A DNA stretch of 64,000 nucleotides from Trypanosoma brucei (taxonomy: Eukaryota). Position numbers and translations under genes: made by a program. Shown piece after piece: positions 1 to 64,000 of the stretch. Position 1 is the stretch's first letter. The number at the start of each line of letters is the position of its first letter. The notes beneath the pieces were generated by a model. That model saw nothing but the letters and a program-made list of their open reading frames with translations, made no database searches and had not been told where the DNA came from. The stretch is from positions 2,368,001-2,432,000 of the forward strand of contig CP000071.1 in the NCBI GenBank assembly GCA_000002445.1, read 5' to 3'.

Positions 1-2721
1 GTTTTTCTGGATGCAAAGGACCGCCAGATGATTTTACAACGCAGCAATGGTTTGTTAGTTCCTGTGGCGCAGTCTGGCATCGCGTTGAACCGCCGTTTTA
101 CATTCTTCGACCAGGTTCATACAACAGGAACGGATATTAAGCAAGCGGCAACCGCAACAGCAGTGCTAACATTGGGAAAAGACCTTGTTTTCCGTGATTA
201 TGCACAAGGGGCGTACCGCATGCGCGGTATTGGGAGGGGACAACGCCTGTGCCTTTTCGTCATTCCTGAGGTACTTACTCGTCTTAACAACTCACTTGGT
301 TCTGTGCAGACGGGGGACTTACTTCTGGATATACCTGCGTGGCTGTTGTTGAACTCTGTGAGAATGGAGGGACTTCAATTTATTAAGCTGACCACGCAAG
401 AGATTGCTAACGTGTGGAGGAAAAAGGCCCTGAAGTATTTGGTCACAGACGCAATTCACGCCGATGCCCATCCTGATGCGCACACCGAGGCCGGTCGCTG
501 CTACAGATTCGACTCGCGAACCCGGAACCTACGCCCTCAAGAATTTTTGTCCAGTGATTCTGGTGCGTGTGGAGGTGTTTCGCTGCCTGATGGCCCGTTG
601 CTGCGCTCGTCTATTCGCGAGTTCCGCGAACCTGTAGATTTCCCGGTTGATTCCACGGTTGACACGGCGGTTCCATTTCTTCAGCGGTTGAAGCAACAAA
701 TGAACGAGAGGCCACAGGAGCTTATTCGCGCCGAAGCTGGCGTTCCTTCGGACGGCTGCGACCCGCAGCGGGTGCTTACGGAGCTGATGGAACGGTTGGA
801 ATTATCACTTACTTTACGCGCTGACGGCGCAAATGTGGCAGTGCAGGATATGGTCGGACATCTGATGAATTTCGACTCAGAGGTTGTGCACGAGCAGGAG
901 GCAGAGGAGGAGCAGGAACAGGAGGCGGAGCAGGAGGAGCAGCGCGTTTCCGTCGCCTCACGTGACGATGAGTTTCAAATACCGTGGCGGGTGCAGACGC
1001 TACAGGCGTATGGTAATCTCACAAACGAAGAACTTGGGAATGTTGGTTCAAAACTGGTAGTTAAAGGTGGGTGTTTCTATTCCATGCAACGGTTTCGACT
1101 AAGACCTGAACAGCCGGCAATTATGGTGGATTGGAAGGTACAACTAAGTGACAATTACTTTCGTGAGGAGTGGCATGGAGTTGGGGAGCGACGGTTGAAG
1201 AACGCCTTTTTGTTTTTAGAGTGGTCGCCATCCGACACGGCGCAATCTGATGTTTCCACCGGCGCTGGTGGCTGTGAGTCTGGCGGCAGTACTCTTGTCC
1301 CACTGCAACGTGTTCACTGCGGACTTGTCACGCTAGCTGAGGGGGAATCATTGAGGTGGATGATGCACCACCCTTCACGACACTCCGGTAGCGTTCGTAT
1401 GGCGCTTCGTATGGTAAGCAACGGATGTTACATGGACGCCTCTGCAGCCTTTGCTGAAGTTTTCCCATATTTAACAGCACAGCAGGAAGGGAATCGATGG
1501 GAGTTATTGAATGTTCCTCCGTCAGCTCCTCATATGAATTCCCAACAGCGTTGTGTGGGAGTGCTTGAAACTCCAAGCGCAGAGAGGGATGGGGCTGCGT
1601 TGCTTTATCGTTTTTTCAACAACGACATGTTTTTCTCTGTGGAAGAGCTGGCAGTGCTTGGGGTGATGCTAAAAGATGTGACGCATGTGGACCGTCTTCG
1701 CTTCTTCACTGACTGTCTGCGAGCTCGCCGGAGGCATCGTAATCATTGGGATGACACACCGGTCGCCGTATTGTTTGTTCCTCCGGGAGAACAGATGAAC
1801 GCACGGCTCCTTGCCATTCTTTCCATCATGCAGGTTCGGTTTGAGGAGCTTCAAAGTAGGCTGTGCAACGTACCGCCACCTCCGCAGTTGGTTGATCAGC
1901 TGCAATCTTTTCATACGCGTCTGAATCGTCTCCACTTGGAACATGTGGTCGATCATCACCATCATCGTGAGCGCGTGCAGCCGCGGGACACTGAGAACGT
2001 ATTATCTGTTTCAGCTATTGCACGTGTTCTTTTCGATGTTTTTTCGGGGATACTGAAACCTTACAACTTGAACGATGTATTACAAGCGCTGCAGTACTTT
2101 GTGCACAGGAAGGGGTCGACTGTGGTTCTAACTGAAAAGTTACACAACACCACCGTAGATGCTGCTGCAGCTGAATCGCCCTTCGTGCGTTGCGTAACGG
2201 AAGCATTTCCTGTGCTGAATTTGGAGTTTCTCGACCGGTGCCTTGTAGCTTTGTGTGCACACAACCCTGCCGTTGAGGGGCCGTGGCACTGCTCTGCCTG
2301 TACCCTCTTGAATGATCCTACCGTCAAGCGCTGTCTTGCCTGCAACACTGCTCGAGCCACCGACACTGCTGGCGCTACAGGAGGCATCAGTAGCGATGAT
2401 CCTCATGGTAATGAAAGTCATGGTGGCGAGGCGGAAGAGTCGTGGGCCTGCCAACAGTGCACTTTCATCAACGAGTCCCGCCGTTCGCCGCTGTGTGCCG
2501 TTTGTCTCGGTCCAAACCCCAATCCGCTGCCGCAATCGCAACCGGTGCACTCATCGGGGGACTTCATGGGGGCTGACGCGGGGAATGTGCGTGGCTGTCC
2601 TGAGGGATATTGGGCCTGTTTGGTGGAACAGGGAGGCTGCAGTAAATTTAATCCTAACACCGTGTTTTACTGTCAGGTGTGTGACAAGGCGCGTCCTGGA
2701 TTGGCCACCCTCCGTTTCTAA
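1..2721 (+). CDS. 5'-partial ORF (frame open to window edge; first ATG at 28); large protein with acidic E/Q-rich stretch (~889-950) and C-terminal triple RanBP2-type zinc fingers (~2284-2690)
   Basis: 897-aa ORF without upstream stop. Two canonical W-x-C-x2-C-x3-N-x6-C-x2-C motifs (WHCSACTLLNDPTVKRCLAC, WACQQCTFINESRRSPLCAVC) plus a degenerate third (WACLVEQGGCSKFNPNTVFYCQVC). Coding-like composition. Confidence 0.6.
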   Translation, partial: VFLDAKDRQMILQRSNGLLVPVAQSGIALNRRFTFFDQVHTTGTDIKQAATATAVLTLGKDLVFRDYAQGAYRMRGIGRGQRLCLFVIPEVLTRLNNSLGSVQTGDLLLDIPAWLLLNSVRMEGLQFIKLTTQEIANVWRKKALKYLVTDAIHADAHPDAHTEAGRCYRFDSRTRNLRPQEFLSSDSGACGGVSLPDGPLLRSSIREFREPVDFPVDSTVDTAVPFLQRLKQQMNERPQELIRAEAGVPSDGCDPQRVLTELMERLELSLTLRADGANVAVQDMVGHLMNFDSEVVHEQEAEEEQEQEAEQEEQRVSVASRDDEFQIPWRVQTLQAYGNLTNEELGNVGSKLVVKGGCFYSMQRFRLRPEQPAIMVDWKVQLSDNYFREEWHGVGERRLKNAFLFLEWSPSDTAQSDVSTGAGGCESGGSTLVPLQRVHCGLVTLAEGESLRWMMHHPSRHSGSVRMALRMVSNGCYMDASAAFAEVFPYLTAQQEGNRWELLNVPPSAPHMNSQQRCVGVLETPSAERDGAALLYRFFNNDMFFSVEELAVLGVMLKDVTHVDRLRFFTDCLRARRRHRNHWDDTPVAVLFVPPGEQMNARLLAILSIMQVRFEELQSRLCNVPPPPQLVDQLQSFHTRLNRLHLEHVVDHHHHRERVQPRDTENVLSVSAIARVLFDVFSGILKPYNLNDVLQALQYFVHRKGSTVVLTEKLHNTTVDAAAAESPFVRCVTEAFPVLNLEFLDRCLVALCAHNPAVEGPWHCSACTLLNDPTVKRCLACNTARATDTAGATGGISSDDPHGNESHGGEAEESWACQQCTFINESRRSPLCAVCLGPNPNPLPQSQPVHSSGDFMGADAGNVRGCPEGYWACLVEQGGCSKFNPNTVFYCQVCDKARPGLATLRF

Positions 2722-3195
2722 TGAGGGAAACAATATGTGTATATATATAGTGGGGAACTTTCCACTTTGGTACAGTATCGTTGGGGCGTGAGGCAAGGAC
2801 GCGATGGGAAGGCGGCAGTGAGTGTGTGTAAAAGCGATCAGTTACGTCCACATTTGCTGTTCTTTTGGTAGTTATTTTTTTACTGTTCATCAGATCGTGG
2901 TAAACATATCCTTATCAGTTTTACACGGACGCGCATGATCAATTGCCCCTTACCATATGATTTCTTGTGTTTTTCTTGCTGAATTCAAAGGGATGGGATG
3001 ATCCCGCCATGTCAGATTATTATTTTTTTTTGGCTTCCCTCAGTGTTCCTCCTTATTTTTGTGCGAGGGTGTTTATTGTTGGTCTTTCACTCCGCTAGAC
3101 TGTACGAAACGAACGCTTCACAATTGCAACCACCCGTACATACTACCATATTTTTGGGCTTGAGGATTTCTCCATTTGACGTTAACATCAATGAA

Positions 3196-3237
3196 CTTTC
3201 CTTTTTTTTACTTTTTTATCATTTTCGAATTGGTCAG
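3196..3237 (+). promoter_or_regulatory. polypyrimidine tract plus downstream AG: candidate trans-splicing acceptor for the gene at 3282 (and polyadenylation guide for the upstream gene)
   Basis: ctttccttttttttacttttttatcattttcg followed by AG at 3236-3237, ~45 nt upstream of the ATG. Kinetoplastid mRNA processing is PPT-guided. Confidence 0.4.
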
Positions 3238-3281
3238 GTCGCTAAGGTCCCATTCAAATTCCGTAAAAGACATTCTTTCAA

Positions 3282-4910
3282 ATGAAAAGCAACCGCAAGA
3301 AGGAGAAATCATGGATGAAGAACCATCCCATGGAGGGTGACGACATCATCACCTCCTTCTATGACCTTTTGTGTAAGCGAGATCCCAAAACGATGAAACC
3401 ATGCCGAAATGTCTTTGTTCCTGACACGGTGGTATACGAACATAACTTTCCTCGTGGATGGTACACAACTGATGTGAAGGCGAGGGAAGTTATGCGGCGG
3501 CAGGGAAAGGACTTGGATGCAGCCACAATTGAGTTTGGCTTCAGCCGCGATGTTGCAGAGAATTTTCCCATAGTGGCCACGTACTTGTCCATTCACGAGG
3601 AGAATTTAGGCAATGGCGTAACGGAAACAACAACACGGGTGCAGGTATTGAACAAGGAGGATATTGGTGCTTTTGTTGCACGAAAAAGCAAAAATAATGG
3701 CATACTTCAGCGATTTGTCTTCCCTAAGGGTTACCACAACAATGTGATCAAAGTTGTATGGAGCCCGCGTATAGCCATAATTCAGCGACGTAAGAACAAG
3801 TATCCCATCAAGGACAGAAAGCGTGCTGAGATTGATCCTTTTGCCATCACAGTGACGTATGAGGGGCCGGAGTACCTTAGCGAGGAGAGCGGTGTCTCCG
3901 CCCACGTAGCATTTGAGGTAAAGAATATCTGTGCTGAGATAATCAAGCACTTCTTTCACACAGAGCACAAATATATTACACGCATGGTTTTGTACTTTAA
4001 AGGTGATGGGAAAGATCGGCTGTGGCTCTTGTGGTGTGGCTCGTTGCGTGTAGCGGAACGGATTGTACCGAGTAACATGCCCATGAATCTTGCGCCAAGG
4101 TTCGGCGAGCCTGCACGTGAGGGAGCACTTAGCGAGCGGGAGATGTTGCGCAGAGTTGACAAGGCATATTACGTGATCACGAGAGATGGACCCTTCTATG
4201 AAACGTACATACGAGGGGGTGACAGTCATTCCAACGTAAGTTCTGGGAAGCGAAGTTTTCGTGGTGTTGATACTCGAGATTCATTATTTGCGGATGGCGG
4301 GGAGTTGGACTCCTTTTATGCAAAGAAAGTGAACGAGGAGGAGAATCTTCCCACGGAGTTGAAAGATCACCTGGAGGACATGAAAAACGTTGAGGAGATG
4401 GTGTTGGAGACGTTCAGAGATATATTCTACAATGCTTACAGTCATTTTTTGAGTGCTACAGATCGTCCCTTTGACGTTGTGGTGCCTCCTAATGTGGTAA
4501 ATGTCCTCTCACCGGCTTCCACAAGTGAACTTATGAAATTCCTCAAATTGGGAAGGAAATTGATAGCAGAACCTTTAATGCAGGGTGAGAATGGTATTCC
4601 CAGCGACGCTGCTGCTGAGGGCACTGAGGCCGCTCACGCATCTTCGGGACAAATGGGACCGGTTGCAGGTGAGCAACCAATGGTATTTGCCATCCCCGAA
4701 AAGTTTTACACGCCCCTCTCGATGCTGAGTAATAAAGCAGAGGAATGGATAAGAGCGCACTTTAATGGGCGCCGTGAGGAAGCTAGAAAAGGACATGGAG
4801 GTCAGGCGGAAGGGGAGCAACCACCCGATGGTGGTTCCGCAGAGCGTGACGAGCGGAAAACGGATTCGTCCAGCGCGCAGAGGCCTTCTGTTTCCTACGT
4901 GAATATGTGA
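3282..4910 (+). CDS. hypothetical conserved protein (542 aa), no domain recognised
   Basis: Long ATG-initiated ORF on the + strand with non-repetitive coding-like composition. Polypyrimidine tract plus AG at 3196-3237 upstream. Confidence 0.5.
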   Translation: MKSNRKKEKSWMKNHPMEGDDIITSFYDLLCKRDPKTMKPCRNVFVPDTVVYEHNFPRGWYTTDVKAREVMRRQGKDLDAATIEFGFSRDVAENFPIVATYLSIHEENLGNGVTETTTRVQVLNKEDIGAFVARKSKNNGILQRFVFPKGYHNNVIKVVWSPRIAIIQRRKNKYPIKDRKRAEIDPFAITVTYEGPEYLSEESGVSAHVAFEVKNICAEIIKHFFHTEHKYITRMVLYFKGDGKDRLWLLWCGSLRVAERIVPSNMPMNLAPRFGEPAREGALSEREMLRRVDKAYYVITRDGPFYETYIRGGDSHSNVSSGKRSFRGVDTRDSLFADGGELDSFYAKKVNEEENLPTELKDHLEDMKNVEEMVLETFRDIFYNAYSHFLSATDRPFDVVVPPNVVNVLSPASTSELMKFLKLGRKLIAEPLMQGENGIPSDAAAEGTEAAHASSGQMGPVAGEQPMVFAIPEKFYTPLSMLSNKAEEWIRAHFNGRREEARKGHGGQAEGEQPPDGGSAERDERKTDSSSAQRPSVSYVNM

Positions 4911-5002
4911 GTTTAGATGGCATACAATATATATATATATTTGTGCTTGTTTACACGTGTGGAGTGACGTTTTAGATCTTTCTGTGCATCTTATCAATTT
5001 GT

Positions 5003-5033
5003 CAATCTATCAATCTATCAATCTATCAATCGA
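5003..5033. repeat. (ATCAATCT)3.5 octanucleotide repeat followed by (TGTATA)-like units
   Basis: Direct reading. Confidence 0.85.
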
Positions 5034-5529
5034 TCTGTATATCTGTATATATATACATATATGCAGTATCAATAGTTGGCTAGAGCGCCTGTGGTGCGAT
5101 TGCCACCACCATTTTGTATCCCTCTAAAGGTGTTCTTCACCGGGAAGGGAAAGTTATGCGGGACAAAGTGAACTTTGTGAAGGTGTAGCTTGGATTACTT
5201 TTCCCATCTTTTTTTTTCCTCTGCTTTTGTTATTATTATCCGCTATCTATTTCCCTCTATTTTCCCCTTCTCTCTACATGTATATATATTCACATACACT
5301 CACTGTGTATCTTTCCCCTTTCCTCCGATTATTGCTTCATTTTAATGTTGGTTAAGAAACGTCGTATGTGTACAAGTGTGTTGGAAGTGGAAGGCTCTGC
5401 ACCTCAAAACCTCCTTCCTAATACAAAACCGTGAAATAATAAAGGTGGAAGTCACCTTTCAATGCTTTCAGGCGTGGAAAATGCTACTTCTATCAAATTG
5501 TAAGAAATGGAAACATAAAGGGAAATGCC

Positions 5530-5599
5530 ATCTTTTTTGCTTTTCTTGTGCATGCTTTCTCTCTTTTTTTTTTCCCCATCGTTTTTATCTTATGTATAG
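5530..5599 (+). promoter_or_regulatory. polypyrimidine tract plus AG upstream of the gene at 5894
   Basis: tcttttttgcttttcttgtgcatgctttctctcttttttttttccccatc…, with AG at 5598-5599. Confidence 0.35.
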
Positions 5600-5893
5600 T
5601 ATTTCTATAGAGCACAGTGTGAAAGGAAAAAAACCCATAGAAAAGAAACAGACTGCAAAGGTGAGGTCAAAAAGGGAAAGAAAGAAAAGAATAAATAACT
5701 CTGAGCCAAAAACATTTTTTTTTTTGCCGAACGTGCATCAACAAAACGTGCGTATTAGCGTTTGACATTTTCATTGGCTTGACCGTTTACCGTTGTTGTA
5801 AATTCGAATCATTGCTCCATAGGCGGAGGGAAAAGAGCACTCCAATACTTATCTATACATCCATCTAAATACTTTCATGCTCGCTGTAAGCGG

Positions 5894-8011
5894 ATGATGA
5901 GTGCCAATAACTGCACCCCTGATGGAAGCTCCAATAGTTTGCTCCCTTTAAAACCAACCATCTCTAATGATGATGCCGATATGCGCAGGAGGTGGACTCC
6001 GCTGTTAAATTTACTCGCAGTCGACAGTGAAGCTGCCGACGGAACCCCCGCTTCATTAATGATTGTCGCTCATGTCACGTACCGCTCCTCGTTGCTTAGG
6101 CGCGCCCTCCGTCTTTGGGTGAAACACCTGGAAGATTTTTACCGAAAGGAGCAGTGGCGTGAACACCTTGCGAGTGAGTGGTACGGACGGAGGCGCTTGT
6201 TTCTCTTCTTTCGTGCGTGGCAATGGCGGTACAATACGCGATTGCAGCTGGTAGCAAAGGGAGAAAAGGCACAGACGCATTGTTTAATGGCGGCGCAACG
6301 GCGTGCTTGGAGGGCGTGGGCAACATGGCTGTTTGCGCAGCGGGCGGTGCGTAAGGCGGTGTCGAAGTTGCTTGACGAAATTAGAAAAGGTACACGGTTG
6401 AGGTTTTGGTTATTGTGGCGCAGATTTAGTACACGCCGTGTGGCGTACGGGAGGGTTGTGCAGCAGATGAGGCATCAGCATTTGTTGCGTGGGTGGATGC
6501 AGTGGCGTCGGCTGTTGCTTCGTGGGGAAACACGCCGGTTGTTGTCGGCCGTCATAACACTTTATACACCGTGTTCATGGATGCATGATGTAATGGCATC
6601 TTTTCAACCGGCGCTGGCGCGTCAACCCGTACGGTTGCATTCTTCCTCCTCCACATCACGAGGCAATACGTTGGGTGAATGGTACTCGTTTAAGCTGATA
6701 GCCCTCCACTTTTATTTCATCCAGTGGATGGGTGAGACCGCATCACGGCGCGGAAGGCGGCTGCTGAGGTACGAGTCCGCCGTCCAAACCGTCAAACGCC
6801 ATGTTGATATGAGCAGCATAGCGGGTAGGTACCACACATGGTTGCTGTACACCGCCAACAATATTCACAGGCGCCGCATTCTGTCGATGTTATGCAGGCG
6901 TTATTTCCGTAAGTGGACCCTATTCGTGTCCCTGGAAACTCTGTTTAGGCAGTGTCAGCAGACTGTTTATCGGCGTGTGAAATTGTTGACCTTGCTTACT
7001 TGGCGTGGGCGTGCGCAGCACCAGCAGGAACATAAAAATCTCTTGCATGTTGCAGATGCGTTTTGCGCAAGGACGTTGCAGGAACACCAGCGCCGTGAGT
7101 GTTTTGTGTGTTGGAGGGCACGTTTGCATTCGAGGGAGGAGTTTCGCAGGTTGGAAGCAGAGGTACGGGATCGTCGCATGGAGCTCTTGAGGGACTTGGC
7201 AGTTAATCGACTACTGCATGGTGTCCTCCTCAACTTCTGTGAACCTCCTAATGTGAAGGCAGCCGATCCTGTGGGTGGGCGCCATAGTCCCTCGTCTGGT
7301 GTGGAAGAGAAAACTGCAAACTCAAGAAAGGTATCGGAAAGGTATATAACGATAACTCCAAACAAGCGTGACGGATGCAATGCATCGGTGGAGTTCGTGG
7401 AAGATGGAAGTAATTCCCCTAGAAACCCTGTTGATGCATTCCGGCGTAAGTTAATGAATCAGCCTCCAGCTATTCCTCTTGGGTTCGGTTCAGTGGCCCC
7501 ACGCGCTGCTGTGGTCGCTCAACCTCCCGCTCATCGGTTGGATTCGGCACCTTCCGTTGAGATTCAATCAATGTTATCCACTTCCTCTACGTTAGCTCCC
7601 GCAGATCTCACGAAGGCCTCACCACCATCCTCTCATTTACTTTCATTTGATCCCTTGCCGGCTACTTCGGAGGATTCAAACTGTACGACTTCACGCCCTG
7701 ATGTTGCAGAGGGCCGAAGGTTATTAACGGAATATCGTGTCATGTTAGCCACTGCACCTAGTGAGCGGGAGGAGATGCGGATTGTGCGCTCCAAGCTCGA
7801 CTTGTACAAACTGCAGAGGCAACGTGGCGGTGGTTTACTGAACGCCGATGATGAACAGGCAGAGAAAAAACAAGTGCAGCGACTTATATCCCTGAAGCAA
7901 CGGGAGTTGGATCGCCAGGCGCTACGGGCGCGGGTGGAGCAATTGGCTAAACATCTGGAAGTAGTGTTGAGGTCATCTTCTGTTAATAGCACTGCTGCCA
8001 ACCCAACTTGA
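5894..8011 (+). CDS. hypothetical W/R/L-rich repeat protein; N-terminal half carries recurring LLxxWxxWR-type motifs reminiscent of Sfi1/centrin-binding or IQ-like repeats; S/P-rich middle; C-terminal coiled coil
   Basis: 705-aa ORF. Repeated motifs RRLFLFFRAWQWRY, AAQRRAWRAWATWLF, TRLRFWLLWRRFS and HLLRGWMQWRRLL at ~30-aa spacing. Confidence 0.5.
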   Translation: MMSANNCTPDGSSNSLLPLKPTISNDDADMRRRWTPLLNLLAVDSEAADGTPASLMIVAHVTYRSSLLRRALRLWVKHLEDFYRKEQWREHLASEWYGRRRLFLFFRAWQWRYNTRLQLVAKGEKAQTHCLMAAQRRAWRAWATWLFAQRAVRKAVSKLLDEIRKGTRLRFWLLWRRFSTRRVAYGRVVQQMRHQHLLRGWMQWRRLLLRGETRRLLSAVITLYTPCSWMHDVMASFQPALARQPVRLHSSSSTSRGNTLGEWYSFKLIALHFYFIQWMGETASRRGRRLLRYESAVQTVKRHVDMSSIAGRYHTWLLYTANNIHRRRILSMLCRRYFRKWTLFVSLETLFRQCQQTVYRRVKLLTLLTWRGRAQHQQEHKNLLHVADAFCARTLQEHQRRECFVCWRARLHSREEFRRLEAEVRDRRMELLRDLAVNRLLHGVLLNFCEPPNVKAADPVGGRHSPSSGVEEKTANSRKVSERYITITPNKRDGCNASVEFVEDGSNSPRNPVDAFRRKLMNQPPAIPLGFGSVAPRAAVVAQPPAHRLDSAPSVEIQSMLSTSSTLAPADLTKASPPSSHLLSFDPLPATSEDSNCTTSRPDVAEGRRLLTEYRVMLATAPSEREEMRIVRSKLDLYKLQRQRGGGLLNADDEQAEKKQVQRLISLKQRELDRQALRARVEQLAKHLEVVLRSSSVNSTAANPT

Positions 8012-8681
8012 TGGCAAAAATGCGGATGGGTTTGTGCATATGTCTGTGTGTGTGTGTGTGCCTTAGCTGGCGTTGTGTTTTTACGAAGGACCATATATGA
8101 CAAGCGGCTATATACGTTACATACGTGCACTTTTGGCTCTCATAAAAAGAAATATAATCGTGCATATCTTTGCTTTTACACCCTCAACTGAGGTGCACTG
8201 CGGAGAGTCGCCACCGTGTGCGTATAGCGTATAGGTATAAAGGGACATTGCATGTATGCGTAACTTCATGTTTGTAGGTTTAACACTTTGTATTATTTTT
8301 TTTGTTTTTGGCCGTTGCATTCATGATGCTATTTTCACGTTTTGTTTCATATTTATTAATTTATTTTTTTCTTAACTGTTCCCCTAACACTTCTCTCTTT
8401 TCTCTTCTTTTAACTTTTCACCCACGTTTCCGTTCGGGTGCCGTGTTGGGGGTAAACACACTCCAACGAAGTGGGATACCTTTAAGCACATTTATCGCCT
8501 GTCACGGTGAATAGAGCGGGAGGAGGGAGTAGAAAAAAAAGAAAAAAAAAGAGAATTAGTGGCCGAAGTCAGTAGCAAAGCCCGGGCACTGTTTGTTTTT
8601 CCTTTTTTTTTTAAATATTACTACTCTCGCTTTCTAGTATTATCACTAGTTACTCCACTATTCAGTAGTCCAAACACTGCG

Positions 8682-9626
8682 ATGGGATGTTTTTGCTGCT
8701 GCTGCTGCTGCGCTGTCCGTGACAGTCACGATTTAAAATATGCCACACCGGATCGTGTACCGCCTGATGGGGAACTCTTCCCATGGTATATACAAAATAG
8801 ACAAGGACTTTGGCTTCATTTTCGTGACTGGCCACCACCGCGGGATGTACCGAATGTACGCGGCGTACTTTTTATTGTGAGTGGACTTGGTGAGCATACC
8901 GCCCGTTACGGTGGTGTGGGCCGTTATTTTTCCCGTGAAGGGTTCCATGTGTTTTGTATGGACAACCAAGGCGCTGGTGCAAGTGAGGGCGCAAGATTGT
9001 ACGTTTCGGACTTTGATGATTTTATTGTTGACTTTTTTCTCTTCAAGAGGCATGTATTTTCCCTCTATCCGGAATATGAAGCACTACCCCGGTTCCTGTT
9101 GGGCCATTCCATGGGTGGACTCATAGCTACTCATGTCTCCCTTCGTGATCCTACCGGGTTTACGGGGTTTATTTTCAGTGGACCGGCATTAAAACCCCAT
9201 CCGAAGCTTGCTTCATGTTTCAAGCAGTGTTGTGTGGGTTTAATGTCAAGTTGTGTGCCTAAATTTGGTGTAGGAAGCATAGATCCCAAATCAGTGAGTA
9301 CAAATCGTCAAGTGGTAGAGTTGTTAGAACAAGATCCCCTTAACTTTGATGCTAAGTTAACGGCACGGTGGGGTAAAACAATGCTTGACGCTATGGAATC
9401 TGTATGGACGCAGGTAGAAAGGGCAACATACCCGGTACTGATTTTACATGGCGCGAAGGATGCTTTATGTCCAATTAGTGGTTCACGGAAGTTCCTTGAA
9501 TCCGTGCCAACTACGGACAAACAGTTGATTGAATACCCTGGTTTAGGTCATGAAGTGTTGACGGAAGTGCGCTGGAGGGAAGTACTTGGTGACATTTTAA
9601 AGTTTATTAATGCACACTGTAAATAG
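8682..9626 (+). CDS. alpha/beta-hydrolase, monoglyceride lipase / lysophospholipase-like
   Basis: GHSMGG nucleophile elbow (GxSxG), HG oxyanion-type motif (FIVSGLGEH) and overall hydrolase_4-like layout. The track ORF starts at GTG 8559. The first in-frame ATG is 8682, preceded by a pyrimidine-rich tract, giving the N-terminus MGCFCCCCCC. Confidence 0.7.
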   Translation: MGCFCCCCCCAVRDSHDLKYATPDRVPPDGELFPWYIQNRQGLWLHFRDWPPPRDVPNVRGVLFIVSGLGEHTARYGGVGRYFSREGFHVFCMDNQGAGASEGARLYVSDFDDFIVDFFLFKRHVFSLYPEYEALPRFLLGHSMGGLIATHVSLRDPTGFTGFIFSGPALKPHPKLASCFKQCCVGLMSSCVPKFGVGSIDPKSVSTNRQVVELLEQDPLNFDAKLTARWGKTMLDAMESVWTQVERATYPVLILHGAKDALCPISGSRKFLESVPTTDKQLIEYPGLGHEVLTEVRWREVLGDILKFINAHCK

Positions 9627-12059
9627 AATCTTGTTTGTTTGTTTTTTGTTTTGATTCTTTCTGAGGCTATTTGTTCTTCTCCCTTCACGTGCGATGTGTC
9701 TCCCGCCGTGCATTTTCTTTTCTTCTCTTCTCTTCTCTTTTTGGTTTTGGTTTTGTTTACTTTTGTGTTCAATGCGGGTTGCCATGCTGTCTTTGTGTGT
9801 CTGTGCGTTTCTTTTTTTTTTTTGTCTGTCTGTGTGTGTGTTTCTTCCAGGTTTTGCATTTCTATTGTAGGTGAAAATACCCGTACCCCGTTCCGCTTCC
9901 TCGCAGTGGTGGTGTTGTATTTAATATTTGTAGTTATCGATATGTGCGGCATGACACAGATCTCATGCGCACCGAATTGAACAATAAAGGAGGAGAGGAA
10001 AAGGAAAATAATAAAAAAAAAGAAACCAACGAAAACAACTGGCAAGAGGGGAAAAATTAAAAGAAAAAAAAAGGGATCAGAAAAGAAAAGAGGAATGAAG
10101 GGAAGAGAGAAGAAGGTATGGAGGAGGGGGGCGCTTCATATATGATATGTTTAGTTATTGTGTACCTCCTTTAAGCAGTGGTCACTCTAACTCTTTTAGT
10201 TGCGGTGGGTGTGCGTTTCTTTTTCTTTTTTTTTTTCGTTATTCTTATTTCCTTATCTTGTTGCCTTGATACGTTTCCATTCTTTTTGCGTTGTAAATAT
10301 TTGGACGCCATGTGATTTTTACTTTTTTTTTTTACTTTTTTGCCTCCCAAGGTGTGTATTTGGAGGAAGTTGTAGTGCTGAAAATGTTTGTGTGCCTTCA
10401 TGTAGCGATGCTTTGTTTTCCCCTTTCATTATTCTCCAGATGTATTCACTACTTCACCCCTTTCTGTCTTTTGTAGTCATTATTATTATTAATAATAATA
10501 AATATTATTATTATATGAATAAATTACATAGGAACAGCACTTCTCTACAGTACTAGTCAGCTTTATTTTCCGACCCACAGTTTGGTGATTTTGTGCTGAC
10601 CGAAAGGTTAAATGAAGGTTCCCATGTTTTATTATTATTTTTGTTTATTTTCATGATATTGAAATGGTGCGGCCGGATATCATTTGGAGACGTGTGAATT
10701 GTGCGCGTGTAATTGTGTGTGGGGTTCAAACATTACGCGTATGTTATGTCTAACCGATACGTCATTCATTTATCGTAAGAAAAACTCAATGGAACGCAGG
10801 CGGTTTGTTACGTGGGAAAGACATGATATGATGAGGGGGGGGGTGGAGAAGAAAAAGAAAAAAAGATATGGTAAAACCCTGGACGTTAGTTTTCGTTTCC
10901 GCTAAAGCAAAAATTCCGTCAAACCAAAAGGATATGAGGTTTGGAAATGAATGGGACGGTTGTGCTCTTTTTTTTTTTTTTTTTTGTAGTAAATAAAATA
11001 TCTAAGCGGGAATCTCATATAAAAGAATAGATACCAAGCTTCATCACATGTAACGCGTGACTGTTGTTGTTACGTCCCTCTTCCCCCTTTTTTTTTCTTT
11101 GTTAACATTTTTCATTCCTCTTTTACTGATCTGTAACTGAAAGTGTACTGCTTTCATAAATGTAACCAAAAAAAAAAAACAACAAAAGAAAATGCCTCAA
11201 AGCAAACAAAAAAGAAAGAAAGAGGTTTTGTTGTCAACATTTTTTTTTTGTTTGCTTTGAGGCATTTTCTTTTGGGTGTAATGGAAGAAAACTGCGTGCG
11301 ATATCATTTATTAGGCGTGGAAAAGAAACTAATTGAACCCCTCCGATTTCATAAAATCAATTGGAGTTAAGTACTCGCAATGAAAATCATAATTGTTGCA
11401 GGTCAAATGCGCCATCGAAAAAAAAAGAAAAAGGGAAGAATAAAAGGAAGAAAAAAAAATAACTAAATAATGATAATAATATAAACAACGTAGAAAAAGA
11501 GGGATAATTTATGCATTCAACCTCCTCTTCGTATCATTTTTCTTGTTTTTATTAAGGTTGATGATGCAAAGTATATGCCGCACGTTAATCTTTATGGCTA
11601 TGATTAAAAAAAAAAAAGACCGCCTTATTTTTTTTTTTAAACGTGATGGAAATATTATTGTCATTTTTTTAAAAAAAAACACATTTCTGTTGATTGCAAG
11701 TTGTTTAGGTTACATTCTTTTTGTTTTCCATTATTTTTTCCCCATTAATTAAATAAATAAATGTACATATATGTAAATGAATTTCATTGTTGATGTGGCG
11801 TTTCATCACTTTATGTTTTTTTTATATGTTACTATTATTATTATTATTGTCGTGATCTCTGCTGCTTTTATTATTCTCTTGTCTCTTGTCTCTGTTTTCC
11901 TTTTTCTTTCTTTCTTTCTTTGTCTGCTTGGAATAGATATAGCGGGAGGAGGAAAAGGGTAAAAAAAAGAAAAAAAATAATCTGACACCTGACATAATTG
12001 CATTTTTGTTCAACAAAAAATAAAACAAAAGCAAAGTAACATCAAAAGCGAATAATAAC

Positions 12060-12360
12060 AAACGAGTAAATTAAATAGCGACTGTGTGGAAAGAGAAACA
12101 GAGAGGTAGTTGAGAAGGGACTTCACTTTTCTTTTTTTTTTCTTTTTTTGGGGAGGGGAGGGGGAGTGAAAGAAAGAAAAATTCAAAAGGAAGGATCCTG
12201 AAGAAAAGAAAGAAGAAAAAAAAGAAGGAAAAAAAATATAAGACGTATACGGGCGGACATTAAGCAATTAAAGGAAAAGGGGTGGGAGGAGGGGGGGAGG
12301 AAAAACAAAGAAGAAAATAACCAAATAAACCCAAGTAAATATAGATAGAAAAGTATTTCA
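12060..12360 (+). repeat. ~300-nt polypurine (GA-rich) tract with G-runs (ggggaggggagggggag; ggggtgggaggagggggggagg) ending 14 nt before the p24 ATG
   Basis: Direct reading. More than 85% purine on the + strand except for a short T-run at 12124-12149. Confidence 0.8.
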
Positions 12361-12373
12361 TATACCCAAACGT

Positions 12374-12991
12374 ATGAATAAGATGCACATATTGCCACCA
12401 CTCCTGGTAGTTACGGCACTGCTTTTTGCTTACAACACCGCTAATGCCGTGACAACTGCAGTTGCGCCACGGGAGGTGTTTTGTGTGCGTGAAGTTGCGC
12501 CGCCACACACGCGGGTTACATTTCAGTTTAATGTTATGGACGCCGATGGCCGGGAGATACGGGCAACGTTACATGACCAAAATGGAACAGAACTGACACG
12601 TTGGGACAGCGCTTCAACAGGAAATTATGATGTACCCGCAACAGTTGGAGCCACAGTTGCACATGCCTGCTTTGAAAACACGGAATCGGGTGGGACACCA
12701 AAACGCATTTCGTTTCACTTCCGTTTTCATGTGGATTATCAATCCGTGGCTGGGCCGGAAGCTTTAGATCCCGTGGAGAGTCTCGTGGAGTCCGTTGCGA
12801 AGCGAATGAGAGATGTGGAGGTTAAACAAAAGGATCTTCAGGCAATTCAGCACACGCACCTGGAGATTATTGGTGCAGCGGAGTGGTGGCTGATGCTGTG
12901 GAGTTTGTTTCAGGTTGCTTCATTGTTATTGGTGAGTGTCTTCCAACTGCTCTTCTTAAAGCGTTTCTTGGAACGTAAATCATTTGTGTAA
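12374..12991 (+). CDS. p24/emp24 (GOLD-domain) cargo receptor family protein
   Basis: N-terminal signal peptide (MHILPPLLVVTALLFAYNTANA), GOLD-like beta region, coiled-coil segment, single C-terminal TM followed by a short basic tail (LFLKRFLERKSFV). This is the typical p24 architecture. Confidence 0.7.
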   Translation: MNKMHILPPLLVVTALLFAYNTANAVTTAVAPREVFCVREVAPPHTRVTFQFNVMDADGREIRATLHDQNGTELTRWDSASTGNYDVPATVGATVAHACFENTESGGTPKRISFHFRFHVDYQSVAGPEALDPVESLVESVAKRMRDVEVKQKDLQAIQHTHLEIIGAAEWWLMLWSLFQVASLLLVSVFQLLFLKRFLERKSFV

Positions 12992-13107
12992 AATTGCTGC
13001 ACTTTTCCTAAAGTGATGAGATTAGATGATTAGGTGAACTTCTCCCATGTTGCGTACTCGTCTGGTGAAGCAAGACGGAGAAACCCCTTAACTAGTTTCT
13101 TGATAAA

Positions 13108-13197
13108 GGGTTCTCTCTCTCTTTCTTTCTTTTTCTCTGTCTGCCTTTCTTTGTTTCTCTGTTTCTCTTTCTTTCTCTCTCTCTTTCTTTCTCTCTT

Positions 13198-13229
<32 letters not shown>

Positions 13230-13240
13230 GATTTTGTAGG
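13108..13240. repeat. CT-rich compound microsatellite (CTTT/CT)n ending in (CT)9(GT)10
   Basis: Direct reading. Confidence 0.9.
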
Positions 13241-14664
13241 TTTTGTTCCCTTTCCCATTTCTTTGCTTTCTTTCGTCTTTTTTATTTTATTTTTCCATCT
13301 AAACACTCGTTTCAATTACTGGAAGCCACGTTTCCCCCACCACTACTTCAAACCAGCGACATGATGAATATAATGCAAAGAAAGGGAGGGGAGAATGATG
13401 ACTAACTAAGTTGCGTTCACTTGCAGCAAATATGCGAGAGGAGACGGAAAGGAGGAGGGAAGGTGGGAAATATATATATATATATATACTTATATATGTA
13501 CTGTGGTGGAAAGGGTTGTGCAGTGTATTGAAGCTTTCGCAGGCTTCTGCGACTTTTTGTTGTTGGCACTAATGTCTTAAAGTGTTTGTGAGTGTTGAGT
13601 AAACTAATGTGCAGATGCATAAATATCTGTACCTATGTGTATCTCTGTGTTTGTGTTTGTGTTTGTGTTTGCGTCGATGCGTGTGCTATTTCTCCCTTTG
13701 ATCATATTCCTTATGTTTAGTTTTGTTTAGCACACTGAATGAATAAAACATTAATGTAGCCAACAATAGGAACAACAATATTAAGAAATAATAGTAATAG
13801 CAATGACGGTAGCAACGGTGATAATGATAATAAATGTGGTGAGGTGCCGTAGGAAGCAGTGCGACAGGAGTTTTTTTTTTCCCCGTTCCCCCCTCTGCTG
13901 AGTCCCCATGTCTCGGCTTCAGCAGTAATTGGTATAGCGTTCCGTGTTGAATTGCAATGCCTTTCATCCCCGTTAGGCTTGTAAAAAAAAAAAAAAGTAA
14001 TTATTAAAATAATTAATGACTTCTTTTGTTGAGTCACCATTGTTGTATCGGATACTTGTGTGATGCGAGACCTTCAGGGGAATTTCGTTTTGTGGTGTAG
14101 CCGCTACGGGATGGACGTGACACAACTAAATGGTGGTGTTGGTCCATCATGAGGGGATTGTTCAAACAACGTGAAGACGTTGGGACATGTTTGTTATGTC
14201 AAGGTTAAAACAAACAAACAAACACCCCAACCCAAGGGAAGTATTACCGTTGCTTCTTCTTTAGAGGGGGGGAGGAGGAGGAGGGAGGAGTGACGTATCG
14301 TGTTTTTCTGTAGGAGAGACTTTCTTGCAGTTTTTTTCTTCTTCCTCGTCGCTGGTGTGCTTAATCAGCGGTGGTATTCGCTCCTCTGCTTTTGTGAGAC
14401 ATATTTTCCATCCTTCCAATTTTTAGATTTATGTGGACTCTAATAGTTGTGTGCCCTGTTGGAGGTGTAGTAGCAGGGTCATGTATTTATTGTTGGTCAA
14501 TGATTTTGCATCCGCTTCATGCTGCAGTGGATGTTTCTTGCGCGGATATTAATTTCCGTTACAACCTTCACTCCTTTTAAGAATCTACAAATTTCCTCAC
14601 GCTATAGGTGTGTGTGAACCACTCGTGAAAAAGATATAAAAAAAATAGCAGTGGGATCATTACG

Positions 14665-15423
14665 ATGAAAGTGCAGGGGTACGCCAATGTGGTGACACTT
14701 CCTAACGTAACGGGGCGCGTCATAATTGTAGGAGACATTCATGGATGTCGGGCGCAATTAGAGGATTTGCTTCGTGCGGTCTCCTTCAAGCAGGGGAGTG
14801 ACACATTAGTTGCGGTGGGTGACTTGGTGAACAAAGGACCAGATTCCTTTGGTGTGGTCCGCCTTCTCAAACGCCTTGGGGCTTACAGCGTACTCGGCAA
14901 TCATGATGCGAAACTGCTCAAACTTGTCAAAAAATTAGGCAAGAAGGAGTGTCTAAAGGGGAGGGACGCAAAATCTTCCTTGGCTCCGCTGGCGCAATCC
15001 ATACCTACTGATGTGGAGACATATTTGTCGCAGCTTCCGCACATCATCCGCATCCCCGCCCATAATGTGATGGTGGCGCATGCTGGACTTCACCCGCAAC
15101 GTCCAGTGGATCGCCAATACGAGGATGAAGTCACCACTATGCGTAATCTTATTGAGAAAGAACAAGAGGCCACGGGTGGAGTGACGCTTACGGCCACGGA
15201 AGAAACAAATGATGGCGGCAAGCCGTGGGCCTCGATGTGGCGCGGTCCTGAAACGGTGGTGTTTGGCCACGATGCACGGAGAGGTTTGCAGGAACAATAC
15301 AAACCGTTAGCAATAGGATTGGATAGCCGCTGCGTGTACGGCGGGAGACTCTCCGCCGCGGTATTTCCTGGTGGTTGCATCATTTCGGTCCCGGGTTGGA
15401 ACGGAGCGTCGGCGGCGGCCTGA
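14665..15423 (+). CDS. ApaH-like phosphatase / symmetrical bis(5'-nucleosyl)-tetraphosphatase-like metallophosphoesterase (kinetoplastid ALPH-type)
   Basis: GDIHGC ... DTLVAVGDLVNKGPDS ... VLGNHD is nearly collinear with the E. coli ApaH motifs GDVHGC / GDLVARGPGS / GNHD. The protein is 252 aa. Confidence 0.75.
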   Translation: MKVQGYANVVTLPNVTGRVIIVGDIHGCRAQLEDLLRAVSFKQGSDTLVAVGDLVNKGPDSFGVVRLLKRLGAYSVLGNHDAKLLKLVKKLGKKECLKGRDAKSSLAPLAQSIPTDVETYLSQLPHIIRIPAHNVMVAHAGLHPQRPVDRQYEDEVTTMRNLIEKEQEATGGVTLTATEETNDGGKPWASMWRGPETVVFGHDARRGLQEQYKPLAIGLDSRCVYGGRLSAAVFPGGCIISVPGWNGASAAA

Positions 15424-16320
15424 AACTTTTCCCAGATGACAGTTTATTTTTTTTTTTTTCGGTCGCCGTGTACTATATGTTCTCGTCTAAAGATTTATCA
15501 AAGTGTGCCGTTGTGTAGTCGTTTGTCTTGATGTGAATTATGTTTGAGTGGGCCGCATATGTTGACTGCGCAGAGAAGACAACACCACTGAGATGGTGAT
15601 GATGCCACCTGGCGGTTGTTCCGCTTCATTACGGCGGTGGTGATGATGTTTAACCTTTGTTGCTGTGCTCAGCCTCTTTGAACATCTGATTCAGTTTGGA
15701 CCGCACAACTCTCAAAAGTCATATTCCCCTCTCCCTTCAAAATTAATATTCCGTTTTATGATTCTGCATGTGGTGTGGCAACGTGCTTACATGTATCTAT
15801 CTATCTATATTTGTGTTACACTCTCTTACAGGTTACAACCCTAACCCTTGGCCGCCTGCAGCACAACTATTTTTACCAAAAGCAGAAAAACGTAAAAGTG
15901 AAGAATTGGGGTGAAAAACATGGTGGTGGATACGCGTGATACCAGATGTGACATCTTGGTCACCAGGGAGTACGTAAACGATGTTTTTTTTCCTCCTTTT
16001 TTGAATGGTGTGGTTGGTGACGGCAGCGTCAAAGGACGTGACCCGTGGGATCTCATGTGGTTTCTGGCTTAAAGGTAACAAAACCGCTTATGTTAAAGTT
16101 GCTTCCGGCGCTGCACCTTTGTTTACAGTGAAGACGGGAGTTCACTAATGGTATGAAGAGGAGTATTTCGATGCACCGCATCCAGCGGTAACCACTGCGG
16201 CGTCAGAGACATCTATCAGGGATTGGTGTGACGATACTCCAGCAAGTTAAGGAAAGTGCAAATGCATGCTATTGTTAGGGCCTCTAATGCTGTTGTTATT
16301 AAATGCTTAGGCACCTTATT

Positions 16321-16407
16321 GCTTGTCTGTTTTTTCTTGTTGTTTCCTTTCAACCCCTCAGTATTCTCTGCTGCATTTAACTTGCTTTTTCTTTCTCCTT
16401 TCATTAG
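16321..16407 (+). promoter_or_regulatory. polypyrimidine tract plus AG: candidate SL trans-splice acceptor for the FG-Nup gene
   Basis: ~85-nt C/T-rich run ending with AG at 16406-16407, ~100 nt upstream of ATG 16504. Confidence 0.4.
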
Positions 16408-16503
16408 CCTGTACTAATAACTTTGGCGCTAGTAGGGTGCCAAAGGGTATACTGATTCCTGGCATTACTGTTTGTTTTGTTTTATTGTTCGGCTCTGGGA
16501 CGC

Positions 16504-18723
16504 ATGCATCGAAAAAGCATCGTGTCGAACTATTTTATATCACCTGAGTATTCTGTGGCGGGCTCACGTGTTTTCACCCCAAATGCATCCGCTGAGGAAG
16601 TAACATTGAGTGACGCACCGACGCAACTCTCGTTGCAAATAACATCACCGAAGACATCTATACGTCCGTCGGCGGTGTCTTCATTGCGTTTTAAAAGGGG
16701 ACGAGAAGCCTCATGGCACGGTCGGTACCATAACGGTTCCGCGGGGGAAAACACAATGGGTTTTATGGAGGCAGTGGCGGCTTCCGTTTCCCGCCGCGGT
16801 GACGTGGTGGCACATTCTTCTTGTGAATCCCACCAAAACTTCATGTCGCGTGCAGGTAATTTTGTGGAATCTACGACACACAGTGATTCGTCGGACGGGT
16901 ACCGGTATGCGAAGTTGCCCCGGAAGGAGCTTATTATGATTGCGGGAGGTGAAGATAGCGGGGAAAAGGAAGATTTGGCTAGTTTTCGGAAGGACTTGAG
17001 GCGTTTGCAGGAGCGACACGAGCAACTGAACAAGGTTGTGGAAGAGACACGGGAAGAGTTGAGACGGAGCTGGGAGGAAAATGACCGACTCAAGATGCGT
17101 GCAGACCAGTCGGTAAAAGAGCTGCGGCTGGAAGTGGCGCAGCTGTCTAAACATGTCCAGCTTTTGGAAGGACGGAGTACATCCGTAGAGCGCTCACTCG
17201 CTTCTCTAAACGGAATGGAGAGTCTGGTGGAATGCGTTCAGGGTGAGCTTCCTTCTTTGCGCAAGGAAATTGGCCGGAACACTACTTCAATAGCAGTGCT
17301 GGAAAGGCTGTTAGAAGATATGAAGCACCAGCCGCGTGTCTCACAAGTCGCAGTGAATTCAGTTTCGGCTTCTGCTAGCGGGCAGGTCACCTCCCTTGGG
17401 GCTCCTCCACCTGCGTTGTTGAATGACGAACGCGCAACTAGTCATTCTTCCACGACCCCATTTTCGTTTGGTGGTGCAAAACCTAACGCCAACCTCAGTG
17501 GACAACTGACTTCCTCACCTGCTGCTTCCAACTCCGTTGCGGGATCGAAGCCGGAGCCAGCATCGGCTAGCGCACCTTCATTCACTGGTGTAAGTGCAAC
17601 TGCAGGATCTGTTGACAAGCCGTCCAATCCCTTTGGAGTTTCTGCAGCATCTGCAACCACGGCTGGTGGGTCAGCGCCGGCTCCGGCATCAAATGGCACA
17701 CCTTCATTTGGCAGCGCAGTTACAACTACGGCCCCCGGAGGGAATGCATCTTCTCCGTTTGACTCATCCAAGAATGCTGGAGTCTCGGCAACAGCAACTG
17801 CGTCATCTGCCTCATATACATTCGGTGGTGCAAGCACACCTGCATCCTCCACTAACAAACCTCCCAATCCGTTTGCTGCTACCGTAAGCTTTTCGCCTGC
17901 TGATGGGAAAGGGGCAACACCAGCATTGGCAGGCACATTTTCGTTTAGTGCTACCGGCGCGGCCGATACTCTCAGCGACAAACCGCCAACTACGCCCGGT
18001 GCTGCCCCGCCAGTTGCGAGTCCGGCAACAAGTGCGCTTCCAACGAATCCGTTCTCACCTGGCAGCACAACTGCGACTGCACCAACTGCCGGGAAACCAA
18101 CCACATTATTTGGTGGTTACGCGACGGGTGATAGTTCAGCAGCCACGTCAGCTCCGGCACCAGGTAGTGCGTTTTCTTTTGGTGGCATAGGCACCACTGC
18201 ACCTGCTTCCACCGTTGGTTTTAGCTTCGGAGGCATGCCTAAGGTTGCCGAGACATCAACTGCTGGCGTCAATACAACAATATCACCATTTTCTAGGGCT
18301 GGTTCCACGGCAGTGACAGGTGCCACAGGCTCTCTAGGGGGGTTTTTATTCCCTTCCTCTTCTTCAGCGACGGCAGCTCCACTTGCGAGGGGCTCAGAGG
18401 TGAAGAATGACGTGTTTTCCAACGCGAAAGCTGTTGCTTCGTCCGGTGCGTCGTCTGTATTTGGCACTGGCGCTTTGATGTCTGCTGGGGTCTTGAGTCC
18501 TCCCACACCCTTCGGTGCGTCCGCTGGAGTAACTAATCCATTCGCTTCGTCGCAACGGGATGGAGAGAATGCTTCTAACCCATTTGGTCAGGGTGTACAA
18601 GGCTTAGCCGCTGCTTCCACTGGCACTGCGCTACCATTGCTTAGCCAGCCGCCGATCGGGTTCAGTGCACCGACCGTAAACGCCAATTTGGGTGCCCGTA
18701 GGAGGACACCGAAGCGGTTCTGA
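16504..18723 (+). CDS. FG-repeat nucleoporin (N-terminal coiled coil plus long S/T/A/G-rich region with SFG/PFG/NPFG repeats)
   Basis: At least 20 xFG repeats (PFSFGG, NPFGV, SPFDS, YTFGG, NPFAA, FSFSA, NPFS, SFSFGG, GFSFGG, PFGAS, NPFASS, NPFGQ). Heptad coiled coil at aa ~160-290. The track ORF starts at TTG 16477; the first ATG is 16504, about 100 nt after a polypyrimidine tract. Confidence 0.65.
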   Translation: MHRKSIVSNYFISPEYSVAGSRVFTPNASAEEVTLSDAPTQLSLQITSPKTSIRPSAVSSLRFKRGREASWHGRYHNGSAGENTMGFMEAVAASVSRRGDVVAHSSCESHQNFMSRAGNFVESTTHSDSSDGYRYAKLPRKELIMIAGGEDSGEKEDLASFRKDLRRLQERHEQLNKVVEETREELRRSWEENDRLKMRADQSVKELRLEVAQLSKHVQLLEGRSTSVERSLASLNGMESLVECVQGELPSLRKEIGRNTTSIAVLERLLEDMKHQPRVSQVAVNSVSASASGQVTSLGAPPPALLNDERATSHSSTTPFSFGGAKPNANLSGQLTSSPAASNSVAGSKPEPASASAPSFTGVSATAGSVDKPSNPFGVSAASATTAGGSAPAPASNGTPSFGSAVTTTAPGGNASSPFDSSKNAGVSATATASSASYTFGGASTPASSTNKPPNPFAATVSFSPADGKGATPALAGTFSFSATGAADTLSDKPPTTPGAAPPVASPATSALPTNPFSPGSTTATAPTAGKPTTLFGGYATGDSSAATSAPAPGSAFSFGGIGTTAPASTVGFSFGGMPKVAETSTAGVNTTISPFSRAGSTAVTGATGSLGGFLFPSSSSATAAPLARGSEVKNDVFSNAKAVASSGASSVFGTGALMSAGVLSPPTPFGASAGVTNPFASSQRDGENASNPFGQGVQGLAAASTGTALPLLSQPPIGFSAPTVNANLGARRRTPKRF

Positions 18724-18739
18724 TTATGTAATTGGCCGC

Positions 18740-18785
<46 letters not shown>

Positions 18786-18798
18786 TTGTTTGTTTGTT
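18740..18798. repeat. compound microsatellite (TA)13(TG)11(TTTG)3 immediately 3' of the FG-Nup stop
   Basis: Direct reading. Confidence 0.95.
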
Positions 18799-20152
18799 TC
18801 TGTCTTTTTACCGTTCGGTTGATGGGAATCGAAGATTTGGGGTTTTAGGCGCGCTTTTTAAGTGGAGTGTAGGTGTGAAGCGCAAAGCAGGTAAGCGAAG
18901 GCGGAGACTGTTTAAGTAAAGCATGCTGGGCTTCTGAGGAAATGGGAGGGGATTATAAAATGTGGGGACTTAATGAATGGGAAGAGGGAGAGAAGCGATA
19001 TCTCTCCGAGCGTCGCATCTTGCAGAAGGATCCGTTTAGAGGTGTGTCCAATTGTTTGTTGTGGCGGTTCAGGTCTTTTGAAGGTTTGCGTTTCTGTCAT
19101 TTATGCTGCAGGATTTTTTTTTTTGTGGTGTGGATGAGGAGGGAAGTAAGTTTATTATTTTTTAGAAAAAGGAAAAACAACCTCCTCACCTGCGTTTTCA
19201 TCTACTTTTAGCTCTTTTTTGCACCCGACTTACCTCAACACCAGACATGCAAACAAACTTTGAAGACCTCGCGAGAGGCGAATTTTTCCTTTCCACGTGC
19301 CAATTCCCTCCGGATGGGGAACACAAAACGTTAGACTTTTTTTTGGTATGTTCAGTGCTGCTATAATAAATGTGACTTTTCCAGCTACCAGTTGGTCTTA
19401 GAGGACATCATCTCTTTTCGTTCTCTCTTTTTTTTCAGTCCTTATTTGAACCATTTCTCTCACTTTCATCTTAGGGTATCCGAGTTTAGAAACATCTTAG
19501 GGTGCTCGGCGTTTGTTTAGGCAATTTCTCACTCCCTCTTTCCCTCCTTCTCACTGCTTTCACTTTCACCTTCATTATTGTTATTATTCCCCCCCTCTAC
19601 AGTTTGCGAGCGATGCTAATTACCTGGTCAAATCTTTCCTCCTTGGAAGCTGTTGCATTCACATGTGCCACCACTATCGTTACTCTTTTTAGTGCATTTG
19701 CGCATTCACAGCTGTTGTGATACGCAAATGTTTGTGTGTGGGTTGCAGGCGTGAGTTTTGTTGGTTTCTGCACATGTTTCTCAGCGATGTTTATGAGGTT
19801 AACCTCGTCTCCTCCTCCTCCTCTGCGATTTCAGTTGTTTTCGTTAGAATGTAATGGTTAGAAGCCAAAGAACAATATCAATGCGAAACTTTTGAATCAA
19901 GGGCGAAGCAGAAAGAGAGAGAGAGTCGTGAAGAAAAGCTCTTCTTCTGAGTTTCTAAAGTTCTATTTCTAAGTCTGTCCTAACTGGGCGGGCGACGCTT
20001 GCTTTTGCTCAACATCAGCTAGCATGTGCGGTGGCAACATCTCCCATGTGGGTTTGCACCCCAAATCACTTCATTAGGGTAAACCTCAACGTTAGCTCCA
20101 CTACACCACGGAACTTTTGGAGAATAACGGGACGTTTTGTGCCGACAAAATT

Positions 20153-20341
20153 AAATGCTCCTTTCATAGTGTGCGTGACGGACCCGATATGTTCCCTGTT
20201 ACTGATAGTTCCGTAATGGTATATGATATTGAGGAGGATAGCTACAGTGAACTAAAGGAACGCTTTGCTAATGAAAGGGATGTGTTTTCACGTTTTCTCT
20301 ACGATCCAGGCGATGGTGTGAAAACTTTCGACTGCTCGTAG
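20153..20341 (+). pseudogene. relic 3' end (last ~62 codons) of a GT31 glycosyltransferase gene, with no 5' part
   Basis: Near-identical to the 3' end of the full GT gene at 28060-28248 (…KCSFHSVRDGPDMFPVTDSSVMV…KTFDCS*). The sequence upstream of 20153 is unrelated and there is no in-frame ATG. Confidence 0.5.
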
Positions 20342-20754
20342 GCATTTTACCTATGTGCTGCGTACTCGCATTTTACGTTTAGTAAATGGTTATCGAACTA
20401 TTTTGGAATATGTTTGTTTTTATTTCAGTCTGTGTGTAGTACACTGTTGCCTTAGCTTTTTTCGTAGTGTCTCCTCTATTGCCTCTGTCACCATTAGTTT
20501 ACCGCAGATAATGAATTGTACCATTACTAATTTTGTGTTGCGTTTTGATGAAAACTAAAACTTTGAAGGTTTGCATGTCTTGACATTGCATGGTTTTGTG
20601 TGTTGGGTGAAACATCCTTTACGGTTTTTGTACCATAATGCGGACCCCCTAACGTAATTGTGTGTTTTTTCCTTGTCTTTACCTACCCACAGTTCTTGTC
20701 ACAGTATGCTTCAATTTGCTATTGCATGTGTTCTGGCCAGCGGCTCAAACTATG

Positions 20755-20790
20755 ACTTTTTCTTCTCTTTCCCCATTTGTCACATTACCT
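20755..20790 (+). promoter_or_regulatory. polypyrimidine tract upstream of Cys-rich gene 1 (identical copy at 28662-28697 upstream of Cys-rich gene 2)
   Basis: ctttttcttctctttccccatttgtcacattacct. The first downstream AG is at ~20848, suggesting the real start codon is 20868 or 20886. Confidence 0.4.
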
Positions 20791-20795
20791 GATAC

Positions 20796-22448
20796 ATGTG
20801 TGTGTATTGTGCATTTGATAATGAATGGTTATTACTGTTTCATTTTTATAGCAGTTTTACCAAGGAGATGCGGACCAGAACAACAATGACGAGCGGTGCG
20901 CCTGCACGGCGCATGACTTCTCAGGGTCATGTAACTGCTTGCGTATCCAATAATAATGACTCTATGGCTGCAAAGCTGAGGAGGTGCCCCAGCTGTCAGT
21001 GCTACGGTTGTAGCGCCTTCACTGACCGATTGATTTTTTGTGTGGGAGAATGCAGGAATTGTGGCGAGGAAGTTGATCTTCATGATCTTGCAGCTCATGA
21101 GGCGCAGTGCATGGGACTAGGAGCGGTTGAGGGCACTCTTATCATCTGTGCGAAATGTTGTCGGGGGCTGAAACCAGGCAACATCCCCACCACTTCCGAA
21201 ACCAATCACGACAAGGAACAAAAAGAGAAAAACGTTCTATCTTTTTCCAAGGGGAAATGCTGCAAGGGACCGTATACACATCAAACCCATGCTGTATGCA
21301 GAGGGGAATGCAGAAAGAAGAATGACGGGAGCAACGTATCTTCCGTTCGCTGTGGGGGTTCCTGCAATGGTCATCGCAAAGACGGGCCCTGTGCTGTTTG
21401 TTGCGACACGCTTCCACACCTTACCCAACGTGAGGAAGGCCATGTCCACTGCAAGGGTCATGTGTTTGAGTGTACCACATGCGGACAGGTGTTTATGACT
21501 GCTGTCAAGTACGCCATGCATCTTTGTTGCGGTCGCACAGATCCTGAGCCAAAGTCTTCTACCTGTGGGCTATCGGAAGATACTGTAAAGGATCGTGGAG
21601 GTTGTTCTTACCCCACATGGGAGACTTCGTGTCTCAGTGTTTCGCCATTAAAAGGTCCTGCCCCTCATACGCCAGTTGCCACGAGGCCGCAATCCGCAAC
21701 TACCACCTCGTTGCCATCATATGCTGAATGCCCATCGCCGTCCCCAAGTTTACTGCGAGCGGCGGCTGTCAAGCCTCCCAGCCGTTCCTTTGAGAAATCA
21801 TCTGGTGCGAGCAGTGGTGTTCTTGGAGGTAACCAAGCAAAGAAGTCCAAATCCCGACTCCGTGGCGATTCCTCCACTGAGGCAAGGGATGATTTGGGCA
21901 GGCGTCAACCGAATAAAGGAATACATGCGGCGGAGGGAACAGCCAGTTCCAACTTCAGGGTGTCTGGGCGTGCAGAAAGTGTACCGCGAAACCGAGTGTC
22001 AGAAGAAGGTGGTTGTAGCACAGGCCTAGTTGGACGCAATAATGTTTGGAGGCCACTACCTCTATTTGCGGGAGACGGTGGGAGGAGAATGGGACCGTCG
22101 CGAATGTCGTCGGCTGCTGGGAGTTTAAGGAGCTCTGTGATGGATTCTCGTGAGCGTGACGGAGAGCATGGAACAACAATTTGGAGAACCAGGGAGGCAC
22201 AACCGGATAGCTTCATTCCAATTGTTGAGAAGACTTCACCCTCTCACCATCAGAGTCACTCTGCCACAGTTGTCGACTGTATGGGTTCCTCCGTGAGCGT
22301 TACTACGATTAACAGCCGCGTAGCTGCACCACTTATACTCGTCAGCCCTTGCCGCAAGAGGGAAGCAGTGAGTGATACAGTGTCAATTGAAGTAATCACG
22401 AGGGACACGGTTGGTGTCGACGCCGCTGTGATGAAACGCATTTGCTAA
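20796..22448 (+). CDS. Cys-rich zinc-finger protein, paralogue 1 (TRAF-like/C2HC-type Cys scaffold, C2HC finger, long S/R/G-rich disordered tail)
   Basis: 550-aa ORF. Polypyrimidine tract at 20755-20790. The likely real start is MRTRTT at 20868 or MTSGAP at 20886. Cys spacing CPxC…GC…CxxC…CG…DLxxHxxxC and HVHCKGHVFECTTCGQVFMTAVKYAMHLCC. Paralogous to 28703-30502. Confidence 0.55.
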   Translation: MCVYCAFDNEWLLLFHFYSSFTKEMRTRTTMTSGAPARRMTSQGHVTACVSNNNDSMAAKLRRCPSCQCYGCSAFTDRLIFCVGECRNCGEEVDLHDLAAHEAQCMGLGAVEGTLIICAKCCRGLKPGNIPTTSETNHDKEQKEKNVLSFSKGKCCKGPYTHQTHAVCRGECRKKNDGSNVSSVRCGGSCNGHRKDGPCAVCCDTLPHLTQREEGHVHCKGHVFECTTCGQVFMTAVKYAMHLCCGRTDPEPKSSTCGLSEDTVKDRGGCSYPTWETSCLSVSPLKGPAPHTPVATRPQSATTTSLPSYAECPSPSPSLLRAAAVKPPSRSFEKSSGASSGVLGGNQAKKSKSRLRGDSSTEARDDLGRRQPNKGIHAAEGTASSNFRVSGRAESVPRNRVSEEGGCSTGLVGRNNVWRPLPLFAGDGGRRMGPSRMSSAAGSLRSSVMDSRERDGEHGTTIWRTREAQPDSFIPIVEKTSPSHHQSHSATVVDCMGSSVSVTTINSRVAAPLILVSPCRKREAVSDTVSIEVITRDTVGVDAAVMKRIC

Positions 22449-23595
22449 AGTGCTCATTTAAGTGAAGGAGCGTTGAAGGTCCGTTAGTTAGAACACGTAC
22501 CAACATGACGTTTACTCTCTTAATTTGTTTTATTCCATTTTTCACTAAGGCACCTTTACTGCACGTGCTGCAGCAGGTATTTACTCGCTCGTGAAGTGCT
22601 GAGCCAACACTCTCAAACCAACGGTGGACCTCGCGGCGATGCGACTGTGCTTAGTTTCTATTTGCGAGAGTGACACGTGTATATGTTTGTGTTGTCTCGC
22701 ATATTTACATCATATACTTTCCTATTCATGTGAATGGGTGTATCCCTTACTTGTTTTTCCAGGGTTTTACTGTGCACGGTGTGGTGGCGGACGTTGGGGT
22801 TGGAGTGTCTAAAAGGCTAATTAAGAAAGTGTTTTTATTTTTATTTTGGGAATTACATATTTAAAGGGACTGACAATGCAGCCGGGATTAAAAGAGGAGA
22901 CTTTATTATTAGCAGTGTATGATGTTAGATACTTTCTTTCCACCGCCCGTGAGTACCACTGATTCAACATGGTTTCTAATCTCGCTATTGGTGCGTCGGG
23001 CAATATTTCTCTCTTTTTGAGATGGGCACTTTAATTCCTAATCATTAGACCCCGTTTCACGTAAGTGGGCCTTCAGATACTTCCAGCTTCTTTCTTTTTT
23101 TTTTTGCCCATCTCTTAATGTACGCTATGAATTACAGTGGTGCTGTGGGGAAAGGTGCGTGATGAAGGCGTCTCCCACTTTTTTTTTTTAATTATCCAGT
23201 TTTGCTAAAGTGGGCGTGTGCTACCATTTCCATATGAGAGGTGCAGTCATACCTCCAATCCTGAGCTCTCATTGCTGGTTCGTAAGTATCCGTAGCATAT
23301 AAACGTTTTTTATTTTTCTCTATTTTTCTGCTTTGAGGAGAGTCACACTTCTCGTTGGTTCTTTACATGTGGTGTTGTCTGCGAAATACTAATTACTGCA
23401 GGAATGTGTCCTCCGTACACTGGCCGACTCATCAAAATGGCGCATTAGGCTTGGATTTCTCGTTTAATTTTTATACTTTCTCTTCCATCCTCGTTTGTAG
23501 GTACATGATATATTATCCACTCGAAGACTCACCAGGAAAATGGAGGGGGGGGGTGAGGGATTTAGTCACGGTGCTGAAGTGGCATTTGTGCTACA

Positions 23596-24285
23596 GTGTT
23601 ACTCTTATCTTTATGTACAGTAGCCATTTACCTTACGCCCCGTCAAAATAATGGAATGAAACATCGTGAGAAGGCAGTTATGCAGGTACCGAGTGTGCGG
23701 AGTCACGTAGTTAACGTTCCCTCCAAATATCCCTTGTGGATACGAGAGGCTCTCGCTTACGTCCCTTCCACAGTTTTGCGTCAGTGGGAGGATGCCGAAT
23801 ATTTGGTGGTGTTTGGTGTGCCTTCTGTGGACATAAATGTGAGACGGCGACGGAGGCATTTGCAGCGGATGACTTGTTGGGCGTATGGTGGCGTTGCGCG
23901 GCGTGCAAATGACTTCGTGGGAAGTATGCTGCCATTATATATCCTTGCACGTCACCCCGACAATAACTACGTCTTCACGTCTGCTGCCTTAGAGGAGGCT
24001 GAGAAGTGGAATGATGTAATTACACTTCCAATGAATGAGGGTCGTGTGCCGACCAAAAAGCAAGTGGGCCAGGATGGAAAATGGGGTGTTGAAGCAGAGG
24101 TTGGTATGAGTCGCAAGACATTCATGTGGTTTGATTTGTCGCTGATTGTTTTCTCACGCGCCGCGTATATTGCGAAAGGCGATGATGACATGTTTTTGCG
24201 TGTTCCACAGTACCTTGTTGACTTACGCGATCTACCACGACGAGGGGTATATTGGGGTACGATTGATATGGATGGTGCTGTGTGA
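23596..24285 (+). pseudogene. GT31 glycosyltransferase copy truncated at both ends (GT-a). It retains the RxTW and DDD motifs but lacks an ATG-initiated N-terminus and the C-terminal EDxxxG half
   Basis: The ORF begins at GTG just after an in-frame TGA at 23575. Homology to the full copies starts at 23583 (inside the signal-anchor codons). The reading frame runs from WGTID at 24267 straight into the inter-GT spacer sequence and stops at 24285. Confidence 0.5.
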
Positions 24286-25560
24286 TTTTGTGGGTATGCT
24301 GAGCTGTCTGTTGGTTACGACTTGGCATGCAAAGAGTTTAACGATCTGTACAGTGTTTATTGTAGCGAGCACACAGAGCTGAGGTGTGTAATCAAGAACT
24401 GTATCAAGTTAACAAACAATTTAAATTCTTTTATATGCCTTCTTTCCTTTTTCCACTCTTCCACCTGCCGTAATAGCATTTGTTATATTTGTCATTTTGT
24501 CTGATTATAATTACACTTGATATGTTGTTGCCCTTCCTGTATTCTTGTCGGAGGTAAGTCTATGTCCCTGTCGGAGCCCCGGAAGCGTGAATTTAGGCAA
24601 AGAAGTATCGCGAGGCGCAGCATTTGTGCTACAGTGTTACTCTTATCTTTATGTACAGTAGCCATTTACCTTACGCCCCGTCGAGATAATGGAATGAAAC
24701 ATCGTGAGAAGGCAGTTATGCAGGTACCGAGTGTGCGGAGTCACGTAGTTAACGTTCCCTCCAAATATCCCTTGTGGATACGAGAGGCTCTCGCTTACGT
24801 CCCTTCCACAGTTTTGCGTCAGTGGGAGGATGCCGAATATTTGGTGGTGTTTGGTGTGCCTTCTGTGGACATAAATGTGAGACGGCGACGGAGGCATTTG
24901 CAGCGGATGACTTGTTGGGCGTATGGTGGCGTTGCGCGGCGTGCAAATGACTTCGTGGGAAGTATGCTGCCATTATATATCCTTGCACGTCACCCCGACA
25001 ATAACTACGTCTTCACGTCTGCTGCCTTAGAGGAGGCTGAGAAGTGGAATGATGTAATTACACTTCCAATGAATGAGGGTCGTGTGTCGACCAAAAAGCA
25101 AGTGGGCCAGGATGGAAAATGGGGTGTTGAAGCAGAGGTTGGTATGAGTCGCAAGACATTCATGTGGTTTGATTTGTCGCTGATTGTTTTCTCACGCGCC
25201 GCGTATATTGCGAAAGGCGATGATGACATGTTTTTGCGTGTTCCACAGTACCTTGTTGACTTACGCGATCTACCACGACGAGGGGTATATTGGGGTACGA
25301 TTGATAGATATACCGTTGGCAGAACAAGGTTTAACTACGCTTTTGGTTGGTGCTACACCCTTGCTCGTGATGTTGCTAAGCAGTTTGTTTCTTATGGACC
25401 ACTGCGCAAAGTAGTGAACAGTTCCTCGTCAGTGCTCAGTATGTTTACGATTAAGCGTTTCTATCTTCTGGCTGAGGACGCGATGGTTGGACTAACATTG
25501 CAGAGGGCCGGGTACGCTAGCAAAATACTTTACATTCGGGAAAAGAAATGCTCCTTTCAT
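24268..25560 (+). repeat. ~1.29 kb direct repeat: inter-GT spacer/5' leader (249 bp) plus the first ~333 codons of the GT gene. It is ~100% identical to 26782-28074, and its GT part is also present at 23583-24267
   Basis: Offset 2514 bp between copies b and c (identical minus-strand shadow ORFs 24649/27163, 24749/27263, 25005/27519). Offset 1038 bp between copies a and b. Confidence 0.8.
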
Positions 25561-25734
25561 AACGTGCACGCCGGGCCAACTGTTGTTGCTGTCACCGATA
25601 GTTCCGTAATGGTGCACCATGTTAGGGAGGATGAATACGAGAAACTAAAGCAACGTTTTGCTAATGAGAGGGATGTGGCTCCACGTTTTATTTACAGTAT
25701 TTATGAGGGTATGAAGGGTTTTAGTTGCCGGTAG
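24562..25734 (+). CDS. UDP-Gal/UDP-GlcNAc-dependent glycosyltransferase (GT31, beta-1,3-transferase-like), type II membrane protein, copy GT-b with a divergent C-terminal ~58 aa
   Basis: Motifs RRRRHLQRMTCW (RxTW), YIAKGDDDMFL (DxD) and LAEDAMVGL (EDxxxG). Short basic cytoplasmic tail plus TM (ATVLLLSLCTVAIYL). The track ORF starts at TTG 24517; the first ATG is 24562. It is 100% identical to GT-c up to 25560, then ~75% identical. Confidence 0.75.
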   Translation: MSLSEPRKREFRQRSIARRSICATVLLLSLCTVAIYLTPRRDNGMKHREKAVMQVPSVRSHVVNVPSKYPLWIREALAYVPSTVLRQWEDAEYLVVFGVPSVDINVRRRRRHLQRMTCWAYGGVARRANDFVGSMLPLYILARHPDNNYVFTSAALEEAEKWNDVITLPMNEGRVSTKKQVGQDGKWGVEAEVGMSRKTFMWFDLSLIVFSRAAYIAKGDDDMFLRVPQYLVDLRDLPRRGVYWGTIDRYTVGRTRFNYAFGWCYTLARDVAKQFVSYGPLRKVVNSSSSVLSMFTIKRFYLLAEDAMVGLTLQRAGYASKILYIREKKCSFHNVHAGPTVVAVTDSSVMVHHVREDEYEKLKQRFANERDVAPRFIYSIYEGMKGFSCR

Positions 25735-26646
25735 CTGGAGAATTTGCTCGTGGCTGCATAGAGGCACTTCTTTACTGTGGTTGATTTTTTTTTTTTTCGT
25801 TCCTTGGAGTTGCTAAGGTGTGTATGTATTCTATGCTCGTGCGTTATGATGCATTAATTGAATTTTTGTTGTCTATGTCCGTCGTCTTGTTGATTGACAG
25901 TTGACTTGATTTCTCCTCTTGTGCTATTTGGTCACTCGTGCTGTGGTGCGGTGTCTTTTCACGAGGGGGGGGGGCTGACGAGCACGGGGGTATTTCTTTA
26001 ATGATTCTAATTGATTTGCCTCGCGATGGTGAAGGTGCACGAAACATCTTGTAATTTAACGCGTGCTGTGGTGGACAGGCATTGGTGCGTCGCATTTCGT
26101 GGATTAAATATACACGGACACAACCAGCCCTTTCATCGGTTATCTGGCTGTGAATTGTACTACCACCATTATTGTAACGCGGTTGTTTGTACTGTTAATT
26201 ATGTGTGTACAGTAAATCGCTCTCTACTTGAGATACTAATGTGGAAAATTGATGTTGCGTCCCATTGTTTCACTTTTGGACTCATCATGGAGAATTTGTG
26301 TGCTCACTCTTCCTGCCACTAAGTTCATTTCGCATTTCTTTGTGTTTGAGAATGATGTAAGAGTTAGTAGACATGTTATGTTCCCCCATTTGTGACATGG
26401 GGTAAACCGCAGCCACACCGCAAAACAATTACTGCAAATCCCCCTTTAATACATCTTTTCTCCGGAATTGTGTGCCCGTTCATTAGCGTTTCTCTCCGTA
26501 GCGGGCGATGAACTGCATGTTAAACTCAACGCAATCGAACATGCAGCCAGTTGCATTGTGCGGACCGCGACTGTATACGGTGATCCTGCAGGAAAAGAAA
26601 GCGCGAGAACAAATTGGAGTTAAAGGTACTGACCTCAAAGCTCACT

Positions 26647-26781
26647 TCGTGAGCGTCACTACGATTAACAACCGCGTAGCTGCACCACTTATACTCGTCA
26701 GCCCTTGCCGCAAGAGGGAAGCAGTGAGTGATACAGTGTCAATTGAAGTAATCACGAGGGGTATATTGGGGTACGATTGAT
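26647..26781 (+). other. chimeric recombination footprint: the last ~38 codons of the Cys-rich gene (…VSVTTINNRVAAPLILVSPCRKREAVSDTVSIEVITRG) fused via an 'acgaggg' microhomology to a GT-internal segment (gtatattggggtacgattgat), then the inter-GT spacer
   Basis: 26647-26760 matches 22294-22407 (Cys-rich paralogue 1 3' end). 26761-26781 matches the GT internal sequence at 24247-24267 and 25285-25305. 26782-27030 matches the spacer at 24268-24516. Confidence 0.5.
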
Positions 26782-28074
26782 ATGGATGGTGCTGTGTGAT
26801 TTTGTGGGTATGCTGAGCTGTCTGTTGGTTACGACTTGGCATGCAAAGAGTTTAACGATCTGTACAGTGTTTATTGTAGCGAGCACACAGAGCTGAGGTG
26901 TGTAATCAAGAACTGTATCAAGTTAACAAACAATTTAAATTCTTTTATATGCCTTCTTTCCTTTTTCCACTCTTCCACCTGCCGTAATAGCATTTGTTAT
27001 ATTTGTCATTTTGTCTGATTATAATTACACTTGATATGTTGTTGCCCTTCCTGTATTCTTGTCGGAGGTAAGTCTATGTCCCTGTCGGAGCCCCGGAAGC
27101 GTGAATTTAGGCAAAGAAGTATCGCGAGGCGCAGCATTTGTGCTACAGTGTTACTCTTATCTTTATGTACAGTAGCCATTTACCTTACGCCCCGTCGAGA
27201 TAATGGAATGAAACATCGTGAGAAGGCAGTTATGCAGGTACCGAGTGTGCGGAGTCACGTAGTTAACGTTCCCTCCAAATATCCCTTGTGGATACGAGAG
27301 GCTCTCGCTTACGTCCCTTCCACAGTTTTGCGTCAGTGGGAGGATGCCGAATATTTGGTGGTGTTTGGTGTGCCTTCTGTGGACATAAATGTGAGACGGC
27401 GACGGAGGCATTTGCAGCGGATGACTTGTTGGGCGTATGGTGGCGTTGCGCGGCGTGCAAATGACTTCGTGGGAAGTATGCTGCCATTATATATCCTTGC
27501 ACGTCACCCCGACAATAACTACGTCTTCACGTCTGCTGCTTTAGAGGAGGCTGAGAAGTGGAATGATGTAATTACACTTCCAATGAATGAGGGTCGTGTG
27601 TCGACCAAAAAGCAAGTGGGCCAGGATGGAAAATGGGGTGTTGAAGCAGAGGTTGGTATGAGTCGCAAGACATTCATGTGGTTTGATTTGTCGCTGATTG
27701 TTTTCTCACGCGCCGCGTATATTGCGAAAGGCGATGATGACATGTTTTTGCGTGTTCCACAGTACCTTGTTGACTTACGCGATCTACCACGACGAGGGGT
27801 ATATTGGGGTACGATTGATAGATATACCGTTGGCAGAACAAGGTTTAACTACGCTTTTGGTTGGTGCTACACCCTTGCTCGTGATGTTGCTAAGCAGTTT
27901 GTTTCTTATGGACCACTGCGCAAAGTAGTGAACAGTTCCTCGTCAGTGCTCAGTATGTTTACGATTAAGCGTTTCTATCTTCTGGCTGAGGACGCGATGG
28001 TTGGACTAACATTGCAGAGGGCCGGGTACGCTAGCAAAATACTTTACATTCGGGAAAAGAAATGCTCCTTTCAT
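26782..28074 (+). repeat. second copy of the 1.29 kb spacer+GT-5' repeat
   Basis: See 24268-25560. Confidence 0.8.
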
Positions 28075-28248
28075 AGTGTGCGTGACGGACCTGATATGTT
28101 CCCTGTTACTGATAGTTCCGTAATGGTACATGATATTGAGGAGGATAGCTACAGTGAACTAAAGGAACGCTTTGCTAATGAAAGGGATGTGTTTTCACGT
28201 TTTCTCTACGATCCAGGCGATGGTGTGAAAACTTTCGACTGCTCGTAG
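27076..28248 (+). CDS. UDP-Gal/UDP-GlcNAc-dependent glycosyltransferase (GT31), copy GT-c, full length
   Basis: Same motifs and architecture as GT-b. The track ORF starts at TTG 27031; the first ATG is 27076. Its 3' end is identical to the relic at 20153-20341. Confidence 0.75.
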   Translation: MSLSEPRKREFRQRSIARRSICATVLLLSLCTVAIYLTPRRDNGMKHREKAVMQVPSVRSHVVNVPSKYPLWIREALAYVPSTVLRQWEDAEYLVVFGVPSVDINVRRRRRHLQRMTCWAYGGVARRANDFVGSMLPLYILARHPDNNYVFTSAALEEAEKWNDVITLPMNEGRVSTKKQVGQDGKWGVEAEVGMSRKTFMWFDLSLIVFSRAAYIAKGDDDMFLRVPQYLVDLRDLPRRGVYWGTIDRYTVGRTRFNYAFGWCYTLARDVAKQFVSYGPLRKVVNSSSSVLSMFTIKRFYLLAEDAMVGLTLQRAGYASKILYIREKKCSFHSVRDGPDMFPVTDSSVMVHDIEEDSYSELKERFANERDVFSRFLYDPGDGVKTFDCS

Positions 28249-30639
28249 GCATTTTACCTATGTGCTGCGTACTCGCATTTTACGTTTAGTAAATGGTTAT
28301 CGAACTATTTTGGAATATGTTTGTTTTTCTTTCAGTCTGTGTGTAGTACACTGTTGCCTTAGCTTTTTTCGTAGTGTCTCCTCTATTGCCTCTGTCACCA
28401 TTAGTTTACCGCAGATAATGAATTGTACCATTACTAATTTTGTGTTGCGTTTTGATGAAAACTAAAACTTTGAAGGTTTGCATGTCTTGACATTGCATGG
28501 TTTTGTGTGTTGGGTGAAACATCCTTTACGGTTTTTGTACCATAATGCGGACCCCCTAACGTAATTGTGTGTTTTTTCCTTGTCTTTACCTACCCACAGT
28601 TCTTGTCACAGTATGCTTCAATTTGCTATTGCATGTGTTCTGGCCAGCGGCTCAAACTATGACTTTTTCTTCTCTTTCCCCATTTGTCACATTACCTGAT
28701 ACATGTGTGTGTATTGTGCATTTGATAATGAATGGTTATTACTGTTTCATTTTTATAGCAGTTTTACCAAGGAGATGCGGACCAGAACAACAATGACGAG
28801 CGGTGCGCCCCGTGTGTATTGTGGAGCGTTCGTGCGTAACAGGAAGCAACGGAAGATTTTATGCTCGCTAAATAGAAAGCTAAAGCTGTGCCCGTATTGT
28901 GGACGTCTCGGTTGCAGCCGTCACGTTAGACGGTGTGGGGGACAATTAGTGAATTGTTCCGTATGTGGCTCAAATGTGGTGATTCGTGATCTTGATGACC
29001 ATTTTTTTCGTTGTGGGGAGCAGTGCTCCCCTAGAGTTACTGTTGGTGGTGAAGAGGGGTGTTGCGAAGAGCGGAAGGTGTGTGAAACATATGATGCATA
29101 CTATAGTGAATGTAGCAATGGAGGTTGCAGTGGGGACTGCGCTCACCCCGCATGGAATGAAGTGCCCCAGGGGAGACAGGATAAAGGCGATGTCTGTGTT
29201 GTCTGTGACCTGTTGCTAGTGCATCCTGGGGGTGAGGAAGGCCATGTCCACTGCAAGGGTCATGTGTTTGAGTGTACCACATGCGGACAGGTGTTTATGA
29301 CTGCTGTCGAGTACGCCATGCATCTTTGTTGCGGTCGCACAGATCCTGAGCCAAAGTCTTCTACCTGTGGGCTATCGGAAGATACTGTAAAGGATCGTGG
29401 AGGTTGTTCTTACCCCACATGGGAGACTTCGTGTCTCAGTGTTTCGCCATTAAAAGGTCCTGCCCCTCATACGCCAGTTGCCACGAGGTCGCAATCTCCT
29501 TCGTCGATGCTTGTGTCGCCCGAGATCTCGTTTTCGTGCCCCAGATTTATGCAATTGACAACTGTCAAGCCTCCCAGCCGTTCCTTTGAGAAATCATCTG
29601 GTGCGAGCAGTGGTGTTCTTGGAGGTAACCAAGCAAAGAAGTCCAAATCCCGACTCCGTGGCGATTCCTCCACTGAGGCAAGGGATGATTTGGGCAGGCG
29701 TCAACCGAATAAAGGAATACATGCGGCGGAGGGAACAGCCAGTTCCAACTTCAGGGTGTCTGGGCGTGCAGAAAGTGTACCGCGAAACCGAGTGTCAGAA
29801 GAAGGTGGTTGTAGCACAGGCCTAGTTGGACGCAATAATGTTTGGAGGCCACTACCTCTATTTGCGGGAGACGGTGGGAGGAGAATGGGACCGTCGCGAA
29901 TGTCGTCGGCTGCTGGGAGTTTAAGGAGCTCTGTGATGGATTCTCGTGAGCGTGACGGAGAGCATGGAACAACAATTTGGAGAACCAGGGAGGCACAACC
30001 GGATAGCTTCATTCCAATTGTTGAGAAGACTTCACCCTCTCACCATCAGAGTCACTCTGCCACAGTTGTCGACTGTATGGGTTCCTCCGTGAGCGTTACT
30101 ACGATTAACAACCGTGAAGCTGCACCGCTGAGCACTGTTAACCCACAGTGCAGGAAGAATGCAAGTCGGTGCCAACCTCGTGACGTAGCTAGCATGCTTT
30201 CCGGAACGCGCTGCACAGTTTGCAATGTGGCCTCGCGTTTTGGCGATGGTTCGGGTGCGGGGTTGCGGCGTGCGGCATCTTTTAGTGGGTGTGGAAGGCC
30301 TCGAATGAGATCCGCTAGGAGGTGCGGGTCCCCTTCAGGGGATGTCGGGTGTTGTGTTCCGACGTCAGATGACACATATAGGCAGAAATCGCTGGAAATG
30401 GTTTTGGGGCAACGTGCCCGTGAAGTGCTGAGCCAACACTCTCAAACCAACGGTGGACCTCGCGGCGATGCGACTGTGCTTAGTTTCTATTTGCGAGAGT
30501 GACACGTGTATATGTTTGTGTTGTCTCGCATATTTACATCATATACTTTCCTATTCATGTGAATGGGTGTATCCCTTACTTGTTTTTCCAGGGTTTTACT
30601 GTGCACGGTGTGGTGGCGGACGTTGGGGTTGGAATGTCG
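28060..30639 (+). repeat. segmental duplication block A2 (partner of 20153-22810)
   Basis: See block A1. Confidence 0.8.
28703..30502 (+). CDS. Cys-rich zinc-finger protein, paralogue 2
   Basis: 599 aa. Upstream region and first ~36 codons are identical to paralogue 1. The N-terminal ~150 aa has a divergent sequence but conserved Cys spacing. The central ~330 aa is near-identical. The C-terminal tail diverges (extra Cys/Arg-rich segment). Confidence 0.55.
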   Translation: MCVYCAFDNEWLLLFHFYSSFTKEMRTRTTMTSGAPRVYCGAFVRNRKQRKILCSLNRKLKLCPYCGRLGCSRHVRRCGGQLVNCSVCGSNVVIRDLDDHFFRCGEQCSPRVTVGGEEGCCEERKVCETYDAYYSECSNGGCSGDCAHPAWNEVPQGRQDKGDVCVVCDLLLVHPGGEEGHVHCKGHVFECTTCGQVFMTAVEYAMHLCCGRTDPEPKSSTCGLSEDTVKDRGGCSYPTWETSCLSVSPLKGPAPHTPVATRSQSPSSMLVSPEISFSCPRFMQLTTVKPPSRSFEKSSGASSGVLGGNQAKKSKSRLRGDSSTEARDDLGRRQPNKGIHAAEGTASSNFRVSGRAESVPRNRVSEEGGCSTGLVGRNNVWRPLPLFAGDGGRRMGPSRMSSAAGSLRSSVMDSRERDGEHGTTIWRTREAQPDSFIPIVEKTSPSHHQSHSATVVDCMGSSVSVTTINNREAAPLSTVNPQCRKNASRCQPRDVASMLSGTRCTVCNVASRFGDGSGAGLRRAASFSGCGRPRMRSARRCGSPSGDVGCCVPTSDDTYRQKSLEMVLGQRAREVLSQHSQTNGGPRGDATVLSFYLRE

Positions 30640-31859
30640 AGAAGGATAATGAAAATCTCGTAGAGGCTAATGGAAGCTTTCGACCGGCGTTGTTGTGGTA
30701 TGCAATCGGTGACTGATGTTACCACGGTCGTGTCTCGTCTTTGTGGCATGTACAGTTTGGACGTGTTGGCGGTCTTTTTGACTTTGCCTTCTACATTATT
30801 CGCATTTTCCCCTTTCTTTTCTTTACTCGTTTTTCTCGTATACGATGTGTTGTTTACGTGATTACTGTATTTATGGTCTCACATGGTTGGCATAGTTGAA
30901 TATTCTTTGACTGGTTCTGTAGTTGTTAGTACTGTTTTACTTTTCGTTTACTTTAGATGAATGTGATTGCTGTTGTACCGAATTCGTTTTGGTGTAATAA
31001 TTTTCGTTGTTGCGGCTGCAGCGTCTGCCGTTCAGACGTGCGAGCATTGTAGAAATAATGTTAAGGGTTCCTCCTGTTTTCATGGCTTTCCTTTTTTTTT
31101 TTGTCCATAAGTTTACTACCTGAAGATCGCATCTCACTTTGAAGGCGCTTCAGCTGCAGTGTCGTTAGTTAGCTGCTTGATCTTGACCATTTGGGGGGCG
31201 TGTACAATCTTTTAAAATGCAGCAGCCCTTATTTCCTGGGACAGGGAGAGGTGGCTATGTTTTGAAAAAAAAAAACGTATGCCGTTGTTTGTCATCTGTG
31301 GAGCAAGCTGTACTCAAGATTATTTTCCTGCTTTCCCCCCTTTTTTCTAATTAATGTATAAATACAGCTAACCAAGTGTAGATATAACTTATTTGTGTGT
31401 GGAAGGCGTGTGTTTGGACGATGCGATTACCTCGGGGGATGTATGGATGAACAAAAAGATGCTACATGCAGTATCGTTTCCATTTCAGTGACTTCACTGT
31501 ATGCTGAAGGTGCCTACTGCCAGTTGTGGGCGTTTCAACCTGCGCGTGCGCGGAATGTTTCTGCGGCGATTAATTCCACCTTGAATTACATGCAGCCGCT
31601 TTCCACCTGTTTTCAAATTACGTATTGGCACACTGGCACCCAAATGGTGGCCAAAACTTACTTTTAGTCATATATTTCTATAGTCCTCCGCTTTGACTTG
31701 TTTCCCCCCTCTCTCGCTGAGCAACTAAAGAAACAGTGACAATAACATCAGCGTCATCGGCAGCTGTATTAGTCGTAAAGGTAGCGTCATTCGTAACGGT
31801 AGCGGCAGTGACCCAATAACAAAGAGGGAACAAAATCAAGCATACTAATACACACACCA

Positions 31860-32666
31860 ATGCTATTCATCAGAATATTAAACCCATTATTGTTGATGTT
31901 GCTTCTGCCTATTTTTTCGCACTTCGCCGCAACCACATCCGAAAAAGATGGCTACACGAAGCTCAGCGAAGAGGAGGAGCAGCAGCTGGACAACTGCCGC
32001 GCCTGCATGGCACTCACTGCTGTGTTCATGGAGGAGGTTATGAAACCAACGGAGAAATTGCAGCATCAACTCCACCAGCAGCAGCAGCAGGAGGGGAGCG
32101 CGCCCCGGACGCCGAAAAATAGCGACGCTGTGCGGTCGGGTGAGAGGCAGCGGCTCGTCACGAATGTACATGATGCCATTGACAAGCTCTGCGACCGTGT
32201 AAAGGAAAGAAATAACCAAGTAGACGCATCATATGACAAAGGGAAAGAGGAGCGTGATGAAAAGAGTGAAAGTACAGAAGGTGGGCCGATATGGTACGTA
32301 TCTGTCAACACAGCAGCGTGTGAGGTGGCATTGGAGGAGGTGAGCGAGGCACTTGCGCGGGAAGCCTTTGCACAGTTGCTGCCGGAGCGCGTTGCTGGAA
32401 CCCGCGGTGGTGGCCCATCCGCTGTTTGCGAGCAGGAAAATTTGTGCACCGCCCGGCTGTCACAACATGTGAAGTCTGAAGAGGAGAAGGCAAAAGCGGA
32501 ATTGGAGAAGGAGATGCGGCGGCAACGGGAGTTGAGTCGCAAGAACCCAAAGGAGACGTTGGCGTTGCAGCGTGCCGTTGCCGTGGGTGTCGGCATTATG
32601 GTCATTGCGCTGTGGTTGCGGGGGCGACAGTCTGCGAAGCCAGAAGGTGACGTGAAGAAGGACTGA
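31860..32666 (+). CDS. hypothetical type I membrane protein (signal peptide, charged/coiled ectodomain, single C-terminal TM)
   Basis: N-terminal hydrophobic MLFIRILNPLLLMLLLPIFSHFAA and C-terminal VAVGVGIMVIALWL followed by a basic tail. 268-aa ATG ORF. Confidence 0.45.
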   Translation: MLFIRILNPLLLMLLLPIFSHFAATTSEKDGYTKLSEEEEQQLDNCRACMALTAVFMEEVMKPTEKLQHQLHQQQQQEGSAPRTPKNSDAVRSGERQRLVTNVHDAIDKLCDRVKERNNQVDASYDKGKEERDEKSESTEGGPIWYVSVNTAACEVALEEVSEALAREAFAQLLPERVAGTRGGGPSAVCEQENLCTARLSQHVKSEEEKAKAELEKEMRRQRELSRKNPKETLALQRAVAVGVGIMVIALWLRGRQSAKPEGDVKKD

Positions 32667-32852
32667 TGAGTTTTCTTTCTCTTCCGATTCCCCTCAATAA
32701 TCAACGTTAGAAGGAGTTGTCCACTGAAAGGCTGTGTATTCGAGCCGGAGTTGCAACGTTTCAGTGACTTGGTTGCTTCCATGAACTAATGGGGGGGAGA
32801 GGTACGCCGCAGGGTTCTCCCTCGTGGTGTGCCCTTGTTTGTGCAATGGTTT

Positions 32853-32856
<4 letters not shown>

Positions 32857-32886
<30 letters not shown>
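32857..32886. repeat. (TG)15 microsatellite. A second (TG)12 at 33158-33182 lies ~300 bp downstream in the same intergenic region
   Basis: Direct reading. Confidence 0.9.
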
Positions 32887-32890
<4 letters not shown>

Positions 32891-33398
32891 CTGAAACAAC
32901 GCACTCGCCGAAAGCATCATTTTTTTTTTTTTCAAAGCATCACGACTCTTACCATTACCGTTGCCGTAAGTTTGATCACCTGCAGCTCAGTCACCGTTAA
33001 CTTTTGTTCCTGCTGAACCTTGCACTGCTGTTCCCTTTCCTTGGATCTCTGAGCGTCGCGTTAAAGGAGGTAAAGCGGGTGTAAGTGGGGTTGACACACT
33101 GGCAAACATCAATAACACCGGCTTTTCACCTTCTTTGTTGTTGTTGTTGAACTCGTCTTGTGTGTGTGTGTGTGTGTGTGTGGGGAGTGCAACAAAAGTT
33201 TGAGAGGGTGAGGATTACTGTTCCGTCCACAGTTGAACTCAACAGTGACCCGTAGACATACATACACGGAGACGCTTGTGCACTTCAGTGGTGCGTTAAG
33301 CACCGAACGCAAATTCACTACACCTGGCGGAATCGGTAACTGTTGTGCGTGATTGTGCCGTTCCCGTCTGCGTTTTTTAGTTTCTTTCTGGAATTGTA

Positions 33399-35549
33399 AT
33401 GGTAACGCAGCAGCGAATGATTTTGAAATGGCTTTCGTTTAAGAGGCCCCAGGCGCAAGGGGAGCCGGCTTCAGATGCAGAGACTTACCCCAAGTGGAAA
33501 AGACATGACCGTGATTCGTTGCCGTTCTGGCGTCGGCTTTTGTGCGCTCCTGAGGTTGGGGGTTATAGCGCCCCTACAACCAACCTCAGTGAGGCTGATA
33601 CGTGTGTGTCCTCGCAAACTTTTGCAGGTGAAATGGAGATTGACGACAATTGCGGACCAAAGCTCAAAAGTGTCTTTGCCGAACCACGGCGACAATCGCG
33701 TTCACTTTCTCACGATGGCTACCAACCCTTGGCCGCAGCGGACAAGTTTCGTAGCTGCCTTAATAGCAAAGAGCAGTGTAGTAGTTTAGGGAGTTGTGCC
33801 CGGTGGGTGGTGACGGATACGCGACGTATGCATTTTACATTAGATGGGGTGTCCACCAAGACCTTAACCCCAAGCAGCAGTGGTTCTACCATTCCATCCA
33901 TTCCTTTAACTTCAACAGTTTCATCGAGTGCACCATCTCCTTCACAATCGCCATTGCCACCGGACGACGATTCCCTTCGGCAGCAGCGGAAGGAGGAACA
34001 GAAGGCACAGTTGGTGGCAGAGCAGCGGCGACGGAGGGAACTCCAACGTGATGAACAGATGCTCTTGGAGGAGGAGAGAAACCGTATTTCCAGGGACACT
34101 CTCCAAACTCCAGGACAACTTACCGAAGAAAACCTTTCGAGACACGTTAGAGCTTCAGCCAACATGGCGCCCTCGGGGGACCGATCTGCTGGTTGGAATG
34201 ATACCATAAATCCACTGAAGTCCCTTTCAAGTTACAACGACGACAGCTCGACATACATTGATTGCGACGATGTCATTGATTTGCACGAACTGGACCGTTT
34301 GTTCGAGTACTGCAAACGCCGAGAGAAGACGGCTGCTCCTGCAGAGGAGGCGGAAGTGCCGTTGGGGTACTCGAACGCAGACCATTCGGTTGCACACGAC
34401 AGCGGCTGCAGCACCATTTCCACCGTTGTCCAGCCGCTGCACAAACCAAAGCAGCAACAGCGGTATCCACTTGGTTCCCGTAGGTATATCGAGCGAATTG
34501 TGCTGGCAGAACACTCCCAGCAGGTGGTTGCACTCATGTGGCTGCTTGCCGAATCAATGCGTCATGCGTGGCGTCTGCAGTTAAGACTTGCTCAGTTGTA
34601 CACTTACTATGTGCCGACGTATCTACAAGCAGAGTCAGCACGTAGGGCAGCATCTGCTGGTGCTGTTGGTGTGAACGCCGTGGATGACGGGCATGTCGGC
34701 GGTTGCGGCTGTGGTAATCCCAATGATGAAGTGTTTGGTATTACTCGAAACAAATATTACGCATACTTCTGCTCGGGGTCATTCGATTATGAATACTACG
34801 TGTATCAGTTCAATCAGGAATGGGGGGCAATCTTTGCTGCTGTGAAGAATTATCTGGAACCCACAGGTTCGACAGCTGGAACTACGACGGTAAATGGTGT
34901 CGAATCTGTCGGATGTGAGGGACCCGCACCTCGAGGGAGTGTTTGTTTTGTGGCTGCTTTACTTTACTCGATGAGTCTCTTTGAACGACAATGGGAGCTT
35001 CAGGTGGCGGTGCGGGAGGTTGAGCAGTGGGCGAAAAAATGTTGGAGCCGGCTGAACCAAGCACTAGCGACAGAATCGGATGGAAAGAAAATATCATCAT
35101 CCCCCTTTGGTGAAACTCAGATTCTTGACGGCGGCAACGACGATGGGGAGGAGATTGAAGTGGCGTGGAGTAAATGCCAAAAGGAACCAAAAGATGATGA
35201 AGCGAAGGATGAAGAGGAAGAACATGAAGATGAGGAGAGCCAGAGGATTTATCTTCCGATGGACTGGTGGCGGGCTCAGGACACAGATGTTCAGGTGCAG
35301 GTTTCTTGGAACCGAAGAAGGCGGAAGATGCGGCAGATTCGGATTAGTACAGCGGCGCTGCAGAAGGTCCGCTGTCTTGAGAACGCACCGCCGGTTGCCA
35401 CCTCTTTGTATCATGCCCCGTCCGTCGCGGAACCGTTACCGGTGACGCTTGAGGCACTACCGAACGGCAGAAGCGATGAGGAACCGGATTCCCACCACGT
35501 GGTAAATGTTGGGTGCTTCGGTTTCTCCTTCTTTTCTCCATGGGATTAA
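33399..35549 (+). CDS. hypothetical protein (716 aa) with an S/P-rich N-terminal region, a coiled-coil segment and an acidic stretch
   Basis: Long ATG ORF on the + strand. No recognisable catalytic motifs. Coding-like composition. Confidence 0.45.
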   Translation: MVTQQRMILKWLSFKRPQAQGEPASDAETYPKWKRHDRDSLPFWRRLLCAPEVGGYSAPTTNLSEADTCVSSQTFAGEMEIDDNCGPKLKSVFAEPRRQSRSLSHDGYQPLAAADKFRSCLNSKEQCSSLGSCARWVVTDTRRMHFTLDGVSTKTLTPSSSGSTIPSIPLTSTVSSSAPSPSQSPLPPDDDSLRQQRKEEQKAQLVAEQRRRRELQRDEQMLLEEERNRISRDTLQTPGQLTEENLSRHVRASANMAPSGDRSAGWNDTINPLKSLSSYNDDSSTYIDCDDVIDLHELDRLFEYCKRREKTAAPAEEAEVPLGYSNADHSVAHDSGCSTISTVVQPLHKPKQQQRYPLGSRRYIERIVLAEHSQQVVALMWLLAESMRHAWRLQLRLAQLYTYYVPTYLQAESARRAASAGAVGVNAVDDGHVGGCGCGNPNDEVFGITRNKYYAYFCSGSFDYEYYVYQFNQEWGAIFAAVKNYLEPTGSTAGTTTVNGVESVGCEGPAPRGSVCFVAALLYSMSLFERQWELQVAVREVEQWAKKCWSRLNQALATESDGKKISSSPFGETQILDGGNDDGEEIEVAWSKCQKEPKDDEAKDEEEEHEDEESQRIYLPMDWWRAQDTDVQVQVSWNRRRRKMRQIRISTAALQKVRCLENAPPVATSLYHAPSVAEPLPVTLEALPNGRSDEEPDSHHVVNVGCFGFSFFSPWD

Positions 35550-38018
35550 GGTCGAATATGTTGAGCTCTACAGCTAAATTAAAAAAAAAAATTATTGGAA
35601 CCAGGAAAATAAAGTGGAGGTGAGCCTGGGGACTTACAGGTAATAGTACGGTGTAGGAAGAGTTGTTGATGGCGGGGATTTTTTTTTTTGGTTTGATGCT
35701 GCCGTTGCAGTGAGTTGCGCCACCCGTCCATAGGAACTTGTAGTAGTATAGAATTATAACAGATATATACACATGTGCATATTGATGTGTATATATATAT
35801 ATATATATTGGCAGTTGTGTTAGTGGATGTTAATATGAGAAGGGTGGATGATGGTATTGATGCACGATAAACTGTAGTTTCCCGTGATTGCAAAGTGGCA
35901 ATGGCTGAAAGAAATGAGGTGAAATAAAATTAAACCAAGTGTCCCAGCCGGATTTATGCATTGTGAGGAACAAGGTTCGCGCACGTGAGAGAAAATGGGC
36001 GGCGAGATCGATACCTGCTGTGGCGACTAAGCATAATTTTTCTTCTGTCAACATTTTTTAAAAGAGTTTTCATCCCTCTTGTTTAAGGTGGCTTTCTGCT
36101 TTATTATTATTATTACTAAAAAATTCCCCTCCTTCTTCTTGCTTGAGTTCCTCACTTTTGTTTACATGAAAAGATATTACACTGTTGGAGGCTGCCGCTT
36201 CTTCAAAACGGGGAGGTGGCTGTTGCGGATGTTTCTTACTCTTGTTATATACGTATATTTTTATATCTATGCATGCCCGCTGTGTGAGAATAGATTATAG
36301 TTTTGATTTACTTACTTACCAATTTGTTAAGTCAGCGATGACACGTAGGCAAACGCTATGTGGTAATATTGGGAGCTGATCAGTGTATGTATGTGACTGG
36401 GAAACTGGACACGTTAGTTTGTTTTTTTTTCGTTTGTGACAAGCGGGTACTTGGGAAATCTGCACGTCTTTATGTTTGTATGCGTTTAAAGGAAACACGG
36501 GCGCTTATAACGGTGGTGGGGCCTTTTTTTACCCCCTTTTTTTTTATTGGACTATTTCCAGTTTCGTTGCAGCCCCACCGCCACCATAAGCGAGCCGCAT
36601 GCCCTTTTGCTTCCCTTTTTTTGTTTATATATATATTAAAAAAAAAAGGAAACTGCGCTTCCTCTTGCTTTTAACCTTTCTTTTCGCCTCCGCTTCTTTT
36701 CCACACATTTTATTTGGTTCGAGCATTGGCTTTATTTGGCAGTTTTTGTGTGTGAGAAGTGGCTTTAGACAGGAAAGGGGAAGCATATGAAGCTTTTTTT
36801 TTTTGAAAATTTCGATTGTGATGATGAGATTGTTTAAGCGGGGATCCATTTGAGTATATATATATATATATAAATATATATACAAATATGTATGTCTTTT
36901 CTTTTTTTTTATTATTATGTTAATTTTTCCCTTTCCCCTTTTCTTTCTTTCATTACCTTTTGGTTTCCTGGGGCCGTTCAAACCGATTGTGATCCGTGTT
37001 GTTCCGGTTGGTTGTGTCCGATAGAGAAACGGAAGAGGATGAGAGGGAGATAACGAAGTAAAACGAGTTTGTTGAAAAGTGAGTTGTGGTTGCATTTATT
37101 ATTATTATTATTATTATGATTATTGTTTACGTAGAATAAGTTATTGCAACCATTGATGTGCGTGGGCGTGTATGAATGAACGCATACGCGTGTATGCGTG
37201 TTTTCGTGTGTTGAAGCAAATACACTTTTTAGTGGCGGCCCATCATAATCATAATCATCGTCATGTTGTTGTCATTATTATTATTATTATTATTAATGCT
37301 CCTTCTTTTTTTTTTTCAATGTTTCCCTCCTTCCCCATCTCCGCTTTGGAGTACTGAAATCACACCCTTCGCTGTTTTAACTGTGGTTTCCCTCCTGTCC
37401 ACGTGTTCCATTTCCATGCTCTTTATGTTTCATGTGGGCACAACACAAATACATGTGCCGTTCACCCATTTTCCAAAGGTTTCTGGAAAATTACTACTAC
37501 TGCTACTGATGCTTCTTTTTTTTTTTTTTTTACCTCAGCCTCATGTGTTACATAGGTTTTCTTTTCCCTTTTCTCATTATCTTTGTCTGTTGGTTTGAGA
37601 ATATCTGGCATTTAGATTCTTTTATTCATCAGGTAGTACAAAGTTATTTGAAAAGGAAGGGATTACAGGTATTAGCTCTAAAGGGGAAACCGGTACAAAT
37701 ATTGCTCTAATGCTGCGTCGTATTGAGTATCTTATTCATTTTATTGTTATTATTTTACTACTCTTGTGGTTACAAATATAAAAGAAGTTTCAGTTGGACA
37801 GTAGGTGCGGAAGGGGAATCAGCATATATATATATTTCATTTATTTTTGTTCATCCATTGGGAGGGGGAGAGCTGTGTGGGGCGTTTTTTTTTCTTTTAC
37901 CGTCTTTCTTTATTAAAGTTTTTCACTTTTTTCTTTCTTTCCCTTTCGCTGCAAATTGTGTTCGTTTCGGTATTTTTCTCTTTTTTTTCTCTTTACCGAT
38001 TAGCGGGTGCTGTAGGCA

Positions 38019-39917
38019 ATGCGTGTGGAGGACCCGAAATCACTGGATGCCGTAGCCGATGCGGAGGAATCCGTTAAGGTCGAGGCTCCACTTGAAGGAA
38101 GAAATACACGAGAAGAAAAGGATGAGCAGATGTTTGTTTTTAAGATTGCGGTGGTGGGCGACTATAATGTTGGCAAGACGTCCATCGTGAAGAGATTGCT
38201 CGATATTCCATATGAGAATATTTCACCGTTGCCTCAAGCCGAAAACAAACAAACGAGGGCCAACGGCGCAGAGAAGGGTGACGACAAAAGTGGGAATTCG
38301 GCAAATGTGTCTGCAGAAGGGGCTAACAAGTATGAAGCGGAGGTAAATAGTGCTCAAAATGGTGCCAACACTCGAACTGATTGCAACGACAAGGCGGATG
38401 TGGCTCTTATGACCAAAAACGTGTTGGAACCGCTTCCCGCCACAACACCAACCGTAGGCACCGATTTCTTTTCCCGTGTCGTGCGGAGTGTGCGACCGGG
38501 ACAACATGTGCGACTGCAATTTTGGGACACTGCCGGCTTAGAGCGGTACGCCTCTGTGCACGACTCCACATTCCGCCGCGCCTCTGCGCTCATTGTTGTA
38601 TTTGATGTGAGAAACAGAGAAAGTTTTGCCCATGTAACTTCACAGCACCTTAAGCGTGCCATGCAGTACAATCCCGATATTAGTGGCCGTCACATATTTA
38701 TTGTTGGTAATAAAGTAGACCTTGTTGATAACAGCGAGCCTGAGGATATGGATAGATTTGTTACGCAGTCTGAGCTGCAGTCCGGACTGTTTAGCGCGTT
38801 CCCCGACGTGCATTATTATGAAACTAGTGCGCAAACCAATTACGGTGTATGGGAAGTGTTGCACGGCCTTTGTCAGTCGCTTCCTGATAACTACGCTGCG
38901 ACCACTAGTGGGGAAGCTAAAGAGGAAAAGGCAGCGGTAACGGAGCGAGATCCGTTGCATTCGCTTCTTCCTTTATGTTATGAGCCCGAAACTACATTAG
39001 ATGAAGGAACAGTGGCGGAGGATCCAGCCCTCACTGCAGATGGAACCCTGGCGTCACTGTCGTCACCCTCTTCCATTAAATCGAGGGATGTTCGGAAAGA
39101 TACAAAAGCGTCCGAGGATGAGTTATTTTCTCCAAGAGAATGTGCTGACGAAGATGATGTTTGCCATGGCGGCGCGGATGCGGCTGATAATTTGAAGAGC
39201 GCACGGGGGCGTGGCTCAAATGGGACTGTTGCTACAGTTATGGCTGATCCTATTGACGGCGATGGAATTGATGTTGATGTTGATGTTGATGTTGAGGGTG
39301 AGGATGAGGATGTTATAGCGGACGCTGCTGCAGAGCCCGAGTGTACCGTGAATTCCAGCAAACATGTGGATCCAAACAAATCCTCCCCAGTAAAAGAAGA
39401 AGGTGAAGAGGATGCAGTGGCGGTTCATAGTGAGCGCTCGGCCCCGGGTGATGGTGTTGTTGATAAGAAGGTTAAATGTAATGGATCAGACGGCGAGGTT
39501 GAGACGGAGGACGCCACAGATGTTGAGTGTTTTCCTCAAGAGGATAATGCGGCTCCACCGAGTGTACAAAATACGGCTAGATTTGGTGGCAATTCGTTGC
39601 AGGCGCGTGCTTCATCATTTGCAAATGGCGGTGATGGAGTTCTTTCATGCAGTCGTGCCGCCAGGGGCAAAAGCGGAGAGGACAGTAAAGCTGATGAGAA
39701 CCCTCAAGTGACTTCACATCGCAAAAGAATTGATGATATGTTGAAACGCATCGATGAAGACGCCGGCGTGGAGGATTTTTCTGAGGGAGGGCGAAGGGTT
39801 GAGCAAATGCAAGAAGAGGCATCGGATCAAAGAAAAAAGGAGAAGTCTCCAGTTAAATTGTCAAGGTGTTTTTGCTTCGGTTCCAAGGGCGGCGGGTCTA
39901 AACGTTCAGGTTGCTGA
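38019..39917 (+). CDS. atypical Rab-like small GTPase with a large insertion after the P-loop and a ~330-aa acidic C-terminal extension
   Basis: G1 VVGDYNVGKTS, G3 WDTAGLERY (Leu in place of the catalytic Gln), G4 GNKVDL and G5 ETSAQT. (GATGTT)4 at 39268-39294 encodes DVDVDVDV. The C-terminus …CFCFGSKGGGSKRSGC lacks a canonical CC/CXC motif. Confidence 0.7.
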   Translation: MRVEDPKSLDAVADAEESVKVEAPLEGRNTREEKDEQMFVFKIAVVGDYNVGKTSIVKRLLDIPYENISPLPQAENKQTRANGAEKGDDKSGNSANVSAEGANKYEAEVNSAQNGANTRTDCNDKADVALMTKNVLEPLPATTPTVGTDFFSRVVRSVRPGQHVRLQFWDTAGLERYASVHDSTFRRASALIVVFDVRNRESFAHVTSQHLKRAMQYNPDISGRHIFIVGNKVDLVDNSEPEDMDRFVTQSELQSGLFSAFPDVHYYETSAQTNYGVWEVLHGLCQSLPDNYAATTSGEAKEEKAAVTERDPLHSLLPLCYEPETTLDEGTVAEDPALTADGTLASLSSPSSIKSRDVRKDTKASEDELFSPRECADEDDVCHGGADAADNLKSARGRGSNGTVATVMADPIDGDGIDVDVDVDVEGEDEDVIADAAAEPECTVNSSKHVDPNKSSPVKEEGEEDAVAVHSERSAPGDGVVDKKVKCNGSDGEVETEDATDVECFPQEDNAAPPSVQNTARFGGNSLQARASSFANGGDGVLSCSRAARGKSGEDSKADENPQVTSHRKRIDDMLKRIDEDAGVEDFSEGGRRVEQMQEEASDQRKKEKSPVKLSRCFCFGSKGGGSKRSGC

Positions 39918-42062
39918 GAGTACGGTGTGGTGGGTACGTGAATAATGTTTTTTTCCCCTCTTTTCTCATTGTTTTATTTCGCGACAAAACACACGTGTGC
40001 GTACGGTTGGCGATTATATCGTTTCGCTTTCTTTCCCCTCTCTTTTTCATTGAACGGAAAAAAAAAGACCGTTGCTTAACTTTTGCTGTGATAACACGCC
40101 ACGTGTTTCTTACAATTGGGTGAAAGTTGACCGCCTTGTGATTTGTTGTGTGCTGCTTTCAAAATTAGGGGCTACTAAAGTAAGTGCTGTAAGAGAAATT
40201 GTGGTTTTTTAAGAGAAGGAGGGATGACTGGCGTGTCGCCTCTGTCTTTTTTTTTGTTTTCTTTCTGGTTTGTCTGGATCTTCGGCCGTTTTTCTGTTGT
40301 TTGAACTTTTTTTTTCCCTATTCGTTCTGGACCGCTTGCCGATTGATGCCGATCAAATATTGTGTGTGTATGTGTGTGTATATACGCGTGTGTGTTTGTA
40401 TTAATGAAAATTTGCTTATGACGCGAAGTGATGAGGAAAAAAAAAGGAATAATTGGGTTCAGCAGTTCCGTTCTCTCCTGATAATCGTCGGCCGCCACTT
40501 TCATAACCTTCTTTTCTTTTTTTTTTTTCATTGTTCCTCCCCTAATGCGGATTTTTTTTAAAAAAATTTCTTTCGTCATTCTCTTTGTTTGTTTGTTCGT
40601 GTTTTTTTTTTCGTATATTCCTTTCCCGTTCACTGCGTTGGCGTGTGTGTGTGTGTATATATAACTCAAACTTATTATCCGTAGTTTGAGAGGGATTTTT
40701 TTTATGGAGTTAAATGCGAGCGGCTGCGGCACAATACAGTGGAGGGGAATTCTTTTCTTTTTTTTTCCTTTTTAACGTGCAGGGCTTTATTATCGGCTGA
40801 CAGCAACGTAACGTATTTGTGTTGAGGGGGGAAGTGGGGAGTGGGGAATATACCAAATGAGGCGTAAGTGAAGGGTTCGTTTAGAGAATGCGGAGGGAAT
40901 GGGAAAATAAGTGACATCGTCCCTATGTTTTGTTTTTCTTTTTGAGGTTAACTTTGCTCATCGTCTTTTTTTTTTTGATTGCGCGAACGGACATGCCTAC
41001 ACTACAAATACGTGATGATAAATAAATAGTATATATATATATATATATCCATTTTACGTTTTTTTTCGGTTTGTTTATTTGTGACTCATTAGTTTTACCA
41101 TTAGCATGCAGTGCACCCAGTTGGGTAATTACGCCCTCAAAGTGGGTCATATAGAAGAAAAGAAAAGAAAAGAAAAAGCTAGAGAAAAAAAAGGATGGAA
41201 TGTGGAAAAAAGAATTGGAGGGAAGGAATAAGGAATGTTCGGAATTGTAACACGTTTGTTCAGTACAATAGATACTTAGCTATTCCCTTTTTATTTTGTT
41301 TTTCTTTTGCATTTTTTTTTGTTTTGCGGGGTCCTTCGCTGTGTGCTCGTGTGGTTCGCAATTGGGAAGAGGTAGCGATAAATGCCATTAAACAATAAGT
41401 AGGAGTACATCATCATTTGTCGCTTTTCCCCTACAACTTGTTACACCTCCGTTCATAACATCGATTATTCTTTCTCCCCATCAGGTCATTTTTATGCCAC
41501 TTTGTATCTACAACATAGCAGCTTAAAGTCAGCCTGTGGATGATTTTTCTACTGCTATACGCACATATATACGGATATATACGGATATATACGGATATAT
41601 ATATTCTCTTTTACCTGTTTGCCCATTTTACCTCACCACAGTGTTATGGAGGTTCGTTCCGCTTTTTTGCATTGGTCGATGCGGCTGCGGCTGCGGCATT
41701 GGTAATTGTATTGCTCTGCGCATAGCTTGCTGCTAAAGAATTACATACGCCGCGAGTTGCGCGGCTACTTGGCGTGTGTTTGTGTTCGATAATACTCACT
41801 TTCCTAGTCTTTCTGCCTTTAACTGTTTACGTTTCCCCTTTCTTTCTTTCTTTCTTGTGCTGTTACTCGAATCTTTCTTGCCAAGCAAATATTAGTTTGA
41901 TCATCGTAGCGCGCACTCATTGGGGTGGTACTGTTTCTCGATTACGGGGTTCAGGGTAGGTTGCAATTACTGTTTTCACCTTCAATTTCATCTGACGCAT
42001 TTTCCGTCTTGGGCCCAGTCACGTTGTTGGGGTTTATTCTTCTTTTCTAAAAGCCCTCAGGA

Positions 42063-42065
<3 letters not shown>

Positions 42066-42114
<49 letters not shown>
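42066..42114. repeat. (TA)n microsatellite, ~24 units
   Basis: Direct reading. Confidence 0.95.
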
Positions 42115-42115
<1 letters not shown>

Positions 42116-42659
42116 TGCAGGATTAATATGCGCTGAATCCTTTAGGTGATTGGAACGCCAACTGATCGAACTGTGCACCGGCACGTCCGATTGTCGTGTT
42201 TGTTAATTTTACTGCTATGAAGAGATCACTGCGGTCCTGTGGAAGTGACGTGTGTGTGTATGGATGCCGTTATATTGTTTGAAAGAAACATGTTGTCTGC
42301 GCCTCTTGTTGAGTTCCCTGCTTTTGCGGAGAAATCAAAGTGTAACCATTGGTTAGAGGAAACTGCCTTTACATACGTATAAATTCATTTCAGTCCATGG
42401 CTTCCTGTGCGGACGTCGCATTTCTTCATGTCAATCTCTCTCTCTCTCTCTCTCTGTTTTATCGCATGCTTTTAACAAGCCACTCTCATCTGTTTTATGC
42501 AGTTGTTATTGTTGTTGTTGATTCAAACACCTTTCTTTCATTGCTTCAACTGTATTCATCACAACCCACCTCTTTATTCGTTCTACTGTATGTGAGAGTG
42601 TGGTGTCATAACACAGGTTGCGTTTATCAGGTGCTGCATACATTGGAGAGGAAACAGAA

Positions 42660-43208
42660 ATGGGGAAGCTTCAGGTTTGTATTTGTGCCGCGCGGAGCCT
42701 GCACGACAGGAGAACGCTTTGCACACCTGATCCCTATTGTTGTGTACAGGTAGGCGACACAATACATAAGACAAAAGTCGTGAACAATACATGTAACCCT
42801 GTGTGGAACCAAACATTTCGGTTTCACGTGGCCAACGAAGCTAACGCACAGGTGTGTGTCGAGCTTTGGAACAGAGACATCGTTGCGGACGAAATATTGG
42901 GATCTCTCTGCCTTCCTTTGACTGATCTGACGATGGGTATCGCTCAGGATTCATGGTATCTTCTTTCTCACTCTGCCACAAATGCGGAGTTGCGCATCCG
43001 TGTTTTAGCTTGTGACTTCGGTAAAAAACCGCAACTCAGTGAGCGGTGGAAGGTGACGAATGATATCAATAACTGCCCCGTGTTGGCCGCCGGTGGAAAA
43101 CCGCCCGCGTCTGCCGACCCCGTCACCGTCCCCACAAACTCCAACAACACGCCATTCGCATCAAAGATGGGGCCGGCTGTGGTTCCTGAAGCTGTAGCCT
43201 CAGCATAA
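42660..43208 (+). CDS. small C2-domain protein
   Basis: Classical C2 beta-sandwich signature LQVCICAARSL…DPYCCVQVG…NPVWNQTFRFHV…VELWNRD…DEILG. The track ORF starts at TTG 42618; the first ATG is 42660, giving MGKLQ. Confidence 0.65.
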   Translation: MGKLQVCICAARSLHDRRTLCTPDPYCCVQVGDTIHKTKVVNNTCNPVWNQTFRFHVANEANAQVCVELWNRDIVADEILGSLCLPLTDLTMGIAQDSWYLLSHSATNAELRIRVLACDFGKKPQLSERWKVTNDINNCPVLAAGGKPPASADPVTVPTNSNNTPFASKMGPAVVPEAVASA

Positions 43209-43938
43209 CTTTTCTTCATGTATAGTTTCTCTTCATGGGCAAAATCTTCTCTCTAGAGTGTTAAACTGTTATACGAAATTGCCTAAAAATGCATACAAGT
43301 AAAGAAACGGGTATGAGTGATCATGTGCTTTTGCTTTTTCAGGGGTGGAAAGGGAAGGGGCCGCCGGTAAGGAACGCCCGCTCTCTCCCCATTTTTTTTT
43401 CCTTGTATCGAGAAGAAACGGAACTCCTTTTCGCGGCGCGTGAATGTGGTCGGTCCATCCGAACAACAAGAATGAGGGAGGGAAGGAAATCAAAGTTAAA
43501 GTGAAACTAAAGGGCATACATGTATTATTATTTCAAGTGATGGTGAAAGTTCCCCCCTCCTGCGTGTAGAATTGAAACTAGCTTACCTTTGTGTCTTGCG
43601 TGTTTTTTCCCTTCTCCCTTTCAACTTGCCCCCCCTGGGCTGCTGCTTTGATGCATACGAGGCTGAGTCTAACAATAAATTGAAGGCATGTTGTGTATAA
43701 AGTGTTACTCGCCACCACATATTTCGCGCTATCATGTATCGGCATCAATATATACACATAAGTAGATAAATGTATCTGCTTTCATTTGTCCTTCTTTTTC
43801 TTTTGAGGTTCACTACTTCCTACCTTTCTCTCATATAATTATAAGCGTCTGTTTTTCGTTTCTGTGAAAAAAGATTTCACTGAACTTCCAAGGACTTAGA
43901 GCCCTCAAAGCGGCGCAGCTATAGTAACACCGATCAAG

Positions 43939-46404
43939 ATGAGCGATTCGGAGTCCATTCAGTTTAATGTAATGTCAGAGCTCGAGTCTCCGGTAGTCGG
44001 TCGAGAGGGAAGGAACGCCTGTCGTGGTGAGAGTAGGAAACCTTCCGTGAAGGATTTGAAGCGGCCACCACTTCATGGAGCTCCTTCCCCCACTTCACAC
44101 AAGAGTTTGAGACGTTCGTCCGGAGGATCAAGTTTGCAGTTTGTGGTGTGTGGCGAGGCGGGAGGGGATGACTCGGATAATACAGACACCATTCAGTTTA
44201 ATGTAATGTCAGAGCTCGAGTCTCCGGTAGCCGGTCGAGAGGGAAGGAACGCCTCTCGTGGTGAGAGTAGGAAACCTTCCGTGAAGGATTTGAAGCGGCC
44301 ACCACTTCATGGAGCTCCTTCCCCCACTTCACGCAAGAGTTTGAGACGTTCGTCCGAAGGATCAAGTTTGCAGTTTGTGGTGTGTGGCGAGGCGGGAGGG
44401 GATGACTCGGATAATACAGACACCATTCAGTTTCAAACTGAAGGAGGTTCGCGCAATATATCTCTTAAGGCAGCTTCCCCCACTTCGATAGCGGGAAACC
44501 GACGTAATGACTCTAACGGTAGGAGCCTTCGGCGGTCAAGCACGGAGAGTGGAGATGAATCAGTTGTTTTCGTCATAGAGGACACGCAGTCGACTGGCGG
44601 CAAGAAACCTCTTTCACGGCGTGAGGCTTCGAACGATGACACCATCAGCTTTGTTGTGGGTGATTCGGGGGGTGGTGATGAAGAAGGTGCGGACGGGAGT
44701 AGCATGCAGAAGAGTTTGAGTTTTACTGTTGTTGGCTCTGGAGAGTTGCCTGTCGCACCGCCGGTCTTTACTGGGAAGCAAGGCTCATCATCGCCGCAAC
44801 TAATGTCTCCTTTGGAGGCTCCGTCGAAGCCTGGTGTTGGGTCAAAGGATATGCAGAGACCACCAAAAGCAGTTTCTCGACCCAAGGAGGCAAATAATCT
44901 GAAGGGGAAATATCGGTCTTCTAGTCGAGAGAATACCGGAGACGGCGGTATGACGCGGTCGGATAGCTACGATGTGGTAGAGGAAGGTGGCACCCTTAAG
45001 ATTTGTGGCACAGCCAGCAAGCACACAAGGGCAGGACGGTTGGACATACCGCATACCACCACAAGGGGAAAAGACGTGCTTCCACCTACGGCGAGTGAAG
45101 CTGGGAAGCTATCACCTGGGGAAACGCGCACATCAACTGCGTTAGCGCCTAGCGCCTCTGCTCTGGTTCCGCTACCATTTCCACATCCGTCGCAGAAGAA
45201 ATTTTCCTTGAAAGCTGCTGATATAGAGGAGATGTTTCTTCAGGCAAAGGTGTACACAGAACATTGGCGAATGTTCAACGACATTCAACGAGAGGAGGTA
45301 GCACGACTGGCACAACGAATTGTAGAGATACGCGATGGGGGTTCCAACACTGCGGGCAAAATGAAGGGAAAGAGTGGGGAAGAAGGAAAGGACAAACCCC
45401 TGTGCTTTGCTGATCTCTTCCGAGTAAAATCCTTCTTGAAGGAGACTGACTTGCCATGGAACACAGAACGCTTAGGTAACCAGAAGAAACGGTTGCCCCC
45501 GGGTCGACGGCCAGCGGCCCCCGCTCACTTAGTTGAAGGAGGTAAATTACCTGCTGGTCGTGGAATGAGCCGTCGTGACGATTCCGGTGCGAACAGGCGC
45601 CAGCGGCCATCCCCACAGGGAAATAAGGGAACACGGGTGCCTAAAGGTGCCAAATTGGGCGTGCCGCATTTTGAGAATGTAGCCAAGGAAATGGAGTGTG
45701 ACGCGGTAGCACAGTTTGCGGAGATATATGGTGTCGCGTGGCCTCCATCGTCGAAAAATGAATTGTTCTTCTTGACGGGCGTACGACTCACGCCGAAGCA
45801 GTGCGAAGAGTTCTACGATTCAATGCGGCTTTACGTTGTGGCATCATCAAAAGTAAACGCAAACATGAACCTGCTCAACGCGAACGAAAGAGATTTGAGC
45901 CCGTCCCGCCTATCGGACGCGAAGCGAAAGGTGCGAGTGACACGCACGACCCTTTTACGCAAAGCGTTTACGGTGATGGATGTGGAGAAGAATGGTGTCA
46001 TAAACGCTGCGTTACTTCCTTCGATTCAACGATTACTTGAGGAGGAACGGAGGCATTTGCAAAGCGTATTAGGTGGTGACGTGACTCCGGAGAATTTCCT
46101 GTCGCGGTCACGAGGTGAGAAGGCTAAACTTAACGGCAACGTAGAAACCGTAGTTTCCCCTAAAGTGCCACAAAATAGCACTGCAGTGAATGCTGTGGGC
46201 ACACTGCGCATATATAGCTTGGTTTTGGACGTACTCCTCCCGCTTCTCTGTGCCTCGGGCCTATTAACATTCGACTTCACAACGGTGGGCTTACTCGTCT
46301 TCGGCACGTTGAGTTTATCCACGGCGGGCGCTAGTCCCAGTTTTCTGAAGTGGCGGGAAGCCGCCCAACGCTGTTTTGAGTCCCTGCTCAAAAACCCCGT
46401 ATAG
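43939..46404 (+). CDS. hypothetical repeat protein: near-perfect 78-aa tandem repeat (x2.1), then degenerate SLRRSS…QFVV-type modules, basic/disordered middle, and a C-terminal region with a degenerate EF-hand-like loop (DVEKNGVINAAL) and a hydrophobic tail
   Basis: The 234-bp period is seen directly at 43957 / 44191 / 44425. 821-aa ATG ORF. Confidence 0.5.
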   Translation: MSDSESIQFNVMSELESPVVGREGRNACRGESRKPSVKDLKRPPLHGAPSPTSHKSLRRSSGGSSLQFVVCGEAGGDDSDNTDTIQFNVMSELESPVAGREGRNASRGESRKPSVKDLKRPPLHGAPSPTSRKSLRRSSEGSSLQFVVCGEAGGDDSDNTDTIQFQTEGGSRNISLKAASPTSIAGNRRNDSNGRSLRRSSTESGDESVVFVIEDTQSTGGKKPLSRREASNDDTISFVVGDSGGGDEEGADGSSMQKSLSFTVVGSGELPVAPPVFTGKQGSSSPQLMSPLEAPSKPGVGSKDMQRPPKAVSRPKEANNLKGKYRSSSRENTGDGGMTRSDSYDVVEEGGTLKICGTASKHTRAGRLDIPHTTTRGKDVLPPTASEAGKLSPGETRTSTALAPSASALVPLPFPHPSQKKFSLKAADIEEMFLQAKVYTEHWRMFNDIQREEVARLAQRIVEIRDGGSNTAGKMKGKSGEEGKDKPLCFADLFRVKSFLKETDLPWNTERLGNQKKRLPPGRRPAAPAHLVEGGKLPAGRGMSRRDDSGANRRQRPSPQGNKGTRVPKGAKLGVPHFENVAKEMECDAVAQFAEIYGVAWPPSSKNELFFLTGVRLTPKQCEEFYDSMRLYVVASSKVNANMNLLNANERDLSPSRLSDAKRKVRVTRTTLLRKAFTVMDVEKNGVINAALLPSIQRLLEEERRHLQSVLGGDVTPENFLSRSRGEKAKLNGNVETVVSPKVPQNSTAVNAVGTLRIYSLVLDVLLPLLCASGLLTFDFTTVGLLVFGTLSLSTAGASPSFLKWREAAQRCFESLLKNPV
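43957..44440 (+). repeat. 234-bp (78-codon) coding tandem repeat, 2 full copies plus a partial third, a few substitutions between copies
   Basis: 'attcagtttaatgtaatgtcagagctcgag' recurs at 43957 and 44191. The unit boundary recurs again at 44425. Confidence 0.85.
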
Positions 46405-48164
46405 ATATATCGTTATTAAGTTGTAAACGTGTGGGTGCGTTTGTATGTCTTGCCATATGATGATTATAGCGGCCAGGTGACTGCTTAAAAGAGGCGTTAC
46501 GGTGTGCCAAAGCTGAAGGTAAAGGTGTCGATCAAAAAGAAAAGAAAAGGGTTCGTCTCCCTCTGCGGCTGATACACCAACATAAATAAACAGAATTATG
46601 CATATATATATATATATATGAATGCCCGTTTGCTTTGTTGCCCTTGGAGATATGATGTCATTGCACCGGCGTGACGTCGAGCATGTGATGATAGTTTCCT
46701 TTTACTTTTGATGATGCTCGGGCCAACTTGTACCAGTGTTAGGGAGGGAACCGAGGTATCTTCTATTTTAAATTTAATGTCATTGCTGTAGTTTTGTTTC
46801 CTTTTGATCATAGAGGACTCGCGTACATTTTCCCTGTTCAAACTTATGTTTTTCTTTTTCCGCTGCTGAGTTTTACGTCTGCCTGTTTGGGTAAGTTGCC
46901 CTTGCATCGCCTTTCATTTTTGCCAAATATCTCAGGCTGCATCACTAACTTTAGTTGCCGTGTGGTGCCCAAATGAACAGGTAAGTTTCTTTCCCCATTG
47001 TGCAGTTGCGCCTCCGTAAGAAAAGCCTACGATTATGCATCACCCGCTTTTCTTCGTTTTTCCTTCGGTGTGTACGGCGGTTGTGTTGCTGTGTCTGCGA
47101 TTAAAAAAAAAAACCGCAACTGTTTTGTAGCGAAGCTGAGTCAAACTGAAGAAGGCAGTTGAGAACCACTTTTTTTTTTTTTCTACGTCAAGGAGACAAT
47201 GCTCGCATATGGTTTGCATATTGGTGGGGTGCGACACCGTATGGTGCACGCGACGTCACTGCATTACTGAATTATTTGATGCAGGTAGTTAAACGCAACC
47301 TTTATAGACCCGAACGGATAATTGAAGGTGTGAAGATATTTTTTTTTTTCTGCAGCGCGTGAAATATCTGGTCATTGCGCCACGTGAGTTGTTTATGTCT
47401 TTTGTTACGTTACATCGCACCATCGCCGTTGTTAACTTTAGTGTCGAGGTGATGCTGGGAGTGCCGTAGCTGGACTTGCACCTTAATTCATCTGTTGGAA
47501 CATATATTCTCCGAACCCCCGCCCAGTGGAGAATTTCGCTTCTTAAACATCGACGCACCTGTAATGGTTAACATTTAAAAATAAATACGATATTCCGCTC
47601 CCGTTTCAACAACATGTTCCCCGCCTCGGGGACGTACGTGTACATATATATATATATATATGGCGCTGCCTGTGTCCTTCGGTTGGGAGCATATAAATTC
47701 AATAATAGTGTGGCATACATTGCAATGTGTTTTTGTGTGCATTGCTGCTCGTATTGAAGGGTTTCGTAAGTCACCTTTCATTTATGTCGCGGAATCTCCG
47801 CTGGGTTTCGAAACCTCTCAATAGGGGATGTGACGTCGGGGTAGCGAATATTGTTGAACTTGTGCGGTTAGAGTTACTGGTAGTGTTTAGGTTGTTTTAA
47901 CAAGGAGTTTTTACTCCGCTCTCCCTCTTCTATTTGACATTGTTTAACCTATCTTCCTTAACGAATTCCGTCAATGTACTCTTTTTTGTGGCATGGCGGA
48001 ATCGAAGCACGTGAGACTTCACACCGCTCCTTTTTTTTTTAAATCAATTCCTTTACACTCACCCTTTCCCTTCCCCCTTTTACAATAATTTTTGCTGCAT
48101 TTATTCCTAGTATTTTTTGCATAGTCGTCGGGGAGTGTAGGGAAGAGAGGGAGAAGAGGAAAGC

Positions 48165-50882
48165 ATGCGACGGCTAAGCCTTCTTCCACGCAGGAGCGCT
48201 GCAGTTGTGGGCTCCGCTTACGCTCGATTCGCGACGCCAGCGGCCCCAACGAATTTAAAGGCTTCAACTCTGGAGTTAAATAACCCAGTAGTTACGCACA
48301 CTGCTCACACACCCGTGACACTAACTGCCACTACTGACGCTGCCAGCGGTAATATTTATAGTAGCAAGGAAGTTGAAGCTGAAGTCGCAGTGCCCGCCGC
48401 AGGTGCGAAGGAAAAAATTCAAGCCAGCAGGCGTAAGCATGTTAATACAGTTGAGCTTTTGATATCCATGGCAGTTACCCTACAGAAGAAATCTAGTGGC
48501 GCCGCCGCTGCTGCCGTCACAGACAGCGCTTGTGGGGACGAAAAGAAGGAAGCAACCGATGGGGATGCAACCGTCGGTATTGCGCCCCGGCCGGTAGACC
48601 CACTGCAACTCCTGAAAGCACTTCGGGCGTATATTCGTAGTGAGGACATTTTGGCCGAGTTGTGTCGTTCCAAGGTGCAGGCCGTACGGCAGCGCTACGT
48701 GGCCATTCGTGCGCGGCGGCAGCGAGTTCCCGCCTTTCATCGTGATATCCTTTTGAGTGAAGTGACCCGCGTTGTTGAGCGGCGCGAGGTGCCATACATT
48801 GAAGTCGCTCGGTTACTTCGGCCCCATTGGCCCGCACAACTTATGGATGCTTCTGGTGGCCGTTACCATTCCTTCCTGCAGCGGAGTCTGCTGGCGTGGA
48901 TTGCGGAGTTGTTGCGAGAGGGCAAACTCTCACCAGAAGAGGCGCGGTCGGTACTGTCACAGTGCCCACGACTCTTTCATGGGCATTTATCGCTCATGAG
49001 TTCTATTGTAGAGTGTGCACTCCTTGATATCAACACAATACAAAGCCCTGATCCAATCATAGGTTTGATGTGGTCTGTGAATGAAGCGGGCACACATGCA
49101 CCAAGCCACTTTTGGCAACGTACCGTGGGTAGGTTGGCACAATTGAATCGCTCGTTGAGGGATACATTAGGAGATGCGATGCAACTGGGGAAATGTGGGA
49201 ACGGGCCCAAAGATGGCACTACCATCCACAGCGGTCCCGGTGGTAGGGAAAAAAAAGGTGAAAAGGGTAATATCAAAAGTAACAACGATAATAAGGGGGG
49301 TAATATTAATGACACCAAGCAAAACTATACGGTGGGCCATGTGTTTTCTGGACTTACAACTAGGCAGCTATTCCGTGTATTACGAGTACTTCGAAAGGAA
49401 TGCTGGTGCAACGATGTCTCTACCGTTTACGACTTTGTCGACAAGGCTCTAAAAAATATTGCCTTTGAGGTGGAGGCTATTGGATCATGTGAAGCCACTT
49501 CTCAAAAGCGCCCAATGTCAAGGCAAACAATCACCCAGCGCGTAAAAAAATCAGCGGACCTCACTCCGAAGGAGTTGCTCTCGCTGTTGAGCATCGCGGG
49601 CGAACTGGGTGTTGACTTCCATGCATCACTTGCGAGGACATCGGACTTTCTCCTGGCGCCAATGGTACATTATTTGGACCGCGAGGAGTTGTTACAGTTG
49701 TCTTTATTTGTTCGAAAGACACGCTGTGATTCACTAACGCTCGTACAATCGATAGCAGATGAAATTGTACGGCGTGGGGTGAATTATCCACTTTCGGTTA
49801 GTCTGAGCAAGGCGGCCCTGCGCACGGCGCTTCAGAAGCCAGTTCTGCTTTCACAACTTACCCTCACACCACTTGTTGATCATGTCATATCTTTATGCAG
49901 GACGTACGGCTGGTATATGCGAGCGTCGCAGCTGCTTGGTTGGGCGGAAGTGTTATATGATCTTTCTCGTCGCTACGCTCCATCGTCATCTGTTGGCGTC
50001 AACGTACGTTCGTGTGTAGAAGCACTCGCAGCGCCGTTGCGTGCTATGCTTGAGGCGGGCGTGGTGCCGATGCCCGTCGTTTCCCGCTTCATTGAGCTCA
50101 CGGTTATTCTCGGCATGCGCGCAAAGCCACATCAATATACGCAATCTATCAAACTGTGGGAGGAGCGCAATGCTGCGGCGAACGCGCGTATAACTTTTGC
50201 GAAGAGTGTCTTGAATAAAGAGAGTGACATGTTGATTCCGATGTCGGAGCTCCTGTACGACGCAGCGGAATTGGAGGATTCTGGTGAGGTGGGCGAGGTA
50301 ACCTCCCGTCCTACTGCTGAGCTGTGCAGAGCAGCGCGTCAGGTGTATGATGAGCTAATTTACTTGTTTGAGATGCAGATGATCATGCGCTCGCCGATTA
50401 CACAAAAGGAGGAGGATCGGCTGAATGACACGTTTAGTCACGTCGGGTTGTACAACATTGTTGTTGGTGCCAGAGCCATGTGGCGGGTACATCTTCAGCC
50501 TTCTTCTTTTCCTTCAGCCAATGCCTCTTGTGTTGAGGGCGTCGTTCCATTGAGTTCGCCTCACCGTATTTCCTCTACACCGCCTCGAGCACTACCTGTG
50601 TGGGTGGAGCGACGCATTAACGCTACCATCGAGGGCCGCATAAGGCGGGCGAATATAAGCCCCACCTCAACCGACGAGGATGTGCTCCGTTTGTTCGGGC
50701 AACGCCACTGTAACGCAGCAAAAGTGCGTCACTTCATGCAACTGCTAATGGAGGAGTCGTCGTTGGTTCTGGTTAAGCAGCAGCGTTTCGTCTGGATTTT
50801 TACGGCGGAACTGGCGCGCCGATTTGGTGGGGGACAGGAGCAGCAAATGGCGCAGAAGATGTTAGCGAAGGTATTTTGTTAG
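48165..50882 (+). CDS. hypothetical helical-repeat protein with N-terminal mitochondrial-type presequence
   Basis: MRRLSLLPRRSAAVVGSAYARFATPAAP is an Arg-rich amphipathic N-terminus. 905 aa, predominantly Leu/Ala/Arg-rich helical (HPR/FASTK-like or PPR-like by composition only). Confidence 0.5.
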   Translation: MRRLSLLPRRSAAVVGSAYARFATPAAPTNLKASTLELNNPVVTHTAHTPVTLTATTDAASGNIYSSKEVEAEVAVPAAGAKEKIQASRRKHVNTVELLISMAVTLQKKSSGAAAAAVTDSACGDEKKEATDGDATVGIAPRPVDPLQLLKALRAYIRSEDILAELCRSKVQAVRQRYVAIRARRQRVPAFHRDILLSEVTRVVERREVPYIEVARLLRPHWPAQLMDASGGRYHSFLQRSLLAWIAELLREGKLSPEEARSVLSQCPRLFHGHLSLMSSIVECALLDINTIQSPDPIIGLMWSVNEAGTHAPSHFWQRTVGRLAQLNRSLRDTLGDAMQLGKCGNGPKDGTTIHSGPGGREKKGEKGNIKSNNDNKGGNINDTKQNYTVGHVFSGLTTRQLFRVLRVLRKECWCNDVSTVYDFVDKALKNIAFEVEAIGSCEATSQKRPMSRQTITQRVKKSADLTPKELLSLLSIAGELGVDFHASLARTSDFLLAPMVHYLDREELLQLSLFVRKTRCDSLTLVQSIADEIVRRGVNYPLSVSLSKAALRTALQKPVLLSQLTLTPLVDHVISLCRTYGWYMRASQLLGWAEVLYDLSRRYAPSSSVGVNVRSCVEALAAPLRAMLEAGVVPMPVVSRFIELTVILGMRAKPHQYTQSIKLWEERNAAANARITFAKSVLNKESDMLIPMSELLYDAAELEDSGEVGEVTSRPTAELCRAARQVYDELIYLFEMQMIMRSPITQKEEDRLNDTFSHVGLYNIVVGARAMWRVHLQPSSFPSANASCVEGVVPLSSPHRISSTPPRALPVWVERRINATIEGRIRRANISPTSTDEDVLRLFGQRHCNAAKVRHFMQLLMEESSLVLVKQQRFVWIFTAELARRFGGGQEQQMAQKMLAKVFC

Positions 50883-51529
50883 TCCGAAAGGCTGGATGAG
50901 CAACTAAAGAGGCAAATTAAGGAGCCTCAAAGGTACTGGACCGTGGGTAATGCGTGCATAACTGGAGCTAGTTGTGCAGTTGAGGAGGGTATTTGGTGGG
51001 ATTTTGCGTGATCTATGTGTCACATCAACCACGCAGATGCGGATTGCTCCTTTTCAGTTTTGCCACTTATCTAACAAGTTAATTCGCTTTTAAGCGCATT
51101 GGTGTGTGGCAGCCGGCAGTAGGCTGAGGCCAGGTGAAACTAATCCGCGAAGTGAAGTTTGAAGTAAACATCATCGCACGAAATGATGACTTGGGACATG
51201 GCCGCAGCTCGTTACGTACACAACATGAAGGGGAGCTGTGTGGTCCAGTTTATGCCTTCGCAGTTCCTTTTTCTCTGTTCGCAGATGTCTGCATTTACTG
51301 ATTTCTGAGTTTTATGCTCGCACTGAGGGGGGTTGTTAAGCGTACTGCATGATTTCTTTTCGTCGATGTGTCACTCACACCAGTCGCGTAGTTTGCGTTA
51401 TTCTGTTTGGGACACACGTTATTATTTTATTTTATTTTTTACACCAATAAAAAACATTGGGGGTATACTCTCTCTCCCTTCACTTCTCCTCATTATGTGT
51501 TTGTAGGTCAAGTCAATAAAATTAGCTTG

Positions 51530-54334
51530 ATGTACCGTCTTTATCGTCGGACTGTAGGTTATCAGTCGCTACACCAGAGGTTGTCAGCGTGCCACGTTAT
51601 GTGTCGCCACGTCTCTACGGATAACAGCGATGGCACAACACCACCCAAACCGCGACGCAGCGGCATCAGGCGGGTTGTCCCTTCTGATGAGGAAATGGCG
51701 GAACTGCACGATCTCGAGCAGGAGGTGGCATCCACAACTTCCTCTCGGTCGAAGCAGTCGGCGCTCTCTGGTGTCATGGTGGAACCCATGCGCTTCTCCA
51801 CTTCCGGTGGCTCGGGAATGGAAGGCGATGGGGACGATTTAGGGGAGTTAGAAGCCGAAGGGGACGAAGAGGGTGTAGGAACAAATTCGTTGGCTGAAGC
51901 GGAAAACGTATACAAAAGACACAATGATGGAGGTGCGCTGGAGAAGCAGGGCTTAGCGATCCCTCCATCAGGGAAACCGACAGACCCGCTGCTGGCCAAC
52001 AGGGACGATGAAGGAGAAGGGGGCGCGGTGCCTTTGTCACAGGCGGAGGAAATGACGGTGAGTCGCAGCACACTTGAACGACAAGCTTGTGTGCGCTCGC
52101 TTTCCCTAGAGGAGTTGGTGGAGGCTGTGACTCTTTACCTGCGTGCGACGAAGAACCCACGGCTGGTGTCCGCCGATGAGGAACATATCTTTTTTCCTGT
52201 TCTCATGGAGCGTCTGAATGAATTCCACGTCAGCCAGTTGCTGGATGTTGTGGAATGCCACTGGGCCCGTTCCACACTTGTGCGGTACGGTACAACCTTC
52301 AAGGATATGGTTCGTGACAGAATTGCACTTATCGCAACCGCGGCGGCAAAGAGCGCCTCCAAGCGGCCGGCGGCTGCGGGGAAGAGTGGTAATGATAACA
52401 GGGATGGTGGTGCCGTGGAGGAGGAAGCTGATGATTATGATGAACAAGGAGATGCAGTGTACGTGCACGAGGCAGAGGAGAAAACTTCAGACCTTATCAT
52501 CCTTCGTGCGGCCGAGGAAATGTCACCCGAGACGGTGCTGCGGTGCATCATTGTTATGGGCATGAGTGCTGGCCGTAGAAAGCGGGACCTGCAATTCTTT
52601 CAGGCGATGGGCATGTTTTTAGTTCACCACATTAATCACTACAAAGATCCACATGAATTGGTGCGTGTGCTCACGGCTTTTGCTCGCGCTAAGATCGTTC
52701 CACCTAAACGTTTCCTGGCGCTCTTAGGTCGGCGTTTTGCTGTGCTCAACAAACGGAAAAAGTTAGGCTCATTGCCTAGTTACCGAGCGTTCGTTAACCT
52801 TTACAAAATGGGCCACGATCAGATGAACACTTTTCGGTTTCTTGCGGACTGCATTTTGGAGACAATTGATTCCAACATTAAAGCGGAGAAGAAACGGCTG
52901 CGCTTGGCCCAACTTCAAAGCAGCTCTAACATTACCGCCGCTACGACCAACGAAAACGGTGCGACTAATGAGAGCGGATGCGGTGGCTCCACAAGTAGTT
53001 CTAACCCAACTGTAACTAATATTACTGGCGCGGGGGATTTAAAGGCAACACACACATCTGAAGGAGCTTCCGACGTTGCATTCATCGGGGATTTGGACCC
53101 GCATCTGCTACAGAACCTGAGAGCACGGGAGCGGTTCAAGAGGCTAACGGAACTAAAACCGTCAATGTTTACCAAGCTTCTCCTTGTTCTTGCACGCTTT
53201 GGCGCACCGCATCAACAGTACTTACGACCCACAACTGTGCCGCTCATTCTTCCCACATTGCGGGCCTTCCCACCACCGAGTTTTACACGTTTACTTCGCG
53301 CCATGTCTCTCTTCAGGACGACGGATTTGGACCTCATCGAACCTGTCATCGACTTCATGGCCGATAGCCTTGGTCCAACAAATGTTGTACCCGCAGATGT
53401 GCTGCAAATGGTCCGCCTGGTGGCGCCGCCTGACGTACCGGTACCCCGCAACCTTGTAAAGCTCATATCGTTATGTGAGGCAGTGTACTCCAGCTCGGCC
53501 TCGTTCAGCCACTCTGATGGGAAAAGTAGCGATAGCGCTGATGCCGCTGCGTGTGCAATGACCACGTTATCCCCAATACGACCTGGGGATATGTGTGCCG
53601 TTGCAGTTGTTTTATTAAAGATTCAAATGAAGGACGATGTGCCACTTGAGGCGTTGGACCCACTCACCCGCTTGATGGAATTCTTTGCAGAGCGAATGTA
53701 CCTTCTAATGAAGTTACATATCGTTTCATTGACGCACGTTGACGTCTTCACGGATCTTTGCCGACAGCAACAACATCCGGACGTGTCGGGGCATATTGAA
53801 CGGCTTTGTGCTGAACGGCGTCGTGTAAATGATGCAGAAGGTGATGACGAATATTACAGCCAGTTGGACATTGATGTGCGCGAAACCCTTCACCGCATCC
53901 TTATCGTAAACGACTATAACACCTACGGTCAGTACCGCCCCACACCTGGCGTTCTGCAAGTGGACTTCAAGCAGGCACTAACAGAAGTTAGTGCTTTCGA
54001 TGTGCTTGAGGCGGCAGACCTTTTCGCTCAAGCTTTCTCCAATGCTCTAAAGCCAGCTGTGGAACGGCATCTCAGCAGAAGTATTATCGCTAAGCTGGAC
54101 GGTGGTGGGGAGGAGGTCATTACGGAGGGGAACAGCATTGTCCTTCGGCCTCCGCGCGAATTACTGCTTACGCGTGAAGATCTTGGGAAGTTTGTGTGCT
54201 TGCTTCAACGGACACCGCTGAGGCGGGTGCGGGCATCGCCAGTTGTGTGGCGATTTGTTGAAGAAAAAGCGAAGAAACTGGGGATGGATGATGTACTGAG
54301 GGTGGTCGAGAATAAACTGGCCACAGCAGTTTAG
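51530..54334 (+). CDS. hypothetical helical-repeat protein with N-terminal mitochondrial-type presequence
   Basis: The track ORF starts at TTG 51407. The first ATG at 51530 gives MYRLYRRTVGYQSLHQRLSACHVMCRHVST, which is presequence-like. Helical Leu-rich repeats with FASTK/HPR-like phrases (ELVRVLTAFARAKIVPPKRFLALLGRRFAVL). Confidence 0.5.
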   Translation: MYRLYRRTVGYQSLHQRLSACHVMCRHVSTDNSDGTTPPKPRRSGIRRVVPSDEEMAELHDLEQEVASTTSSRSKQSALSGVMVEPMRFSTSGGSGMEGDGDDLGELEAEGDEEGVGTNSLAEAENVYKRHNDGGALEKQGLAIPPSGKPTDPLLANRDDEGEGGAVPLSQAEEMTVSRSTLERQACVRSLSLEELVEAVTLYLRATKNPRLVSADEEHIFFPVLMERLNEFHVSQLLDVVECHWARSTLVRYGTTFKDMVRDRIALIATAAAKSASKRPAAAGKSGNDNRDGGAVEEEADDYDEQGDAVYVHEAEEKTSDLIILRAAEEMSPETVLRCIIVMGMSAGRRKRDLQFFQAMGMFLVHHINHYKDPHELVRVLTAFARAKIVPPKRFLALLGRRFAVLNKRKKLGSLPSYRAFVNLYKMGHDQMNTFRFLADCILETIDSNIKAEKKRLRLAQLQSSSNITAATTNENGATNESGCGGSTSSSNPTVTNITGAGDLKATHTSEGASDVAFIGDLDPHLLQNLRARERFKRLTELKPSMFTKLLLVLARFGAPHQQYLRPTTVPLILPTLRAFPPPSFTRLLRAMSLFRTTDLDLIEPVIDFMADSLGPTNVVPADVLQMVRLVAPPDVPVPRNLVKLISLCEAVYSSSASFSHSDGKSSDSADAAACAMTTLSPIRPGDMCAVAVVLLKIQMKDDVPLEALDPLTRLMEFFAERMYLLMKLHIVSLTHVDVFTDLCRQQQHPDVSGHIERLCAERRRVNDAEGDDEYYSQLDIDVRETLHRILIVNDYNTYGQYRPTPGVLQVDFKQALTEVSAFDVLEAADLFAQAFSNALKPAVERHLSRSIIAKLDGGGEEVITEGNSIVLRPPRELLLTREDLGKFVCLLQRTPLRRVRASPVVWRFVEEKAKKLGMDDVLRVVENKLATAV

Positions 54335-54962
54335 CATGAACTCTTTTTGATACCAGAGGCTGTGATCCTCTGAGGGGAGGGGTAATTTAATTATTCACAC
54401 AAACTGCAGTGGGATGTGCCGCGAGTTGTTGTTTGGGTGAGGAGCGGCACACGGGGAGAGCAGTGGAAAAAGAAGGCAACTGCAATGAGGAAGCAAGTCA
54501 GATGTCTTTCCTGTGCTTTGGTAAGGTTTCAACAAGGCCGGAGGTCACTGTGAAACATCGTGTTATGTTTTTTTTTTTTGAGATTTGCTCATTTGTTGCC
54601 TCGTCATTTTTTCTTTTTTGCTCGTAACACACCCCTAAAGCAGACGCTTACCGCTAAAACAACATCTCCGATGATACACACATGGTGGTCACACAGATGA
54701 ATTTCTTACCTATGCATCCAATCACAGTACCGGCTTCAGCGGGACGTGTTTTTCGTACATTCGTGCTTTGGGTACCAGCAGGGATGCATCCCGGAGTAAA
54801 CTTTTAAACGGTTGTTCATCGCGCACAGTGTTTCTTTGGTATCATTGTTTCTAATGTATTTCTAATCCCTACCCGTTGTGTGTGTAGTAGTATGGGTCAA
54901 AACAGTCAAAAACTTTTGTAAAGGAAGAGAAAGGACATACATACCTTTGTTTAGGGTGCGCA

Positions 54963-56951
54963 ATGACTGCAGTTAAGGAGCCTCGGGTAGATTTTGAACT
55001 GCACAACTCTTCCATAGCGCGTGACGACGCCTGCCTCCAGTGGCTTTTCTCACGATACCGCGCACACACATCAACTACGTTACCGTCAAGGAGTGACACC
55101 AGTGCTGCACCAACAACAAAGGGGAATGATAACATTAAAAACGCTACAGAAGCACTGTTAGTTCAATTGGAGAATGACGTTACCGCCTGCAAGGCTCTCC
55201 GCTGGGAGAAATTCAGGTACAGCTCACCAATATATGAGGCAGCATCACCAACTTACCCACTGCGAAGGGGCTCCACAATTGAAACGGTTGTTGAGGAGGT
55301 TGAAGATTCCGCTGCCACTACCGGAACAGTGGGGAAACCGCATCGCGTTCTCCGCGTAAAACTTCAGGAATCCTCTCCCAAACATGATCATGAAGCTCGC
55401 GTCAGGAGCGTGCAGGAGGAGCCATCCCGCCACGTATTCGCTGAGATGTTGAGGAAGAAGAATAGGGAGAACCTTGTAAGGAGCATTGAAGAAGCGGAAG
55501 CCGCTCGTGGCCACAACGGACACTCGGGATGGTTGCGACCGTATTTTGGTGGTTATTTCCACATGCCGCTTCCCCGCGGCCCCACAAGGTTCCTCGTTTT
55601 CCCACAGTGGCACCACGACGTCACTGTCGCAACTGAGAAGCAGCAATGGTTTCCATACTTCCTGCGTGGGAGTTGTTATCAAAAGGTCCCACATGCACGT
55701 GTCCCTATTGTTGGCGACGCTGTTGGCCCACTCCGCATGCCGTGGAATGACTTAGTTCTGGCTGTGTCTTTTGCGCGAGAATTCCCGAGAGAACTCTCCG
55801 AGGACTTTGGGGATCGGGTGAGGTTGTGGCGGGATGTTGATGCCATTTACTTGGATGGGCACGCCAATCAAGTGCGTACTGAGCGCCTGGTGCTCTGCAA
55901 GACACGTAGCAAGTCACCAGAAATGAGCCATCTGTCTGCAGGTGAGACTGCAGTAGTTGGCATGACAGAAGAGGCGGAGGCCGAGGGGAAGGAGACGGAG
56001 ACGGAAATCATTACCACAAAACTTCGTGAGTCGGGGTTTCGTGCGTCACTGCAATTTCGCAACCCACGTTACTCACTCACCGTGAAGGGTACCACTTGTA
56101 TCCCAGAGAGGGCACCGAATCAAAGAATTACTTCATTGTTAGTGCTGGATGAGTATGACAGCTTTGTTCAGCACTTCACGTCCCCATTTTTGCGTTGGCT
56201 TTTTCCACGTGCAACGTACTGTTTGCGGTGGGCTGGTGGTCCCGGCGTGGACTTCAATAGCGATGAGCGTTCATTGACATTCTTCGGTAAACTGTGGTCG
56301 GAGTGGTGGGTTGAGCTGCCACTCCGCGCGGACCGTTTCTTTCTTCGGCTTCGAAACAAATCATCCCTCGTGCAGCCGCTTACCGCTGGGCAGTGGAAGC
56401 AAACATTTTCGGACGTCCAAGTCAACGGAAGCCATGGGAACCACGCGGTCAGGAGCGGAGAACACTCTTTATTTTGGGCTACGCAAGGCCCGGTGTGGGA
56501 TGCGGGTCTCATACGCGGATTCCGTGACATATATCCGGGTATGCACTACGCCTCGAGGTGGTATACGGTGCTCTCCATGGAATTGGGCTTCGGCGGCAAG
56601 TTGCGGGACGAATCCAAAATGCTCGTTGACGGAGCGTCTCAAACCGGTTGGAGAAAACCAGGTGGAATGATTTATGCGAACGCCTGTTTGATGGACTCCT
56701 TCAAGAACCCACCGCGAGCATCTATGGGATTCTCCTTGACTAGCGGGCCACGTGCCAAAGAGGACGCCTTCAACACCCTTGCGCCCTCGTCCTTTGAGTG
56801 TAATTTTAACTGGTGGTTGAAGTTTGGTAGGGACGGTATGAAACTTTTGTCAGGTCTTGTTGAGGGTCAGTCGGTCGATAAAGCCGTATTGCGACCCTCG
56901 GCAACGGAGGCGTTTCACCATCTTCGCTGCGGGCTGACGTGGAACTTATGA
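54963..56951 (+). CDS. hypothetical protein (662 aa)
   Basis: Long ATG ORF on the + strand with non-repetitive coding composition and no recognised domain. Confidence 0.45.
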   Translation: MTAVKEPRVDFELHNSSIARDDACLQWLFSRYRAHTSTTLPSRSDTSAAPTTKGNDNIKNATEALLVQLENDVTACKALRWEKFRYSSPIYEAASPTYPLRRGSTIETVVEEVEDSAATTGTVGKPHRVLRVKLQESSPKHDHEARVRSVQEEPSRHVFAEMLRKKNRENLVRSIEEAEAARGHNGHSGWLRPYFGGYFHMPLPRGPTRFLVFPQWHHDVTVATEKQQWFPYFLRGSCYQKVPHARVPIVGDAVGPLRMPWNDLVLAVSFAREFPRELSEDFGDRVRLWRDVDAIYLDGHANQVRTERLVLCKTRSKSPEMSHLSAGETAVVGMTEEAEAEGKETETEIITTKLRESGFRASLQFRNPRYSLTVKGTTCIPERAPNQRITSLLVLDEYDSFVQHFTSPFLRWLFPRATYCLRWAGGPGVDFNSDERSLTFFGKLWSEWWVELPLRADRFFLRLRNKSSLVQPLTAGQWKQTFSDVQVNGSHGNHAVRSGEHSLFWATQGPVWDAGLIRGFRDIYPGMHYASRWYTVLSMELGFGGKLRDESKMLVDGASQTGWRKPGGMIYANACLMDSFKNPPRASMGFSLTSGPRAKEDAFNTLAPSSFECNFNWWLKFGRDGMKLLSGLVEGQSVDKAVLRPSATEAFHHLRCGLTWNL

Positions 56952-58271
56952 CAATCTCAGCGTATCATTTGTTTGTTTACATGCTCATTTTGTCCCCCTC
57001 TTCGTTTTTATTTTTTCCGCTCCGGCAAGACGTCTACACAGTGTATTATTACTCAAGTGTACTGCTAGGCGGAGAGAGTAAGGCTGCACGGTTGAGAGTG
57101 AGTTGGTGTGTGTTGTGTCCCCTGGCGATGGCGTCCGGTCTTCGGCAGCAACGATTTCAATGAAGACACAAAGAAAATACGAACAAGAAAAAAAAGTGTT
57201 ACGCTACTTCTGTGCTGACTGCAACTCCCCATTCAGTAGTGGTGTTTTGGCTCCACACGTTATGTATTTGAGTTGCTGTTGAAGGTGCCGGGACCCAAAC
57301 CGTCCTCCTATCACATCTTATTTTTAACATTCTTCCTTGGCAATTCCCTGCGTTGGTATGTCTTCCCGCGCATTTATTTCGGACCTGTTTGGGTTGGTGT
57401 CGAATTTGGTTTGGCATCAGCGGCTGTGGGGGAGGGAGAGGTACGAGTGCTAATTGGAACAGGGCGAATGACCTATGTGAAGGATACCAAAATAATGCAA
57501 AAAATAGCAGCGGTTCATGTCCCTTTCTTTTCCGGCTGTAATCCTTAGTTTCTTTTTCGGTGTATCTGCGATTAACCTTGTCTTTTTTTTTTACGCTGAT
57601 TTGCACGGGCATGCTTCGCCGAGCTGTGTGTTACGTGTGCCACGTGATGGTACTGTAATTCTGTCGCAGGGGTAAACGTGCAACGAACGGAACTCTGGTG
57701 AGTATTTTCTCGTGTTTTTTTTTTCACTGGCGCGGGGGTTTTGAGTTGCCACACACCTCCTCGTCTGGCTGTTGAAGGGGAGTTGTGCCTTCAGTGTACT
57801 TTCTGCATTACGACCAACTGGTGATTGGAAATCATACATGTTTTGTTAAGAACTGCACATTTTGCACTCCTTCCCGGCCTATCATGTGGTGACACACATA
57901 TACATGCATAAAGAGGGATAAACAAAGAAACTTCAACGATTCGCCTGAGCGGCCGGTATCCAATTGCCGTTTTGTTCATCTCTTTGAAACTACGCACCAT
58001 TGTTGTTGTTTTTCCCCCTCCTCTTCCCAATGGACCAAACGCGCATCGGTTCTTCACTATCGTCACGAGCAAATTCCTGGATTCACACATATTCCCCGTT
58101 GTGGTGTTCTCCTGTGTGAGGTGCAGCGGCGATCACCGTTCCGCATCACTTTTTTTCTGAATTTAACCCCATTGTTTTCACTTCTATCGCTGGTTTCTCA
58201 AACAATTCACAAACTTGTTTTTCGTCCTTGCAACACTTTTTAAATTAGAAAATAATAATACATACATAGGT

Positions 58272-60842
58272 ATGAATCTTGAGGTCGTGGATGCCACGGC
58301 TGAAGCACTGCCGCTGGAGTTGCTGAATGCGGTTAACAAGGAGCTTACTGCGCAACTCTCACGCCATGAAGAAATACATGACGGACACGTTCGGGAAGTT
58401 CAGGACCAGCGGCGCCGTCTGGAGTTTGTGAAAGAACACCTGGGCAATGTGCGTGGCGAAATTGTAAATACGCAAGCCCTAGCTGACAGTAAAAAGCGCG
58501 AAATGGAGTCCGAGTTGCACATGTACCGGTTGCTGCTTCGTGAGTGCGGTAGACTCAAGCAGAGACAGACGCAAATGCAGGCGGAGCAGGCAGATGTGCA
58601 AGAGAGGCTGCAGGTCGTGCAGGACCGCTTATTCACGGAGAACCTCCGCATGGCGGAGCTGAAGAATTCTATGGCGTACAATCAGGAGGCGCTTGAGCAG
58701 TGGGACGCGGCACGCCAACAAAAGGAGTCGGATGAAGCGGCTGTTGCGCGGTATGCGAAAGATGATGCGGTAAAGTTACGCCAACTCGACAATGCAGTTG
58801 AGCGGCATGAGGCGCAGTTGCGGGAGCGACGAAGACAACTTCAGGACGAGGTCGCAGTTATGTACAGTGTGCAGTTGGAACTTAATCGCGTGGCGACGGA
58901 CTACCGGCGCCAACACAAAGAGCGCGGTGACTTAATCAATGAGTGGGAGCGCGTTGTGAAGGAGATCCGCGAGCGTGACAATTCCATCCGAGCAGCAGCC
59001 CAGCAGTACGCGGAAGGGGCTGAATGGATTGAGCAGCGGCGCGTAGCACTGAAAAAGTTGCACGATGACTACGACGCTGCGCGTGCGGAGGAGGCACTCA
59101 TGCAAGCGGGCATTGAGGAGCGCGAGCACCGTGCGGAGAAGAGCCGCCAAACCCGATCATCACTGGAAACGCATGTCACTGGATTGGAGAATGAGGTGGA
59201 AACAATACGAGAGGAACTTGGACGCTCCATAAAGGAGCGCAACAACGCCCGTATCCGTTTGGAGCAGTCAAAGGCGGCAGTGCGCGACAAAACAGCAGCT
59301 CACCAGCGTCTCACGGCTAAAAGGGATGACTTGAAAGAACAGAAGAGTAGCGTGTACAGTAAGGGAGCGGATCTTTCGACGCAGTTGGCCACGATCGGCA
59401 GGCTCTTCAAGGAGGCGCAGGATGCTGAAAAGCAGATGGATAAGGAGACTGAAATGTTGAAGAAAGAAAATTTTACGATGAGTGAGAGGCTCAAAGAAGT
59501 GCGCCGGGAACAATCAGATCTTCTCGCGGAGATAAGTGGTGGGCAGCTGCAGGCTCAGAATCTGAGGACCAAAATCGGGCAACTCGACGGCCAGTACTTC
59601 GCGCAACAGCAGGTGCTTTACGGTGTAGAGTTTTCCGTTCAGCAGATGCAGCGGAAAGTTAACCGCGCCAAGGGTGAGCGGTCTTTGGATGAGCGCAACA
59701 AGCTGCATGAAAAAATAGCAGCTTTGCAGAATACATTGAACGATTTAACAAAGCAGCAGCGCGCGATGGAGACTCAGGTTAAGCGTGTGCGCGAAGAAAC
59801 GTGGCACGCAAATGTCGAGTTGGAACGGCTTACTTCAGAGAAGAAGGTCGCGGGGGAGAAGTTGTTGCAGCTGAGTCTAGGTTGCGACAGCTGCACTGCC
59901 GAACTGACAAAGCTTCGCAAACAACACGAAGAGAAGTTGGTGCTTGTTGACACTCAAGAGCTGCAATTACAGGATCTGAAGCGCACATTGCATCAGCGGA
60001 ATGGTGAGCTCGGTACTCTCGCCGAGCGGAAGCGACAGTTAACATGTGATATCGCGGAGCGGCTTTCTGAGATTGCCGTGCATCATGATATGATGAAGAT
60101 GGAGGCTAAACTCGTAGAGGAGCAGCGGCGGCGTCTTGTGTCAGATTTGCGTGAGAGGCAAAAGGCGCTTGTCGGCCTTCGCAACCGTTACGACGTTCAG
60201 CTCGTGCGTCTTGATCCTGAGAAGGCAAATTGGACTCCAGCGCAAGTTGTTATGGAGGCAGCGCGCGAGCGGGAGGATTTGCAATTGCGTGGTGACACCT
60301 TAGATGCCCGCGTGAGCCGAATGGAACGGGAGATGGCAAAGTTAAAGCGGACACTAGATGTCATTCGCGCGAGCAATTCGAACTACCGCCACATGTTTGA
60401 CCCCGTGCCGGAGAGTCACGACATGGTAAAAATGCGCATAGCACTCCAACAGCAGCAACGAGACTTAAAGGCAGCTGTGAGTCGACGCGTGATGGAGCTG
60501 AATGATTACCAGCAGGTAATGGAAAGCAAGGAGCAAGACCTCCGGCAGACACTGGAAAAAAAGGAGAGGGCGCGAGCTACCGTAGAAAACCTGCAGCAAG
60601 CATGCGAGCAGGTACATGAAGGGATTATGCAAGCCCGGGAGACAGTTATTCGCTACACCCAAACCATACAGAAGGCAAGCGCCAATGTAGCACCGGAGGT
60701 TGTGGCAGATGTCGAACTCCAGGAGAACCGGGAGATGTTCAACAGTGCGTTGGGTCGTTTGCTGCAGTTGGCACAACAGCATGGTGATGAAGTTCGCCAC
60801 CATGTGCAGACCTTGCTGGCCAGTCGTTTTGTAGTTGAGTAG
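58272..60842 (+). CDS. CCDC39: coiled-coil domain-containing protein 39 (axonemal 96-nm ruler component) orthologue
   Basis: Collinear blocks match human CCDC39: QEALEQW…KESDEAAVARYAKDDAVKLRQL…LQDEVAVMYSVQLELNRVATDYRRQHKERGDLINEWE aligns with QQALEAW…[22 protein letters not shown]…[37 protein letters not shown]. The C-terminal RYDVQLVRLDPEK… also aligns. The track ORF starts at TTG 58215; the first ATG is 58272. Confidence 0.75.
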   Translation: MNLEVVDATAEALPLELLNAVNKELTAQLSRHEEIHDGHVREVQDQRRRLEFVKEHLGNVRGEIVNTQALADSKKREMESELHMYRLLLRECGRLKQRQTQMQAEQADVQERLQVVQDRLFTENLRMAELKNSMAYNQEALEQWDAARQQKESDEAAVARYAKDDAVKLRQLDNAVERHEAQLRERRRQLQDEVAVMYSVQLELNRVATDYRRQHKERGDLINEWERVVKEIRERDNSIRAAAQQYAEGAEWIEQRRVALKKLHDDYDAARAEEALMQAGIEEREHRAEKSRQTRSSLETHVTGLENEVETIREELGRSIKERNNARIRLEQSKAAVRDKTAAHQRLTAKRDDLKEQKSSVYSKGADLSTQLATIGRLFKEAQDAEKQMDKETEMLKKENFTMSERLKEVRREQSDLLAEISGGQLQAQNLRTKIGQLDGQYFAQQQVLYGVEFSVQQMQRKVNRAKGERSLDERNKLHEKIAALQNTLNDLTKQQRAMETQVKRVREETWHANVELERLTSEKKVAGEKLLQLSLGCDSCTAELTKLRKQHEEKLVLVDTQELQLQDLKRTLHQRNGELGTLAERKRQLTCDIAERLSEIAVHHDMMKMEAKLVEEQRRRLVSDLRERQKALVGLRNRYDVQLVRLDPEKANWTPAQVVMEAAREREDLQLRGDTLDARVSRMEREMAKLKRTLDVIRASNSNYRHMFDPVPESHDMVKMRIALQQQQRDLKAAVSRRVMELNDYQQVMESKEQDLRQTLEKKERARATVENLQQACEQVHEGIMQARETVIRYTQTIQKASANVAPEVVADVELQENREMFNSALGRLLQLAQQHGDEVRHHVQTLLASRFVVE

Positions 60843-61624
60843 CATTTCGAGGGAATTGGCAAGCGGTGATTTGTCGTTCCTTGCGTATGTGGAGGAGACA
60901 AAGTAGCTTTTATGGGAAGCATCATCTATGTATATGTTGAATTGTGTGAAACTTTCTGTGTCGCCCACAACTATCGAATTGTTAGGACAGCAACTCCTGC
61001 GCATCCTACGTTGTAGTTCCTGTCAGTATCGCCACATTTGTTCTGACCTTTTCTCCCTCAGTGATGGTGATTATCTTTGTGAGGAAGAATTGCGACAAAA
61101 AACTGTTAATCGCACGTATCTGAGTGCAACATGTATGACAGAGAGTCTGTCGTGCTGACTGGATGTAGTGAACAAACAAAGGGCGATGTGTTAGTGTTGT
61201 TTAATGCCCTCCCAGGTGGGCACGTCGCATGTGACTCGCAGCCACGTTAGCAGCTGGGGAGAGGGGCCACAGTGACTTATTGAAATCAGTTTGTCCCGTG
61301 GGGAAGTGCCGATGCAGTTTAATGAATATATAATTTCCCTTTCACAACTGTTATTTGGAAGCTAATGTGCGGCCATCCCTCTCTGCGCGGTTGATTTTCA
61401 CAGGAAACTGTGCGCGCCACCGCACTTCTCAGCATGCCTAAACTTACGGGACAAAACACATTCTCCTCCGCTTGTCTTATTCCTTGTTACAAAAACCGAC
61501 TATTTTGACGTGTGTTCTCGGTCTAGCATAGTTCCACCAAACCAGCAATCATTTACTCGAAGCGTTAAGCAGAATTAAGACCATTGTTGGTAAGTTTGAT
61601 CGACTGGCTCATTATCTGTAGCAC

Positions 61625-62023
61625 ATGTACTTCGAAGAGGAAGAGAATAATGATGACTACAATAAGGCTGAAGGTGATGAGTCACCACGCAGTCGAGCAT
61701 CTTCAAACGTGTCAGACATGCCGATGCCTCCTCTTCCGCCCCCAACACCACCAGCCGATGTATACGGCTTAGCTACAGAGGAGATTTACAGCATCATCAA
61801 AGAATTACGGCGGCAGATTGATGACCCAACAACCCACCATGACATCAAGGCCATGCTGAAGAAGGAACCTTCCATTCTTTTGGCCGTCACTCGGGTCCTG
61901 CATGAGTCCGGACTCCTACGACGTGGTGTTGTGAATGCACATGGACAAGTGGAGGAGCAGATTGTGCCCCTTCCTGAAGCCCCAGCCCCGCCGTTGCCAA
62001 CGGGGTATAGCAGTTGGGTATAG
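61625..62023 (+). CDS. small hypothetical protein (132 aa), acidic N-terminus, proline-rich, with a helical segment faintly resembling a CstF-64 hinge-type domain
   Basis: ATG ORF on the + strand in otherwise ORF-poor DNA. Weak motif EEIYSIIKELRRQIDDP…IKAMLKKEPSILLAVTRVLHESGLL. Confidence 0.3.
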   Translation: MYFEEEENNDDYNKAEGDESPRSRASSNVSDMPMPPLPPPTPPADVYGLATEEIYSIIKELRRQIDDPTTHHDIKAMLKKEPSILLAVTRVLHESGLLRRGVVNAHGQVEEQIVPLPEAPAPPLPTGYSSWV

Positions 62024-63225
62024 GTGAATGTCCAAAGCTGTTGTTGCACACAAGTTAATAACATCCGCTTCGCCGTTAACACTCCGTACACATTTCAGGC
62101 TCGTCGTGGGAATCGGACATGTAGGTTTATACGCGTGCCTGACTGTTACGCATTGCACCAACCCCCAAATTTACGTTTGGTTGACTAGGAAGTTAGGGTT
62201 GAAACTAGTAGGAAAGTAATGGCAAACACGGCTCTGCTGGAGCGAGAATATGCGCTACCACCGATGGGCGAGCTGTGCTTAGCGACCGCAAGCAGCGGCG
62301 GCGCTGCAACCGTTACGCTTCTTGCTCATAGTGTCGGTGAAAGTCTGTAACCGCGCGCTAGTGCTTTTTTGACAGAGTTGTTTCCAGGTGTGCGTTACCC
62401 TAATTATTTTTTTACGTGCTTCCTGTAGCTTAAACACCTAGCTCTTCTTCCTGATAGTCGCTACGGAGATCATGCTCTTCATCGGATGAAATCGTCGCTG
62501 TAGTCCACTGAAAGAGGCGGCACATCAAAAGGCAGTTGCAATGAACGGCTTATATGAAACACTCTCGTTAACGCAGGGAAAAAGTTGTTGCTATAAGAAT
62601 GTTTGCTACTCTACTTACTCAAATACACGGTAAGATTAGCCCAAGTTGTCAATGCCAATATCTCAGTGTCACCACCTCTTTCACGGATACAAAACTTTCA
62701 CTTCTCATATTAAGGTTTCGCAGTCGATCTCACCGCCACCAGATGTCACCAATAAGAAAATACTCCCCTAGTTCTATACATGCGCCCTAATTTCTGCCAC
62801 ACATTCTACTAATTTTGTTGTTTCGTTCCTTCTCTTATCCTTATTGCTTCAGGGTTTGTGTAGGTAAAGAAGTGTCATGACGTGATGTGTATTGGCTGCG
62901 TGTATTTGAAGCCAGACGCTGGTGAAGACTGACAGCTTATAGTCGGTAAGAACTGTTAGTTTACTATACGTGTGGGTTAACAGTAACTATCCCCTCCTTC
63001 TGTTGCCGTTTCATGGTTCGATGGCGTAGAGAAATTAACTGTGCGTTGTTATACTGACAGTGCTTCTATTGTTGCAGTGGGATTTTGTTTTCTTGCGATG
63101 TGAGCAGCATTACACTTTGCTGCTTTCCCTTTTTCCAATGCACATGTTCACCTTTCGTGTTTAATTGCTTGTTATCACAATTCCAATAGGTTAGGTCACA
63201 TTATTCCTTGCGTAGTGGAAGTGAA

Positions 63226-64000
63226 ATGCGAGCCACCAAAAAGCATCCGAATGATGGAAAGGGAGCCACTACCGATCCATTTGTTGACGGCAGCGATCCA
63301 ATTCCTTCTGAGGTCGCTGCTTTCGATCCTTTGCAGCAGGAACATGTTGATGTGGTAAAGGAAGTGAAACCCTCGCTTTTCGCCGTACTTCTTGAGAAGT
63401 TTATTCCCCATGGTGGATTGTGGTCCTGTGCCCTGAACCTGGCCTCTGCTACATTGGGTGCTGGCATTTGCTCACTGCCTGCAGGTTTCAATTTGAGTGG
63501 GATTGTTATGTCCTGCATTTACCTTGTTTGCGTTGCGGTTGGCACGGTGTACTCTCTTAATCTTCTTGCAAAGGTTGCAGTGAAGACGGGATCGCGTAAT
63601 TACGGAGAAGCTGCCAAAGCAGTGATGGGTCCACTTGCTGGTTACTACACGGCAGCGCTTATGATAGTGATGTGTTTTGGCGGCTCCGTTGCTTACATCA
63701 TCATTATTGGTATCATTTTGAAGGCTGTGCTCAATCGTGATGGTGTTCCGGAATATTTGAAATCAGAAAGTGGTAATCGGCTAATGACATCCATGGTGTG
63801 GTTGGTGATTATCTTGCCTATGTGCATTCCCAAGCAGGTTAATTCATTGCGCCACTTATCCTTTGTGGGTGTGATGTTTATTGTGTATTTTTCATGTGTT
63901 GTTATTGGCCATTCCATTAATAAGATCATTAATGAGGGTGTCGCTGATGGCATCGTGTACATGCGCACTGGAAATAGCGCTTTAGATGGCTTATCACTAT
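63226..64000 (+). CDS. amino acid transporter (AAT/Aa_trans family), 3'-partial (runs off window end)
   Basis: ATG at 63226. Soluble N-terminal tail, then at least 5 hydrophobic TM segments (GLWSCALNLASATLGAGICSLP, IVMSCIYLVCVAVGTVYSLNLL, …). No stop before position 64000. Typical kinetoplastid AAT layout. Confidence 0.7.
   Translation, partial: MRATKKHPNDGKGATTDPFVDGSDPIPSEVAAFDPLQQEHVDVVKEVKPSLFAVLLEKFIPHGGLWSCALNLASATLGAGICSLPAGFNLSGIVMSCIYLVCVAVGTVYSLNLLAKVAVKTGSRNYGEAAKAVMGPLAGYYTAALMIVMCFGGSVAYIIIIGIILKAVLNRDGVPEYLKSESGNRLMTSMVWLVIILPMCIPKQVNSLRHLSFVGVMFIVYFSCVVIGHSINKIINEGVADGIVYMRTGNSALDGLSL

What the first reader, a model, noticed from the sequence alone, without database searches (positions are those of the whole stretch)
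8559..8720. Monoglyceride-lipase-like hydrolase with a dual-acylation-type N-terminus MGCFCCCCCC
The longest ORF starts at GTG 8559 and would prepend 41 residues encoded by a pyrimidine-rich, UTR-like stretch. The first ATG (8682) gives Met-Gly-Cys-Phe-Cys-Cys-Cys-Cys-Cys-Cys, encoded by (TGC)6 at 8697-8714. Gly2 is a candidate N-myristoylation site and the seven Cys residues within the first 10 positions are candidate palmitoylation sites. A lipid-anchored lipase would be targeted to membranes (flagellar or plasma membrane in trypanosomes) without a TM domain. The (TGC)n triplet repeat is also a potentially length-polymorphic coding microsatellite.
Basis: partly seen in the sequence, partly recalled or inferred. 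Interest (0 to 1): 0.55.

Follow-up and report, generated by a model that had tools for sequence, protein, structure and literature searches.

The report
Lipid-anchored monoglyceride lipase of Trypanosoma brucei
This is the annotated T. brucei gene Tb927.8.8020, a monoglyceride-lipase-type enzyme whose first ten residues (Met-Gly, then seven cysteines) look like a fatty-acid anchor that ties it to a membrane: a credible but fairly ordinary new example of a well-known trypanosome targeting device.

Summary
ATG 8682 opens a 314-aa ORF starting MGCFCCCCCC. The (TGC)6 run is at 8694-8711, not 8697-8714.

The GTG-8559 extension is not coding. In T. b. gambiense a 4-nt homopolymer indel puts that GTG out of frame, yet the protein from the ATG is identical. 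No other ATG lies between 8327 and 8681.

The gene is Tb927.8.8020, a monoglyceride-lipase-family alpha/beta hydrolase:
- Pfam Hydrolase_4, E = 6e-71.
- Human MGLL is the best solved relative by sequence and by fold.
- The triad is S143/D260/H290.

All 11 Trypanosoma relatives start MG plus 2-7 Cys in a hypervariable tail. Leishmania has M[P/S]CCC without Gly2. The nearest non-trypanosomatid relatives carry a hydrophobic N-terminal segment instead.

Published supplementary proteomics fits acylation. Azidomyristate capture of the T. cruzi orthologue falls with an NMT inhibitor. The Gly2-less L. donovani orthologue is captured by alkynyl-myristate regardless of NMT inhibition.

The best reading is a dually acylated (N-myristoyl plus multiply S-acylated) membrane-tethered lipase. 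No direct T. brucei data could be obtained. The target membrane is unknown, and no repeat-length polymorphism appears in four genomes. It is a new member of a known kind, of modest interest.

The parts
8682..9626 (+). Coding sequence of Tb927.8.8020 (314 aa plus TAG stop), a monoglyceride-lipase-family alpha/beta hydrolase
   Evidence: ORF and translation. Exact sequence equals AAZ13561.1 / Q57U43, identical in T. b. gambiense DAL972 and T. equiperdum OVI. Gene ID from PMC2212663. Pfam PF12146 E = 5.7e-71. AF2 pLDDT 93.9. Foldseek top hit is human MGLL, TM 0.84/0.91.
8682..8714 (+). N-terminal acylation-type tail M1-A11 (MGCFCCCCCCA): Gly2 codon at 8685-8687, Cys codons at 8688-8690 and 8694-8711
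   Evidence: Sequence. It matches the PROSITE PS00008-type N-myristoylation pattern. It lies outside the Pfam domain (residues 58-295) and outside the alignment to human MGLL (which starts at residue 23-33). Residues 1-6 have pLDDT below 50. MG plus Cys is conserved in all Trypanosoma relatives.
8694..8711 (+). (TGC)6 coding microsatellite encoding Cys5-Cys10
   Evidence: 0 of 100 shuffles. It is identical in the window, DAL972 and OVI. It is interrupted by TGC to TCC (C7S) in T. b. equiperdum GCA_003543875.
8559..8681 (+). Spurious GTG-initiated extension of the ORF (41 codons). It is really 5' UTR / intergenic sequence
   Evidence: The GTG-to-ATG distance is 123 nt in the window and in OVI, 126 nt in GCA_003543875, and 127 nt (out of frame) in DAL972. 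The protein from the ATG is unchanged. Orthologues have in-frame stops 5 codons (T. cruzi) and 23 codons (T. vivax) upstream of their ATG.
8596..8637 (+). Proximal polypyrimidine tracts (8596-8612, 8624-8635) and the first downstream AG (8636-8637): the predicted spliced-leader acceptor region, giving a 5' UTR of about 44 nt
   Evidence: This is a prediction from the kinetoplastid rule (polyY tract, then first AG) and was not mapped. A distal tract at 8390-8411 with its first AG at 8470 is the alternative. Either choice leaves AUG 8682 as the first AUG.
9102..9116 (+). Nucleophile elbow G141-H-S143-M-G145 (GXSXG); the catalytic Ser143 codon is at 9108-9110
   Evidence: It aligns to human MGLL Ser122. 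It is invariant in 56 homologues.
9459..9461 (+). Catalytic Asp260
   Evidence: It aligns to human MGLL Asp239 and is invariant.
9549..9551 (+). Catalytic His290
   Evidence: It aligns to human MGLL His269 and is invariant.
9216..9254 (+). Lid/cap helix segment with four Cys (C179, C183, C184, C191). C179, C183 and C184 are unique to the chr8 copy
   Evidence: Model helix 179-191. Alignment columns. It is a possible extra acylation or redox site, which is inference only.

Best explanation
The gene encodes an active monoglyceride-lipase-family serine hydrolase, translated from AUG 8682.

Proposed mechanism:
1. After the initiator Met is removed, Gly2 is co-translationally N-myristoylated by NMT.
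2. The weak membrane affinity this gives brings the adjacent cysteine string (C3, C5-C10) to membrane-bound DHHC palmitoyl-acyltransferases.
3. These enzymes S-acylate several of the cysteines.
4. The globular hydrolase domain is then held on the cytosolic face of a membrane by a flexible, multiply lipidated 10-residue tail. No transmembrane segment is involved, and the enzyme sits next to its lipid substrates.

What is shown: the start codon, the fold, the triad, the unstructured tail, conservation of MG plus Cys across Trypanosoma, and acyl-probe capture of two orthologues.

What is inferred: acylation of the T. brucei protein itself, the number of acylated cysteines, the target membrane and the substrate.

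Evolutionary reading (inferred from an unbootstrapped tree): the lipid tail replaced an ancestral hydrophobic N-terminal anchor at the base of the trypanosomatids. Leishmania later lost Gly2 and kept only S-acylation.
For: **Start codon.**
- There is no ATG in any frame between 8327 and 8681.
- The GTG extension is frame-shifted in DAL972 while the protein is identical.
- In-frame stops lie just upstream of the ATG in T. cruzi and T. vivax.

**Enzyme.**
- Pfam Hydrolase_4, 239 bits.
- Human MGLL at E = 4e-41, with S122/D239/H269 aligned to S143/D260/H290.
- The triad is invariant in 56 homologues.
- AF2 pLDDT 93.9 and pTM 0.92. Foldseek TM is 0.84/0.91 to human MGLL.
- The L. mexicana orthologue LmxM.30.1140 is labelled by fluorophosphonate activity probes (PMC12117450).

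**Tail.**
- Residues 1-6 have pLDDT below 50.
- There is no TM-like segment.
- All 11 Trypanosoma sequences have MG. Ten fit the PS00008 pattern; the exception is T. conorhini, which has Pro at the position the pattern requires to be S/T/A/G/C/N. All carry 2-7 Cys, although the tail is otherwise hypervariable in sequence and length; Cys makes up 38% of tail residues.

**Published data on orthologues.**
- T. cruzi Q4CSM0 (MGSCCSCC): azidomyristate pull-down falls dose-dependently with the NMT inhibitor DDD85646 (values as tabulated -0.34 at 2xEC50 and -1.10 at 8xEC50, two comparisons flagged significant; PMC4974623 Table S4).
- L. donovani LdBPK_311150.1 (MPCCCSGGHC, no Gly2): absent from the myristate controls, present in 4 of 4 YnMyr pull-downs, and unchanged by two NMT inhibitors. 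The authors' CSS-Palm run scores C3, C4, C5 and C10 well above threshold (PMC4372256 Tables S1, S3, S4).

**Precedent.** Mammalian ABHD17 alpha/beta hydrolases are targeted to membranes by a palmitoylated N-terminal Cys cluster (PMC4755737).
Against: - No direct T. brucei lipidation, localisation or SL-site data could be retrieved. The T. brucei lipidation and palmitoylome papers are not held. The held TrypTag and SL-trapping supplement files do not contain the gene.
- The gene is not in the held supplement of the 2007 TriTryp N-myristoylation prediction paper (PMC1885993).
- Residues 7-10 are Cys rather than the hydrophilic or basic residues typical of strong NMT substrates. Position 6 is Cys rather than the preferred Ser.
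- T. cruzi Q4CSM0 occurs in Supplementary Table S2's file only in the inhibitor table (Table S4), so it is not in the table of proteins enriched over controls.
- For a lipase, capture by a fatty-acid analogue could in principle reflect an acyl-enzyme adduct rather than lipidation.
- Several trypanosomatids (Leptomonas, Strigomonas, P0021, P0025) lack both Gly2 and Cys, so the anchor is not indispensable to the family.
Confidence: 0.75

Rival explanations
1. S-acylation only. The cysteine string is palmitoylated but Gly2 is not myristoylated in T. brucei, as must be the case for the Gly2-less Leishmania orthologues. Membrane capture would rely on the hydrophobic Cys/Phe tail or on the lid helix.
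For: Leishmania and Porcisia orthologues have M[P/S]CCC without Gly2. The L. donovani protein is still captured by YnMyr independently of NMT. The T. brucei tail has Cys rather than Ser at position 6 and no hydrophilic residues at positions 7-10.
Against: Gly2 is kept in 11 of 11 Trypanosoma sequences within an otherwise hypervariable tail. Ten of them fit the PS00008 pattern. Labelling of the T. cruzi orthologue falls with an NMT inhibitor.
Confidence: 0.12
2. The cysteine run is a neutral microsatellite expansion with no targeting role, and the enzyme is soluble and cytosolic like mammalian MGLL.
For: Cys5-Cys10 are encoded by a pure (TGC)6 repeat. One strain tolerates a C7S change. Some trypanosomatid orthologues have no Cys in the tail.
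Against: Cys clusters next to Gly2 occur in all Trypanosoma orthologues. Where DNA was read (chr4 copy, T. cruzi, T. vivax) the codons are mixed or non-repeat: TGC TGT TCC TGC TGC in the chr4 copy, and TGC TGC TCT TGC TGC in T. cruzi. T. congolense shares the MGC.F..CCCCC layout, so the string predates the brucei/congolense split. Two orthologues are captured by acyl probes.
Confidence: 0.05
3. The cysteine-rich N-terminus is a metal-binding or redox-sensing cluster, or a short signal peptide or signal anchor, rather than an acylation site.
For: There are seven Cys in eight residues. The stretch GCFCCCCCCAV is moderately hydrophobic. Human MGLL is known (from my own recollection of the literature, not checked here) to be regulated through cysteine oxidation.
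Against: The number and spacing of Cys vary from 2 to 7 among close orthologues, with no fixed ligand geometry. The tail is predicted to be disordered. The best 17-residue hydropathy in the tail is 0.84, against 1.8-2.8 in relatives with real hydrophobic anchors. Orthologue tails such as MGSCCSCCDASH are too short and too polar for a signal sequence.
Confidence: 0.04
4. Translation starts at GTG 8559 and gives a 355-aa protein whose Cys string is internal.
For: It is the longest ORF. The distal polyY/AG site (AG at 8470) would place the GTG within the mRNA.
Against: A 4-nt indel puts the GTG out of frame in DAL972 with an identical downstream protein. The extension is a T/A homopolymer-rich tract that varies in length between strains. 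It has no counterpart in the paralogue or the orthologues, which have in-frame stops close to their ATG. GenBank annotates 314 aa.
Confidence: 0.02

Closest known systems
Dually acylated (N-myristoyl + S-palmitoyl) trypanosomatid proteins: T. brucei calflagins and CAP5.5, T. cruzi FCaBP, Leishmania HASPB, SMP-1 and PPEF phosphatase
   Same: It has the same N-terminal grammar, Met-Gly-(Cys/Ser)-x-x-(Ser/Cys) with Cys close to Gly2. It is a cytosolic protein without a TM segment. The T. cruzi orthologue sits in the same NMT-inhibitor-responsive table as PPEF-type phosphatase and calpain-like proteins. Dual acylation of HASPB, CAP5.5 and PPEF is described in PMC4372256 and PMC1885993.
   Different: The cargo is a lipid hydrolase, not a Ca-sensor, calpain-like protein or phosphatase. 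The known examples have one or two Cys, whereas this one has seven in eight residues. Acylation has not been shown experimentally for this T. brucei protein.
Mammalian ABHD17A/B/C (FAM108) depalmitoylases
   Same: [quoted passage not shown] Deleting the ABHD17A tail makes the enzyme cytosolic and inactive on its substrates (PMC4755737).
   Different: It is not the same subfamily. The window protein's closest solved relatives by sequence and fold are MGLs. Published reciprocal BLAST assigns other T. brucei genes (Tb927.9.10970, Tb927.1.4780) as the ABHD17 homologues (PMC9693859). From my own knowledge, ABHD17 has no Gly2 myristoylation site. Thioesterase activity is untested here.
Human monoglyceride lipase MGLL (PDB 3HJU, 3PE6), M. 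tuberculosis Rv0183 and yeast Yju3p
   Same: It shares about 32% identity, the same fold and cap, the GHSMG elbow and the Ser-Asp-His triad.
   Different: Human MGLL has no counterpart of residues 1-22 and no lipid anchor. From my own knowledge, it binds membranes peripherally through its cap helix.
Tb927.4.4360, the chr4 paralogue from the chr4/chr8 segmental duplication
   Same: It is 79% identical, with the same architecture and an MGCCSCC N-terminus. The pair is listed as duplicates in PMC2212663.
   Different: The chr8 copy has seven tail Cys against four, and three extra Cys in the lid helix. It also has a longer branch, in line with the published rate asymmetry toward the chr8 copy.

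Membership tests
Monoglyceride lipase / Hydrolase_4 (PF12146) alpha/beta hydrolases | Profile match above the curated threshold | tested here: met
   PF12146 scores 239 bits against a cut-off of 27, covering residues 58-295 and profile positions 2-237 of 239.
Monoglyceride lipase / Hydrolase_4 (PF12146) alpha/beta hydrolases | GXSXG nucleophile elbow and a Ser-Asp-His triad at the MGLL positions | tested here: met
   S143/D260/H290 align with human S122/D239/H269. They are invariant in 56 homologues.
Monoglyceride lipase / Hydrolase_4 (PF12146) alpha/beta hydrolases | Alpha/beta fold with an MGL-type cap | tested here: met
   AF2 pLDDT is 93.9. The top 33 Foldseek PDB hits are all MGLs, with TM up to 0.84/0.92.
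Monoglyceride lipase / Hydrolase_4 (PF12146) alpha/beta hydrolases | Hydrolysis of monoacylglycerol | not testable with these tools
   The only indirect evidence is that the L. mexicana orthologue reacts with fluorophosphonate probes, so it is an active serine hydrolase. Substrate specificity is unknown.
Dually acylated N-terminal (SH4-like) membrane anchors | Gly immediately after the true initiator Met | tested here: met
   AUG 8682 is the first AUG for any SL site downstream of 8326. The GTG extension is excluded.
Dually acylated N-terminal (SH4-like) membrane anchors | NMT-compatible residues (PROSITE PS00008: G-{EDRKHPFYW}-x(2)-[STAGCN]-{P}) | tested here: met
   G-C-F-C-C-C fits the pattern, as do 10 of the 11 Trypanosoma sequences; T. 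conorhini does not. A dedicated NMT predictor could not be run.
Dually acylated N-terminal (SH4-like) membrane anchors | Cys within a few residues of Gly2 | tested here: met
   C3 and C5-C10.
Dually acylated N-terminal (SH4-like) membrane anchors | Conservation of the motif in orthologues | tested here: met
   The motif is present in all Trypanosoma sequences, in Phytomonas and in some unnamed trypanosomatids. Gly2 is lost in Leishmania but the Cys residues are kept. Both are lost in a few lineages.
Dually acylated N-terminal (SH4-like) membrane anchors | NMT-dependent myristate and hydroxylamine-labile palmitate demonstrated on the protein | not testable with these tools
   Evidence exists only for orthologues: T. 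cruzi Q4CSM0 responds to an NMT inhibitor, and L. donovani LdBPK_311150.1 is tagged independently of NMT. T. brucei datasets are not held.
ABHD17-type depalmitoylases | Closest sequence or fold relationship to ABHD17 | tested here: not met
   The best relatives are MGLs. The published T. brucei ABHD17 homologues are other genes. ABHD17 has no solved structure among the PDB hits, so no direct comparison was run.
ABHD17-type depalmitoylases | Acyl-protein thioesterase activity | not testable with these tools
   No assay was possible.
Length-polymorphic coding microsatellite | Repeat-number variation between strains | tested here: not met
   All four Trypanozoon genomes have six repeat units. One carries an interrupting point change, TGC to TCC. 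A sample of four is too small to exclude variation.

The most novel reading that the evidence does not exclude
The Cys-string MGL paralogues (Tb927.8.8020 and Tb927.4.4360) would be membrane-resident acyl-protein thioesterases. They would be the still unidentified palmostatin-B-sensitive depalmitoylases of T. brucei. They would work like mammalian ABHD17, which is tethered by its own palmitoylated N-terminal Cys cluster next to its substrates, although by descent they are monoglyceride lipases. In this reading the extreme 7-Cys string and the three new lid cysteines of the chr8 copy are a self-regulated, dynamically acylated anchor.
Probability: 0.06. Interest if true: 0.7.

Novelty: new member of a known kind. 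Interest (0 to 1): 0.3.

Why it matters
If confirmed, this places a neutral-lipid or lysolipid hydrolase on a defined membrane face in trypanosomes by lipidation rather than by a TM helix. It would add a metabolic enzyme to the NMT and PAT substrate lists, which matters because NMT is a validated drug target in these parasites.

The family also offers a clean natural series for studying how membrane anchors are exchanged in evolution:
- a hydrophobic N-terminal segment in the outgroup relatives;
- MG plus Cys in Trypanosoma;
- Cys only in Leishmania;
- nothing in a few lineages.

The two T. brucei paralogues differ mainly in cysteine load, four against seven in the tail. That gives a simple test of whether acyl-chain number tunes the destination. 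None of this changes current concepts, and the gene and its start codon are already annotated correctly.

Tried and rejected
**Searches for direct T. brucei evidence that found nothing**
- The T. brucei lipidation paper (Wright 2016, PMC4906374) and the palmitoylome paper (Emmer 2011, PMC3067466) are not held.
- The held TrypTag supplementary files do not contain Tb927.8.8020 or Tb927.4.4360.
- The held spliced-leader-trapping supplements (Nilsson 2010) do not contain the gene.
- The held supplement of the 2007 TriTryp N-myristoylation prediction paper does not list it.
- Full-text searches by gene ID and synonyms found only the chr4/chr8 duplication paper and one Leishmania ABPP paper. UniProt ID Q57U43 found nothing.
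- PMC9693859 has no held supplement.

**Ideas considered and dropped**
- A peroxisomal or glycosomal targeting signal was considered because a review says monoglyceride lipase carries a PTS in many euglenozoans. The C-terminus ...NAHCK is not PTS1-like. The conserved R-L-x4-H-x-L segment in relatives is one residue off the PTS2 spacing, judged by inspection.
- A tandem second copy inside the window was considered. tblastn finds only the one locus; the paralogue is on chr4.
- DNA for the TREU927 chr4 paralogue could not be fetched by exact protein. The T. equiperdum copies were used instead.
- The next in-frame ATG (Met93) was rejected as a start, because it would delete core strands of the fold.
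Full report
**1. Observation.**
The window between 8100 and 9900 was read directly and its ORFs were listed. The longest ORF runs from GTG 8559 to the stop at 9624-9626, 355 aa. The first ATG in that frame is at 8682 and reads ATG GGA TGT TTT TGC TGC TGC TGC TGC TGC GCT, which is MGCFCCCCCCA.

The pure (TGC)6 run occupies 8694-8711. This is the only run of five or more TGC/GCA units in the 64 kb window. No match appeared in 100 dinucleotide-preserving shuffles, even with one mismatch allowed. Seven of the protein's 14 cysteines lie in the first ten residues.

**2. Start codon.**
Three independent lines exclude the GTG extension.
- There is no ATG in any frame between 8327 and 8681. Any spliced-leader acceptor in that 355-nt interval therefore makes AUG 8682 the first AUG.
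- There are two polypyrimidine/AG candidates. The proximal one is 8596-8612 plus 8624-8635, with its first AG at 8636. The distal one is 8390-8411, with its first AG at 8470. Which one is used was not mapped.
- The same locus was fetched from three other Trypanozoon genomes and aligned. The GTG-to-ATG distance is 123 nt in the window and in T. equiperdum OVI. It is 126 nt in T. b. equiperdum GCA_003543875 and 127 nt in T. b. gambiense DAL972. The differences are T/A homopolymer length changes. In DAL972 the GTG is out of frame, yet the 314-aa protein from the ATG is 100% identical.
- Orthologues have in-frame stops 5 codons (T. cruzi) and 23 codons (T. vivax) upstream of their ATG.

GenBank also annotates 314 aa (AAZ13561.1 / Q57U43).

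**3. Identity of the gene.**
The exact protein is on record for T. b. brucei TREU927, T. b. gambiense and T. equiperdum as 'monoglyceride lipase, putative'. The chr4/chr8 duplication paper names the pair Tb927.8.8020 and Tb927.4.4360 and reports faster evolution of the chr8 copy (PMC2212663). Only one copy lies in the window.

**4. The enzyme.**
- Pfam Hydrolase_4 (PF12146) matches at E = 5.7e-71 over residues 58-295.
- The best solved relatives by sequence are human MGLL (E = 4e-41), M. tuberculosis Rv0183 and yeast Yju3p.
- The alignment puts S143/D260/H290 on human S122/D239/H269. It begins only at residue 23-33 of the query.
- These three residues and the GHSMGG elbow are invariant in a 56-sequence alignment.
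- An AlphaFold2 model from that alignment has mean pLDDT 93.9 and pTM 0.92. Residues 1-6 are below 50 and the first ten average 48.
- Foldseek against the PDB returns MGLs in all of the top 33 places. Human MGLL scores TM 0.84/0.91 at 32% identity.
- No 19-residue window exceeds a Kyte-Doolittle mean of 1.08, so there is no TM helix.
- The L. mexicana orthologue LmxM.30.1140 is labelled by fluorophosphonate activity probes in promastigotes and amastigotes (PMC12117450). The orthologue is therefore a live serine hydrolase, but its substrate is unknown.

**5. Comparative anatomy of the N-terminus.**
The homology search and the retrieved sequences gave the series below, which is tabulated.

| Lineage | N-terminus |
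|---|---|
| T. brucei chr8 | MGCFCCCCCC |
| One T. b. equiperdum strain | MGCFCCSCCC |
| T. brucei chr4 paralogue | MGCCSCC |
| T. congolense | MGCMFSCCCCCGVC |
| T. vivax | MGCGLCRVC |
| T. grayi | MGCACSCCSC |
| T. cruzi | MGSCCSCC |
| T. rangeli | MGSYCSC |
| T. conorhini (internal to an over-extended model) | MGSCCPC |
| Three unnamed Trypanosoma-like sequences | MGCCCSC, MGSCCSW, MGLCCSW |

All 11 have Gly2. Ten of the 11 fit the PROSITE PS00008 N-myristoylation pattern; T. conorhini has Pro at the position the pattern requires to be S/T/A/G/C/N. All have 2-7 Cys, and Cys makes up 38% of tail residues. The remaining tail positions and the tail length vary freely.

Where DNA was read, the Cys codons in other copies are mixed: TGC TGT TCC TGC TGC in the chr4 copy and TGC TGC TCT TGC TGC in T. 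cruzi. The cysteine cluster is therefore selected at the protein level and is not only a repeat artefact. T. congolense shares the MGC.F..CCCCC layout, which suggests the long string predates the brucei/congolense split.

Outside Trypanosoma the picture varies:
- Phytomonas has MGCAVC, and two unnamed trypanosomatid sequences have MGICWC and MGCCFS.
- Leishmania and Porcisia have M[P/S]CCCS, with Gly2 lost and the Cys residues kept. Novymonas has MACC.
- Leptomonas, Strigomonas and a few others have neither feature.

**6. Outgroup state.**
The next-closest relatives (43-49% identity, unnamed metagenome or transcriptome proteins) have N-termini about 20 residues longer. These contain a strongly hydrophobic stretch, with a best 17-residue hydropathy of 1.8-2.8 against 0.84 or less in most trypanosomatid tails, and few or no Cys.

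A neighbour-joining tree was built from 284 columns that exclude the tail. It places these proteins as a grade immediately outside a trypanosomatid clade. One of them sits on a 107-kb contig where all nine called genes in the fetched 13 kb are on one strand, an arrangement typical of kinetoplastids.

The most economical reading is that a hydrophobic N-terminal anchor was replaced by a short acylatable tail at the base of the trypanosomatids. This is an inference: the tree has no support values and the outgroup taxa are unidentified.

**7. Published experimental data on orthologues, found only in supplementary tables.**

*T. cruzi.* In the N-myristoylome study (PMC4974623, Table S4), Q4CSM0 'monoglyceride lipase, putative', first two residues MG, was captured after azidomyristate labelling. 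Capture decreased with the NMT inhibitor DDD85646. The normalised ratios as tabulated are -0.34 at 2xEC50 and -1.10 at 8xEC50, and two comparisons are flagged significant. One of its peptides, AVLFLVSGVAEHTAR, matches the orthologue retrieved here. Within that supplementary file it occurs only in the inhibitor table, so it is not in the table of proteins enriched over controls.

*L. donovani.* In PMC4372256, LdBPK_311150.1 (311 aa, N-terminus MPCCCSGGHC, not an MG protein) behaved as follows:
- It was not quantified in any of the four myristic-acid controls but was present in all four YnMyr pull-downs from amastigotes.
- It passed the authors' t-test.
- Its intensity was flat (about 25.3-25.6) across both NMT inhibitors.
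- The authors' CSS-Palm run scored C3, C4, C5 and C10 far above threshold.
- The authors attribute non-MG hits of this kind to S-acylation.

Together these results are what one expects if Gly2 is myristoylated where it is present and the cysteines are S-acylated.

One caveat applies. The protein is a lipase, so covalent capture through an acyl-enzyme species cannot be formally excluded.

**8. Mechanism proposed.**
The steps are those given under the best explanation: Met1 removal, NMT-dependent myristoylation of Gly2, transient membrane sampling, multiple S-acylation of C3 and C5-C10 by DHHC acyltransferases, and stable tethering of the hydrolase domain by a flexible lipidated tail.
- The sequence grammar, the disorder of the tail and the orthologue data are shown.
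- Acylation of the T. brucei protein, its stoichiometry, the destination membrane and the substrate are inferred.

No localisation data could be retrieved.

**9. Comparison with known systems.**
- The tail belongs to the well-known class of dually acylated trypanosomatid N-termini (HASPB, CAP5.5, PPEF). It differs in its cargo and in the unusually long cysteine string.
- By descent the protein is an MGL, not an ABHD17. The published T. brucei ABHD17 homologues are other genes (PMC9693859).
[quoted passage not shown] That leaves room for the low-probability novel reading given above.

**10. Microsatellite.**
All four available Trypanozoon genomes carry six repeat units. One carries TGC to TCC, giving C7S. 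Length polymorphism is therefore not demonstrated, and four genomes are too few to exclude it.

**11. Verdict.**
The gene and its start are already correctly annotated. The anchoring principle is well known in these organisms, and orthologues already appear in published lipidation datasets without comment. It is a new member of a known kind. The modest added interest comes from the anchor-swap series and from the paralogue difference in cysteine load.

Noticed in passing
window 9216-9254 (residues 179-191): The chr8 copy has gained three cysteines (C179, C183, C184) in the predicted lid helix, which reads SCFKQCCVGLMSSC. The chr4 paralogue and all orthologues have P/F, W/L-type residues at those positions. 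Only C191 is shared with other Trypanosoma. This could be an extra acylation or redox site on the membrane-facing cap.
   Followed up: partly
L011:6001-6993 and proteins P0012-P0019, P0023, P0026, P0028, P0029, P0043, P0045: Unnamed environmental relatives (43-49% identity) carry a hydrophobic N-terminal segment about 20 residues longer, in place of the Cys tail. In an NJ tree they branch just outside the trypanosomatids. One lies on a 107-kb contig where all called genes in the fetched 13 kb are on one strand, which looks kinetoplastid-like. Their taxa were not identified.
   Followed up: partly
P0008 (T. conorhini, 395 aa): The database model is over-extended by 83 residues. The orthologous start is the internal ...HRIMGSCCPCLRASH. 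That tail has Pro at the position where PS00008 requires S/T/A/G/C/N.
   Followed up: no
L007:1414-1500 (L. mexicana, upstream of the MGL ATG): In-frame ATGs lie 29, 65 and 106 codons upstream of the annotated MPCCCS start, and no AG lies between the last pyrimidine tract and the annotated ATG. The annotated start therefore depends on an SL acceptor at the upstream 'cacag'. This was not checked against SL data.
   Followed up: no
window 8530-8615: The A- and T-homopolymers in the 5' region of the gene vary in length between Trypanozoon strains (+1 A, +1 T, +3 A in DAL972; +3 in GCA_003543875). This is what revealed that the GTG extension is non-coding.
   Followed up: yes
window 24517-25734 and 27031-28248: Two tandem 405-aa ORFs are 94% identical. 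They diverge only in the last 50 or so residues and have a borderline Galactosyl_T (PF01762) match of 22.7 bits against a cut-off of 23. They probably belong to the glycosyltransferase array described for the chr4/chr8 duplicons.
   Followed up: partly
window 1-64000: All but two of the 21 ORFs of 220 aa or more are on the + strand, and the two on the - strand overlap + strand ORFs. The window therefore lies inside a single polycistronic transcription unit. The 705-aa ORF just upstream (5894-8011) has no Pfam match. The ORF at 14665-15423 is a calcineurin-like phosphoesterase (Metallophos).
   Followed up: partly
proteins P0054 and P0059 (EukProt entries outside the kinetoplastid group): Two more distant eukaryotic MGL homologues also begin with MG (MGSSLSSG and MGAYCCRQ). 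Acylation-type N-termini may therefore have arisen repeatedly on this enzyme family.
   Followed up: no

What the first reader, a model, noticed from the sequence alone, without database searches (positions are those of the whole stretch)
20140..20175. Recombination junctions cluster at the same 20 bp of the GT gene (codons KCSFH)
Two independent breakpoints fall within ~20 bp of each other in GT coordinates. (i) The relic at 20153 becomes identical to GT-c exactly at 'aaatgctcctttcat' (GT-c 28060), with unrelated sequence upstream. (ii) GT-b and GT-c are 100% identical up to 'tcctttcat' (25560 / 28074) and only ~75% identical afterwards. This suggests a recombination or gene-conversion hotspot, or a module boundary, at this position of the GT genes. 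The result is GT copies with interchangeable C-terminal ~60-residue modules (…FHNVHAGPTVVAVTDSSVMVHHVREDEYEKLKQRFANERDVAPRFIYSIYEGMKGFSCR versus …FHSVRDGPDMFPVTDSSVMVHDIEEDSYSELKERFANERDVFSRFLYDPGDGVKTFDCS).
Basis: seen in the sequence. Interest (0 to 1): 0.55.

Follow-up and report, generated by a model that had tools for sequence, protein, structure and literature searches.

The report
Gene-conversion boundary set by a pseudogene stub
Two recombination junctions coincide in a Trypanosoma brucei glycosyltransferase array most likely because a truncated gene stub shares sequence with the intact gene only from that point on, so sequence copied between them cannot reach further; this is ordinary tandem-array gene conversion, not a hotspot.

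Summary
The sequence facts are real. The window is T. brucei TREU927 chromosome 8. It holds a GT67/GT31-like glycosyltransferase (GT) array interleaved with zinc-finger genes. A headless GT stub ("relic") becomes homologous to GT-c exactly at 20153, which is GT nt 985, codon K329 of KCSFH. GT-b and GT-c differ at 1 of 1322 nt up to nt 1000, then at 35 of 144 nt.

The two junctions are probably not independent. The relic junction is identical in T. b. gambiense and T. b. equiperdum, so it is old. The GT-b/GT-c boundary at this site exists only in 927. In the other two genomes the last GT copy carries the b-type patch up to nt 1120. In 927, the relic and GT-c share strain-specific variants across a 750-bp homology island whose left edge is the relic's truncation point. 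This indicates gene conversion between them since the strains diverged. Relic-type sequence cannot extend left of nt 985, so any such tract must end there.

Other junctions are scattered (GT nt 59, 717, 745, ~1085, ~1100, ~1125). None falls at KCSFH in T. congolense or in 105 family proteins. The tail belongs to the single GT-A catalytic domain and is not a separate module.

Verdict: a known kind of concerted evolution, of low interest.

The parts
20153..20341 (+). GT relic: codons 329-390 plus stop of a GT gene (c-type tail), with no head. The junction with unrelated upstream DNA is at 20152|20153.
   Evidence: It carries a private H352Y change (VMVYD) at a near-invariant His, which fits a pseudogene.
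20153..20902 (+). 750-bp homology island, relic side: GT tail, intergenic region and the first ~107 nt of ZnF1. It is bounded on both sides by non-homology.
   Evidence: 99.6% identical to 28060-28809. It shares 927-specific variants with the GT-c side at offsets 17, 122-135, 339, 405, 433 and 599.
28060..28809 (+). 750-bp homology island, GT-c side.
20796..22448 (+). ZnF1, a zinc-finger-like gene downstream of the relic.
   Evidence: It is a paralogue of ZnF2 (65% amino-acid identity overall, 95% nt identity in the 3' part).
23582..24268 (+). GT-a: truncated GT copy (GT nt 59-745) with its own 5' end. It ends at a 29-bp repeat.
   Evidence: Gambiense and equiperdum have an intact first copy here (346 and 338 aa).
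24240..24268 (+). 29-bp GT-internal fragment (GT nt 717-745), repeated at 26754-26782 and at 25278-25306 / 27792-27820. It is the likely site of the 927-specific ~1.47-kb deletion that truncated GT-a.
   Evidence: Overlapping alignments. The unit period is 2509 bp in equiperdum but the GT-a to GT-b offset in 927 is 1038 bp.
24562..25734 (+). GT-b (XP_847632.1), 390 aa, with b-type tail.
25562..25681 (+). b-type patch (GT nt 1001-1120). In GT-b the b-type end continues to the stop codon.
26631..26777 (+). Fragment of a ZnF gene 3' end (ZnF1 aa 494-542) upstream of GT-c, a remnant of a third GT-ZnF unit.
27076..28248 (+). GT-c (XP_847633.1), 390 aa. The head is nearly identical to GT-b; the tail from nt 1001 is relic-type (c-type).
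28060..28075 (+). Shared 16-mer AAATGCTCCTTTCATA (codons K329-H333 plus 1 nt). The GT-b/GT-c boundary lies somewhere inside it.
   Evidence: Together with the preceding AAG it forms the longest exact nucleotide match between T. brucei and T. congolense GT genes (18 nt; the next longest is 11).
28703..30502 (+). ZnF2, a zinc-finger-like gene downstream of GT-c.
   Evidence: (weak TRAFD1/XAF1 zinc-finger hit)

Best explanation
The locus is an old array of alternating glycosyltransferase (GT) and zinc-finger (ZnF) genes that evolves in concert through homologous-recombination gene conversion and unequal exchange.

The first GT of the array lost its head in the T. brucei lineage. What remains is a relic that starts at GT nt 985. 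From nt 985 the relic, the downstream intergenic region and the start of ZnF1 form a 750-bp island. This island is homologous to the corresponding part of the last unit (GT-c tail, intergenic region, start of ZnF2).

In the 927 lineage a conversion tract homogenised this whole island. The most likely direction is relic as donor and GT-c as recipient. Strand invasion and copying need homology, and there is none upstream of 20153. Relic-type (c-type) sequence in GT-c therefore cannot begin before nt 985. The first site at which b-type and c-type sequence can be told apart is nt 1001. So the GT-b/GT-c identity break follows from the relic's truncation point and is not a second independent event.

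What is shown: the junction positions; the age of the relic junction; the restriction of the b/c boundary to 927; within-genome sharing of strain-specific variants; the absence of homology upstream of the relic.

What is inferred: the direction of transfer and the molecular pathway (RAD51-type homologous recombination or synthesis-dependent strand annealing).
For: 1. The relic junction is at the same base in 927 (20153), gambiense (L001 4131) and equiperdum (L002 4119).

2. In gambiense and equiperdum the last GT copy is b-type from nt 1001 to 1120 and c-type only from nt 1129. A b/c boundary at KCSFH exists only in 927.

3. The 927 relic and 927 GT-c share states not seen in the gambiense or equiperdum relics or last copies. 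These are at offsets 17, 122, 132, 133, 135, 339, 405, 433 and 599 from nt 985. This indicates conversion in at least one lineage since the strains diverged, reaching to within 17 nt of the homology edge.

4. No homology exists upstream of 20153. On the right, the island ends at offset ~750 in 927 and gambiense.

5. A second tract boundary in the same genes also sits at a homology discontinuity. The b-type patch in the last copies of gambiense and equiperdum stops at nt 1121-1128, just where the b and c ends become dissimilar. T. congolense copies diverge at the same place, after VVAPR.

6. Direction of transfer. The c-type patch is the long branch: at residues where b and c differ, T. congolense matches b at 7 and c at 1. 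The 927 pair carries FS where b-type copies, the other two relics and T. congolense all have AP, at a PR motif that is the family majority. In T. congolense the first GT, which occupies the relic's position beside the FG-repeat gene, has the c-like end GVKTFGC.

7. Concerted evolution is general at this locus. Eight head variants are fixed between 927 and gambiense/equiperdum yet shared by all copies within each genome. Copy number differs among the three genomes.
Against: The direction of transfer is not proven. With three genomes and no close outgroup, 'c patch in the last copy is ancestral and was overwritten by b-type sequence in gambiense and equiperdum' is equally parsimonious on distribution alone. 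If the relic arose instead as a partial duplicate of a c-tailed last copy, the position of the boundary would still need either later back-conversion from the relic or coincidence.

The c-type tail keeps every family-conserved residue. It therefore evolved mostly under constraint and is not simply decayed pseudogene sequence.

The full-length gene with a c-type tail is seen only in the 927 reference assembly, so an assembly problem cannot be excluded.

The 18-nt stretch spanning KKCSFH is unusually conserved at nucleotide level between species, which leaves some room for a sequence-driven effect.
Confidence: 0.68

Rival explanations
1. Plain coincidence. The relic truncation and the end of GT-b/GT-c homogenisation are unrelated events that happen to lie within 16 nt of each other.
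For: These GT genes carry many junctions: nt 59, 717, 745, 985, ~1081-1090 (gambiense relic), ~1095-1107 (equiperdum relic) and 1121-1128. With this many, one near-coincidence is not rare, about 15-20% by my arithmetic.
Against: The boundary sits in the narrowest interval the data can resolve next to the homology edge. In addition, 927-specific variants shared by the relic and GT-c show that the two really have exchanged sequence up to that edge. A causal link therefore needs no extra assumption.
Confidence: 0.14
2. A sequence-driven recombination hotspot at KCSFH. The highly conserved 16-18-nt block acts as a preferred crossover or microhomology site among diverged GT paralogues.
For: AAGAAATGCTCCTTTCAT is the longest exact nucleotide match between T. 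brucei and all four T. congolense copies: 18 nt, against 11 for the next longest. The boundary between the 76%-identical b and c tails lies inside this identical block.
Against: No junction was found at this site in the T. congolense array, whose breaks lie at columns ~95-170, 762-772, 853-915 and ~1144. None was found in gambiense or equiperdum apart from the inherited relic junction. None was found among 105 family proteins, where candidate breaks fall near residues 69-74, 166-176, 246-248 and 320. The relic junction joins the block to unrelated DNA, so identity between paralogues cannot explain it. No inverted repeat flanks the site. An 18-nt run at six conserved codons is only mildly unusual; I estimate about 0.15 expected per gene.
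Confidence: 0.08
3. A protein module boundary. The last ~60 residues are an exchangeable functional module, for example one that determines acceptor specificity, and selection favours exchanges at its edge.
For: Three tail combinations occur in intact genes. The c-type tail retains all conserved residues.
Against: The AlphaFold2 model (mean pLDDT 86; tail block means about 89-97) puts residues 329-390 in strands 332-334, 350-352 and 384-387 and helix 356-365 of one GT-A domain. That domain aligns with the GT31 enzymes B3GalT5 and B3GNT2. The tail contains near-invariant H352, which lies 46 residues after the ED motif. The metal-binding His376 of B3GNT2 lies 43 residues after its catalytic Asp333 (PMC7948737). 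That H352 corresponds to His376 is my inference. Mosaic boundaries inside the tail also differ between genomes.
Confidence: 0.05
4. An assembly artefact in the 927 reference. Relic-derived reads were placed in the tail of GT-c.
For: The two islands are 99.6% identical. The c-tailed full-length protein occurs in only one assembly. Jackson et al. 2010 (PMC2854126) note that assembly methods have limitations in quantifying repeat copy number.
Against: A false join would have to occur within a 16-nt shared block that has 24% divergence on one side. GT-c differs from the 927 relic at three sites, and at each of them GT-c has the state found in the other genomes. It is therefore not a copy of the relic reads.
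Confidence: 0.05

Closest known systems
Concerted evolution and mosaic gene conversion in T. brucei tandem gene arrays (Jackson 2007, PMC1855330; Jackson et al. 2010, PMC2854126)
   Same: Paralogues within a genome are more alike than orthologues between genomes. Transfers are biased and segmental and often span stop codons and UTRs. Mosaics are subspecies-specific and copy number differs (for the papers; here).
   Different: I found no mention of this two- to three-copy chromosome-8 GT/ZnF array among the passages returned by term searches of those papers. Here one participant is a headless gene stub, which fixes the tract end.
Pseudogene-templated segmental gene conversion, as in VSG mosaic formation in T. 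brucei (general knowledge)
   Same: A non-functional gene fragment probably donates sequence to an intact, expressed paralogue, and tract ends are set by the available homology.
   Different: This is a core-chromosome Golgi-type enzyme gene, not an antigen gene. There is no evidence of programmed or selected switching, and only a single event is seen.
GT67 / β3-glycosyltransferase (GT31-like) family of kinetoplastids (PMC9472816; PMC5853035)
   Same: The WG, KGDDD and ED motifs are present, the predicted fold is GT-A and matches GT31 structures, and the sources name the proteins 'UDP-Gal or UDP-GlcNAc-dependent glycosyltransferase'.
   Different: The specificity of these chromosome-8 copies is unknown to me. 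[quoted passage not shown]

Membership tests
Recombination hotspot | Two or more independent events at the same site | tested here: not met
   The relic junction is one event inherited by three genomes. The 927 b/c boundary depends on it, because homology starts there.
Recombination hotspot | Recurrence of the site in related arrays or species | tested here: not met
   No junction at KCSFH in the T. congolense array. None among 105 family proteins apart from 927 GT-c itself.
Recombination hotspot | A local sequence or structure that promotes breakage or exchange | tested here: inconclusive
   No inverted repeats. An 18-nt block identical between species is present, but it encodes a conserved motif.
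Concerted evolution by gene conversion in a tandem array | Paralogues within a genome share variants that distinguish genomes | tested here: met
   Eight head sites and four or more island sites.
Concerted evolution by gene conversion in a tandem array | Mosaic tracts with discordant relationships along the gene | tested here: met
   The bb, bc and cc tails, and partial b-type tracts in the gambiense and equiperdum relics.
Concerted evolution by gene conversion in a tandem array | Copy-number and structural variation between strains | tested here: met
   Two intact copies in gambiense, three in equiperdum, and two plus one truncated copy in 927.
GT67 / GT31-like β3-glycosyltransferase | DxD (KGDDD) and ED catalytic motifs | tested here: met
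   K218, D220, D222 and E305 are invariant; G219, D221 and D306 are conserved in at least 90% of 32 sequences.
GT67 / GT31-like β3-glycosyltransferase | GT-A fold resembling GT31 enzymes | tested here: met
   AlphaFold2 mean pLDDT 86. Foldseek hits to B3GalT5, B3GNT2, B3GalT6 and C1GalT1 with E-values from 1e-11 to 1e-7.
GT67 / GT31-like β3-glycosyltransferase | Pfam Galactosyl_T above the gathering score | tested here: inconclusive
   22.7 bits against a cut-off of 23. Most homologues carry a precomputed PF01762 hit.
GT67 / GT31-like β3-glycosyltransferase | Glycosyltransferase activity and specificity | not testable with these tools
   Needs enzymology.
Exchangeable protein module | The boundary separates independently folding domains | tested here: not met
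   The tail forms strands and a helix of the same GT-A domain and holds conserved core residues.

The most novel reading that the evidence does not exclude
A headless pseudogene stub acts as a sequence reservoir that rewrites the C-terminal ~57 residues of a Golgi-type GT67 enzyme. This region includes the neighbourhood of the putative metal-binding His. The result would be strain-specific enzyme isoforms (927 'cc' versus gambiense/equiperdum 'bc') with different properties, a small-scale housekeeping-gene analogue of VSG mosaic formation. A weaker variant of this reading is that the conserved KKCSFH 18-mer is a real preferred exchange point in GT67 genes.
Probability: 0.08. Interest if true: 0.4.

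Novelty: new member of a known kind. Interest (0 to 1): 0.15.

Why it matters
This is mainly a caution for reading such patterns. When identity break-points coincide in paralogue families, one should first ask whether a single structural discontinuity sets the limit of homology for later conversion tracts, before invoking a hotspot.

For trypanosome biology it documents one more strain-specific mosaic. The 927 reference copy XP_847633.1 has a C-terminus that is probably derived from a pseudogene and is not seen in gambiense or equiperdum. Anyone expressing or knocking out these GT67 genes from the reference sequence should be aware of this.

Tried and rejected
- Diverged GT remnants upstream of the relic: searched by tblastn with T. 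brucei and T. congolense proteins at E up to 10. Nothing was found beyond the KCSFH codons themselves.
- Homology between the region upstream of the relic and the T. congolense syntenic region or its 624-aa gene: none.
- Inverted repeats around either junction: none.
- Residue-level link between H352 or H333 and B3GNT2 His376 by profile search against PDB sequences: only the DxD region aligned, at E about 0.02-0.1. That correspondence therefore remains inference from spacing and conservation.
- Contact analysis on the AlphaFold2 model: the coordinates are not exposed to scripts.
- Family-wide break-point scan: done at protein level on representatives of 90%-identity clusters. Its power is therefore limited and rate heterogeneity can mimic breaks.
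- More T. brucei strains (Lister 427, T. evansi, field isolates): the protein cluster has only 7 members, all from the 927, gambiense and two equiperdum assemblies.
- Systematic gene identifiers: not verified. PMC5853035 mentions Tb927.8.8090 and Tb927.8.8100 as chromosome-8 UGTs. I did not confirm that they are these copies.

Full report
WHAT THE WINDOW IS

The two full-length GT proteins are exact matches to XP_847632.1 (GT-b, 24562-25734) and XP_847633.1 (GT-c, 27076-28248) of Trypanosoma brucei brucei TREU927, on a 2.48-Mb record. The sources name them 'UDP-Gal or UDP-GlcNAc-dependent glycosyltransferase'. They carry the KGDDD and ED motifs. Pfam Galactosyl_T scores just under its threshold. 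An AlphaFold2 model (mean pLDDT 86) matches the GT31 enzymes B3GalT5, B3GNT2, B3GalT6 and C1GalT1. This agrees with the published description of the kinetoplastid GT67 family as a GT-A fold family diverged from the β3GT lineages (PMC9472816).

ANATOMY OF THE LOCUS

Searches give the following order:
- an FG-repeat gene (16477-18723);
- 1.4 kb of unrelated DNA;
- the GT relic (20153-20341, codons 329-390);
- ZnF1 (20796-22448);
- truncated GT-a (23582-24268, GT nt 59-745);
- GT-b;
- about 0.9 kb of unique DNA;
- a fragment of a ZnF 3' end (26631-26777);
- a 29-bp GT-internal fragment (26754-26782);
- GT-c;
- ZnF2 (28703-30502).

The relic unit and the GT-c unit share a 750-bp island (20153-20902 = 28060-28809, 99.6%), plus most of the ZnF genes at about 95% identity.

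CHECK OF THE OBSERVATION

- Relic homology starts at 20153 (GT nt 985).
- The GT-b and GT-c heads differ at one synonymous site in 1322 nt.
- The first tail difference is at nt 1001 (25562/28076).
- After that, 35 of 144 nt differ.
- The 15-mer AAATGCTCCTTTCAT occurs only at the three stated places.

COMPARISON WITH OTHER GENOMES

I fetched the same locus from T. b. gambiense DAL972 (L001) and T. b. equiperdum (L002).
- The relic junction is at the identical base in all three genomes. It is therefore one old event.
- The second boundary is not shared. In gambiense and equiperdum the last GT copy is b-type from nt 1001 to nt 1120 and switches to c-type only between nt 1121 and 1128.
- The relics are mosaic too. 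The gambiense relic has b-type states from offset ~105 and the equiperdum relic from offset ~122.

Tract ends inside the tail are therefore scattered.

EVIDENCE FOR EXCHANGE BETWEEN THE RELIC AND GT-c

Across the island, the 927 relic and 927 GT-c share states that differ from those shared by the gambiense and equiperdum relics and last copies. These are at offsets 17, 122, 132, 133, 135, 339, 405, 433 and 599. The heads behave in the same way: eight variants separate 927 from the other two genomes but are shared by all copies within a genome. This is the signature of concerted evolution.

It shows that the relic and the last copy have been homogenised in at least one lineage since the strains diverged. 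The shared states reach to within 17 nt of the left edge of homology. That edge is absolute: neither DNA alignment nor permissive translated searches find any GT similarity upstream of 20153.

WHY THE TWO JUNCTIONS COINCIDE

Relic-type sequence can enter GT-c only where the two are homologous, that is from nt 985 rightwards. The first base at which b-type and c-type can be distinguished is nt 1001. A conversion tract covering the whole island therefore produces exactly the observed pattern.

The same logic explains the other sharp boundary in these genes. The b-type patch in the last copies of gambiense and equiperdum stops at nt 1121-1128, where the b-type and c-type gene ends cease to be alike. 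T. congolense copies also diverge there, immediately after VVAPR.

DIRECTION OF TRANSFER (INFERRED)

Three observations favour the relic as donor.
- The T. congolense array runs FG gene, a 624-aa gene, GT403, ZnF, GT374, ZnF, GT364, ZnF. Its first GT, in the position of the T. brucei relic, ends in ...GVKTFGC, like the c-type end ...GVKTFDCS. Its second GT ends in HFVYS..., like the b-type end FIYS.... The c-type sequence therefore seems native to the first unit.
- The c-type patch is the long branch. At the 16 residues where b and c differ, T. congolense agrees with b at 7 and with c at 1.
- The 927 pair has FS where b-type copies, the other two relics and T. congolense all have AP.

After the exchange the 927 relic gained three private changes, including H352Y at a near-invariant His. 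This fits a sequence under no constraint.

The distribution among three genomes alone cannot root the change, so the direction stays an inference. The homology-limit argument holds for either direction, and also for an older transfer.

TESTS OF THE HOTSPOT AND MODULE IDEAS

Hotspot.
- In T. congolense the four copies differ at the 5' end, in patches at alignment columns 762-772 and 853-915, and after column ~1144. They do not differ at column 1004, where KCSFH lies.
- A max-chi-square scan of all pairs among 105 family proteins found the residue-334 break only in pairs that involve 927 GT-c.
- With the chromosome-8 cluster removed and thresholds relaxed, candidate breaks fall near residues 69-74, 166-176, 246-248 and 320.
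- Within the T. brucei locus the junctions lie at nt 59, 717, 745, 985, ~1085, ~1100 and ~1125.
- No inverted repeats flank the site.
- One point in favour of a sequence effect: AAGAAATGCTCCTTTCAT is the longest exact nucleotide match between the T. brucei and T. congolense genes, 18 nt against 11 for the next. It encodes the family-conserved C-x-F-H motif, and I estimate such a run as only mildly unusual.

Module.
- Residues 329-390 are confidently modelled as part of the single GT-A domain.
- They include near-invariant H352. Its spacing from the ED motif (46 residues) resembles that of the metal-binding His376 of B3GNT2 from its catalytic Asp333 (43 residues) (PMC7948737). The correspondence is inferred, not aligned.

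RELATION TO WHAT IS KNOWN

Jackson (2007, PMC1855330) described mosaics, biased conversion and breakpoints spanning stop codons and UTRs in T. brucei tandem arrays. [quoted passage not shown] The present case is another instance. Its one particular feature is that a truncated copy fixes the tract end.

VERDICT

The hotspot and module interpretations are not supported. The best explanation is a conversion tract that ends at the limit of homology set by the relic (confidence about 0.68). The rivals are coincidence (0.14), a sequence-driven preference (0.08), a functional module (0.05) and an assembly artefact (0.05). Interest is low.

Noticed in passing
window 23582-24619, 24240-24268 and 26754-26782: 927 appears to derive from an equiperdum-like three-copy array by a ~1.47-kb deletion between 29-bp direct repeats (GT nt 717-745 and a copy of that fragment upstream of the next unit). 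This left truncated GT-a fused to the 5' region of GT-b. Gambiense and equiperdum have an intact first copy (346 and 338 aa) with its own N-terminus.
   Followed up: partly
window 26631-26777: A 147-bp fragment of a ZnF gene 3' end (ZnF1 aa 494-542, 80% identity) sits upstream of GT-c. The equivalent ZnF-end fragment precedes each bc-type GT copy in gambiense and equiperdum. It is a remnant of a third GT-ZnF unit, as in T. congolense.
   Followed up: partly
L002 4119-6296 versus 13491-15668: In T. b. equiperdum the ZnF genes of the first and last units are homologous over 2.18 kb (98.4%). In 927 and gambiense their N-terminal ~500 nt are unrelated. This looks like a much longer conversion, or a different ancestral arrangement, in that strain.
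   Followed up: no
window 28057-28074 (also 25543-25560); L003 and L004 GT copies: The 18-mer AAGAAATGCTCCTTTCAT (codons KKCSFH) is identical in T. brucei and in all four T. congolense GT copies. The next longest exact match is 11 nt, even though the proteins are only ~55% identical.
   Followed up: partly
L004 2984-4858: T. congolense has a 624-aa gene between the FG-repeat gene and the first GT. It has no counterpart anywhere in this T. brucei window. The event that beheaded the first T. brucei GT may have removed it too.
   Followed up: partly
window 22587-22670 versus 30416-30499: The last 28 codons of ZnF2 are present 100% conserved downstream of the ZnF1 stop codon. ZnF1 (550 aa) therefore seems to have lost its C-terminal extension through an indel or frame change between 22330 and 22587.
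   Followed up: no
family proteins P0008/P0038 (T. theileri) and several T. cruzi pairs: Protein-level identity breaks suggest mosaic GT genes in other trypanosomes near residues 166-176 and 246-248. The second position coincides with the 29-bp fragment site in T. brucei. This may reflect rate heterogeneity next to a hypervariable loop rather than recombination.
   Followed up: partly
window 43955-44433: An unrelated tandem duplication of about 234 bp (43955-44199 versus 44189-44433, 98% identical).
   Followed up: no

What the first reader, a model, noticed from the sequence alone, without database searches (positions are those of the whole stretch)
20153..30700. Mosaic tandem array pairing GT31 glycosyltransferase genes with paralogous Cys-rich zinc-finger genes
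Within ~10.5 kb the sequence shows a relic GT 3' end (20153-20341), Cys-rich gene 1 (20796-22448), a doubly truncated GT-a (23596-24285), full GT-b (24562-25734), a unique insert (25735-26646), a chimeric Cys-rich-3'/GT/spacer footprint (26647-26781), full GT-c (27076-28248) and Cys-rich gene 2 (28703-30502). The ancestral unit therefore looks like [spacer - GT - Cys-rich gene], amplified and then scrambled by unequal crossover and gene conversion. GT31 tandem families are known in trypanosomes, where they glycosylate surface-coat components. A Cys-rich zinc-finger gene that is consistently co-duplicated downstream of each GT is not something I can place in a described family. The two gene types may form a functional pair, for example a regulator/adaptor co-evolving with the transferase, or simply a hitch-hiking neighbour. 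This is the only accessory-like, fast-evolving locus in an otherwise conserved core cluster.
Basis: partly seen in the sequence, partly recalled or inferred. Interest (0 to 1): 0.8.

Follow-up and report, generated by a model that had tools for sequence, protein, structure and literature searches.

The report
Rearranged trypanosome glycosyltransferase/zinc-finger gene array
This is the already annotated glycosyltransferase array on Trypanosoma brucei chromosome 8, in which a neighbouring zinc-finger gene was copied along with the enzyme gene and the copies were later scrambled by recombination; it is real but ordinary, and nothing shows that the two genes work together.

Summary
Window 20153-30700 is a mosaic of direct repeats (95-100% identical) made of glycosyltransferase (GT) pieces and two paralogous Cys-rich genes.

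The window is T. brucei brucei TREU927 chromosome 8. The four intact genes are GenBank AAZ13565-68. I infer they are Tb927.8.8070, 8090, 8100 and 8110.

The GTs belong to the kinetoplastid CAZy GT67 family (lineage 1), not strictly GT31.

The Cys-rich genes belong to an uncharacterised, Trypanosoma-wide family with TRAF-like C2HC fingers plus one C2H2-like finger. They match no curated family at its threshold.

A GT followed by this zinc-finger gene recurs on TREU927 chromosome 4 (three alternating pairs) and in T. congolense (three pairs plus one extra zinc-finger gene). So the idea of an amplified two-gene unit holds.

The functional-pair idea is not supported:
- The zinc-finger gene is an old syntenic neighbour.
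- T. melophagium amplified only the GT.
- One T. vivax locus has the zinc-finger gene without a GT.
- GT arrays of other lineages lack it.

Jackson (2007) already described these paralogous arrays and the fast-evolving zinc-finger paralogues. Interest is low.

The parts
20153..20341 (+). Relic 3' end (last 189 nt, including the stop codon) of a deleted GT67 gene, of the GT-c type
   Evidence: 99.6% identical to 28060-28248. tblastn with GT-b residues 329-389 hits 20153-20335. Homology stops abruptly upstream of 20153.
20796..22448 (+). Zinc-finger gene 1, 550-aa ORF. GenBank AAZ13565; inferred Tb927.8.8070. The conserved start is probably at 20868.
   Evidence: 100% identical to the TREU927 protein P0002. 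The N-terminal motif MRTRTTMTSGAP is shared with the T. congolense and chromosome 4 homologues. dN/dS against T. b. gambiense is 0.20.
20903..21429 (+). Old, divergent N-terminal finger segment of gene 1. Its counterpart in gene 2 is 28810-29231.
   Evidence: No BLASTN match between the two copies. dS is about 2.3 (saturated), against 0.06 in the flanking block. The boundaries are sharp.
22587..22824 (+). Block that lies in the 3' UTR of gene 1 but partly in the coding sequence of gene 2 (30416-30653)
   Evidence: 97-98% identity. The last 28 codons of gene 2 are present at 22587-22670.
23582..24268 (+). GT-a, a GT67 pseudogene truncated at both ends (GT nucleotides 59-745). It has no ATG upstream of the membrane anchor and lacks the ED motif.
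   Evidence: 99.4-99.6% identical to 24620-25306 and 27134-27820. The 229-aa ORF starts with GTG. No protein is deposited for it in GenBank.
24269..24561 (+). Spacer copy 1, the intergenic region and 5' UTR upstream of GT-b
   Evidence: 100% identical to 26783-27075.
24562..25734 (+). GT-b, an intact 390-aa GT67 lineage 1 glycosyltransferase (inferred TbGT16 sub-family, Tb927.8.8090/8100)
   Evidence: Carries the WG, YIAKGDDD and EDAMVG motifs and an N-terminal hydrophobic anchor. Its first 984 nt differ from GT-c at one synonymous site, while the last 186 nt have dS 0.74.
25735..26644 (+). Unique sequence downstream of GT-b. Probably the old 3' region of this unit, whose zinc-finger gene was deleted.
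   Evidence: No match except the T. b. gambiense orthologue (99.2%). No family member was found there by hmmsearch.
26645..26782 (+). Deletion footprint: a zinc-finger gene 3' fragment of the gene 1 type (26645-26760) joined to a 29-nt GT piece (26754-26782) through the 7-nt microhomology ACGAGGG
   Evidence: base-by-base junction. tblastn with gene 1 residues 470-518 hits 26631-26777.
26783..27075 (+). Spacer copy 2
   Evidence: 100% identical to 24269-24561.
27076..28248 (+). GT-c, an intact 390-aa GT67 glycosyltransferase (GenBank AAZ13567)
   Evidence: Exact sequence match to the TREU927 protein.
28703..30502 (+). Zinc-finger gene 2, 599-aa ORF. GenBank AAZ13568; inferred Tb927.8.8110. The conserved start is probably at 28775.
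   Evidence: Exact match to the TREU927 protein and 97% identical to T. b. gambiense. AlphaFold2 with an 11-sequence alignment gives pLDDT of 90 or more for the two N-terminal fingers and 77-86 for the C2H2-like finger. dN/dS against T. b. gambiense is 0.38.

Best explanation
The locus is a rearranged tandem gene array inside an RNA polymerase II polycistronic unit of T. brucei chromosome 8.

Ancestral state (inferred): one or more lineage 1 GT67 glycosyltransferase genes were followed by a single TRAF-like zinc-finger gene and then by an RRM-like gene.

What happened (inferred):
- In the T. brucei / T. congolense branch, a duplication whose boundaries enclosed both the GT and the zinc-finger gene produced alternating GT and zinc-finger units.
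- Once two GT copies flank a zinc-finger gene, every further unequal crossover between GT repeats carries that gene along. Co-duplication therefore needs no functional link.
- On chromosome 8 the array was then remodelled. The first GT was deleted down to its last 189 nt.
- The zinc-finger gene of the middle unit was deleted down to 116 nt by a microhomology-mediated junction.
- A partial GT duplication created GT-a.
- Gene-conversion tracts homogenised some segments to 96-100% identity and left others saturated with change.

Shown here: the repeat structure, the junctions, the mosaic dS values, the synteny and the family distribution.

Inferred: the order of events. Also that amplification mainly raises GT dosage, the usual role of tandem arrays in organisms that lack gene-specific promoters. 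Also that the zinc-finger genes are hitch-hiking passengers that nevertheless still encode proteins.

Protein roles (from family membership and motifs): the GT is a type II Golgi membrane enzyme. The literature postulates, without a test, that it is a bloodstream-form beta-1,4-galactosyltransferase. The zinc-finger proteins have no signal peptide or membrane anchor. They carry two or three C2HC fingers, one C2H2-like finger and a long disordered tail, so they are most likely cytosolic or nuclear protein- or nucleic-acid-binding factors.
For: Repeat map and junctions.

Mosaic divergence:
- Zinc-finger gene 1 against gene 2 has dS 0.064 in 21430-22330, but about 2.3 in 20903-21429 and about 2.9 in the tail.
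- GT-b against GT-c has dS 0.004 over the first 984 nt, but 0.74 over the last 186 nt.

Identity of the window: TREU927 chromosome 8, with four consecutive deposited genes AAZ13565-68.

T. b. gambiense has the same array minus 1038 bp, a deletion lying exactly between the GT-a and GT-b direct repeats.

Alternation elsewhere:
- TREU927 chromosome 4, AAZ11015-20.
- T. congolense: FG672, 624, GT403, ZnF388, GT374, ZnF460, GT364, ZnF543, ZnF196, RRM757.

Synteny consistent with an ancestral single copy:
- T. melophagium has at least six GT copies or fragments, then one ZnF592, then the RRM-like gene.
- T. vivax has 616, ZnF509, RRM757 with no GT between them.

Family tree: chromosome 4 ZnF330 groups with T. 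congolense ZnF196 and the T. vivax and stercorarian copies. The chromosome 8 copies and the other T. congolense copies sit on long branches.

Coding constraint: dN/dS is 0.20 and 0.38 between TREU927 and T. b. gambiense, within the range of neighbouring genes, 0.15-0.66.

Literature:
- Paralogous GT tandem arrays Tb927.4.4290 / Tb927.8.8090, and the zinc-finger pair Tb927.4.4240 / Tb927.8.8070 with a faster chromosome 8 copy (PMC2212663).
- Concerted evolution in T. brucei tandem arrays (PMC1855330).
Against: - The GT to zinc-finger adjacency is retained from T. melophagium to T. brucei, and the two genes were duplicated together in at least two separate events (the divergent old copies and the nearly identical chromosome 4 copies). 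This is also what a functional pair would show.
- The order of rearrangements is a parsimony reconstruction, not an observation.
- The dosage rationale was not tested here.
- dN/dS rests on few substitutions: 11 synonymous and 7 non-synonymous in gene 1.
- The T. vivax evidence comes from two assemblies with conflicting gene content.
Confidence: 0.8

Rival explanations
1. The GT and the zinc-finger gene form a co-evolving functional pair. The zinc-finger protein would act as a regulator or adaptor of the transferase, for example by binding its mRNA or its cytosolic tail. Selection would then keep the two adjacent and duplicate them together.
For: - The GT is followed by the zinc-finger gene on T. 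brucei chromosome 8 and chromosome 4, in T. congolense and in T. melophagium.
- The pair was co-amplified more than once.
- Both gene types evolve fast, and the chromosome 8 copy evolves faster than its chromosome 4 paralogue (PMC2212663).
- The zinc-finger genes remain under purifying selection.
Against: - Gene order is broadly conserved in trypanosomatid polycistrons, so adjacency alone carries little weight.
- T. melophagium amplified the GT at least six times without the zinc-finger gene.
- The T. vivax locus L010 has the zinc-finger gene with no GT next to it.
- GT67 arrays of other lineages in T. grayi, T. theileri and T. cruzi have no such gene.
- Several T. congolense copies have lost finger cysteines.
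- On chromosome 8, one GT and one zinc-finger gene were each deleted independently.
- The GT catalytic domain is lumenal, whereas the zinc-finger protein has no signal peptide or anchor.
- No experimental data exist for these genes in the searchable literature.
Confidence: 0.1
2. The array, or part of it, is an assembly artefact: collapsed, expanded or chimeric repeats.
For: - The repeats are 99-100% identical and up to 1.45 kb long, which makes them prone to misassembly.
- TREU927 and T. b. gambiense differ by exactly one repeat unit.
- T. equiperdum assemblies show a single chromosome 4 unit where TREU927 has three.
Against: - The independent T. b. gambiense assembly reproduces all junctions, the unique insert and the footprint at about 98% identity.
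- The junctions have clean microhomology rather than the ambiguity of read ends.
- The 1038-bp difference is what recombination between direct repeats would produce.
Confidence: 0.05
3. The chromosome 8 zinc-finger ORFs are decaying pseudogenes or non-functional passengers, kept open only by chance.
For: - Zinc-finger gene 1 has lost the histidine of its first finger.
- Both copies carry lineage-specific Cys-rich insertions and replaced tails.
- Pfam hits fall below threshold.
- Most of the protein is predicted to be disordered.
Against: - ORFs of 550 and 599 codons are intact in both TREU927 and T. b. gambiense.
- dN/dS is 0.20-0.38.
- The second C2HC finger and the C2H2-like finger are conserved and modelled with confidence.
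Confidence: 0.05

Closest known systems
T. brucei chromosome 4 / chromosome 8 duplicon GT arrays (Tb927.4.4240-4290 and Tb927.8.8070-8110), described by Jackson 2007 (PMC2212663)
   Same: It is this very locus. That paper lists the paralogous tandem GT arrays and a 'Zinc finger, C2H2-type' paralogue pair with a faster-evolving chromosome 8 copy. The gene order, zinc finger then GT, GT, zinc finger, matches GenBank AAZ13565-68.
   Different: In the passages read, the paper does not dissect the mosaic: the relic, the footprint, GT-a and the conversion tracts. It also does not follow the zinc-finger family beyond T. brucei or note that the same alternation occurs in T. congolense.
CAZy GT67 family, lineage 1 (TbGT4 / TbGT16 sub-families) of kinetoplastid UDP-Gal/UDP-GlcNAc-dependent glycosyltransferases
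   Same: The sequences are homologous, carry the three beta-3-GT-derived motifs, have type II membrane topology and are organised in irregular tandem arrays.
   Different: No member of lineage 1 has a determined activity. The assignment of GT-b and GT-c to TbGT16 rests on copy number and chromosome, not on a stated gene identifier.
Tandem gene arrays of T. brucei under concerted evolution (PGK, hexose transporters and others; Jackson 2007, PMC1855330)
   Same: Unequal crossover and gene conversion homogenise parts of the repeats. Structural disruption lets other parts diverge.
   Different: Here the repeat unit holds two unrelated genes and has been heavily degraded by deletions.
TRAF-type, TRAFD1/XAF1 and CEP104-type C2HC zinc-finger arrays
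   Same: The fingers are tandem CxxC...H...C units with a beta-beta-alpha fold. The best fold matches are the TRAF6 zinc fingers and the TRAFD1 (FLN29) zf-TRAF domain. Conserved-type relatives score 24.6-26.3 bits on CEP104_ZnF, whose cut-off is 27.4.
   Different: All sequence and fold scores fall below the significance or curated thresholds. There is no RING, TRAF-C or TOG domain. The long disordered tails are specific to trypanosomes.
[quoted passage not shown]
   Same: It is a GT67 array flanked by a Rab-like GTPase gene, with non-GT genes interspersed.
   Different: I could not fetch Leishmania sequence. No Leishmania homologue of the zinc-finger family appeared at E <= 0.001, so homology of the interspersed genes remains untested.

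Membership tests
CAZy GT67 (kinetoplastid beta-3-GT-derived glycosyltransferases) | Sequence homology to annotated trypanosomatid UDP-Gal/UDP-GlcNAc-dependent glycosyltransferases | tested here: met
   131 hits, with E down to 1e-263 for the best. T. congolense, T. vivax, T. grayi, T. theileri and T. cruzi homologues are 40-58% identical.
CAZy GT67 (kinetoplastid beta-3-GT-derived glycosyltransferases) | The motifs WG, Y(I/V/F)xKxDDD and ED(A/V/I/L/M)(M/L)x(G/A), as listed in PMC9472816 | tested here: met
   GT-b and GT-c contain KWG, YIAKGDDD and EDAMVG (translations; motif definition). GT-a keeps the first two motifs and lacks the third.
CAZy GT67 (kinetoplastid beta-3-GT-derived glycosyltransferases) | Type II membrane topology: a short cytosolic tail followed by an N-terminal hydrophobic anchor | tested here: met
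   The stretch SICATVLLLSLCTVAIYLTP at residues 20-39 is read directly from the translation. No topology predictor was run.
CAZy GT67 (kinetoplastid beta-3-GT-derived glycosyltransferases) | Inverting beta-Gal or beta-GlcNAc transferase activity | not testable with these tools
   Lineage 1 enzymes are uncharacterised. Beta-1,4-galactosyltransferase activity is only postulated (PMC9472816).
GT31 / Pfam Galactosyl_T (PF01762) | A score at or above the Pfam gathering threshold | tested here: inconclusive
   22.9 bits against a cut-off of 23, covering profile positions 64-186 only. CAZy places the family in GT67, not GT31 (PMC9472816).
TRAF-type / TRAFD1-XAF1 zinc finger | A match to PF21366 or PF02176 at the curated cut-off | tested here: not met
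   Gene 2 scores 21.5 bits against 27, and gene 1 has no hit. Relatives score 17-22 bits.
TRAF-type / TRAFD1-XAF1 zinc finger | A fold match to solved TRAF-type fingers | tested here: inconclusive
   The best Foldseek hits are the TRAF6 N-terminal domain (E 0.026) and the TRAFD1/FLN29 zf-TRAF domain (E 0.07, target-normalised TM-score 0.50, 31% identity over 55 columns). None reaches E <= 0.001.
Classical C2H2 zinc finger (PF00096) | The Cx2-4C...Hx3-5H pattern and a Pfam score at the cut-off | tested here: not met
   E is 0.14-0.34 and the score 11.9 bits against 25.2. The motif FECTTCGQVFMTAVKYAMHLCC ends in H-x-C, so it is C2HC-like. The AlphaFold2 model shows a beta-beta-alpha unit with pLDDT 77-86.
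CEP104-type zinc-finger array (PF21039) | A Pfam score at the cut-off | tested here: not met
   Five of seven conserved-type relatives hit it at 17.7-26.3 bits against 27.4. The window's own proteins do not.
Tandem gene array shaped by unequal crossover and gene conversion | Head-to-tail direct repeats on one strand, whose segment-wise identity is incompatible with a single divergence time | tested here: met
   Searches show dS of 0.004-0.06 next to dS of 0.7-2.9 within the same gene pairs. Copy number differs from T. b. gambiense.

The most novel reading that the evidence does not exclude
The Trypanosoma-wide TRAF-like zinc-finger family, which always lies immediately downstream of the lineage 1 GT67 genes, could be a dedicated cytosolic partner of these transferases. 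It might regulate the GT mRNA within the polycistron, or act as an adaptor for the GT cytosolic tail. Its rapid diversification on chromosome 8 and in T. congolense would then track diversification of the GTs.
Probability: 0.07. Interest if true: 0.55.

Novelty: already known. Interest (0 to 1): 0.2.

Why it matters
The practical value is limited. The locus is a clean worked example of how trypanosome tandem arrays grow, carry neighbouring genes along and decay.

It also flags a conserved but unstudied zinc-finger family next to the GT67 lineage that has been postulated to make bloodstream-form poly-LacNAc. That family comprises Tb927.8.8070, Tb927.8.8110 and, on chromosome 4, Tb927.4.4240 and, I infer, 4260 and 4280.

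If the zinc-finger proteins proved to be tied to the transferases, this would open a route into how glycosylation capacity is regulated in an organism without gene-specific promoters. Nothing found here points that way.

Tried and rejected
- **Word-indexed search with an alignment.** The search for homologous proteins with the six-sequence zinc-finger alignment returned only one T. congolense protein, because the word index is too insensitive for this family. The index-free HMM search was needed to find the family.
- **First AlphaFold2 model.** With three sequences it was unusable (pLDDT 39.6). The second, with 11 sequences, resolved only the fingers.
- **Fold and sequence searches against solved structures.** Foldseek against the PDB gave no hit at E <= 0.001. 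The PDB sequence profile search gave nothing below E 0.066.
- **Lower-ranked HMM hits.** Hits P0131-P0158 are generic animal or metagenomic C2HC proteins, not family members.
- **T. vivax GT contig.** L004 ends 132 bp after the GT, so its downstream gene could not be seen.
- **Leishmania and T. cruzi syntenic loci.** These could not be fetched.
- **Recent conversion from chromosome 4.** I considered whether the divergent N-terminus of gene 2 was recently converted from chromosome 4. I rejected this because the two are only 51% identical in protein over 77 residues.
- **Origin of the unique insert.** I looked for a source of 25735-26644 and found none.
- **RNA families.** An Rfam scan of the window found nothing.

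Full report
**1.

- 20153-20902 is 99.6% identical to 28060-28809. This block covers the last 189 nt of a glycosyltransferase (GT) gene, the intergenic region and the first 107 nt of the Cys-rich ORF.
- 21430-22330 matches 29232-30126 at 95.6%.
- 22587-22821 matches 30416-30650 at 97.9%.
- 22289-22404 matches 26645-26760 at 97.4%.
- 23582-24268 matches 24620-25306 and 27134-27820 at 99.4-99.6%.
- 24240-25689 matches 26754-28203 at 97.7%.
- A 29-nt internal GT piece is identical at four places.
- The two 293-bp spacers are 100% identical.
- 25735-26644 has no relative except its T. b. gambiense orthologue.

All large ORFs in the window are on the + strand, as expected for a kinetoplastid polycistron.

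**2. Where the window comes from.**

Cys-rich gene 1 is 100% identical to a T. brucei brucei TREU927 protein on a 2,481,190-bp record, which is chromosome 8. GT-c and Cys-rich gene 2 are exact matches to TREU927 proteins.

The deposited genes are consecutive: AAZ13565 (550 aa, hypothetical), AAZ13566 and AAZ13567 (390-aa GTs) and AAZ13568 (599 aa, hypothetical). GT-a has no deposited protein.

From the identifiers in Jackson 2007 (PMC2212663) and Pereira & Jackson 2018 (PMC5853035), I infer these are Tb927.8.8070, 8090, 8100 and 8110.

**3. The glycosyltransferases.**

GT-b has 131 homologues, nearly all named 'UDP-Gal or UDP-GlcNAc-dependent glycosyltransferase'. Pfam Galactosyl_T scores 22.9 bits against a cut-off of 23.

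The literature places this kinetoplastid family in CAZy GT67. It derives from a beta-3-GT ancestor and is defined by the motifs WG, Y(I/V/F)xKxDDD and ED(A/V/I/L/M)(M/L)x(G/A) (PMC9472816). GT-b and GT-c have KWG, YIAKGDDD and EDAMVG plus an N-terminal hydrophobic anchor.

[quoted passage not shown] It is enriched in bloodstream forms and is postulated, without a test, to be a beta-1,4-galactosyltransferase. By copy number, the chromosome 8 genes would be TbGT16.

GT-a is a pseudogene. It covers GT nucleotides 59-745, has no ATG before the anchor and lacks the third motif.

**4. The Cys-rich genes.**

The two copies share nearly identical stretches that are interrupted by unalignable ones. Pfam gives only sub-threshold hits:
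- TRAFD1-XIAF1_ZnF scores 21.5 bits against 27 for gene 2.
- zf-C2H2 gives E of 0.14-0.34.

An index-free HMM search of 1.84 billion representative proteins found genuine relatives only in Trypanosoma:
- T. brucei chromosome 4 (330 aa).
- T. congolense (388 and 196 aa).
- T. vivax (509/581 aa).
- T. melophagium (592 aa).
- T. grayi (609 aa).
- T. cruzi marinkellei (415 aa).
- Two unnamed sequences from read-archive assemblies.

The remaining hits are generic C2HC proteins.

The conserved architecture has four parts:
- a short N-terminal motif (TSGAP);
- three CxxC...H...C fingers;
- one C2H2-like finger (F-x-C-x2-C-x3-F-x5-Y-x2-H);
- a long low-complexity tail.

The conserved-type relatives approach but do not reach the CEP104_ZnF cut-off (24.6-26.3 bits against 27.4). 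They also give weak zf-TRAF and UBZ hits.

With an 11-sequence alignment, AlphaFold2 models the two N-terminal fingers at pLDDT of 90 or more and the C2H2-like finger at 77-86. Everything else is disordered. The best fold matches are the TRAF6 fingers (E 0.026) and the TRAFD1 zf-TRAF domain (E 0.07), and neither is significant.

The family is therefore best described as TRAF-like C2HC zinc-finger proteins without membership of a curated family.

The annotated start is probably 24 codons too far upstream. The homologues begin at the equivalent of M25, and in T. congolense and on chromosome 4 a stop codon lies just upstream of that ATG.

**5. Is the GT to zinc-finger pairing general?**

Within one syntenic locus, yes.
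- The T. congolense contigs L008, L003 and L012 overlap. Together they read FG-rich 672, 624, GT403, ZnF388, GT374, ZnF460, GT364, ZnF543, ZnF196, RRM-like 757, 287 and 712.
- On TREU927 chromosome 4 the accession order AAZ11015-11020 is ZnF330, GT, ZnF330, GT, ZnF330, GT.
- T. equiperdum shows one such unit, followed by the RRM-like gene and the Rab-like GTPase.

Beyond that branch, no.
- T. melophagium has at least six GT copies or fragments in tandem with nothing between them. A single ZnF592, the RRM-like gene and the 716-like gene follow.
- The T. vivax locus L010 reads Metallophos, CutA1, 616, ZnF509, RRM-like. It has no GT homology in the 1.7-kb gap upstream of the zinc-finger gene.
- GT67 arrays of other lineages in T. 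grayi, T. theileri and T. cruzi have no family member nearby.

A distance tree groups chromosome 4 ZnF330 with T. congolense ZnF196 and the T. vivax and stercorarian copies. The chromosome 8 pair and the other three T. congolense copies sit on long branches.

The simplest reading is an ancestral single zinc-finger gene lying between the GT or GTs and the RRM-like gene. In the T. brucei / T. congolense branch, the duplication unit then enclosed both genes. After that, any unequal exchange between GT repeats necessarily copies the gene between them.

**6. How chromosome 8 was scrambled.**

Segment-wise divergence is incompatible with a single duplication date.
- Gene 1 against gene 2: dS is 0.064 in 21430-22330, about 2.3 in 20903-21429 and about 2.9 in the tail.
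- GT-b against GT-c: there is one synonymous difference in the first 984 nt, but dS is 0.74 in the last 186 nt.
- The C-terminal type of GT-c is the one preserved in the relic at 20153-20341.

The block boundaries are sharp.

The footprint at 26645-26782 joins a zinc-finger 3' fragment of the gene 1 type to a 29-nt GT piece through the shared heptamer ACGAGGG. This is the signature of a microhomology-mediated deletion that removed most of a zinc-finger gene and a truncated GT.

Both spacers are preceded by a GT sequence ending at the same GT nucleotide, 745. The unit 'truncated GT, spacer, full GT' therefore existed before it was duplicated.

T. b. gambiense is colinear with the window at about 98% identity. 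It lacks 1038 bp, which fuses GT-a to GT-b, and this is what recombination between the 687-bp direct repeats would produce.

Together these findings imply three ancestral GT and zinc-finger units on chromosome 8:
- Unit 0 lost its GT.
- Unit 1 lost its zinc-finger gene.
- Unit 2 is intact.

The order of events is inferred.

**7. Are the zinc-finger genes alive?**

Between TREU927 and T. b. gambiense, dN/dS is 0.20 for gene 1 and 0.38 for gene 2. This lies within the range of the neighbouring genes, 0.15-0.66, though the counts are small. The ORFs are intact in both subspecies. They are probably functional, but I found no experimental data in the searchable literature.

**8. Comparison with what is known.**

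Jackson 2007 showed that the 3' regions of chromosomes 4 and 8 are duplicons. [quoted passage not shown] He also listed a 'Zinc finger, C2H2-type' pair, Tb927.4.4240 / Tb927.8.8070, with only 0.145 coding identity and a significantly faster chromosome 8 copy. His companion paper established unequal crossover and gene conversion as the general regime of T. brucei arrays. Pereira & Jackson 2018 describe irregular GT arrays and mention hypothetical genes interspersed in the Leishmaniinae array.

The locus, its annotation and its mode of evolution are therefore known. This analysis adds three things:
- the base-level dissection of the mosaic;
- the Trypanosoma-wide extent and finger architecture of the zinc-finger family;
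- the comparative evidence that the pairing is inherited synteny plus hitch-hiking.

**9. Verdict.**

The two-gene amplified unit and its scrambling hold. 'GT31' should read GT67. The functional-pair idea has no positive support and several counter-examples.

The novelty rating is 'already known' and interest is low, at 0.2. The residual novel possibility is that the zinc-finger family is a dedicated partner of lineage 1 GT67 enzymes. I put that at about 7%.

Noticed in passing
L004 (1-11191) and L010 (1-21530), both labelled T. vivax: Both loci begin with the EMP24 and Metallophos genes but then differ. L004 has CFAP300, an FG-rich gene and the GT. L010 has CutA1, the 616-aa gene, the zinc-finger gene and the RRM-like gene. 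Their Metallophos proteins are only 63% identical and there is no DNA-level match. Either T. vivax also carries two old duplicons of this region, which would bear on the age of the chromosome 4 / chromosome 8 duplication, or one assembly is from a different taxon.
   Followed up: partly
window 22587-22670 and 30416-30499: The last 28 codons of zinc-finger gene 2 are present, identical at the protein level, in the 3' UTR of gene 1. Gene 1 ends early because the segment 22331-22586 was replaced by unrelated sequence that carries a stop codon.
   Followed up: partly
window 16477-18723 (+): A 748-aa ORF rich in Ser, Ala, Gly and Thr with scattered FG/FSFG motifs, resembling an FG-nucleoporin. Jackson 2007 labels the paralogue pair just upstream of the zinc-finger pair 'spectrin repeat' (Tb927.8.8050); that this label refers to the present ORF is my inference. 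Only the N-terminal 280-490 residues are conserved in the chromosome 4 copy, T. congolense and T. vivax.
   Followed up: no
window 43955-44433: A 234-bp unit repeated twice in tandem (98% identical) at the 5' end of the 821-codon ORF 43939-46404.
   Followed up: no
L002 (T. equiperdum, chromosome 4-like) against TREU927 chromosome 4: The T. equiperdum assemblies show a single GT385 and ZnF330 unit, whereas TREU927 has three. This is either copy-number polymorphism or repeat collapse in the draft assemblies.
   Followed up: no
window 10001-12000, 36001-38000 and 40001-42000: Intergenic stretches with low GC content (0.33-0.39) against a background of about 0.47-0.52. A perfect (AT)24 run lies at 42066-42114 and a similar one at 18740-18765. 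These are probably ordinary UTR or intergenic tracts.
   Followed up: no

What the first reader, a model, noticed from the sequence alone, without database searches (positions are those of the whole stretch)
26636..27030. Chimeric junction footprint: Cys-rich gene 3' end fused to a GT-internal segment at an 'acgaggg' microhomology
26647-26760 reproduces the last ~38 codons of Cys-rich gene 1 (22294-22407). Where the parent reads 'aatcacgagggacacgg', this copy reads 'aatcacgaggggtatattggggtacgattgat', which is the GT-internal sequence following 'ccacgacgaggg' at 24240-24267. That is followed by the 249-bp inter-GT spacer. The same GT-internal-to-spacer join terminates GT-a at 24267/24268. So two separate illegitimate joins are preserved: a microhomology-mediated deletion fusing the Cys-rich gene to GT, and truncation of GT at WGTID fused to the spacer. 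ORF 26508-26780 reads the chimera in frame (…VSVTTINNRVAAPLILVSPCRKREAVSDTVSIEVITRGILGYD).
Basis: seen in the sequence. Interest (0 to 1): 0.55.

Follow-up and report, generated by a model that had tools for sequence, protein, structure and literature searches.

The report
Repair scar in trypanosome glycosyltransferase array
This is a real but almost certainly non-functional DNA-repair scar, in which 113 bases of one gene and 22 bases of a neighbouring gene are pasted together at the boundary of a 2.5-kb repeated glycosyltransferase unit on Trypanosoma brucei chromosome 8; it is shared by several subspecies and is ordinary for an organism that joins broken DNA through short matching sequences.

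Summary
26648-26760 copies the 3' coding region of Cys-rich gene 1 (22292-22404). It switches at a 7-nt shared 'acgaggg' (26754-26760) into 22 nt of glycosyltransferase (GT) coding sequence (26761-26782), then into the spacer upstream of the next GT.

The window is T. b. brucei TREU927 chromosome 8 (the Tb927.8.71xx GT array). The junction (J) is not a mis-join. The same 40-mer occurs once in T. b. gambiense DAL972, twice in T. equiperdum IVM-t1, and in a collapsed 2.5-kb repeat contig of T. equiperdum OVI. J is the novel joint of a 2514-bp tandem GT unit.

There is a third breakpoint (f|Cys, about 26647/26648), so three joins lie within 138 nt. The GT-a truncation joined to the spacer (24268/24269) exists only in TREU927; elsewhere GT-a runs on to its normal 3' end.

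I favour one synthesis-dependent, microhomology-mediated event that filled the joint with two locally templated patches. Unequal recombination then spread it, and a secondary TREU927-specific recombination through the 29-nt patch truncated GT-a.

The 90-codon ORF shows no sign of being a gene. Interest is low: a new example of a known kind.

The parts
22292..22404 (+). Parent 1: the segment of Cys-rich gene 1 (CDS 20796-22448, AAZ13565.1, 'hypothetical protein, conserved / C2H2-type domain-containing') that is copied into J. It ends 14 codons before the stop codon.
   Evidence: Its 3' 74 nt are Cys1-specific: similarity to Cys2 stops at 22330/30126.
22398..22404 (+). 'acgaggg' microhomology copy in Cys1.
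23582..24268 (+). GT-a, a pseudogene fragment equal to GT CDS nt 59-745. It lacks the start codon and part of the membrane anchor, and in TREU927 it also lacks the C-terminal 142 codons.
   Evidence: 99.5% identical to 24620-25306 and 27134-27820. No protein is annotated between AAZ13565 and AAZ13566.
24240..24268 (+). 29-nt GT-internal block (the 7-nt microhomology plus 22 nt) directly abutting spacer copy 1. This GT-a|spacer join is specific to TREU927.
24269..24561 (+). Spacer copy 1, the upstream region and 5' UTR of GT-b.
   Evidence: 100% identical to 26783-27075.
24562..25734 (+). [quoted passage not shown]
25735..26647 (+). f, the GT-b 3' flank. It is unique in the window and contains a G11 run at about 25964-25975. 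Its last three bases (26645-26647, 'ctt') are the ambiguous left breakpoint of J.
   Evidence: Searches found no significant similarity elsewhere. Boundary.
26508..26780 (+). 90-codon ORF reading f sequence, then the Cys1 patch in the Cys1 frame, then the GT patch out of the GT frame, then a stop. It is probably not a gene.
   Evidence: It is not called as a gene in IVM-t1 or DAL972 and is not annotated in TREU927.
26648..26760 (+). J patch 1: a 113-nt copy of Cys1 22292-22404.
26754..26760 (+). The 7-nt microhomology 'acgaggg' at which Cys1-derived sequence switches to GT-derived sequence.
26761..26782 (+). J patch 2: 22 nt of GT CDS (nt 724-745).
   Evidence: four exact copies in the window.
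26783..27075 (+). Spacer copy 2, the upstream region and 5' UTR of GT-c. It holds a polypyrimidine tract at 26952-26968 followed by AG, a likely trans-splicing signal (inferred).
27076..28248 (+). GT-c CDS (390 aa, identical to AAZ13567.1). Its 5' 1000 nt are about 99.9% identical to GT-b, and its last 173 nt come from a different GT lineage.
24240..26753 (+). One complete 2514-bp tandem unit: 29-nt patch, spacer, GT, f, Cys patch. The second unit starts at 26754.
   Evidence: period 2514. IVM-t1 period is 2507 with two J copies. The OVI 2518-bp contig is a circular permutation of the unit.

Best explanation
J (about 26645-26782) is a fixed, non-coding rearrangement scar in the Tb927.8.71xx glycosyltransferase array of T. 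brucei chromosome 8. It is the novel joint between successive 2.5-kb GT units, each made of spacer, GT and 3' flank f.

**Shown**
- The joint holds 135-138 nt of filler made of two patches copied from sequences a few kb away. These are 113 nt from the 3' coding region of Cys1 and 22 nt from inside a GT gene, chained at a 7-nt GC-rich microhomology.
- The joint predates the common ancestor of the TREU927, DAL972 and T. equiperdum haplotypes.
- Its copy number varies (1, 1, 2, and an unknown number, probably at least 2, in OVI).
- The GT copies evolve in concert within each strain.

**Inferred (my preferred mechanism)**
- The three breakpoints arose in one synthesis-dependent, microhomology-mediated repair or replication-restart event. 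This would be MMEJ with template switching, of the MMBIR or Pol-theta type, in an organism that has no classical NHEJ.
- A broken or stalled 3' end at the end of f, or at the start of the spacer, copied a stretch of Cys1, switched at 'acgaggg' to a GT copy, copied 22 nt, and was then joined to the other side.
- Unequal homologous recombination between the roughly 1-kb identical GT bodies later changed the unit number.
- In the TREU927 lineage, J's 29-nt GT-derived block recombined with its source site inside GT-a. This could be a 1471-bp deletion in a three-GT array like that of IVM-t1, or a 1038-bp synthesis-dependent insertion into a two-GT array like that of DAL972. Either way it produced the truncated GT-a fused to the spacer.

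**Function**
None is expected. J most likely lies in the 3' UTR or intergenic stretch between GT-b and the trans-splicing signal of GT-c.
For: **Base-level anatomy.**

**Identity of the locus.** GT-b and GT-c are identical to TREU927 AAZ13566.1 and AAZ13567.1. The locus is named in Jackson 2007 (PMC2212663).

**J is real and old.**
- The exact 40-mer is present in DAL972 (one copy), IVM-t1 (two copies) and OVI.
- Those copies carry their own SNPs, so they come from independent reads.

**J is the unit joint.**
- The period is 2514 bp.
- The OVI 2518-bp contig is a circular permutation of the unit.
- IVM-t1 carries an extra unit.

**The GT-a|spacer join is in TREU927 only.**

**Concerted evolution.**
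- Strain-specific SNPs are shared by all GT copies of a strain.
- TREU927 units differ at 1 of 1322 nt, whereas strains differ by about 1.7%.

**Clustering of breakpoints.** Three independent breakpoints falling within 138 nt of a 2.5-4.4-kb unit has probability of about 0.003-0.009. That favours a single compound event.

**Mechanistic precedent.**
- In T. brucei, chromosomal end joining was exclusively MMEJ, with 5-20-bp microhomologies and a preference for GC-rich ones.
- One-sided MMEJ gene conversion and natural junction scars that spread to several loci have been described (Glover, Jun & Horn 2011, PMC3045614).
- Pol theta is present in T. brucei (PMC12578213).

**Not a gene.**
- No Pfam match for the ORF.
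- No gene call in three annotations.
- Three nonsynonymous changes to one synonymous change among copies.
- No Rfam match.
Against: - The order of events is not resolved. A history in which the GT-a|spacer join came first needs a similar number of steps, and every step in it is also known in T. brucei.
- Microhomology can be scored at only one of the three joins. The left join shows at most an imperfect 2-3 nt and the right join 1 nt. The native partners of f and of the spacer are unknown, because neither has a detectable relative in the window.
- No 'empty' f-spacer site was found in any assembly.
- A 113-nt templated patch is long for classical Pol-theta insertions.
- Recombination through only 29 nt is inefficient.
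- IVM-t1 has only about 2x PacBio coverage and was ordered against TREU927 (PMC6395869), so its unit count is soft.
- The location of J in a UTR is inferred from sequence motifs only.
Confidence: 0.5

Rival explanations
1. The GT-a(nt 745)|spacer join formed first, for example as the joint of a partial tandem duplication of spacer plus GT nt 1-745. Then the segment 22292-26647 (4356 bp, from the Cys1 3' end to the end of f) was duplicated in tandem, giving the f|Cys joint. A 1842-bp microhomology-mediated deletion between the two 'acgaggg' copies (22398 and 24240) then produced J and the 2514-bp unit. Equivalently, this was a one-sided MMEJ gene conversion whose synthesis ran from the spacer 29 nt into GT-a. 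DAL972 and T. equiperdum later lost 1038 bp by ordinary homologous recombination between the 687-nt GT-a and GT-b repeats.
For: - Every piece of J is contiguous with its neighbour in the TREU927 sequence, so only simple duplications and deletions are needed.
- The 687-nt repeats are 99.6% identical and 351 nt apart, an excellent substrate for deletion. The absence of the join elsewhere is therefore cheap to explain.
- One-sided MMEJ gene conversion is documented in T. brucei (PMC3045614). It would explain why the acgaggg join lies only 22 nt beyond the spacer.
Against: - It needs three independent illegitimate events whose breakpoints end up within 138 nt of each other (probability about 0.003-0.009 if independent).
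- The supposedly ancestral join is seen in only one of the three assemblies that span GT-a.
- No intermediate has been observed.
Confidence: 0.35
2. Assembly artefact: the junction is a mis-join of reads from a repetitive array.
For: - The region is a near-identical tandem array.
- OVI collapsed it into a single contig, and the IVM-t1 third GT carries a 1-nt indel.
- The GT-a|spacer join is supported by the TREU927 assembly alone.
Against: - J is identical in four independently sequenced genomes, each with private SNPs around it.
- A 29-nt overlap is too short to cause a mis-join with Sanger reads. GT-a also carries private variants (23645, 23647, 24049), the last only 219 nt from the join.
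- I put the artefact probability at about 0.02 for J and about 0.1 for the GT-a|spacer join alone.
Confidence: 0.03
3. A functional chimera. Either ORF 26508-26780 encodes a T. brucei-specific 90-residue protein that reuses 37 codons of Cys1, or the Cys1-derived patch acts as a regulatory element in the GT-b 3' UTR.
For: - The ORF is intact in all five J copies of four genomes, and the Cys1 part keeps its frame.
- A short pyrimidine run followed by AG lies just upstream of the ATG (26454-26500).
Against: - With only about 1-2% divergence, an intact 90-codon ORF is expected by default.
- The changes seen are three nonsynonymous to one synonymous.
- There is no family match and no gene call in any annotation.
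- The N-terminal 46 residues come from unique flank sequence, and the C-terminus is out-of-frame GT sequence.
Confidence: 0.03

Closest known systems
Microhomology-mediated end joining deletions and one-sided MMEJ gene conversion in T. brucei (Glover, Jun & Horn 2011, PMC3045614)
   Same: - One copy of a short GC-rich microhomology (7 nt, within the reported 5-20 bp) is kept at the join of two identifiable parents.
- The paper also reports natural junction scars that were retained and spread to several loci.
- The organism lacks classical NHEJ.
   Different: - The experimental deletions were small (mean 284 bp, maximum about 950 bp) and simple.
- Here the parents are 1.8-4.4 kb apart, and the joint holds two chained templated patches with three breakpoints.
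- Here the scar is in a chromosome-core housekeeping array, not in a reporter or a VSG expression site.
MMBIR / FoSTeS complex junctions, and Pol-theta 'templated insertions' at tandem-duplication joints (described in human, fly, worm and plant genomes; from my own knowledge, plus PMC12578213 for Pol theta in trypanosomatids)
   Same: - Clustered breakpoints.
- Filler copied from nearby sequences in direct orientation.
- Microhomology at a switch point.
- Association with a copy-number gain (a tandem unit).
   Different: - Microhomology could be verified at only one switch.
- A 113-nt patch is long for Pol theta.
- I know of no direct demonstration of template-switch repair in T. brucei, and the papers read here did not report templated insertions (the word 'templated' is absent).
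Concerted evolution and copy-number change of trypanosomatid tandem gene arrays, and the chromosome 4/8 duplicon (Jackson 2007, PMC2212663)
   Same: - GT copies are homogenised within each strain.
- Unit number varies between strains.
- The locus (Tb927.8.7140, paralog Tb927.4.5240) lies in the described duplicon. The GT-then-Cys-like gene order is shared with the chromosome-4-type region.
   Different: That literature deals with genes and rates of change, not with the junction sequence. The specific joint does not appear in the papers I searched.

Membership tests
MMEJ / microhomology-mediated junction scar | Both parental sequences are identifiable, and each continues differently beyond the join. 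| tested here: met
   Cys1 22292-22404 continues 'acacgg'. GT 24240-24268 is preceded by 'ccacg'..
MMEJ / microhomology-mediated junction scar | A short identity (5-20 bp in T. brucei) is present in both parents, and a single copy is retained at the join. | tested here: met
   The 7-nt 'acgaggg' is at 22398-22404 and 24240-24246, with one copy at 26754-26760. Chance probability is about 7e-5 per register.
MMEJ / microhomology-mediated junction scar | Formed independently of Ku/Lig4, and dependent on resection and Pol theta. | not testable with these tools
   This needs genetics. Only the literature precedent is available.
Template-switch (MMBIR / FoSTeS / TMEJ) compound junction | At least two breakpoints are clustered at one joint, with filler copied from nearby loci. 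| tested here: met
   Three breakpoints lie within 138 nt. The patches come from 4.4 kb and from 1.0-2.5 kb away, on the same strand.
Template-switch (MMBIR / FoSTeS / TMEJ) compound junction | Microhomology at every switch. | tested here: inconclusive
   There are 7 nt at the middle switch. The left join has an imperfect 'ct(t/c)' and the right join 1 nt ('a'). The native contexts of f and the spacer are unknown.
Template-switch (MMBIR / FoSTeS / TMEJ) compound junction | All breakpoints were created in one event, with no intermediates. | not testable with these tools
   Only four assemblies were reachable and none shows an intermediate. A population-scale read search is needed.
Tandem-duplication novel joint | The junction recurs once per unit, at the point where the unit's end meets its start. 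| tested here: met
   The period is 2514 bp in TREU927 and 2507 bp, with two J copies, in IVM-t1. The OVI contig is a circular permutation of the unit.
Expressed chimeric (fusion) gene | The reading frames of both parents are joined in frame. | tested here: not met
   The Cys1 frame is kept. The GT patch is read in a shifted frame and terminates after 6 codons.
Expressed chimeric (fusion) gene | Evidence of purifying selection, or annotation as a gene. | tested here: not met
   Three nonsynonymous changes to one synonymous. There is no gene call or protein accession and no Pfam hit.
Expressed chimeric (fusion) gene | Its own spliced-leader acceptor and poly(A) site, and ribosome occupancy. | not tested
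   No transcriptome or ribosome-profiling data can be reached with these tools.
GT67 glycosyltransferase (the flanking genes GT-b and GT-c) | Full-length similarity to trypanosome UDP-Gal/UDP-GlcNAc-dependent GTs, with a type II anchor and a DXD motif. | tested here: met
   97 homologues, all in Trypanosoma. Galactosyl_T scores just below the Pfam cut-off. A 'GDDD' motif and an N-terminal hydrophobic stretch are visible in the translation. Assignment to the GT67 family follows PMC8477195.

The most novel reading that the evidence does not exclude
The repair scar gave birth to a new gene. On this reading, the 90-codon ORF 26508-26780, intact in all five copies from four Trypanozoon genomes, is trans-spliced at the AG just upstream. 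It would be translated into a T. brucei-specific micro-protein that reuses 37 residues of the Cys-rich protein. Alternatively, the Cys1-derived patch gives GT-b mRNA a regulatory element shared with Cys1.
Probability: 0.04. Interest if true: 0.5.

Novelty: new member of a known kind. Interest (0 to 1): 0.22.

Why it matters
- It is a clean natural example of how T. brucei, which lacks classical end joining, builds and remodels core-genome gene arrays. A microhomology-mediated, probably template-switching joint created the unit boundary, and homologous recombination then amplified and homogenised it.
- The joint is a ready-made marker. Three diagnostic 40-mers (J, GT-a|spacer and the hypothetical empty f|spacer site) can be counted in any read set. 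That would type array haplotypes, copy number and the order of events across Trypanozoon strains.
- It has practical value for annotation. GT-a is a pseudogene fragment in TREU927. The first GT copy lacks its membrane anchor in every assembly that spans it (TREU927, DAL972, IVM-t1). The 90-codon ORF should not be called a gene.
- It does not bear on any open question.

Tried and rejected
1. **Origin of f (25735-26647) and of the spacer (24269-24561).** I used sensitive BLASTN with word size 7. I also ran Smith-Waterman with shuffles against the Cys1 upstream region, the Cys1 downstream region, the region downstream of the 739-aa gene and the region downstream of Cys2. I then ran TBLASTN with all neighbouring proteins and the chromosome-4-type proteins. 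Nothing was significant, so the native partners of two of the three breakpoints stay unknown.
2. **Deciding the order of events from SNPs.** This failed because the copies are homogenised within each strain.
3. **Exact-protein look-ups.** Look-ups of the chimera ORF, GT-b, GT-c and P0100 found nothing on record. Two of these calls were wasted by starting one codon too early.
4. **More strains.** The protein clusters hold only TREU927, DAL972, IVM-t1 and OVI. No tool here searches eukaryotic genomes by DNA.
5. **Hairpins or palindromes at the breakpoints.** None was found.
6. **Known RNA families in 22400-28300.** None was found.
7. **Pfam on the ORF.** No match.
8. **Was GT-a's 5' edge (23581/23582) only a gene-conversion boundary over diverged homologous sequence?** There is no significant residual similarity, so I treat it as a breakpoint.
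9. **Do the Cys1/Cys2 divergence points near 22331 form part of the breakpoint cluster?** I rejected this. The two genes remain recognisably homologous there at the protein level (APLILVSPCRK versus APLSTVNPQCRK), so this is a mosaic of older paralogue sequence and conversion tracts.
10. **The 2026 pangenome preprint.** It says nothing about this array.
Full report
**1. What is in the sequence**

I read the three regions directly and ran a self-BLASTN of 19000-32000.
- 22289-22404 matches 26645-26760 (116 nt, 97.4%, E = 2.6e-52).
- 24240-25689 matches 26754-28203, with the first 300 nt identical.
- The two alignments overlap by exactly seven bases, 'acgaggg' (26754-26760).
- After this heptamer, Cys1 continues 'acacgg', whereas J continues 'gtatattggggtacgattgata'. 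That is the GT sequence following the same heptamer in GT-a, GT-b and GT-c. This 22-mer has four exact copies in the window and none expected.
- The 22-mer is followed in J (26782/26783) and in GT-a (24268/24269) by the same spacer, while in GT-b and GT-c the coding sequence continues 'gatatacc'.

- The Cys1 coordinates are 3 nt off.
- The copied codons are not the last ones, because Cys1 stops at 22448.
- Base 26647 differs from Cys1 in all strains, so the copy is really 26648-26760 (113 nt). It is 100% identical to the strain's own Cys1 in two strains.
- The GT-derived 22 nt are read out of the GT frame by ORF 26508-26780.

**2. Where we are**

- GT-b and GT-c are residue-for-residue AAZ13566.1 and AAZ13567.1 of T. 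b. brucei TREU927, on the 2.48-Mb chromosome 8 record.
- The flanking Cys-rich genes are AAZ13565.1 and AAZ13568.1, 'hypothetical protein, conserved / C2H2-type domain-containing'. They have homologues only in the T. brucei group.
- The accession numbers are consecutive. So neither GT-a nor the chimeric ORF is an annotated protein.
- The locus is the Tb927.8.7140 GT locus of the chromosome 4/8 duplicon (PMC2212663).
- These enzymes belong to CAZy family GT67 (PMC8477195).
- In the chromosome-4-type paralogous region (L003) the order is GT, then a Cys-like gene. The basic unit is therefore GT-Cys.

**3. Map of the array**

| Coordinates | Feature |
|---|---|
| 20153-20341 | GT 3' remnant |
| 20796-22448 | Cys1 |
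| 22449-23581 | Unique intergenic sequence |
| 23582-24268 | GT-a (GT CDS nt 59-745) |
| 24269-24561 | Spacer copy 1 |
| 24562-25734 | GT-b |
| 25735-26647 | f, the unique 3' flank of GT-b |
| about 26645-26782 | J |
| 26783-27075 | Spacer copy 2 |
| 27076-28248 | GT-c |
| 28703-30502 | Cys2 |

- The tandem period is 2514 bp (24240 to 26754).
- The two units differ at 1 of 1322 positions up to 25561/28075. They are then only about 68% identical over the last 173 nt of the CDS. GT-c therefore carries the 3' end of another GT lineage.
- That same 3' end is the remnant lying upstream of Cys1, which is 99.6% identical to it.

**4. Is it an assembly artefact?**

For J, no. I fetched the orthologous loci:
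- T. equiperdum IVM-t1 (L001);
- T. b. gambiense DAL972 chromosome 8 (L002);
- a 2518-bp contig of T. equiperdum OVI (L004).

The 40-mer across J is exact in all of them: once in DAL972, twice in IVM-t1 (2507 bp apart) and once in OVI.
- The OVI contig starts at the equivalent of window 25968 and ends at 25971. It is a circular permutation of the unit, broken at the G11 run. That is the signature of a collapsed tandem repeat.
- The copies carry their own SNPs, so they come from independent reads.
- Caveat: IVM-t1 was assembled from MiSeq reads plus only about 7,500 PacBio reads, and was ordered against TREU927 (PMC6395869). Its unit count is therefore soft.

**5. The new fact: the GT-a|spacer join is TREU927-specific**

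- The corresponding 41-mer is absent from L001, L002 and L004.
- In DAL972 and IVM-t1 the first GT copy runs on to a normal, GT-b-type 3' end (gene calls of 346 and 338 aa).
- TREU927 equals DAL972 plus one 1038-bp block (23582-24619, or equivalently 24269-25306).
- IVM-t1 equals DAL972 plus one further 2507-bp unit.
- In all three assemblies that span it, the first copy lacks the first 58 nt of the CDS, which hold the start codon and part of the anchor.

**6. A third breakpoint, and clustering**

Left of the Cys1 patch lies f. It has no detectable relative in the window at the DNA or protein level. J is therefore f | 113 nt of Cys1 | 22 nt of GT | spacer, with three breakpoints inside 138 nt. 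If three breakpoints were placed independently in a unit of 2.5-4.4 kb, they would fall that close with probability 0.003-0.009.

**7. Mechanism**

T. brucei has no classical NHEJ.
- In the chromosomal assay of Glover, Jun & Horn, all end joining was MMEJ. Microhomologies were 5-20 bp, and GC-rich ones were favoured.
- The same study saw one-sided MMEJ gene conversion, with homologous recombination at one end and microhomology at the other.
- It also found natural junction scars that were retained and spread among loci (PMC3045614).
- Pol theta is present in T. brucei (PMC12578213).
- A 7-nt heptamer with five G/C bases fits this pattern exactly.

Because of the clustering, I favour a single synthesis-dependent event with template switching, which filled the joint of the duplicating GT unit with two locally copied patches. 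Unequal recombination between the roughly 1-kb identical GT bodies then explains the 1, 1 and 2 J copies. Under this view, the TREU927 truncation of GT-a is secondary. J's 29-nt GT block and its source inside GT-a are direct repeats. Either of two events through them yields exactly the TREU927 arrangement:
- a 1471-bp deletion in a three-GT array like that of IVM-t1;
- a 1038-bp synthesis-dependent insertion into a two-GT array like that of DAL972.

**8.

If the GT-a|spacer join came first, J follows from two steps: a tandem duplication of 22292-26647 (4356 bp), then a 1842-bp deletion between the two heptamers. A one-sided MMEJ conversion would give the same result. The other strains would then have lost 1038 bp by recombination between the 687-nt, 99.6%-identical repeats, which is an easy event.

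Both histories need a similar number of steps. SNPs cannot decide between them, because every strain has homogenised its copies: strain-specific variants are shared by all GT copies of that strain.

**9. Function**

Nothing points to one.
- The 90-codon ORF is intact in all five copies. At 1-2% divergence that is expected by default.
- Its differences are three nonsynonymous to one synonymous.
- It has no family match and no gene call anywhere.
- Rfam finds nothing in 22400-28300.
- There are no hairpins at the breakpoints.

The strongest polypyrimidine tract before GT-c is 26952-26968, followed by an AG. By the usual coupling of trans-splicing with upstream polyadenylation (established knowledge), J most likely sits in the long 3' UTR of GT-b or in the discarded intergenic RNA. 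This is inference only.

**10. Verdict**

This is a new, well-preserved example of a known kind of event in a long-published genome. It is useful as a haplotype marker and as an annotation note, and it is of low general interest.

Noticed in passing
window 20153-20341 (with 20342-20902): A 189-nt GT 3'-end remnant lies upstream of Cys1 with no GT body in front of it. Together with the intergenic region and the first 107 nt of Cys1, it is 99.6% identical to 28060-28809 (the GT-c 3' end through the Cys2 start). This marks a second segmental duplication boundary inside a GT gene.
   Followed up: partly
window 25562-25734 versus 28076-28248: There is a sharp mosaic boundary in the GT genes. GT-b and GT-c differ at 1 of 1322 nt upstream of it, and at about 56 of 173 nt in the last 58 codons. 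The two enzymes therefore share everything except their C-termini. The second GT of DAL972 is intermediate, with 11 and 18 amino-acid differences to GT-b and GT-c.
   Followed up: partly
window 20796-22821 versus 28703-30650: Cys1 and Cys2 are mosaics. Their first 107 nt are near-identical, the N-terminal Cys-rich parts are unalignable at the DNA level (20903-21429 versus 28810-29231), and the middle is 95.6% identical. After 22330/30126 the C-terminal blocks diverge. Cys1 stops early (22448), and the last 28 codons of Cys2 correspond to Cys1 3'-UTR sequence 22587-22670. Only Cys2 gives a weak TRAFD1/XAF1 zinc-finger hit.
   Followed up: partly
window 25960-25975 and 23543-23552: Long G runs lie near array landmarks. 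'cacgaggg' followed by G11 sits inside f, and this is where the OVI Illumina contig breaks. A G8 run sits 30 nt upstream of the GT-a 5' breakpoint. The first is another 'acgaggg' copy: there are 12 in the window against 5.1 expected, of which 5 lie in repeated GT, J and Cys1 sequence. A possible role for G-rich tracts in fork stalling was not tested.
   Followed up: no
GT copies in window, L001, L002 and L004: There is concerted evolution. About eight SNPs separate strains but are shared by all GT copies within a strain. OVI groups with TREU927, and IVM-t1 groups with DAL972.
   Followed up: partly
L001 about 12840 (third GT of IVM-t1): A 1-nt indel relative to all other GT copies shifts the frame, and the gene is not called. 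It could be a real pseudogene or a polishing error in a low-coverage PacBio/MiSeq hybrid assembly.
   Followed up: no
L003 7730-9580 versus window: The chromosome-4-type paralogous region has a 616-aa gene between the 623-aa gene and GT. This gene has no counterpart in the chromosome-8 window. The chromosome-4-type Cys-like gene (330 aa) matches only the N-terminal roughly 78 residues of Cys1 and Cys2.
   Followed up: no
window 43955-44433; 42066-42114; 32857-32890; 13112-13212: An unrelated 234-bp tandem duplication (2 copies, 98% identical), together with (AT)24, (TG)17 and (TCTTTCTC)n microsatellites.
   Followed up: no
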